Positions 1 to 15,352 of a DNA stretch of 15,352 nt are shown piece by piece. The position numbers and the translations under genes are program-made. The stretch is from Desulfurococcaceae archaeon (GTDB lineage Archaea > Thermoproteota > Thermoprotei_A > Sulfolobales > Desulfurococcaceae). How positions within the stretch are numbered: the first letter of the stretch is position 1; every line of letters begins with the position of its first letter. The notes beneath the pieces were generated by a model, which ran no database searches, was not told the origin of the DNA, and saw only the letters and a program-made list of their open reading frames with translations. The DNA is taken from the NCBI GenBank assembly GCA_038888155.1, contig JAWAJB010000020.1, positions 1 through 15,352 of the forward strand, given 5' to 3'.

Positions 1-1
1 G

Positions 2-382
2 AGACCCGTTAGAGAATACTCCAGTAGGCTGCTTCACTTAAATCCACGGATCCTATATGAAACAATGCTTAGCAGGAGTATTCCAATAAAGGGGGATGAA
101 GGCTTTAAGCCTGAGACGTATGACGTAGTGATTATTGCTACACCGATCTGGTGGGGTATGGAGGCTCCTCCAATACGCTCATTCGTACAAAAGTACGCAA
201 GCTTAATAAAAACTCCAACATACTGCATTGCTACAGCTGATCTTCCAATAGATTATGCGTCTAAACTAATGAAAACCCTTGAAACACAAGGCTATAGAGT
301 TAAAGAGTGCATACAAGTTGTAGAATTTGAAAAGGATCGAAGTAAAATAGATGCAATGCTTAATAAATTTCGTAAAACATAG
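2..382 (+). CDS. Flavodoxin-like protein, 5'-partial (frame is open to the window edge)
   Basis: The frame of ORF 65..382 has no stop back to position 2 (RPVREYSSRLLHLNPRILYETMLSRSIPI...). YDVVIIATPIWWGMEAPPIRSFV matches the flavodoxin 'YD.i.igtPiWw....ppv.sF' motif. Confidence 0.8.
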   Translation, partial: RPVREYSSRLLHLNPRILYETMLSRSIPIKGDEGFKPETYDVVIIATPIWWGMEAPPIRSFVQKYASLIKTPTYCIATADLPIDYASKLMKTLETQGYRVKECIQVVEFEKDRSKIDAMLNKFRKT

Positions 383-418
383 AACGCTAAAATAGGGCTA
401 AAGCAAGAGGGATATTCA

Positions 419-525
419 GCCGGGGTGCCCGAGCGGCCTAAGGGGGAGGGCTCGAGGCCATTCCAGTAGGTAAGAGACCCTCTGCTCCCTCAGGGGGCAC
501 GCGGGTTCAAATCCCGCCCCCGGCG
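419..525 (+). tRNA. tRNA-Ser(CGA) with a 20-nt intron at canonical position 37/38 (457-476); CCA not encoded
   Basis: Acceptor stem GCCGGGG/CCCCGGC with discriminator G525. D arm CCC..GGG. Anticodon stem GAGGG(446-450)/CCCTC(478-482), anticodon CGA at 453-455. Long variable arm GCTCCC-TCA-GGGGGC. T arm GCGGG-TTCAAAT-CCCGC. Confidence 0.95.
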
Positions 526-563
526 TATCATAAGAATTGTTGAAGCTCACGCTAAACCTAAGT

Positions 564-577
564 AAACCTTATTAAAT
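564..577 (+). promoter_or_regulatory. Putative BRE/TATA promoter of tRNA-Leu(CAG)
   Basis: AAACC-TTATTAAAT ends about 37 nt upstream of the mature tRNA 5' end. Confidence 0.4.
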
Positions 578-613
578 CTCAATAATTATGGTAAGTAAAT
601 GGAGGTTCTTAGT

Positions 614-698
614 GCGGGGGTGCCCGAGCATGGTCAAAGGGGTCGGGCTCAGGACCCGATGGCGTAGGCCTGCGTGGGTTCAAATCCCACCCCCCGCA
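614..698 (+). tRNA. tRNA-Leu(CAG), intronless; probable integration site
   Basis: Acceptor stem GCGGGGG/CCCCCGC with discriminator A698. Anticodon arm TCGGG-CT-CAG-GA-CCCGA. Leu-type variable arm TGGCGTAGGCCTGC. T arm GTGGG-TTCAAAT-CCCAC. Confidence 0.97.
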
Positions 699-765
699 CT
701 AACTTACCGGAAATTAAATACTTGAACGCTGTTTGTTTTTGTGATATTGGTTTGTGAAACTGAAT

Positions 766-1275
766 ATGAGTAAAACACGTACGATTAAGAATCGCGCCAT
801 TTACGTTTATTTGCCTAGCTCTAAGGATTAGAGGCGGCGGGCTGAGAAGGCTAGTGTTTCGATTTCGAGGTTTGTTGTTGAGCGAGTTGAGGATTCTATT
901 AGCTGTGAGGAGGGTGATGAGGACTATCTTAGCAGGGCTGAGCTTGTTAAAAGGTTGAGGAATGCCGAGGAGGAGTTGAAGAGACTACGTGAGGAGAACA
1001 GGTTTTTGAAAAAGGTTTGCTGAAAACTTGGATAATGAGCTTAAGCGTTGTAGGATCAAGCCATTCTTGGAGGAAGCTTTTGAGGACGTGATGCGTTTCG
1101 ATAAAGACCTTATGGAGCTGCTTAGGAGAGGCAAATCCTATACTCGGGGGCTGATTCTAGCCTACCTAAACATAGACCCCCTCCGAGATTGAGCTGGCTA
1201 AGGCGTTGAGCAAGCAGCTTGAGGCCTTAGAGGCCTAGTCGAGTACAAGGAAGGGACTGGAAGTGGATAGGCTAA
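766..1275 (+). pseudogene. Integrase-associated putative DNA-binding protein (RHH-like N-terminus, coiled coil, possible C-terminal winged helix), disrupted
   Basis: Manual translation gives MSKTRTIKNRAIYVYLPSSKD*RRRAEKASVSISRFVVERVEDSI..YLSRAELVKRLRNAEEELKRLREENR. There is a TAG at 829-831 and a frameshift near 1010-1020. It continues ENLDNELKRCRIKPFLEE..DKDLMELLRRG..ELAKALSKQLEALE..WKWIG*, with TAA at 1273-1275. Confidence 0.75.
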
Positions 1276-2212
1276 GTCTGAAAGCTGTTCAAAAGCCCTC
1301 AGCCCTTATTGAGGATCTTAATGGGGACTGTAGGCTTAGGGGCATGACCTACAAAGTATAAGGAGATACCTTTCAAGCCTACGAATATTTACAAAATTCC
1401 TTGAAAAATTGGGGCCTCAGCATAAATGACGTATATGTTGGGGTGTTTAGGGATTTCTTACAACGCATCATTTATGAGCGGATGGCTAAGTGCAAGACTG
1501 TTGAGAACTACTTCTCCGCGCTTTCAGCCTTCTACGATTGCTTGGCATTTGAAGGTTGCGTTGCCAGCAACATCATACTGCTATTTAGAAAGAGGCATCT
1601 GAAACGCTACAAGAACGGTTATGACGATCGGAAAGGGAACTCCTCACAGTTGAGGATATGAGTTACCTCATAAACTCAATACTTGACCAAAGGAACAAGG
1701 CCATAGCCACATTGTTGGCAAACAGGGATAAGGAGGGGCGAGCTTTTAAGGCTTGACGTTGATGACGTAAACTAGGCTGAATATTCTATAACGCTTAAGT
1801 TCACACCCAAAAGAAGCAACAGAATAGTGTTCTTTGATGATGAATGCGCAGCTGTGCTTAGAAGGTGGCTTAAAGTGAAGGAGAAGCTGAACCCGCCAAC
1901 AAAAGCGCTCTTCATAAGCTACCAAAGCTTATGAAGGCTTGATAGAATCGGCCTATATACAGCCATAGTCAAATATGCGAAGAACTAGGCTTCCACAACC
2001 CAAACTCGCTGAGGCTGGAGGACCGCTTCGAACCCCACAGCTTCCGCCACTGGTTCACAACATGGCTCCTAAGAAACTGCATGCCACGTAGATACGTGAA
2101 AGAACTAAAAGGCGACAAGCGCCGGAAAGCCATAGATACATACCGCAACATAGACAAATAAGAACTAAAAAAGGCATACCCAGCATGTATACCAAAACTA
2201 GGAATCACATAG
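1263..2212 (+). pseudogene. Tyrosine recombinase/integrase, multiply frameshifted
   Basis: Core-binding-like segment DCRLRGMT..SIRRYLSSLRIF..KTVENYFSALSAFYD. Catalytic motifs TGIRRGEL (1722-1745), TPKRSNR and HSFRH (2036-2050), then ELKGD..AIDTY with Tyr at 2141. Several in-frame stops (e.g. TAA 2159-2161) and frameshifts. Ends IPKLGIT* at 2212. Confidence 0.92.
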
Positions 2213-2292
2213 CTGAACAGTCTAAACCATCCGCGTAAGCTACCTCTAAAATACTCCTTTATCCTCAAACATTGAGAAAAGGCTAAATTGAG

Positions 2293-2424
2293 CTTCTTTT
2301 CATTCAGAAATGAGCAAGAAGTACGCGGAAAACCTCACTTGCTACTAGAATTTCTTTTGCTGCAAACCACAAACAAAAGGCGTGGGGAACACCGGCTGAA
2401 AACGCCTTGAGGACAAACTCCGTT
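2293..2424 (+). ncRNA. Candidate IS110 bridge-RNA-like structured non-coding left end
   Basis: Hairpin at 2293-2321, followed by nested stems GCGGA/TCCGT (2325-29/2419-23), CCTCA/TGAGG (2333-37/2408-12), TTGC/GCAA (2339-42/2362-65) and AGGCGT/ACGCCT (2378-83/2402-07). The position upstream of the transposase fits the IS110 group. Confidence 0.45.
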
Positions 2425-3194
2425 ATGAAAGCGCATATTCGAAATGGACGTGCACAAAGATGCACTCGTAACAACCATAAAAACAGAGGAAGGCGAAGAA
2501 ACAAGATGGAGCAGCGTCGGCGTTCGAGATCTCAAAAACCTAATGGACTGACTAAGATGGAAAGGATGTCTAAAAGGCGTAGTGGAATCCTCTGGAATCT
2601 ACTGGATTCTAATCCACGTAATGCTGACAGATAATTGGTTCCAATTCACCGTAGCGAACGCCCATCAAGTGAAGGCAATCCCCGGCAGAAAAGCAGACGA
2701 GCTGGACTCACAATGGCTAGCACGCGTTTTCAGCGCAGGACTAGTTAAACCATCATATATACTGGAAAGGAAGATTATGGAGCCAAGATACCTAACAAGA
2801 CTCAGAGTGTCGCTTCTAGAATCGCGCAACATACCAATCAGCTGGGAAAACGGCAAAAACTGGACGTATAACAAAAAGGGGAACAAATGGTTAAGGAGAA
2901 TGCTTGTCCAATGCGCTATGGTAGCCATAAAAACAAGAAAAAGCCAAATCAAGCAGTTCTACTTAAGAATAAGGGGTAGGAGAGGCCGTAGGACAGCCAT
3001 AGTAGCCACAGCAAGAAAGCTGCTAGGCATAATATGGCACTTGCTTAAAACAGGAGAAGAATACATAGATAAACACTACGTCAAAAAGACTCTGAAGAAG
3101 TCGAGGAAGAAGAACACTCAAACAAGCTCTGGAAGAAGCAATACTGCTACTTAGACAAGCAGGATACACCGTCATAGCGCCAAGCACAGGATAA
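2425..3194 (+). pseudogene. IS110-family DEDD transposase/recombinase, internally deleted and frameshifted
   Basis: RuvC-like DEDD motifs (KRIFE)MDVHKD, VVESSGIYW and PGRKADELDSQWLA, with a TGA at 2549-2551. The catalytic-Ser motif YQSAGK..TGRITKRG lies in a shifted frame at 2832-2882. It is followed by GNKWLRRMLVQCA..AIVATARKLL..IWHLL and a tail ALEEAILLLRQAGYTVIAPSTG* ending at 3194. Confidence 0.92.
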
Positions 3195-3394
3195 ATCGAG
3201 GCAAAAGCTATTCTGGCAAATTCATCTAAAACAATGACCGCTCTCATAAAGCCTGAAAACAAACGAAGGTTGACATGCCAACTTTATTTTAACGATCCTT
3301 TTACATAGCCTAGAATTTACTCAAGGGCGTTTCCCACTATTTTATTTATGTCTCCATTACGCCATCAATTGCAATGATCATTTCTTTTCTCCTT

Positions 3395-3422
3395 ATTCTT
3401 AATAGGGATAATTCTTAATAGG
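3395..3422 (+). repeat. 12-bp direct repeat ATTCTTAATAGG x2 (16-bp period)
   Basis: Exact copies at 3395-3406 and 3411-3422. Confidence 0.8.
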
Positions 3423-3627
3423 AATACATAGAAGTGCGTGAAAAGGTAGCAAGCTGTTAACAAAGAGATTGCAAGCAGGGCAAGGTTAAAAACATAAGCG
3501 ATTACCTCAGCTATCTATGTAAAAGAATTCGTCTGAATAGAATGACATAAGTACAACTGAAAGGATGATTAGCCCCACAGATACTGATAACCTTAACTTT
3601 AAATGAACGGCAAATACAAATTTTGCG

Positions 3628-3643
3628 CGAAACATCTTATATG
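3628..3643 (+). promoter_or_regulatory. Putative BRE/TATA for a leaderless permease transcript
   Basis: CGAAA..CTTATATG, with the TATA element starting 27 nt before the ATG at 3664. Confidence 0.4.
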
Positions 3644-3663
3644 CAACATTTATTTTAACTTTA

Positions 3664-4976
3664 ATGTCTAAAGTTGAACTTAAGTCAGAGCTTACGCTTT
3701 TTGATGTGACGAACCTTGTCGTGGGAGCTATAATAGGGGCTGACATATACGTGGCATCAGCATTCGGAGCAGGCCTTCTAGGCTTTTCTCGCTGGTAGCG
3801 TAGATCATAGCTGGAATTATAGCCATCGTGATTGCTTTGTGTTTTGCTCAGTGTGCCACCCTGCTGCCGAAAGTTGGCGGGCCATATGCATACGCCCACG
3901 CGGCATGGAGAACCCCTGCGGGTTTTTTATTGTCGGCTGGTTGCTTTGGTTTGCTGAATGGATGCCACTGGCCGTTTTTCCAGTAACCTTTACTCAGTAT
4001 TTGATGTTCTTTCTTGCCAAGTCTTGACAGGAGTTCTCAAGTCCCCAAATACAGCTACGTTCATCATGAACCTTTCACCATTTACTCGATTTGGCATCGT
4101 CAATTTTGGGTTGGCTCTCGTCTTGATATTCTGGGCGTACGCTGGATTTGAAATTTCAACAATTCTGGCAGAGGAGATTGGAAACCAAGCAGAACAATTC
4201 CAAAAGACATAGTTTTAGGAGTATTAATAGTGACCGTCTTCTACTTAACAACGAACGCTGCACTTTTTGGCGTAAGGCCATGGAGGTTGCTGGCTCTGGG
4301 CAATGTACCTCTGGCTACTGCAACGAGTGTAGTGTTAAGTTCAAATTCAACATTAGCCACGGTTAGAGGAGCCATAGTCGGTGCTGGGGCCCTCATTTCC
4401 GTTACTGGTTCCAACGAGTGGAGAATGATGGAGGCTTCAAGACTTGGATATGTACTGGCTGCTAATGATCTGGTTCCACAAATCTTCGCCAAAACTCATC
4501 CAAGAATTTAAGACGCCTTACCTAGGAATCATGATACAAGCAGTTACAGCGCTCGTAACAGCAATCGTTGGTAATTTATGTATGCTGATAGCCATTTCAG
4601 TGCTTTTATGGCAATTGCTCACTTGGCGACAAGCGCATCAATCCTCTCTTTGCACAGCAAAGGTGCAAAAGCTCAGTTTCAATCTAAAGGAGGTTTACTT
4701 ATTCCAAGCCTAGGAGTAATTTTCTCTCTTTACCTAATCACGCAACGCGCGTTCACTTAAATTGCGCTGTGTTTAGCCTTGCCTTCCGTAGGCATGCCTA
4801 TCTACATCAAATATTCTCTGAAGAAAGAAATTGCTGAACTTAAAGAGGCGTTACTTTCCCGAGAATCCATATTGAAAAGAGCCTACAGCCAAGAGGAGGA
4901 GGTTTTTAGCTCACAGTTTACGGCATATAAAGAGGTTCTACAGAATAATCACTGGCAAGAAATATACATGAAATAA
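3664..4976 (+). pseudogene. APC-superfamily amino acid permease, multiply frameshifted
   Basis: Segments MSKVELKSELTLFDVTNLVVGAIIGADIYVASAFGAGLLG (TM1), ALCFAQCATLLPKVGGPYAYA, IFWAYAGFEISTILAEEI (TM6) and SRLGYVLAANDLVPQIFAKTHP/EFKTPYLGIMIQ. They are split across ORFs 3839, 3958, 4230, 4444, 4578 and 4779. Confidence 0.93.
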
Positions 4977-5162
4977 AGCTGATTCGTGAAAGCCTTACAA
5001 CAGTATTAAATGTGAGTATCAAAGAGACTATTCAAGCTGGTATATATGCTGAATGAGTTGTCTCCTGAAAAGCTCATGTATTCTGTTAACGATGACTAAA
5101 CGAATGAAGTTTGCACGTTTTATGGAGCTATCCTTTAAGTAGGAGTTCTTGGTATTCCTGGT

Positions 5163-5506
5163 TTACTTTTCTATTTTTCCCCCTTCAAGGGTTCCACTTA
5201 CTTTATGCCACTCTTTGATTACTTTTGGCCACAGTTCACTGGCCATCAGCTATTTTGTTACGTATTCTTTTTAGTGGTTTTCTCGCTTTATTTTTCCTTG
5301 GTGCTACTCGAAACTTATGAGTTCTGCGCATTTCAAGTACGGATTATGCGGCCTATTTGGTCGTAGTCGAGTGGATGTTCCATGCTTCTTTCTAGGTCTT
5401 CTAAGAGGGAGTCAACTGTTATTTCGTCTTCTGAGCGTAGACAGATGGTGGCTATAACATTTTGGGTGAGTTTTGCAGTCTTGGTGAGATATATCCCAAT
5501 CTTTTT
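5163..5506 (-). pseudogene. Decayed C-terminal extension of the MgtA ATPase (out of frame)
   Basis: An alternative frame from the A5 run at 5502-5506 reads KIGIYLTKTAKLTQNVIATICLRSEDEITVDSLLEDLERSMEHPLDYDQIGRII. After a shift it reads YLKCAELISFE*HQGKIKRENH*KEYVTK*LMASELWPKVIKEWHKVSGTLEGGKIEK*. Confidence 0.6.
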
Positions 5507-8121
5507 GGCGAAATAAGGGTTTGTTCTAGGCGGTAACCATATCTTTTGTAAAACCAGCTTTTAATGATTTCAACTAACGCCATGTAGGCGCCGAGGATCG
5601 CGACTAATGCTATGTAGAAGGTTGGTGGAGGCTTTACAAATCTGAAAATTCCTCCTAGCGGCGTGTAAGGAAGTATCAGCGCGGTTGCTATTACTGCTAT
5701 GCTGCTAAGGAGCAAAAGTCGACTCGGCTTGCTCTTCCAGAAAGGCGACTCCTTTGTTCTAATGGCAAAGATTACAAGGGTCTGCGAGGTTAGGGATTCG
5801 ATGAACCAAGCAGTTTGGAACAGCGGCTCAGAAGCGTTAAAGATGAAAAGCATTATAAAGAATGTTAGGAAGTCGAAGAGTGAACTAACTGGTCCAAAGC
5901 ACACCATGAACTGTCTAACGAAGTGTATGTCCCACTTCTTAGGCTTCTCAATGTATTCTCGATCAACCTCGTCCATGGGTATTACTGACTGCGAAAAGTC
6001 GTAGAGCATGTTGTTAAGCAGTATCTGTATGGGCAGCATCGGCAGAAAAGGCAGAAATAGTGACGCGCCGGCAACACTGAACATGTTTCCAAAGTTTGAG
6101 CTTATAGCCATTAGAATATACTTCATGGTGTTGCCGAAGGTTTTTCTGCCCTCTAAAACTCCATTATGAAGCACCCTTAAATCATTCTGTAAAAGAATTA
6201 TATCGGCAGATTCCTTGGCAACATCAACAGCGTTTTCCACAGATATGCCAACGTCCGCACTTTTTAGGGATGGCGCATCGTTGATCCCATCGCCCAGAAA
6301 CCCAACAACATGCCCATTACTTCTTAGAGCGTTTATTATTCTATTTTTCTGGGCTGGTGTAAGCCTGCAGAACACATTTGCTTCTTCGACAACTCTTGTG
6401 AGGGCGTCATCATGCATTTGGGCAATTTCACTTCCAGTAACTACTTTTTTTATGTCGAAGCCGAGGTACTCGCAAACCTTCCTCGTCACCAGTTCATTGT
6501 CGCCTGTGAGAATTTTCAGTTCTATGCCAGCATTCTTCAGAAGCTGCAAGGCTTCTTTCGCTGTTTCTTTAGGAGGGTCGAGAAAAGCTACGAATCCCAA
6601 AAACACCATTTCCTTTTCATCATTCGCCGTATATACCGGCTTGACTTCTCTTAAACGCTTGTAGGCTACGGCTAAAACCCTGTATCCTTCAGCACTAAGC
6701 TCAACATACTTTTGCTCAATTTTTCTACGGACTTCATCCATTATATCGGCTATAACCCCTCCAACTTCGTAATAAGAGCAGACCTTAGTAACCTCTTCAG
6801 GAGCACCCTTAGTAATCATGAACCGTTGATTCTGATGCTCAACAACTATGGATAGACGTTTACGAACAAAATCAAATGGTACTTCATCAACCTTCCTGTA
6901 ATCCTTAACATCAATCTCTTTAAATCTCAGTATAGCCTCATCTAGGGGGCTTTTAAGCCCAGTCTGGTAGTAGCTATTTAGATAAGAGTAAAGCAGAACC
7001 TTATCGTTTTCAACGCCGTTAAGGTCCACGTGTAGGACAAGCTTTATCCTGTTTTCCGTTAAAGTTCCAGTCTTATCCGTACATAAAACGTCCATGTTTC
7101 CAAAATTCTGTATAGACTCCAAGCGCTTAACGATGACGCCTTTCTTAGCCATTGACACAGCTCCCTTAGATAGGTTTATTGAAACTATCATCGGCAGAAG
7201 CTCCGGCGTTAAGCCAACAGCCAAAGCTACGGCGAAAAGAAGTGAATCAAGCACGCTTCGCTTGTAAAGGGCGTTAATGAAAAACACAAAGATGACAAGC
7301 AGAAAAGTTACTTGCATTATCATGTAGGTAAAACTTCGAATACCCCTCTGGAACTCCGTCTCAACTTTTCTTTCCACAAGTCTCTTCACAATTTTCCCAT
7401 ATTCCGTCAGGCTGCCGGTTTTAACGACGACAGCAGTTGCTGTCCCACTTACAACAGAAGTACCCATAAAGAGATAGTTTCTCCACTCGGTTATCGGGAG
7501 ATCGCTTGATTTAAGGAGTTCAGATGTTTTTTCAACTGGGAAAGATTCGCCAGTCAATGCGGATTGGTCTACAAATAAGTCTTTCGCGCTTATGACTCGG
7601 GCGTCTGCAGGCACAATGTCACCTGCTGAAAGAAATATTATATCTCCTGGAACAATCTCTGCAAGCCTAACCTCCCTTCTAGTGCCATCCCTCAAAACAG
7701 TGGCTGTTGTCGCTACTCTATGCTTTAATATTTCAGCCGCCTTTTCAGCTTCAGACTCCTGATAAAAATCCAAGACCACACTGAACGTCACTATAGTGAA
7801 TATAATAGCCGTGTCCACAACTTCACCAAAAAAGCCTGAAATCAGCCCAGCGATAAGAAGAATTATTATCAACGGACTTTTGAAATGAGAGAGAAAATTA
7901 ATAACAGTTGCCCGTTTCTTTCTCCTAGCAAACTCATTATAGCCGAAAACTCTAAGGCGTCTTTCCGCTTCCTCAGAAGAAAGCCCATTCATTGAAGACT
8001 TCAAACGCGAAAGAAGCTTTTCAACAGGCAAAGTTAAAGCTTCTTCAGTGCCCGGCAATGCCCAGCCTAACTCTTCGCCAACACTCAACCTTTCTAAATC
8101 TTGAACCATCGTCATTCCCAC
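5452..8121 (-). CDS. mgtA: Mg2+-translocating P-type ATPase (P3B)
   Basis: 889 aa with DQSALTGES, AVGLTPELLP, CTDKTGTLT, PFDFVRKR, TKGAPEE, TGD and GDGINDAP. It also has the P3B-typical YILMAISSNFGNMFS and FLPMLPIQILLNNMLYD. Confidence 0.95.
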   Translation of the reverse strand: MGMTMVQDLERLSVGEELGWALPGTEEALTLPVEKLLSRLKSSMNGLSSEEAERRLRVFGYNEFARRKKRATVINFLSHFKSPLIIILLIAGLISGFFGEVVDTAIIFTIVTFSVVLDFYQESEAEKAAEILKHRVATTATVLRDGTRREVRLAEIVPGDIIFLSAGDIVPADARVISAKDLFVDQSALTGESFPVEKTSELLKSSDLPITEWRNYLFMGTSVVSGTATAVVVKTGSLTEYGKIVKRLVERKVETEFQRGIRSFTYMIMQVTFLLVIFVFFINALYKRSVLDSLLFAVALAVGLTPELLPMIVSINLSKGAVSMAKKGVIVKRLESIQNFGNMDVLCTDKTGTLTENRIKLVLHVDLNGVENDKVLLYSYLNSYYQTGLKSPLDEAILRFKEIDVKDYRKVDEVPFDFVRKRLSIVVEHQNQRFMITKGAPEEVTKVCSYYEVGGVIADIMDEVRRKIEQKYVELSAEGYRVLAVAYKRLREVKPVYTANDEKEMVFLGFVAFLDPPKETAKEALQLLKNAGIELKILTGDNELVTRKVCEYLGFDIKKVVTGSEIAQMHDDALTRVVEEANVFCRLTPAQKNRIINALRSNGHVVGFLGDGINDAPSLKSADVGISVENAVDVAKESADIILLQNDLRVLHNGVLEGRKTFGNTMKYILMAISSNFGNMFSVAGASLFLPFLPMLPIQILLNNMLYDFSQSVIPMDEVDREYIEKPKKWDIHFVRQFMVCFGPVSSLFDFLTFFIMLFIFNASEPLFQTAWFIESLTSQTLVIFAIRTKESPFWKSKPSRLLLLSSIAVIATALILPYTPLGGIFRFVKPPPTFYIALVAILGAYMALVEIIKSWFYKRYGYRLEQTLISPKRLGYISPRLQNSPKML

Positions 8122-8173
8122 GATCCATTCTCATCAAACAACCCCTAAAGCCGGGCTCTTACATTCTTACAAA

Positions 8174-8188
8174 CTATAAAATTCTTTC
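8174..8188 (-). promoter_or_regulatory. Putative BRE/TATA promoter of mgtA
   Basis: The minus strand reads GAAAGAA-TTTTATAG about 55 nt upstream of the start codon. Confidence 0.45.
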
Positions 8189-8399
8189 TACAAATCCATA
8201 GCTAAGACTGACAACAGTTTAAGTTAGGAGACACTGAAAGAAAAAGAGAAGGTTTTTGAAGTTTTACTCCATCCTTTAGCCGTTATGGTGTTTCCTTCTA
8301 TTTGAAATATGAAGGCTGTAGCTTTATGTTTGGTGGTGCTGCAAATTTGAGATCTATTGATCGGCTTGTTCGATTGTTCCAGTTTGTGCCTACTTCGTC

Positions 8400-8838
8400 C
8401 ACTTCACTTTACAATCATCATTGAAGAGTGATTGCGGCAATACGTTGCCATATTCTGAGCGCTAAGCCCATATTAGAGGCGGTTTCTAACATAAAAGTCG
8501 TAGAACCCAAAATCCTCACGTAAATGCAATCTTATGAACCAGTAGCCGCTTGCATCCAGCCAATTACTACGCTCAATGATGCATCAACAACGTAATCACA
8601 GGTTAAAGCGGTAGCCTTAGCTTGTTGCCATAACCCATCTTTTATGTCATAAATTTCCATTGATCGCCCACTCCATTGATTGTATGCTAAAATATCAGCT
8701 CAATCAGTGGCTACAAGCATAGTTTTTTACATGTAGGTGTAGTCAGGTTCCCATGGTCGATCCCGATTTGATCTAATATTGTAGCCTATTAAGGAATACC
8801 CCTTACCGTCCTCAAAATGAAGAAGTTGTATTAGCATT
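8400..8838 (-). pseudogene. Possible decayed gene fragment of unknown function
   Basis: Protein-like minus-strand stretches broken by stops: MLIQLLHFEDGKGYSLIGYNIRSNRDRPWEPDYTYM*KTMLVATD*ADILAYNQWSGRSMEIYDIKDGLWQQ.. and DASGYWFIRLHLREDFGFYDFYVRNRL*YGLSAQ. No family recognised. Confidence 0.3.
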
Positions 8839-8881
8839 TGTGTTCATAAATGTTAGGGTTAGTAGATTAAGGAAGTAGCTT

Positions 8882-9222
8882 TTAAGCTCTGCAACTAACA
8901 AAAACGTCTACACAGTCAAGGAAGTAATTCAGGAAACAAGGGATTCTGAGAGCCTCAAAACCTCTAACTAGCTCTCCCAGCAAATAGAGTGAAGGTCAGT
9001 GAGCATGAAATCACACACAAAGAAAGAATTAGTCAGCTAGCCGAGAAACTTAGCATACTAAAGAAACTCTCTAGGACAGACCTAGAACTCCTAGTCCTAG
9101 CAAGCGAGCTCTTAGAAAAGTGTGGCAGCGTAGCAGTCATAAGCGACGATACAGCACTGAGAAGAATAGCTACGCAGATAGGCGCGAAAACCCTGACTAT
9201 AAGGTATAGGGGACGTAAATAA
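8882..9222 (+). pseudogene. NOB1-type PIN-domain ribonuclease, 5'-truncated and frameshifted
   Basis: An upstream frame reads NVYTVKEVIQETRDSES. ORF 8989-9222 then has KLSRTDLELLVLASEL..VAVISDDTALRRIATQIG..IRYRG, matching NOB1-like PIN motifs. The N-terminal 'vlDTsa' acidic motif is missing. Confidence 0.75.
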
Positions 9223-9325
9223 GCTGGTTACTCATGAAGAATGAGTTCTAAACTTGCGCCCTAGTCCTAACTTAATTCGTTAGCATACTTGAATCAGGAC
9301 TTGCGTAATCAATTTAAAAACTACT

Positions 9326-9351
9326 CTAATTACTAATTCTAATTACTAATT
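9326..9351 (+). repeat. 13-bp tandem duplication CTAATTACTAATT x2
   Basis: Exact copies at 9326-9338 and 9339-9351. Confidence 0.85.
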
Positions 9352-9372
9352 TACTAAACTAGGATATTACTG

Positions 9373-9473
9373 GCGGGAGCGCCCGAGCATGGTTAAAGGG
9401 GGCGGACTTAAGACCCCCTTAATGTAGGAGATCGCTGGCATAGGCCTGCATGGGTTCAAATCCTGCCTCCGTA
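9373..9473 (+). pseudogene. Degenerate tRNA-Leu(TAA) with an 18-nt 37/38 intron (9413-9430); candidate attR
   Basis: Reads GCGGGAG-CG-CCCGAGCATGGTTAAAGGG-G-GCGGA-CT-TAA-G[intron]A-TCGC-TGGCATAGGCCTGC-ATGGG-TTCAAAT-CCTGC-CTCCGT-A. There are 1-nt deletions in the anticodon and acceptor stems and an A-C mismatch in the T stem. Confidence 0.85.
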
Positions 9474-9510
9474 CTAATTTACCAGCATTGGTTTTCGAGG
9501 TTAAATAGAG

Positions 9511-9558
9511 TTGATCTCCTCACAGAACCCTCCCTCTTAAGGTGCGGGTCAGGAGATA
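9511..9558. mobile_element. Possible collapsed IS200/IS605-type end remnant (hairpin)
   Basis: Stems ATCTCCT/AGGAGAT and ACCC/GGGT. TTGATCTCCTC and GAACCCTCCCTCTTAAGGTGCGGGTCAGGAGATA resemble, from memory, archaeal IS605/tnpB element ends. Confidence 0.35.
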
Positions 9559-9586
9559 TTGCTTAGGCAGTGTGAATCACGGAGGT

Positions 9587-11929
9587 TCATGCGTAACTAA
9601 ACAACTTATATATCGTGGTTTTAGCGATGTCAGTAGCTAGCAATGTTACTGTAATAGTGTAGGCCAGTGCTAATGCTATAACATGTGAGGGTAGCGGCGG
9701 TATTATTATGCCTCTCCATACCAGTATTGTTGCTACTATGCTGTCAACTATTATGGCTAACAGCATGTACTTGCTTGGCCTCGAGCTCCAGAATACTCCA
9801 GTCTCTCTAAAGTTTACTATGTTTATAAGTCCTGAGAGGAGGAGTACGTAAAACGTAAAACTTTGGAGTTGCGGATACGATAAGTTAATGAGTTTTGCCA
9901 TATATAGCGCTATAAATAGCTCCGCAAGTTTCACAATACCAAGCATTGTTGATATCGCTGTAAGCTTCCTTATATTCCACCTCTCCGGCTTTTTACTCGG
10001 CATTAATACATCAATACTTATGGATAAGGTTACAAAATCGTAGAGAAAAAGCATTAATATCATGTGTGTTGGGGTTAACACTGGAAGCCCTAGGAGCAGT
10101 GTTGATATAGCTACAAAATATACTATGCTGAACGTCTTAACGATCTTATTTATAGTCCAAACAACAATCTTCCTATAAGTCATTCTCCCAAGCCTTATAA
10201 TATTGGTAATCTCCCTCAACCCTGGCGATGTAAGTACTACAGAAGAAACTGATTTGGCTACGTCCGTAGCTCCGCTCACGGCTATGCCTAGATCCGCCTT
10301 CTTAAGCGCTGGCGCATCATTTACTCCATCACCTGTCATGCCAACTACATGCCCCCTCTTCTGTAGAGTCTCTACAATACTATATTTGTCCTCAGGTATT
10401 ACTTCCGCGAAGATCTCGATATCCTCAATGCTTTCAGGGAGTCGCTCTTTAGGTAACTCTCTTAAGCTAACAGCTTTCCCGCCTATACTGACCTTACCTG
10501 CTATAGCTTTAGCTACGTGTATGTTATCTCCCGTAATCATTTTTGGCGTTACACCAAGACTCTTTATAACGTCTATGAATTGCTTAGAGTCTTCACGAGG
10601 TCTGTCATAGAGTCCTAGTAACCCAACAATTTTAACTAAGTCTTGCTGTGTCTCTATCGCCACGGCTAGTGGTCTAAGTCCCTCTCTACCAAGCTCCCTA
10701 ACAAGCTCTTCAATTCCTTCTTTGTTGCTGTTAGTGGCTATCTGGAGAATCGCTTGCGGCGCACCCTTAATAATTCTCATTCTTCGTCCCTGTAGCTGAA
10801 CAAATACTTCACTTCTCTTTGTTTCCGGAGTGAATGGCTTGAATTCTGAAATATCCGCTATATTTATATTAATGTTCATCTCCTTAGCTTTCTGTCTAAT
10901 GGCGTTATCTATAGGGTCTTTCGTTACTTCTTCAGATGCTAGGGCAGCGTACAGCACTATATCCTCCTCGCTATATCTGTTATCTAGTGGAATTACTTTA
11001 CCTATTACCAATCTATTCTCAGTTATTGTGCCCGTTTTGTCTAAACATATGACATCCATCATAGAGGCAGCTTCTATGGCCTCAAGCCTCCTAACAATTA
11101 TGCCACTTTTCGCAAGCTCAACACTCCCTAAAGCGAGGGTTATGGTAGTCATGGCTGGCAGGGCTATAGGTATTGAGGCTAACAACAACGTTAAGGTGAA
11201 AGGCAGGACTTCTAAAACATTAAGTCCTACTAAAACAAGCTTGACTACAACCAATACTATGAAGATAGAGTCTACTAGAAGAAGCCATTTAGTTATGCTG
11301 TTAGTTATCTCCTCTATTAGGAGTCTAGGCTTTGCTATTTGGACAAGCTCGACTGTTCTACCGAAGCGCGTCTTTACACCAGTTGCAACAACCTTAATGA
11401 TTGCCTCTCCCCTAACAATCGTTGTTCCAGCATAGACGTTATCGTTTATGCTTTTCTCAGCAGGCACAGACTCACCAGTCAGCGCAGATTCATCAATGGT
11501 TATAGAACCTTCTAAAATAACGCCGTCAGCAGGTATGATATCGCCCATAGAAAGCTTTACAATATCTTCTGGCACAATATATTCAGCCGCGACATCAACC
11601 CACCCCCTATCCCTCAAAACTTTAACAGTCACTTTTAGCCTCGATTTAAGCATCTCAATAGCTTTACCAGCCCTATACTCGTGTACAACGCCAACGACAG
11701 CATTTACGAGGAGTAGCGAAACCATTATGATGAAGTCTACGTATTTTCCTAAAACAAAAGAGATGACGGCGGCCACTTCTATAATATACGGTGTTAGCCC
11801 TGTAAACTTCTTTAAGAAAATTACTACAGTCTTTTCTCTTCTTTCAGGCACTTTATTAAGACCGTAAATCTCAAGCCTCTTAGCGGCTTCCTCGCTTGTT
11901 AAGCCTCTATATTCGTTCGTCACACACAT
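9587..11929 (-). CDS. Plasma-membrane-type proton-efflux P-type ATPase (P3A)
   Basis: 780 aa with IDESALTGES, ASIPIALP (cf. P3A GGIPIAMP), CLDKTGTITEN, FKPFTPETKR, KGAPQAI and MTGDGVNDAPALKKAD. The M6 Asp in LFLYDFVTLSISID corresponds to the proton-acceptor Asp of P3A pumps. Confidence 0.9.
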   Translation of the reverse strand: MCVTNEYRGLTSEEAAKRLEIYGLNKVPERREKTVVIFLKKFTGLTPYIIEVAAVISFVLGKYVDFIIMVSLLLVNAVVGVVHEYRAGKAIEMLKSRLKVTVKVLRDRGWVDVAAEYIVPEDIVKLSMGDIIPADGVILEGSITIDESALTGESVPAEKSINDNVYAGTTIVRGEAIIKVVATGVKTRFGRTVELVQIAKPRLLIEEITNSITKWLLLVDSIFIVLVVVKLVLVGLNVLEVLPFTLTLLLASIPIALPAMTTITLALGSVELAKSGIIVRRLEAIEAASMMDVICLDKTGTITENRLVIGKVIPLDNRYSEEDIVLYAALASEEVTKDPIDNAIRQKAKEMNININIADISEFKPFTPETKRSEVFVQLQGRRMRIIKGAPQAILQIATNSNKEGIEELVRELGREGLRPLAVAIETQQDLVKIVGLLGLYDRPREDSKQFIDVIKSLGVTPKMITGDNIHVAKAIAGKVSIGGKAVSLRELPKERLPESIEDIEIFAEVIPEDKYSIVETLQKRGHVVGMTGDGVNDAPALKKADLGIAVSGATDVAKSVSSVVLTSPGLREITNIIRLGRMTYRKIVVWTINKIVKTFSIVYFVAISTLLLGLPVLTPTHMILMLFLYDFVTLSISIDVLMPSKKPERWNIRKLTAISTMLGIVKLAELFIALYMAKLINLSYPQLQSFTFYVLLLSGLINIVNFRETGVFWSSRPSKYMLLAIIVDSIVATILVWRGIIIPPLPSHVIALALAYTITVTLLATDIAKTTIYKLFSYA

Positions 11930-12035
11930 CCCTACACCGACATCCTTGACTTAGGTTATTTATTTTTGAGTTTAAGCGTAGCAAACAACATAGGAGTAGG
12001 AGAACATTTATAGTGCTCATGCTGCTTTAGACTCG

Positions 12036-12430
12036 TTTACAAGCGAGGAATTTATTGACGTGGAGGTGTTTCTTAGAGCGCTCCAGGTCATATAACCATA
12101 AATTCAGCAGCCCATAGGTTATAGGATTTACAGTATTCCAGGATCGATAGTAGCTACTTTAAGGATGGTGCTATCAGCTTATTTAATCATGTGAGGTGTT
12201 GCAGTAGGCTTACCCCCCTACATAACAATACCTCTAGCTAGAACGATACTGAAGGGCATAAACTCTGCTGTCATAGCGCTAGTACTAATAATTCTACTAA
12301 CAATAAGCCAGCAAGACAGCACTGTAGGACTCGTTGAGGTAATGATATTAATCACGGCCTTTACTCTAGTCTTTCTCTTCAAATAACATCCAGTAACTGC
12401 TATAGGGGTCTCCGCAGTGCTAAGCCTACA
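12036..12430 (+). pseudogene. Short-chain chromate transporter (CHR family) remnant, 5'-truncated
   Basis: Segments TSEEFIDV, then S*SAPGHITINSAA, then IGYRIYSIPGSIVATLRMVLSAYLIM*..ARTILKGINSAVIALVL..LFK*HPVTAIGVSAVLSL. These match the CHR motif 'eeF.d..ai.qs.PGPiain.atfiGy...g..Ga.vAt'. Stops at 12192 and 12384. Confidence 0.8.
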
Positions 12431-12778
12431 CGCGGAGACCAGCCTCGGGCTGTCAATAAGTCCCTGCCTTACGAGCCTTGTAGATGATAAACAGGCCTAT
12501 TTATTAACTAACGTGTTATATCATGAAAAGGCAGCTGTGATTTTTAGCCATTTACTCACGAGACTTCTACGATAGAACGGCATACGTTCTGGGATTTGAT
12601 CATAGACTTAATAAGCGGGCAAGCCCGCATTTCCTCAACTTGCTTCTATCAAGTTGTAGAGAATAATAATTCTAGTAAATTTATGCGTAAACCCCACTCC
12701 TGCACTTATCGATATTTCCTTACTGCAATCTATGAAATTACAAGGATTTTCGGAATAAGAGCTGTTTAAAAGGCAACT

Positions 12779-15352
12779 TCAAATAGTTTTAACCACCGTC
12801 AATGGCTTTACCTCTTGGTAAAAAGCTTTAAGCACTTCTTCAGCTTTTTCTTTGCCTGCTTCAACCAAATCTATCTTCTCCTGGAGGATTCTCGTCCTTT
12901 CTTCATTTACTAAGCTATGGAACTTCTCATTAAGGTACTTAAATACACTTTTGCCCCTCAATGTAGCTATTAGCTTATTTTTGCCAACTTCTACAACATA
13001 CCCCCTCCTCTTAAGTATGTCAAGTATCTTTGCGTAAGTTGATGGCCTGCCAATACCCTTATCTCTCATTAACTCAACTAAGTCGCTATACGTGTATAAT
13101 GGATGCTCTGGCACAGATCTTGACTTTACGCTTTCTACTTCATACTCACCATCACTTACACCCCCTAAGTCCACGGGGTTTAAGGCTTTATTCAATTTGT
13201 TAAAGCCATCATCAATGACCTTTGTTATGAAGGAGAATTCCTTTGTAAAGCCCTTAAAATCTAGGGTGAACGTAGTTTTCTCAACTATACATGGCTTCAT
13301 CTGGCTAGAGACAAATCTCTTAAACACAAGATCGTATAATCTATAGTCCTCAGGTCTAAGTGGAACTGCTAGCGATAGCAGTCCTGCTGCTCTAAGAGCC
13401 ATTACTTGCTTTGAGTCAAGAGGCTTCGTAGGCCTTATACATTCATGAGCGCCAGGCTTCTCCCACTTTCTAGCGTGAAAGTAATTCTCTCCATAAACTC
13501 TCGATATATAGTCCTTGGCTATAGAAATCCCCATTGCACTAACAGTCGTGCTGTCAGTTCTGTGATAAGTTATTAATCCTGCTTCAAAGAGCCTCTGTGC
13601 AGAATCCATGATTTTCATTGCTGGAAGCTTAAGTATTCGAGAAGCATCTGAAAGCATGGAGTCAGTAGTATAAGGCGGAGGTGGATGAACTACAACTACC
13701 TCCCTTCTAACGTTCCTTAAATTAACTCTACCAACACTTTTAATCTCCTTAGCAGTATGCCTAGGCGCCTTAAAGAAAAGAGTTACGTTGACGCCCTTTA
13801 GCTTAAGTGTAATTAAGTCGGCTCTCTCCTTATGCCTATCAGTTCTCTCCACAATCCATCCTAAGACAGGTGTCTGAACTCTGCCTGCTGATAAATAGTT
13901 TAATCCAAACTTACGCCATAGTATGGGACTTAAGCTAAAGCCTATCCACCGATCTTCAATTCTCCTAACAATTTGTGCTTCAACCATATTCCTATCTACA
14001 TTAGTGAGAGACTTCAGCGCTAATGTAAGACCTCTACGGGTGACTTCATGGAATCTAACTCTGTAAATTCTACTATTTAACGGCTTTAACAAGAGCATTA
14101 CATCCCACGCGATCTTCTCTCCCTCAGAATCAGGATCTGTTCCAATAAGTATTTCATCGACTTGCGAAGCAAGATGTCTTAGGGCCTCTATGATGGGCTT
14201 AGCCTCCACAAATACTTTACTACCACAGAATGGGCATGAAGATTCATCCTCGGGAGTATCTCTACCGCACCTAATACATTTCCTTATAGGCTTATATATT
14301 GGTTTAAACGATGATTTTCCAACAATTACTCCAAAGAATCCTTCATTTGTAACTAAGTCAAGTATATGTCCACCTGTAGCAGTCACTATCATTAACCTAT
14401 CCTCAGTCAAGACTTCATAGGACTGCAATCCATTAACGATCCTTCTAGTAGGTCTACCGAAAAACCTTGCTATAGTCCTAGCTTTATTAGGCGATTCAAC
14501 TATGAAAAGTGCTGTCTTCATAAGTTCCCTTCTCTTGATCCTCAGCTTTCCTTCAAGCGCCAGCTTAACCCTTCTTCTATCCATGTCTACTTCTTTAATT
14601 ACTTTACTAAGCATGTTTTCATCGTATTCCCTGAAGTCTATAGTTTCAAGAAGCAACTTGAGATCCTTTAACAATGCGTTAAACGCCTTTTCATCATCAA
14701 TTATAAGTATACTTAAGCCCTTGGTTAAGCCCCCAACATACAACCTTGAAGTTCTACCGCTAGCCTGAATGTAGGCTGTTGCATCAGGTATAATAAAGTA
14801 GTATTCGCCTTCCTTACCGCCAAATGTAATAGTTTTACTCTTAGTCAATTTATCTACAACTTCAGGATCTTTGAGAACTTTATTAATAAATTCAAGTGAT
14901 TCACAAGCAATTCTTCTAACAAGTTCTCGATACCCCGTTAATTCTTCACCTGTTTTTAATGCACTGCGAACAGCTTCTAAAACATCCCTGCTAGCTAGCC
15001 TTATCTTTATGAGGCCTCCGAGGACTTTATTGAACTCTGAAGGGTACTTATTATATATGACGTCTCTTACTTCGTTAAGCAGTATAAGCCATCTCCCAGG
15101 GTGAAATTCATCCACGCTTATCCTCAGCATGAATTTAGGAACTCCAGCGAACACAGCGTACCTAACTCTCTCAGGTAAATCTATTCCTCTAGTGAGAGGA
15201 CTTCTATACGATGCTATTCCTATCAATGCATCTATTTCACTTGAAACAAACTTCTCAAACACTCTCTTCCTAGCCCCTAAGTAAGCTTCAACTTTAAGCC
15301 CCCTGCTCTTGAGGAACTCAGCTATTTTCTCCACGTATTCAACTCCTTTATC
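12779..15352 (-). CDS. rgy: Reverse gyrase, 5'-partial (frame is open to the window edge)
   Basis: Helicase-like motifs RGIDLPERVRYAVFAGVPK and YIQASGRTSR are fused to topoisomerase IA motifs VESPNKARTIA, GHILDL, CxxC..CxxC Zn finger, GTDPDSEGEKIAWD, SAGRVQTPVL, GLITYHRTDS (catalytic Tyr), GAHECIRPT and GIGRPSTYA. Confidence 0.98.
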   Translation of the reverse strand, partial: DKGVEYVEKIAEFLKSRGLKVEAYLGARKRVFEKFVSSEIDALIGIASYRSPLTRGIDLPERVRYAVFAGVPKFMLRISVDEFHPGRWLILLNEVRDVIYNKYPSEFNKVLGGLIKIRLASRDVLEAVRSALKTGEELTGYRELVRRIACESLEFINKVLKDPEVVDKLTKSKTITFGGKEGEYYFIIPDATAYIQASGRTSRLYVGGLTKGLSILIIDDEKAFNALLKDLKLLLETIDFREYDENMLSKVIKEVDMDRRRVKLALEGKLRIKRRELMKTALFIVESPNKARTIARFFGRPTRRIVNGLQSYEVLTEDRLMIVTATGGHILDLVTNEGFFGVIVGKSSFKPIYKPIRKCIRCGRDTPEDESSCPFCGSKVFVEAKPIIEALRHLASQVDEILIGTDPDSEGEKIAWDVMLLLKPLNSRIYRVRFHEVTRRGLTLALKSLTNVDRNMVEAQIVRRIEDRWIGFSLSPILWRKFGLNYLSAGRVQTPVLGWIVERTDRHKERADLITLKLKGVNVTLFFKAPRHTAKEIKSVGRVNLRNVRREVVVVHPPPPYTTDSMLSDASRILKLPAMKIMDSAQRLFEAGLITYHRTDSTTVSAMGISIAKDYISRVYGENYFHARKWEKPGAHECIRPTKPLDSKQVMALRAAGLLSLAVPLRPEDYRLYDLVFKRFVSSQMKPCIVEKTTFTLDFKGFTKEFSFITKVIDDGFNKLNKALNPVDLGGVSDGEYEVESVKSRSVPEHPLYTYSDLVELMRDKGIGRPSTYAKILDILKRRGYVVEVGKNKLIATLRGKSVFKYLNEKFHSLVNEERTRILQEKIDLVEAGKEKAEEVLKAFYQEVKPLTVVKTI

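Follow-up and report, generated by a model that had tools for sequence, protein, structure and literature searches.

The window, that is, the whole stretch of 15,352 bases that was analysed, carries at positions 699–12704 what is best read as one decayed, composite mobile island of approximately 12 kb at the 3′ end of tRNA-Leu(CAG). The host of the insertion is best explained as a Desulfurococcaceae-type archaeon. The inserting elements are best explained as members of a widespread family that targets tRNA-Leu of any isoacceptor and codes for two proteins, one small and DNA-binding-like and the other a Xer-like tyrosine integrase. A full-length copy of tRNA-Leu(TAA) lies inside the island, and on the best reading this captured gene was used as an internal attachment junction or originated at one.

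Limits of the island

The chromosomal flanks were compared with those of two same-genus genomes (G245 and G265) and a near-identical genome (G190). tRNA-Ser(CGA) with its 20-nt intron (419–525, plus strand; ARAGORN with the intron option and alignment with G245 and G265) was the chromosomal neighbour of the target tRNA and was conserved in both same-genus genomes. The intact tRNA-Leu(CAG) (614–698, plus strand; ARAGORN, Rfam tRNA 56.2 bits) was the gene targeted by the insertion and forms attL, the island's left junction; it was syntenic with the same upstream flank in both genomes. Only 119 bp lay between this tRNA and the reverse gyrase stop in G245, and 754 bp separated the tRNA from the reverse gyrase gene in G265. 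Homology restarted at 12787 (G245) and 12777 (G265), with a nucleotide identity of 86–89% from there on, and the chromosomal right flank was the 3′ part of the reverse gyrase gene (12779–15352, minus strand; Pfam Topoisom_bac and Toprim). Since tRNA-Leu(CAG) lay near reverse gyrase in both same-genus genomes, the island extends from 699 to approximately 12704, with the pseudo-tRNA inside it and the second P-type ATPase gene also within its limits. The preliminary description had closed the island at the pseudo-tRNA and expected an empty site joining Leu(CAG) to the sequence after 9483; the relatives are joined near reverse gyrase instead.

The right junction (attR; 12660–12704, plus strand) was defined by alignments. 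These show, in order, a family-type right-arm end (approximately 12660–12688), a degenerate 16-nt tRNA-Leu 3′ fragment (12689–12704) and the chromosome's native tRNA-Leu(CAG) trailer (12705–12786, plus strand), which the island has displaced and which aligns with the 119-bp spacer of G245. The fragment with its following trailer scored 39 against the tRNA end and native trailer of G245, whereas 300 shuffles gave 21.5 ± 3.3 with a maximum of 35; the 16-nt fragment alone was at noise level in the scan. The right-arm end resembled, in the same register, the arm end that precedes the 25-nt att repeat in a family element of G383, with a score reached by 29 of 3000 shuffles. The island is closed by an ordinary short tRNA 3′ fragment of the type seen in its integrase family, and the earlier view that the far end lacked a simple att fragment did not hold.

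The whole window was present, without gaps, on contig C1 of G190, where 40 mismatches left an identity of 99.74%. In addition, Logan contigs from two hot-spring runs joined approximately 699 to approximately 12801/12824, with short sides (26–29 letters) and unknown letters between them. The word depth in two runs was 170–290× over the flanks and 1–30× over the island. The runs contained whole-island presence or absence only, and no population variant with a single module was seen in them.

The element family and its cargo

The conserved left arm of the element (699–765, plus strand; arm comparison) begins with a degenerate form of the family palindromic motif. It resembled the arms that follow tRNA-Leu in distant hosts, with local scores of 98, 95 and 64 (G659, G415 and G380), and none of 300 shuffles reached the score in any of the three comparisons. 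The arm is followed by a broken gene for a small protein with an N-terminal DNA-binding-like part and a coiled coil (766–1192, plus strand; stop-to-stop frames), which was disrupted by one stop and a frame change. An intact homologue of 180 aa was located at 45–584 of the metagenome contig L060, which itself starts within the left arm, and a copy with 75% nucleotide identity was present on contig C19 of G190. No Pfam family was found for this partner protein; the term ribbon-helix-helix-like would be our own reading of its sequence. The tyrosine integrase pseudogene (1239–2238, plus strand; PF00589 on 1946–2158) was Xer-like, of the unsplit type and spread over at least four frames. Its read-through matches to an intact 312-aa integrase of contig L059 contained 6 stops (1278–1985) and 21 stops (1343–2206). 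The broken integrase bears out the earlier proposal of a decayed integrated element downstream of tRNA-Leu(CAG). No paralogue of the integrase was found elsewhere in the assembly, and the island held only one integrase and partner-gene module.

At five of seven phylum-level loci, a Leu-type tRNA in the same orientation preceded the integrase by approximately 600–700 nt, and a homologous arm lay between the two. A second family element was present in G190 at tRNA-Leu(GAG), and the element of G383 was closed by a plain 25-nt repeat. The known sizes of family elements were 7.7 kb and at least 8.9 kb. Among the best 120 of 2436 matches, identity within the family was 74–100%, under names from several archaeal lineages. 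An internal or full-length tRNA was found in none of the five extended loci, and two scans of viral contigs returned no match to a free or intact member carrying a full-length tRNA.

The cargo begins with a remnant of an IS110-family transposase in broken frames (2429–3154, plus strand; PF01548 and PF02371) and an amino-acid permease pseudogene in several frames (3607–4976, plus strand; PF13520 and PF00324 on 4152–4508). An intact gene for an MgtA-like P-type ATPase of 889 aa follows (5452–8121, minus strand; Pfam E1-E2_ATPase, Cation_ATPase_N and Cation_ATPase_C), which was absent from the same locus in G245 and G265. A possible C-terminal fragment of a PIN-domain gene (8968–9222, plus strand) matched weakly to PF08745 (E 0.0014) and PF17146 (E 0.0028), both under the curated cut-offs. 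The distal cargo was an intact gene for a P-type ATPase of 780 aa (9587–11929, minus strand; Pfam). This ATPase was patchily distributed, and its top matches in G245 and G265 were only 29–30% identical and at other loci. No tRNA was found beside its homologues at 15 loci, nor within 8–10 kb of them in five relatives.

The pseudo-tRNA and the internal junction

The pseudo-tRNA-Leu(TAA) (9373–9473, plus strand) comprises exon 1 (approximately 9373–9412), an intron (approximately 9413–9430) and exon 2 (approximately 9431–9473). It was full-length, with the anticodon TAA and an intron, as the preliminary description had stated. The intron is an insert of 18 nt at the canonical position 37/38, and the intact Leu(TAA) and Leu(CAA) genes of relatives had the same arrangement. 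The pseudo-tRNA was not called by ARAGORN, with or without the intron option, and no Rfam match was obtained at E ≤ 1. An intact intron-bearing Leu(TAA) gene, which had been proposed as something to look for elsewhere in the genome, was found on contig C15 of G190. The pseudo-tRNA differed from it by 10 substitutions and two one-base deletions, and the intron was identical at 18 of 18 positions. Depending on the placement of one gap, 8 to 10 of the substitutions were transitions. The A6–T67 pair that had been noted before was present, and both of its changes were deamination-type transitions. The comparison shows that the pseudo-tRNA is a decayed duplicate of the intron-bearing Leu(TAA) gene native to this lineage. 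Moreover, its intron has all four sites that distinguish G190 from G245, indicating that the copy is younger than the split between these two genomes. The native Leu(TAA) locus was syntenic between G190 and G245. The homology to this locus did not extend past the 5′ end of the tRNA or its immediate vicinity, and a test of the leader was not significant. The breakpoint of a capture would therefore have to lie within approximately 16 nt of the gene. To our knowledge, no known mechanism explains such a breakpoint.

The reported match between 660–708 and 9436–9483 was confirmed at 41 of 49 columns, with one 1-nt gap. All Leu isoacceptors of these genomes shared the same 39-nt 3′ half; therefore, the match is mostly Leu paralogy. 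Chance is not its explanation, and only the trailer exceeds tRNA paralogy. Ten of the first 12 nt after the discriminator were identical, and a match of at least 10/12 to the trailer of the pseudo-tRNA occurred at 130 of 2,419,636 plus-strand positions of the assembly (approximately 5e-5 per position). The trailer match is real and is the start of the conserved left arm of the tRNA-Leu-targeting family (9474–9485, plus strand; arm comparison), 12 nt that make up the left half of the palindrome. These 12 nt were identical at 10 positions to the arm at 699 and at 9 to the arm after Leu(GAG) on contig C19 of G190. The attribution of the trailer similarity to attachment-site biology was thus well founded.

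The exact left-half arm motif occurred three times in the window (699, 9346 and 9474), always on the plus strand; the copy at 9346 is contained in an 11-nt direct repeat (9344–9354, plus strand) that recurs at 9472–9482. Past the 12 nt, the sequence after 9485 was unrelated and unlike all seven family arms. The sequence left of the pseudo-tRNA gave no signal against the family right-arm end (score reached by 2843 of 3000 shuffles) or against the arm at 12630–12680 (423 of 2000). The pseudo-tRNA and the 12 nt of left arm behind it are thus arranged like an attL junction, in which a tRNA is joined to an element arm.

Origin of the island and known systems

The explanation to which we give somewhat better than even chances is a composite island, in which a family element captured tRNA-Leu(TAA), two integration events took place and decay followed. 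A family element, which usually has a short tRNA-derived core, would instead have acquired the complete tRNA-Leu(TAA) from a host of the lineage. Once this element integrated at tRNA-Leu(CAG), the full-length Leu(TAA) gene would have come to lie at its far end. The Leu(TAA) copy and tRNA-Leu(CAG) may have been the attachment sites of the two events, in either order. Module 1 would span 699–9372 (integrase, IS110 remnant, permease remnant and MgtA-like ATPase), and module 2 would span 9486–12688 with the second ATPase. Later, the redundant tRNA copy, the integrase, the partner gene and other cargo would have decayed, chiefly through frameshifts and C>T/G>A transitions, with both ATPase genes remaining open. 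As there is a single integrase remnant, only the start of an arm (12 nt) and a right end of the family type would speak for a second element. Also weighing against this reading are the lack of a right-arm signal left of the pseudo-tRNA, the noise-level score of the 16-nt fragment alone, the short sides of the read joins, the runs without single-module variants, the absence of a full-length tRNA from the family members examined and a breakpoint so close to the gene. Arrays formed by repeated use of one attachment site are described by Krupovic et al. (2019; PMC6563490) and by Redder et al. (2009), as cited in PMC8371274. As in such accretion arrays, three co-oriented tRNA-Leu-derived segments split the island into two modules, and the copy proximal to the tRNA gene is intact while the others are decayed. 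Unlike in the arrays, the internal junction carries a whole tRNA, of a different isoacceptor and with its intron, where an array would have a bare 3′ fragment following a right arm, and the integrase remnant is in one module only.

A doubtful but still credible alternative is a single 12-kb element with ends at 699 and 12689. The pseudo-tRNA and the 12-nt half-motif would be internal cargo acquired earlier, either a tRNA gene or an old attL fragment, that was never an attachment site at this locus. The single integrase and partner-gene module, the known family sizes and the runs with the whole island present or absent agree with one element, as does the similar decay of 9457–9473 and 12689–12704 (5 and 4 differences in 17 nt). 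However, it leaves unexplained why precisely 12 nt of the left-arm start, broken at the palindrome centre, follow a cargo tRNA, and the extended family loci carried no internal tRNA.

The reading of the preliminary description is very improbable. There, the island would be 614–9483, closed by a chimeric tRNA, and everything from 9484 would be chromosome, the attP of the element being an intron-bearing tRNA-Leu(TAA) that swapped halves with tRNA-Leu(CAG). In its favour, both the look-alike of a full-length tRNA and the similar trailer were confirmed, and a half-swap by the integrating virus SSVK1 is a precedent cited in PMC8371274. Nevertheless, 9484–12688 was missing at the locus in both same-genus genomes, the ATPase within it was patchily distributed, the native trailer of tRNA-Leu(CAG) lay from 12705 on behind a family-type attR, and the trailer after the pseudo-tRNA was of the element type, not chromosomal. 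According to a 2004 study cited in PMC8371274, a hybrid tRNA gene can result when an element integrates whose attachment site derives from another tRNA. The present case would resemble this precedent in such an attachment site and differs in that the functional tRNA-Leu(CAG) remains unaltered; no hybrid could be demonstrated here, since the 3′ halves of the Leu tRNAs are identical.

A shade less probable again is an ancestral chromosomal cluster of Leu(CAG) and Leu(TAA) paralogues, one of which decayed in place. In an order-level relative (G036, locus L017), Ser(CGA)-Leu(CAG), Val and an intron-bearing Leu(TAA) all lie within approximately 900 bp, but there the Leu(TAA) is on the opposite strand. 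Furthermore, Leu(CAG) and reverse gyrase have nothing between them in genus-level relatives, no relative had an ordinary PIN–tRNA-Leu(TAA) locus here, the lineage's Leu(TAA) is at the different locus syntenic in G190 and G245, and the G190-specific intron states make the copy too young. Least probable of all is a mis-join at a 38-nt stretch common to the pseudo-tRNA and the native Leu(TAA): the Logan unitigs of runs X2 and X3 do end inside the pseudo-tRNA (7612/8852–9424 and 9395–10067 overlap by 30 nt only) and the window comes from a mixed bin in which it is a stray contig, but two separate assemblies agree gap-free over 15,352 bases, and both pseudo-tRNA halves have mutations of their own that the native gene lacks, so that neither side is the native locus.

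Classical unsplit archaeal integrases (pNOB8-type, XerA-like) integrate at tRNA 3′ ends (Badel et al., 2021; PMC8371274). In common with them, the family described here has a Xer-like protein whose N-terminal domain is SAM-like and whose catalytic domain is PF00589. Its elements also insert at the 3′ end of a tRNA gene, which is restored, the far side bears a short direct repeat of that end, and integration leaves the integrase gene unsplit. Unlike the pNOB8 type, given as Y-x-x-R in PMC8371274, the intact relatives have, on our reading, a catalytic box of H-x-x-R-H; the family is thus not shown to be a pNOB8 subfamily. It also differs from classical elements in being specific for tRNA-Leu of several isoacceptors and unusually conserved.

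The idea of a route for moving tRNA introns by mobile elements, raised in the preliminary description, is already in print. It was proposed by Sugahara et al. (2012; PMC3293823) and is cited by Badel et al. (2021; PMC8371274). The composite island resembles the model of Sugahara et al. in having a recombinase-bearing insertion beside a tRNA gene and a second intron-carrying tRNA-derived copy nearby. In the Caldiarchaeum case of that article, a 1.9-kb insertion is flanked by a 5′ fragment and a two-intron tRNA-Thr, whereas here the whole intron-bearing copy of another Leu isoacceptor lies 8.7 kb downstream and is dead.

Genomic setting and limits of the island

The window constituted the whole of contig C20, one of 134 contigs in the assembly. 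The complete window was also contained in contig C1 of G190, a genome of the same family, at 99.74% identity and with 0 gaps. Four other regions of G190 were tested, including the stretch adjoining the window, and all were absent from the assembly bin, in which several tRNAs were duplicated and whose size exceeded that of its genus relatives by ~1 Mb. The bin appears to be a mixture, with C20 as an apparent stray from a G190-like organism. G190 was therefore used as the proper genomic context, because the window was near-identical there and the bin lacked the other G190 regions.

The window began with the end of a flavodoxin-like gene (2-382), followed by tRNA-Ser(CGA) with a 20-nt intron (419-525), called by ARAGORN with the intron option, and the intact tRNA-Leu(CAG) (614-698), called by both ARAGORN and Rfam. 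Behind the latter lay a small partner gene of the element (766-1192), a tyrosine integrase (~1239-2238, PF00589), an IS110 transposase (2429-3154) and an amino-acid permease (3607-4976), all broken, so that decay was general in this part. An intact MgtA-like P-type ATPase (5452-8121, minus strand), a weak PIN-domain fragment (8968-9222), a tRNA-Leu(TAA) look-alike (9373-9473, hereafter the pseudo-tRNA), a second intact P-type ATPase of 780 aa (9587-11929, minus strand) and the 3' part of reverse gyrase (from 12779, minus strand) completed the layout; both ATPases and the reverse gyrase were assigned with Pfam. The tRNA-Ser(CGA) was missed by default ARAGORN, and Rfam displayed its T arm only, with a weak tmRNA match. 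In an order-level relative, G036, the Ser(CGA)-Leu(CAG) pair, Val(GAC) and an intron-bearing Leu(TAA) were found within 900 bp on contig C21 (locus L017, 692-1587), with Leu(TAA) on the opposite strand.

The limits of the island were given by two further genomes of G190's genus, G245 and G265, which had the same Ser(CGA)-Leu(CAG) pair and the same upstream flank as the window. Homology between G245 and the window ended at the tRNA 3' end and restarted at 12787, with 119 bp between, and homology with G265, which also ended at the tRNA 3' end, restarted at 12777, with 754 bp between. This synteny indicated that the inserted DNA was ~12 kb long (699 to ~12704) and included both ATPases and the pseudo-tRNA, which thus lay inside the island. 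The insertion point was the 3' end of tRNA-Leu(CAG), and the tRNA gene was left intact. The preliminary description had placed the island at 614-9483, which was contradicted by the synteny: the Leu(CAG) of G245 and G265 joined the sequence at 12787 and 12777, not the sequence after 9483.

The island had also been described as closed by a full-length tRNA, and the closing piece proved to be an ordinary short tRNA 3' fragment. The 16 nt at 12689-12704 were a degenerate copy of the 3' end of tRNA-Leu, and the sequence beyond them aligned with the native G245 spacer. The 16-nt fragment by itself was at noise level in the scan; together with the native trailer it scored 39, against 21.5 +/- 3.3 for shuffles (maximum 35 in 300). 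In the archaeal genome G383, an element of the same family began with a co-oriented Leu-type tRNA, followed by the arm (the element sequence adjoining the tRNA-derived core) and the integrase, and was closed 7.7 kb downstream by a 25-nt repeat that was 96% identical to the tRNA end. The 45-nt stretches immediately left of this repeat and of window position 12689 resembled each other without a shift in register, at a score reached by 29/3000 shuffles. The alignment of tRNA end and trailer, taken with the likeness to the G383 arm end, indicated closure by the ordinary type of fragment. A crossover at the palindrome centre, or insertion of the ATPase module into the right-arm palindrome, was rejected, since the native trailer began directly at the tRNA end (12705) and the arm homology with G383 reached left of the palindrome centre. 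A fourth attachment-site remnant, suspected by eye near 2219-2245, was absent from the top matches of the scan and was dropped.

The population check was based on Logan contigs from four hot-spring sequencing runs of four studies, which bore out these limits in broad terms. Contigs joining ~699 to ~12801 or 12824 were present in two of the four runs, with sides of only 26-29 letters and the letters between not determined. In two runs, the flanks had a word depth of 170-290x vs 1-30x for the island; uncovered island stretches in runs X4 and X6 do not count as absence. Only all-or-none variants of the island were seen among the runs examined, and no circular junction occurred among their contigs, as distinct from raw reads. 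In X4 and X6, an abundant island-free relative had ~10 differences concentrated in 110 nt of the reverse gyrase 3' end (12865-12971) and few further on; this stretch could be a recombination tract beside the island border.

The tRNA-Leu-targeting element family

The integrase remnant was matched by PF00589 at 1946-2158 (E 1.7e-6). The read-through match to the intact 312-aa integrase of locus L059 (PF00589 E 5e-27) contained 6-21 stops, which meant that the gene was present and broken. Intact relatives of 312-313 aa were located on two short metagenome contigs (L059, 866-1801; L060, 45-1525), with a 180-aa partner gene upstream. The assembly held no paralogue of the integrase, and the island and G190 together held no integrase remnant besides the one in the island and a XerA-like gene of G190. 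Close relatives in the order (3/301 genomes) and the class (3/351) were limited to the window's own contig, G190, and G283, where the copy was truncated. Neither the integrase fragment nor an alignment of two intact relatives found a match in scans of viral contigs.

At E<=1e-20, the protein search gave 2436 matches, of which the best 120 were 74-100% identical and 294-327 aa long; their sources, where named, were MAGs of Thermofilum, Bathyarchaeia, Nitrososphaerales, Thermoproteota and Gerdarchaeota, and many were on contigs of 1-3 kb. Conservation of the family was thus striking, and frequent placement on short contigs is what a repeated element in recent spread should show. In addition, 8 genomes in a phylum sample of 401 had an integrase match at E<=1e-60, and these gave seven loci beyond the window's own contig. 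A co-oriented class II tRNA with a Leu acceptor stem was located ~600-700 nt upstream of the integrase in five of the seven; ARAGORN named three of these tRNAs Leu and two Ser, and the anticodon loops read as Leu in all five. The remaining two comprised one locus with Leu(TAG) on the other strand and one without a tRNA.

The stretch from the tRNA to the partner gene was conserved across hosts and with 699-765 of the window (scores 98, 95 and 64; each reached by 0/300 shuffles). The trailer after tRNA-Leu(CAG) was therefore the left arm of the element, not chromosome. A palindromic motif with a CCGG-like centre opened the left arm, and a similar one ended the right arm (window, 699-720 and 12655-12676; L097, 622-645 and 8245-8268; L093, 690-708). 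Both ends of the island were of the family type. The motif may be bound by the integrase, or the partner protein may use it as an operator. The family core was ~17-25 nt long, with palindromic arm motifs on both sides. The five extended family loci contained no second tRNA copy, and one of them displayed a plain 25-nt repeat.

G190 had one tRNA-Leu gene for each of five isoacceptors, in addition to the extra copy in the window. A second family element was found in this genome behind tRNA-Leu(GAG) on contig C19 (L080, 4998-14026). It was at least 8.9 kb long and reached the contig end, with open frames of 991, 1153 and >512 aa that had no assigned function. Its integrase was not found, and the contig stops before the element does. 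Its right end was not found either, and the contig carrying the right flank had no tRNA fragment that could be recognised. The trailer of Leu(TAG) in G190 can be read as starting like a family arm. Compared with G245, an insert of ~985 bp was present behind the native Leu(TAA) on contig C15 of G190 (L061, 7076-8059). BLAST detected no similarity between this insert and the 754-bp insert at Leu(CAG) on contig C15 of G265 (L044, 2869-3622), or between either of them and the window; the first ~20 nt of the two inserts were alike and the rest was unlike. Both are possibly scars of other insertions. Of the five Leu tRNA genes in one small genome, the family struck no fewer than two and probably four. 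This compact, conserved and tRNA-Leu-specific family appears to be a better lead than the pseudo-tRNA.

The pseudo-tRNA and the history of the island

The preliminary description had drawn attention to a match between 660-708 and 9436-9483, and the count of 41/49 columns was reproduced, with one gap. Most of this match is expected, because all Leu isoacceptors here have an identical 39-nt 3' half. In the trailer beyond the tRNA, the first 12 nt matched at 10/12, for which the background rate was ~5e-5 per position. Additional copies of either trailer in the assembly did not exceed chance. The distal copy was, as had been described, a complete Leu-type tRNA with anticodon TAA, and it had an 18-nt insert at position 37/38, as in the intact Leu(TAA)/Leu(CAA) of relatives. 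An intact Leu(TAA) elsewhere in the genome, whose presence had been left to be checked, was found as the native gene of G190. The observations were upheld as a whole; the interpretation held for the trailer, which belongs to an element arm, and failed for the pseudo-tRNA as the island end.

The pseudo-tRNA differed from the intact gene of the lineage by 10 substitutions, 8-10 of which were transitions depending on gap placement. By inspection of the stems, two single-base deletions appeared to fall in the 3' strand of the anticodon stem and in the acceptor stem, U8 was changed to C, and the T stem appeared to have one mismatch and two wobble pairs. ARAGORN and Rfam, which do call the native copy, did not call the pseudo-tRNA. 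As judged from these sequence changes, it is not a working tRNA-Leu(UAA) gene. The intron was identical to that of the native G190 Leu(TAA) (18/18), with the adjoining stem damaged, and it carried all four states that separate G190 from G245. The introns of Leu(CAA) and Ser(CGA) differed to a similar degree between genomes, so the Leu(TAA) intron could be used as a fair clock. Furthermore, the native Leu(TAA) locus was syntenic between G190 and G245. The G190-specific intron states and the syntenic native locus showed that the lineage's own gene was the source of the copy, which arose after G190 and G245 had separated. The leaders of the pseudo-tRNA and of the native gene had no significant similarity over 60 nt or 20 nt (105/1000 and 289/2000 shuffles).

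The first 12 nt after the pseudo-tRNA matched the family left arm, at 10/12 for the arm at 699 and 9/12 for the arm at Leu(GAG). Past these 12 nt, the sequence was unrelated to all seven family arms compared (7/7), and the palindrome was broken at its centre. The leader and the tRNA were bracketed by the two copies of an 11-nt direct repeat (9344-9354 and 9472-9482). Because of these sharp boundaries and the 12-nt arm start, the anatomy was that of a left junction, in which a tRNA runs into the beginning of an element arm, and not of a right junction closing an island. The sequence to the left of the pseudo-tRNA was not significantly similar to that left of 12689 (120/1000; 423/2000) or to the G383 arm end (2843/3000).

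Three co-oriented copies of the attachment site bounded the two modules of the island: 682-698 within Leu(CAG), 9457-9473 within the pseudo-tRNA, and 12689-12704. A history of capture and two integrations was proposed for this arrangement. A family element would have gained a complete tRNA-Leu(TAA) in place of its short core, and its integration at tRNA-Leu(CAG) would have brought the captured tRNA-Leu(TAA) to the far end of the element. Two integrations, in either order, would have yielded the two modules, and the integrase module of the second element would have been lost afterwards, with one end of the deletion at the palindrome. We consider the chances of this history to be even. Its weakest step is a capture cut so near the tRNA 5' end, for which no mechanism is named. 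The internal junction did not have the order right arm, core, left arm: the left arm was represented by its 12-nt start only, the tRNA 5' part took the place of the right arm, and the upstream 45 nt were not arm-like. Each module of a tandem array should have, or have had, an integrase of its own, and the island had a single integrase remnant.

Alternatively, the island may have been a single 12-kb element in which the tRNA and the half-motif are an internal relic. The presence of only one integrase and the occurrence of all-or-none variants only are in favour of this account, which is the main rival and the less probable of the two. A chromosomal paralogue that decayed in place was contradicted by the synteny of the relatives and by the native Leu(TAA) locus elsewhere, and an assembly artefact was contradicted by the two concordant assemblies (the window and G190:C1).

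A free element with a full-length tRNA was not found in the five extended family loci or in two viral-contig scans. It is less likely than not, though conceivable, that elements of this family can take up a complete, intron-bearing host tRNA-Leu gene as their attachment site and drop it behind another isoacceptor as a fresh target for later integrations.

Relation to described elements and the transported ATPases

The island shared with classical unsplit tRNA-targeting integrative elements a PF00589 recombinase, insertion at a tRNA 3' end, a distal repeat followed by native flank, and an empty site in relatives. Two sources (PMC8371274, PMC6563490) already describe insertion by unsplit archaeal tyrosine integrases at tRNA 3' ends with attachment sites reaching past the tRNA, as well as arrays formed by site re-use and integration into intron-bearing tRNA genes. 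Sugahara et al. 2012 (PMC3293823) proposed that the attachment site of an element can bring an intron into a tRNA gene, and PMC8371274 cites SSVK1 as having produced a hybrid tRNA. Searches of open-access text turned up no account of this particular family with its specificity for tRNA-Leu, nor of an internal island junction that holds a complete tRNA of a second isoacceptor.

The locus is a fossil, and nothing in it alters the working of the cell, because the integrase and the tRNA copy are both dead. Its value is that of a documented case in which tRNA-targeting elements reshaped tRNA loci in hyperthermophilic archaea: the family brought in two transport ATPases, and within the island it left behind a second isoacceptor as a full-length copy with its intron. 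Should the capture reading hold, the locus would provide sequence-level support for an existing hypothesis on the spread of tRNA introns and tRNA gene copies, and the window would be a natural example of mobile elements moving introns and isoacceptor genes between loci and cells.

The 780-aa ATPase was patchily distributed, and no close homologue of it was found in G245 or G265. No relevant tRNA was located near its homologues in 15 loci with 1.5-kb flanks, where one unrelated tRNA-Ala was seen, or in five regions of 13-20 kb. On contig C6 of G041, a genome of another genus, homologues of both P-type ATPases (43% and 48% identical) were adjacent, without a tRNA between them (L067, 10360-15614), and the two ATPases may be functionally linked as a pair. 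On contig C13 of G245, a segment ~0.7 kb downstream of tRNA-Leu(GAG) (45783-45970) was 74% identical to part of the MgtA-like ATPase gene (window, 5810-6006). Leu-targeting elements may have carried this ATPase on more than one occasion.
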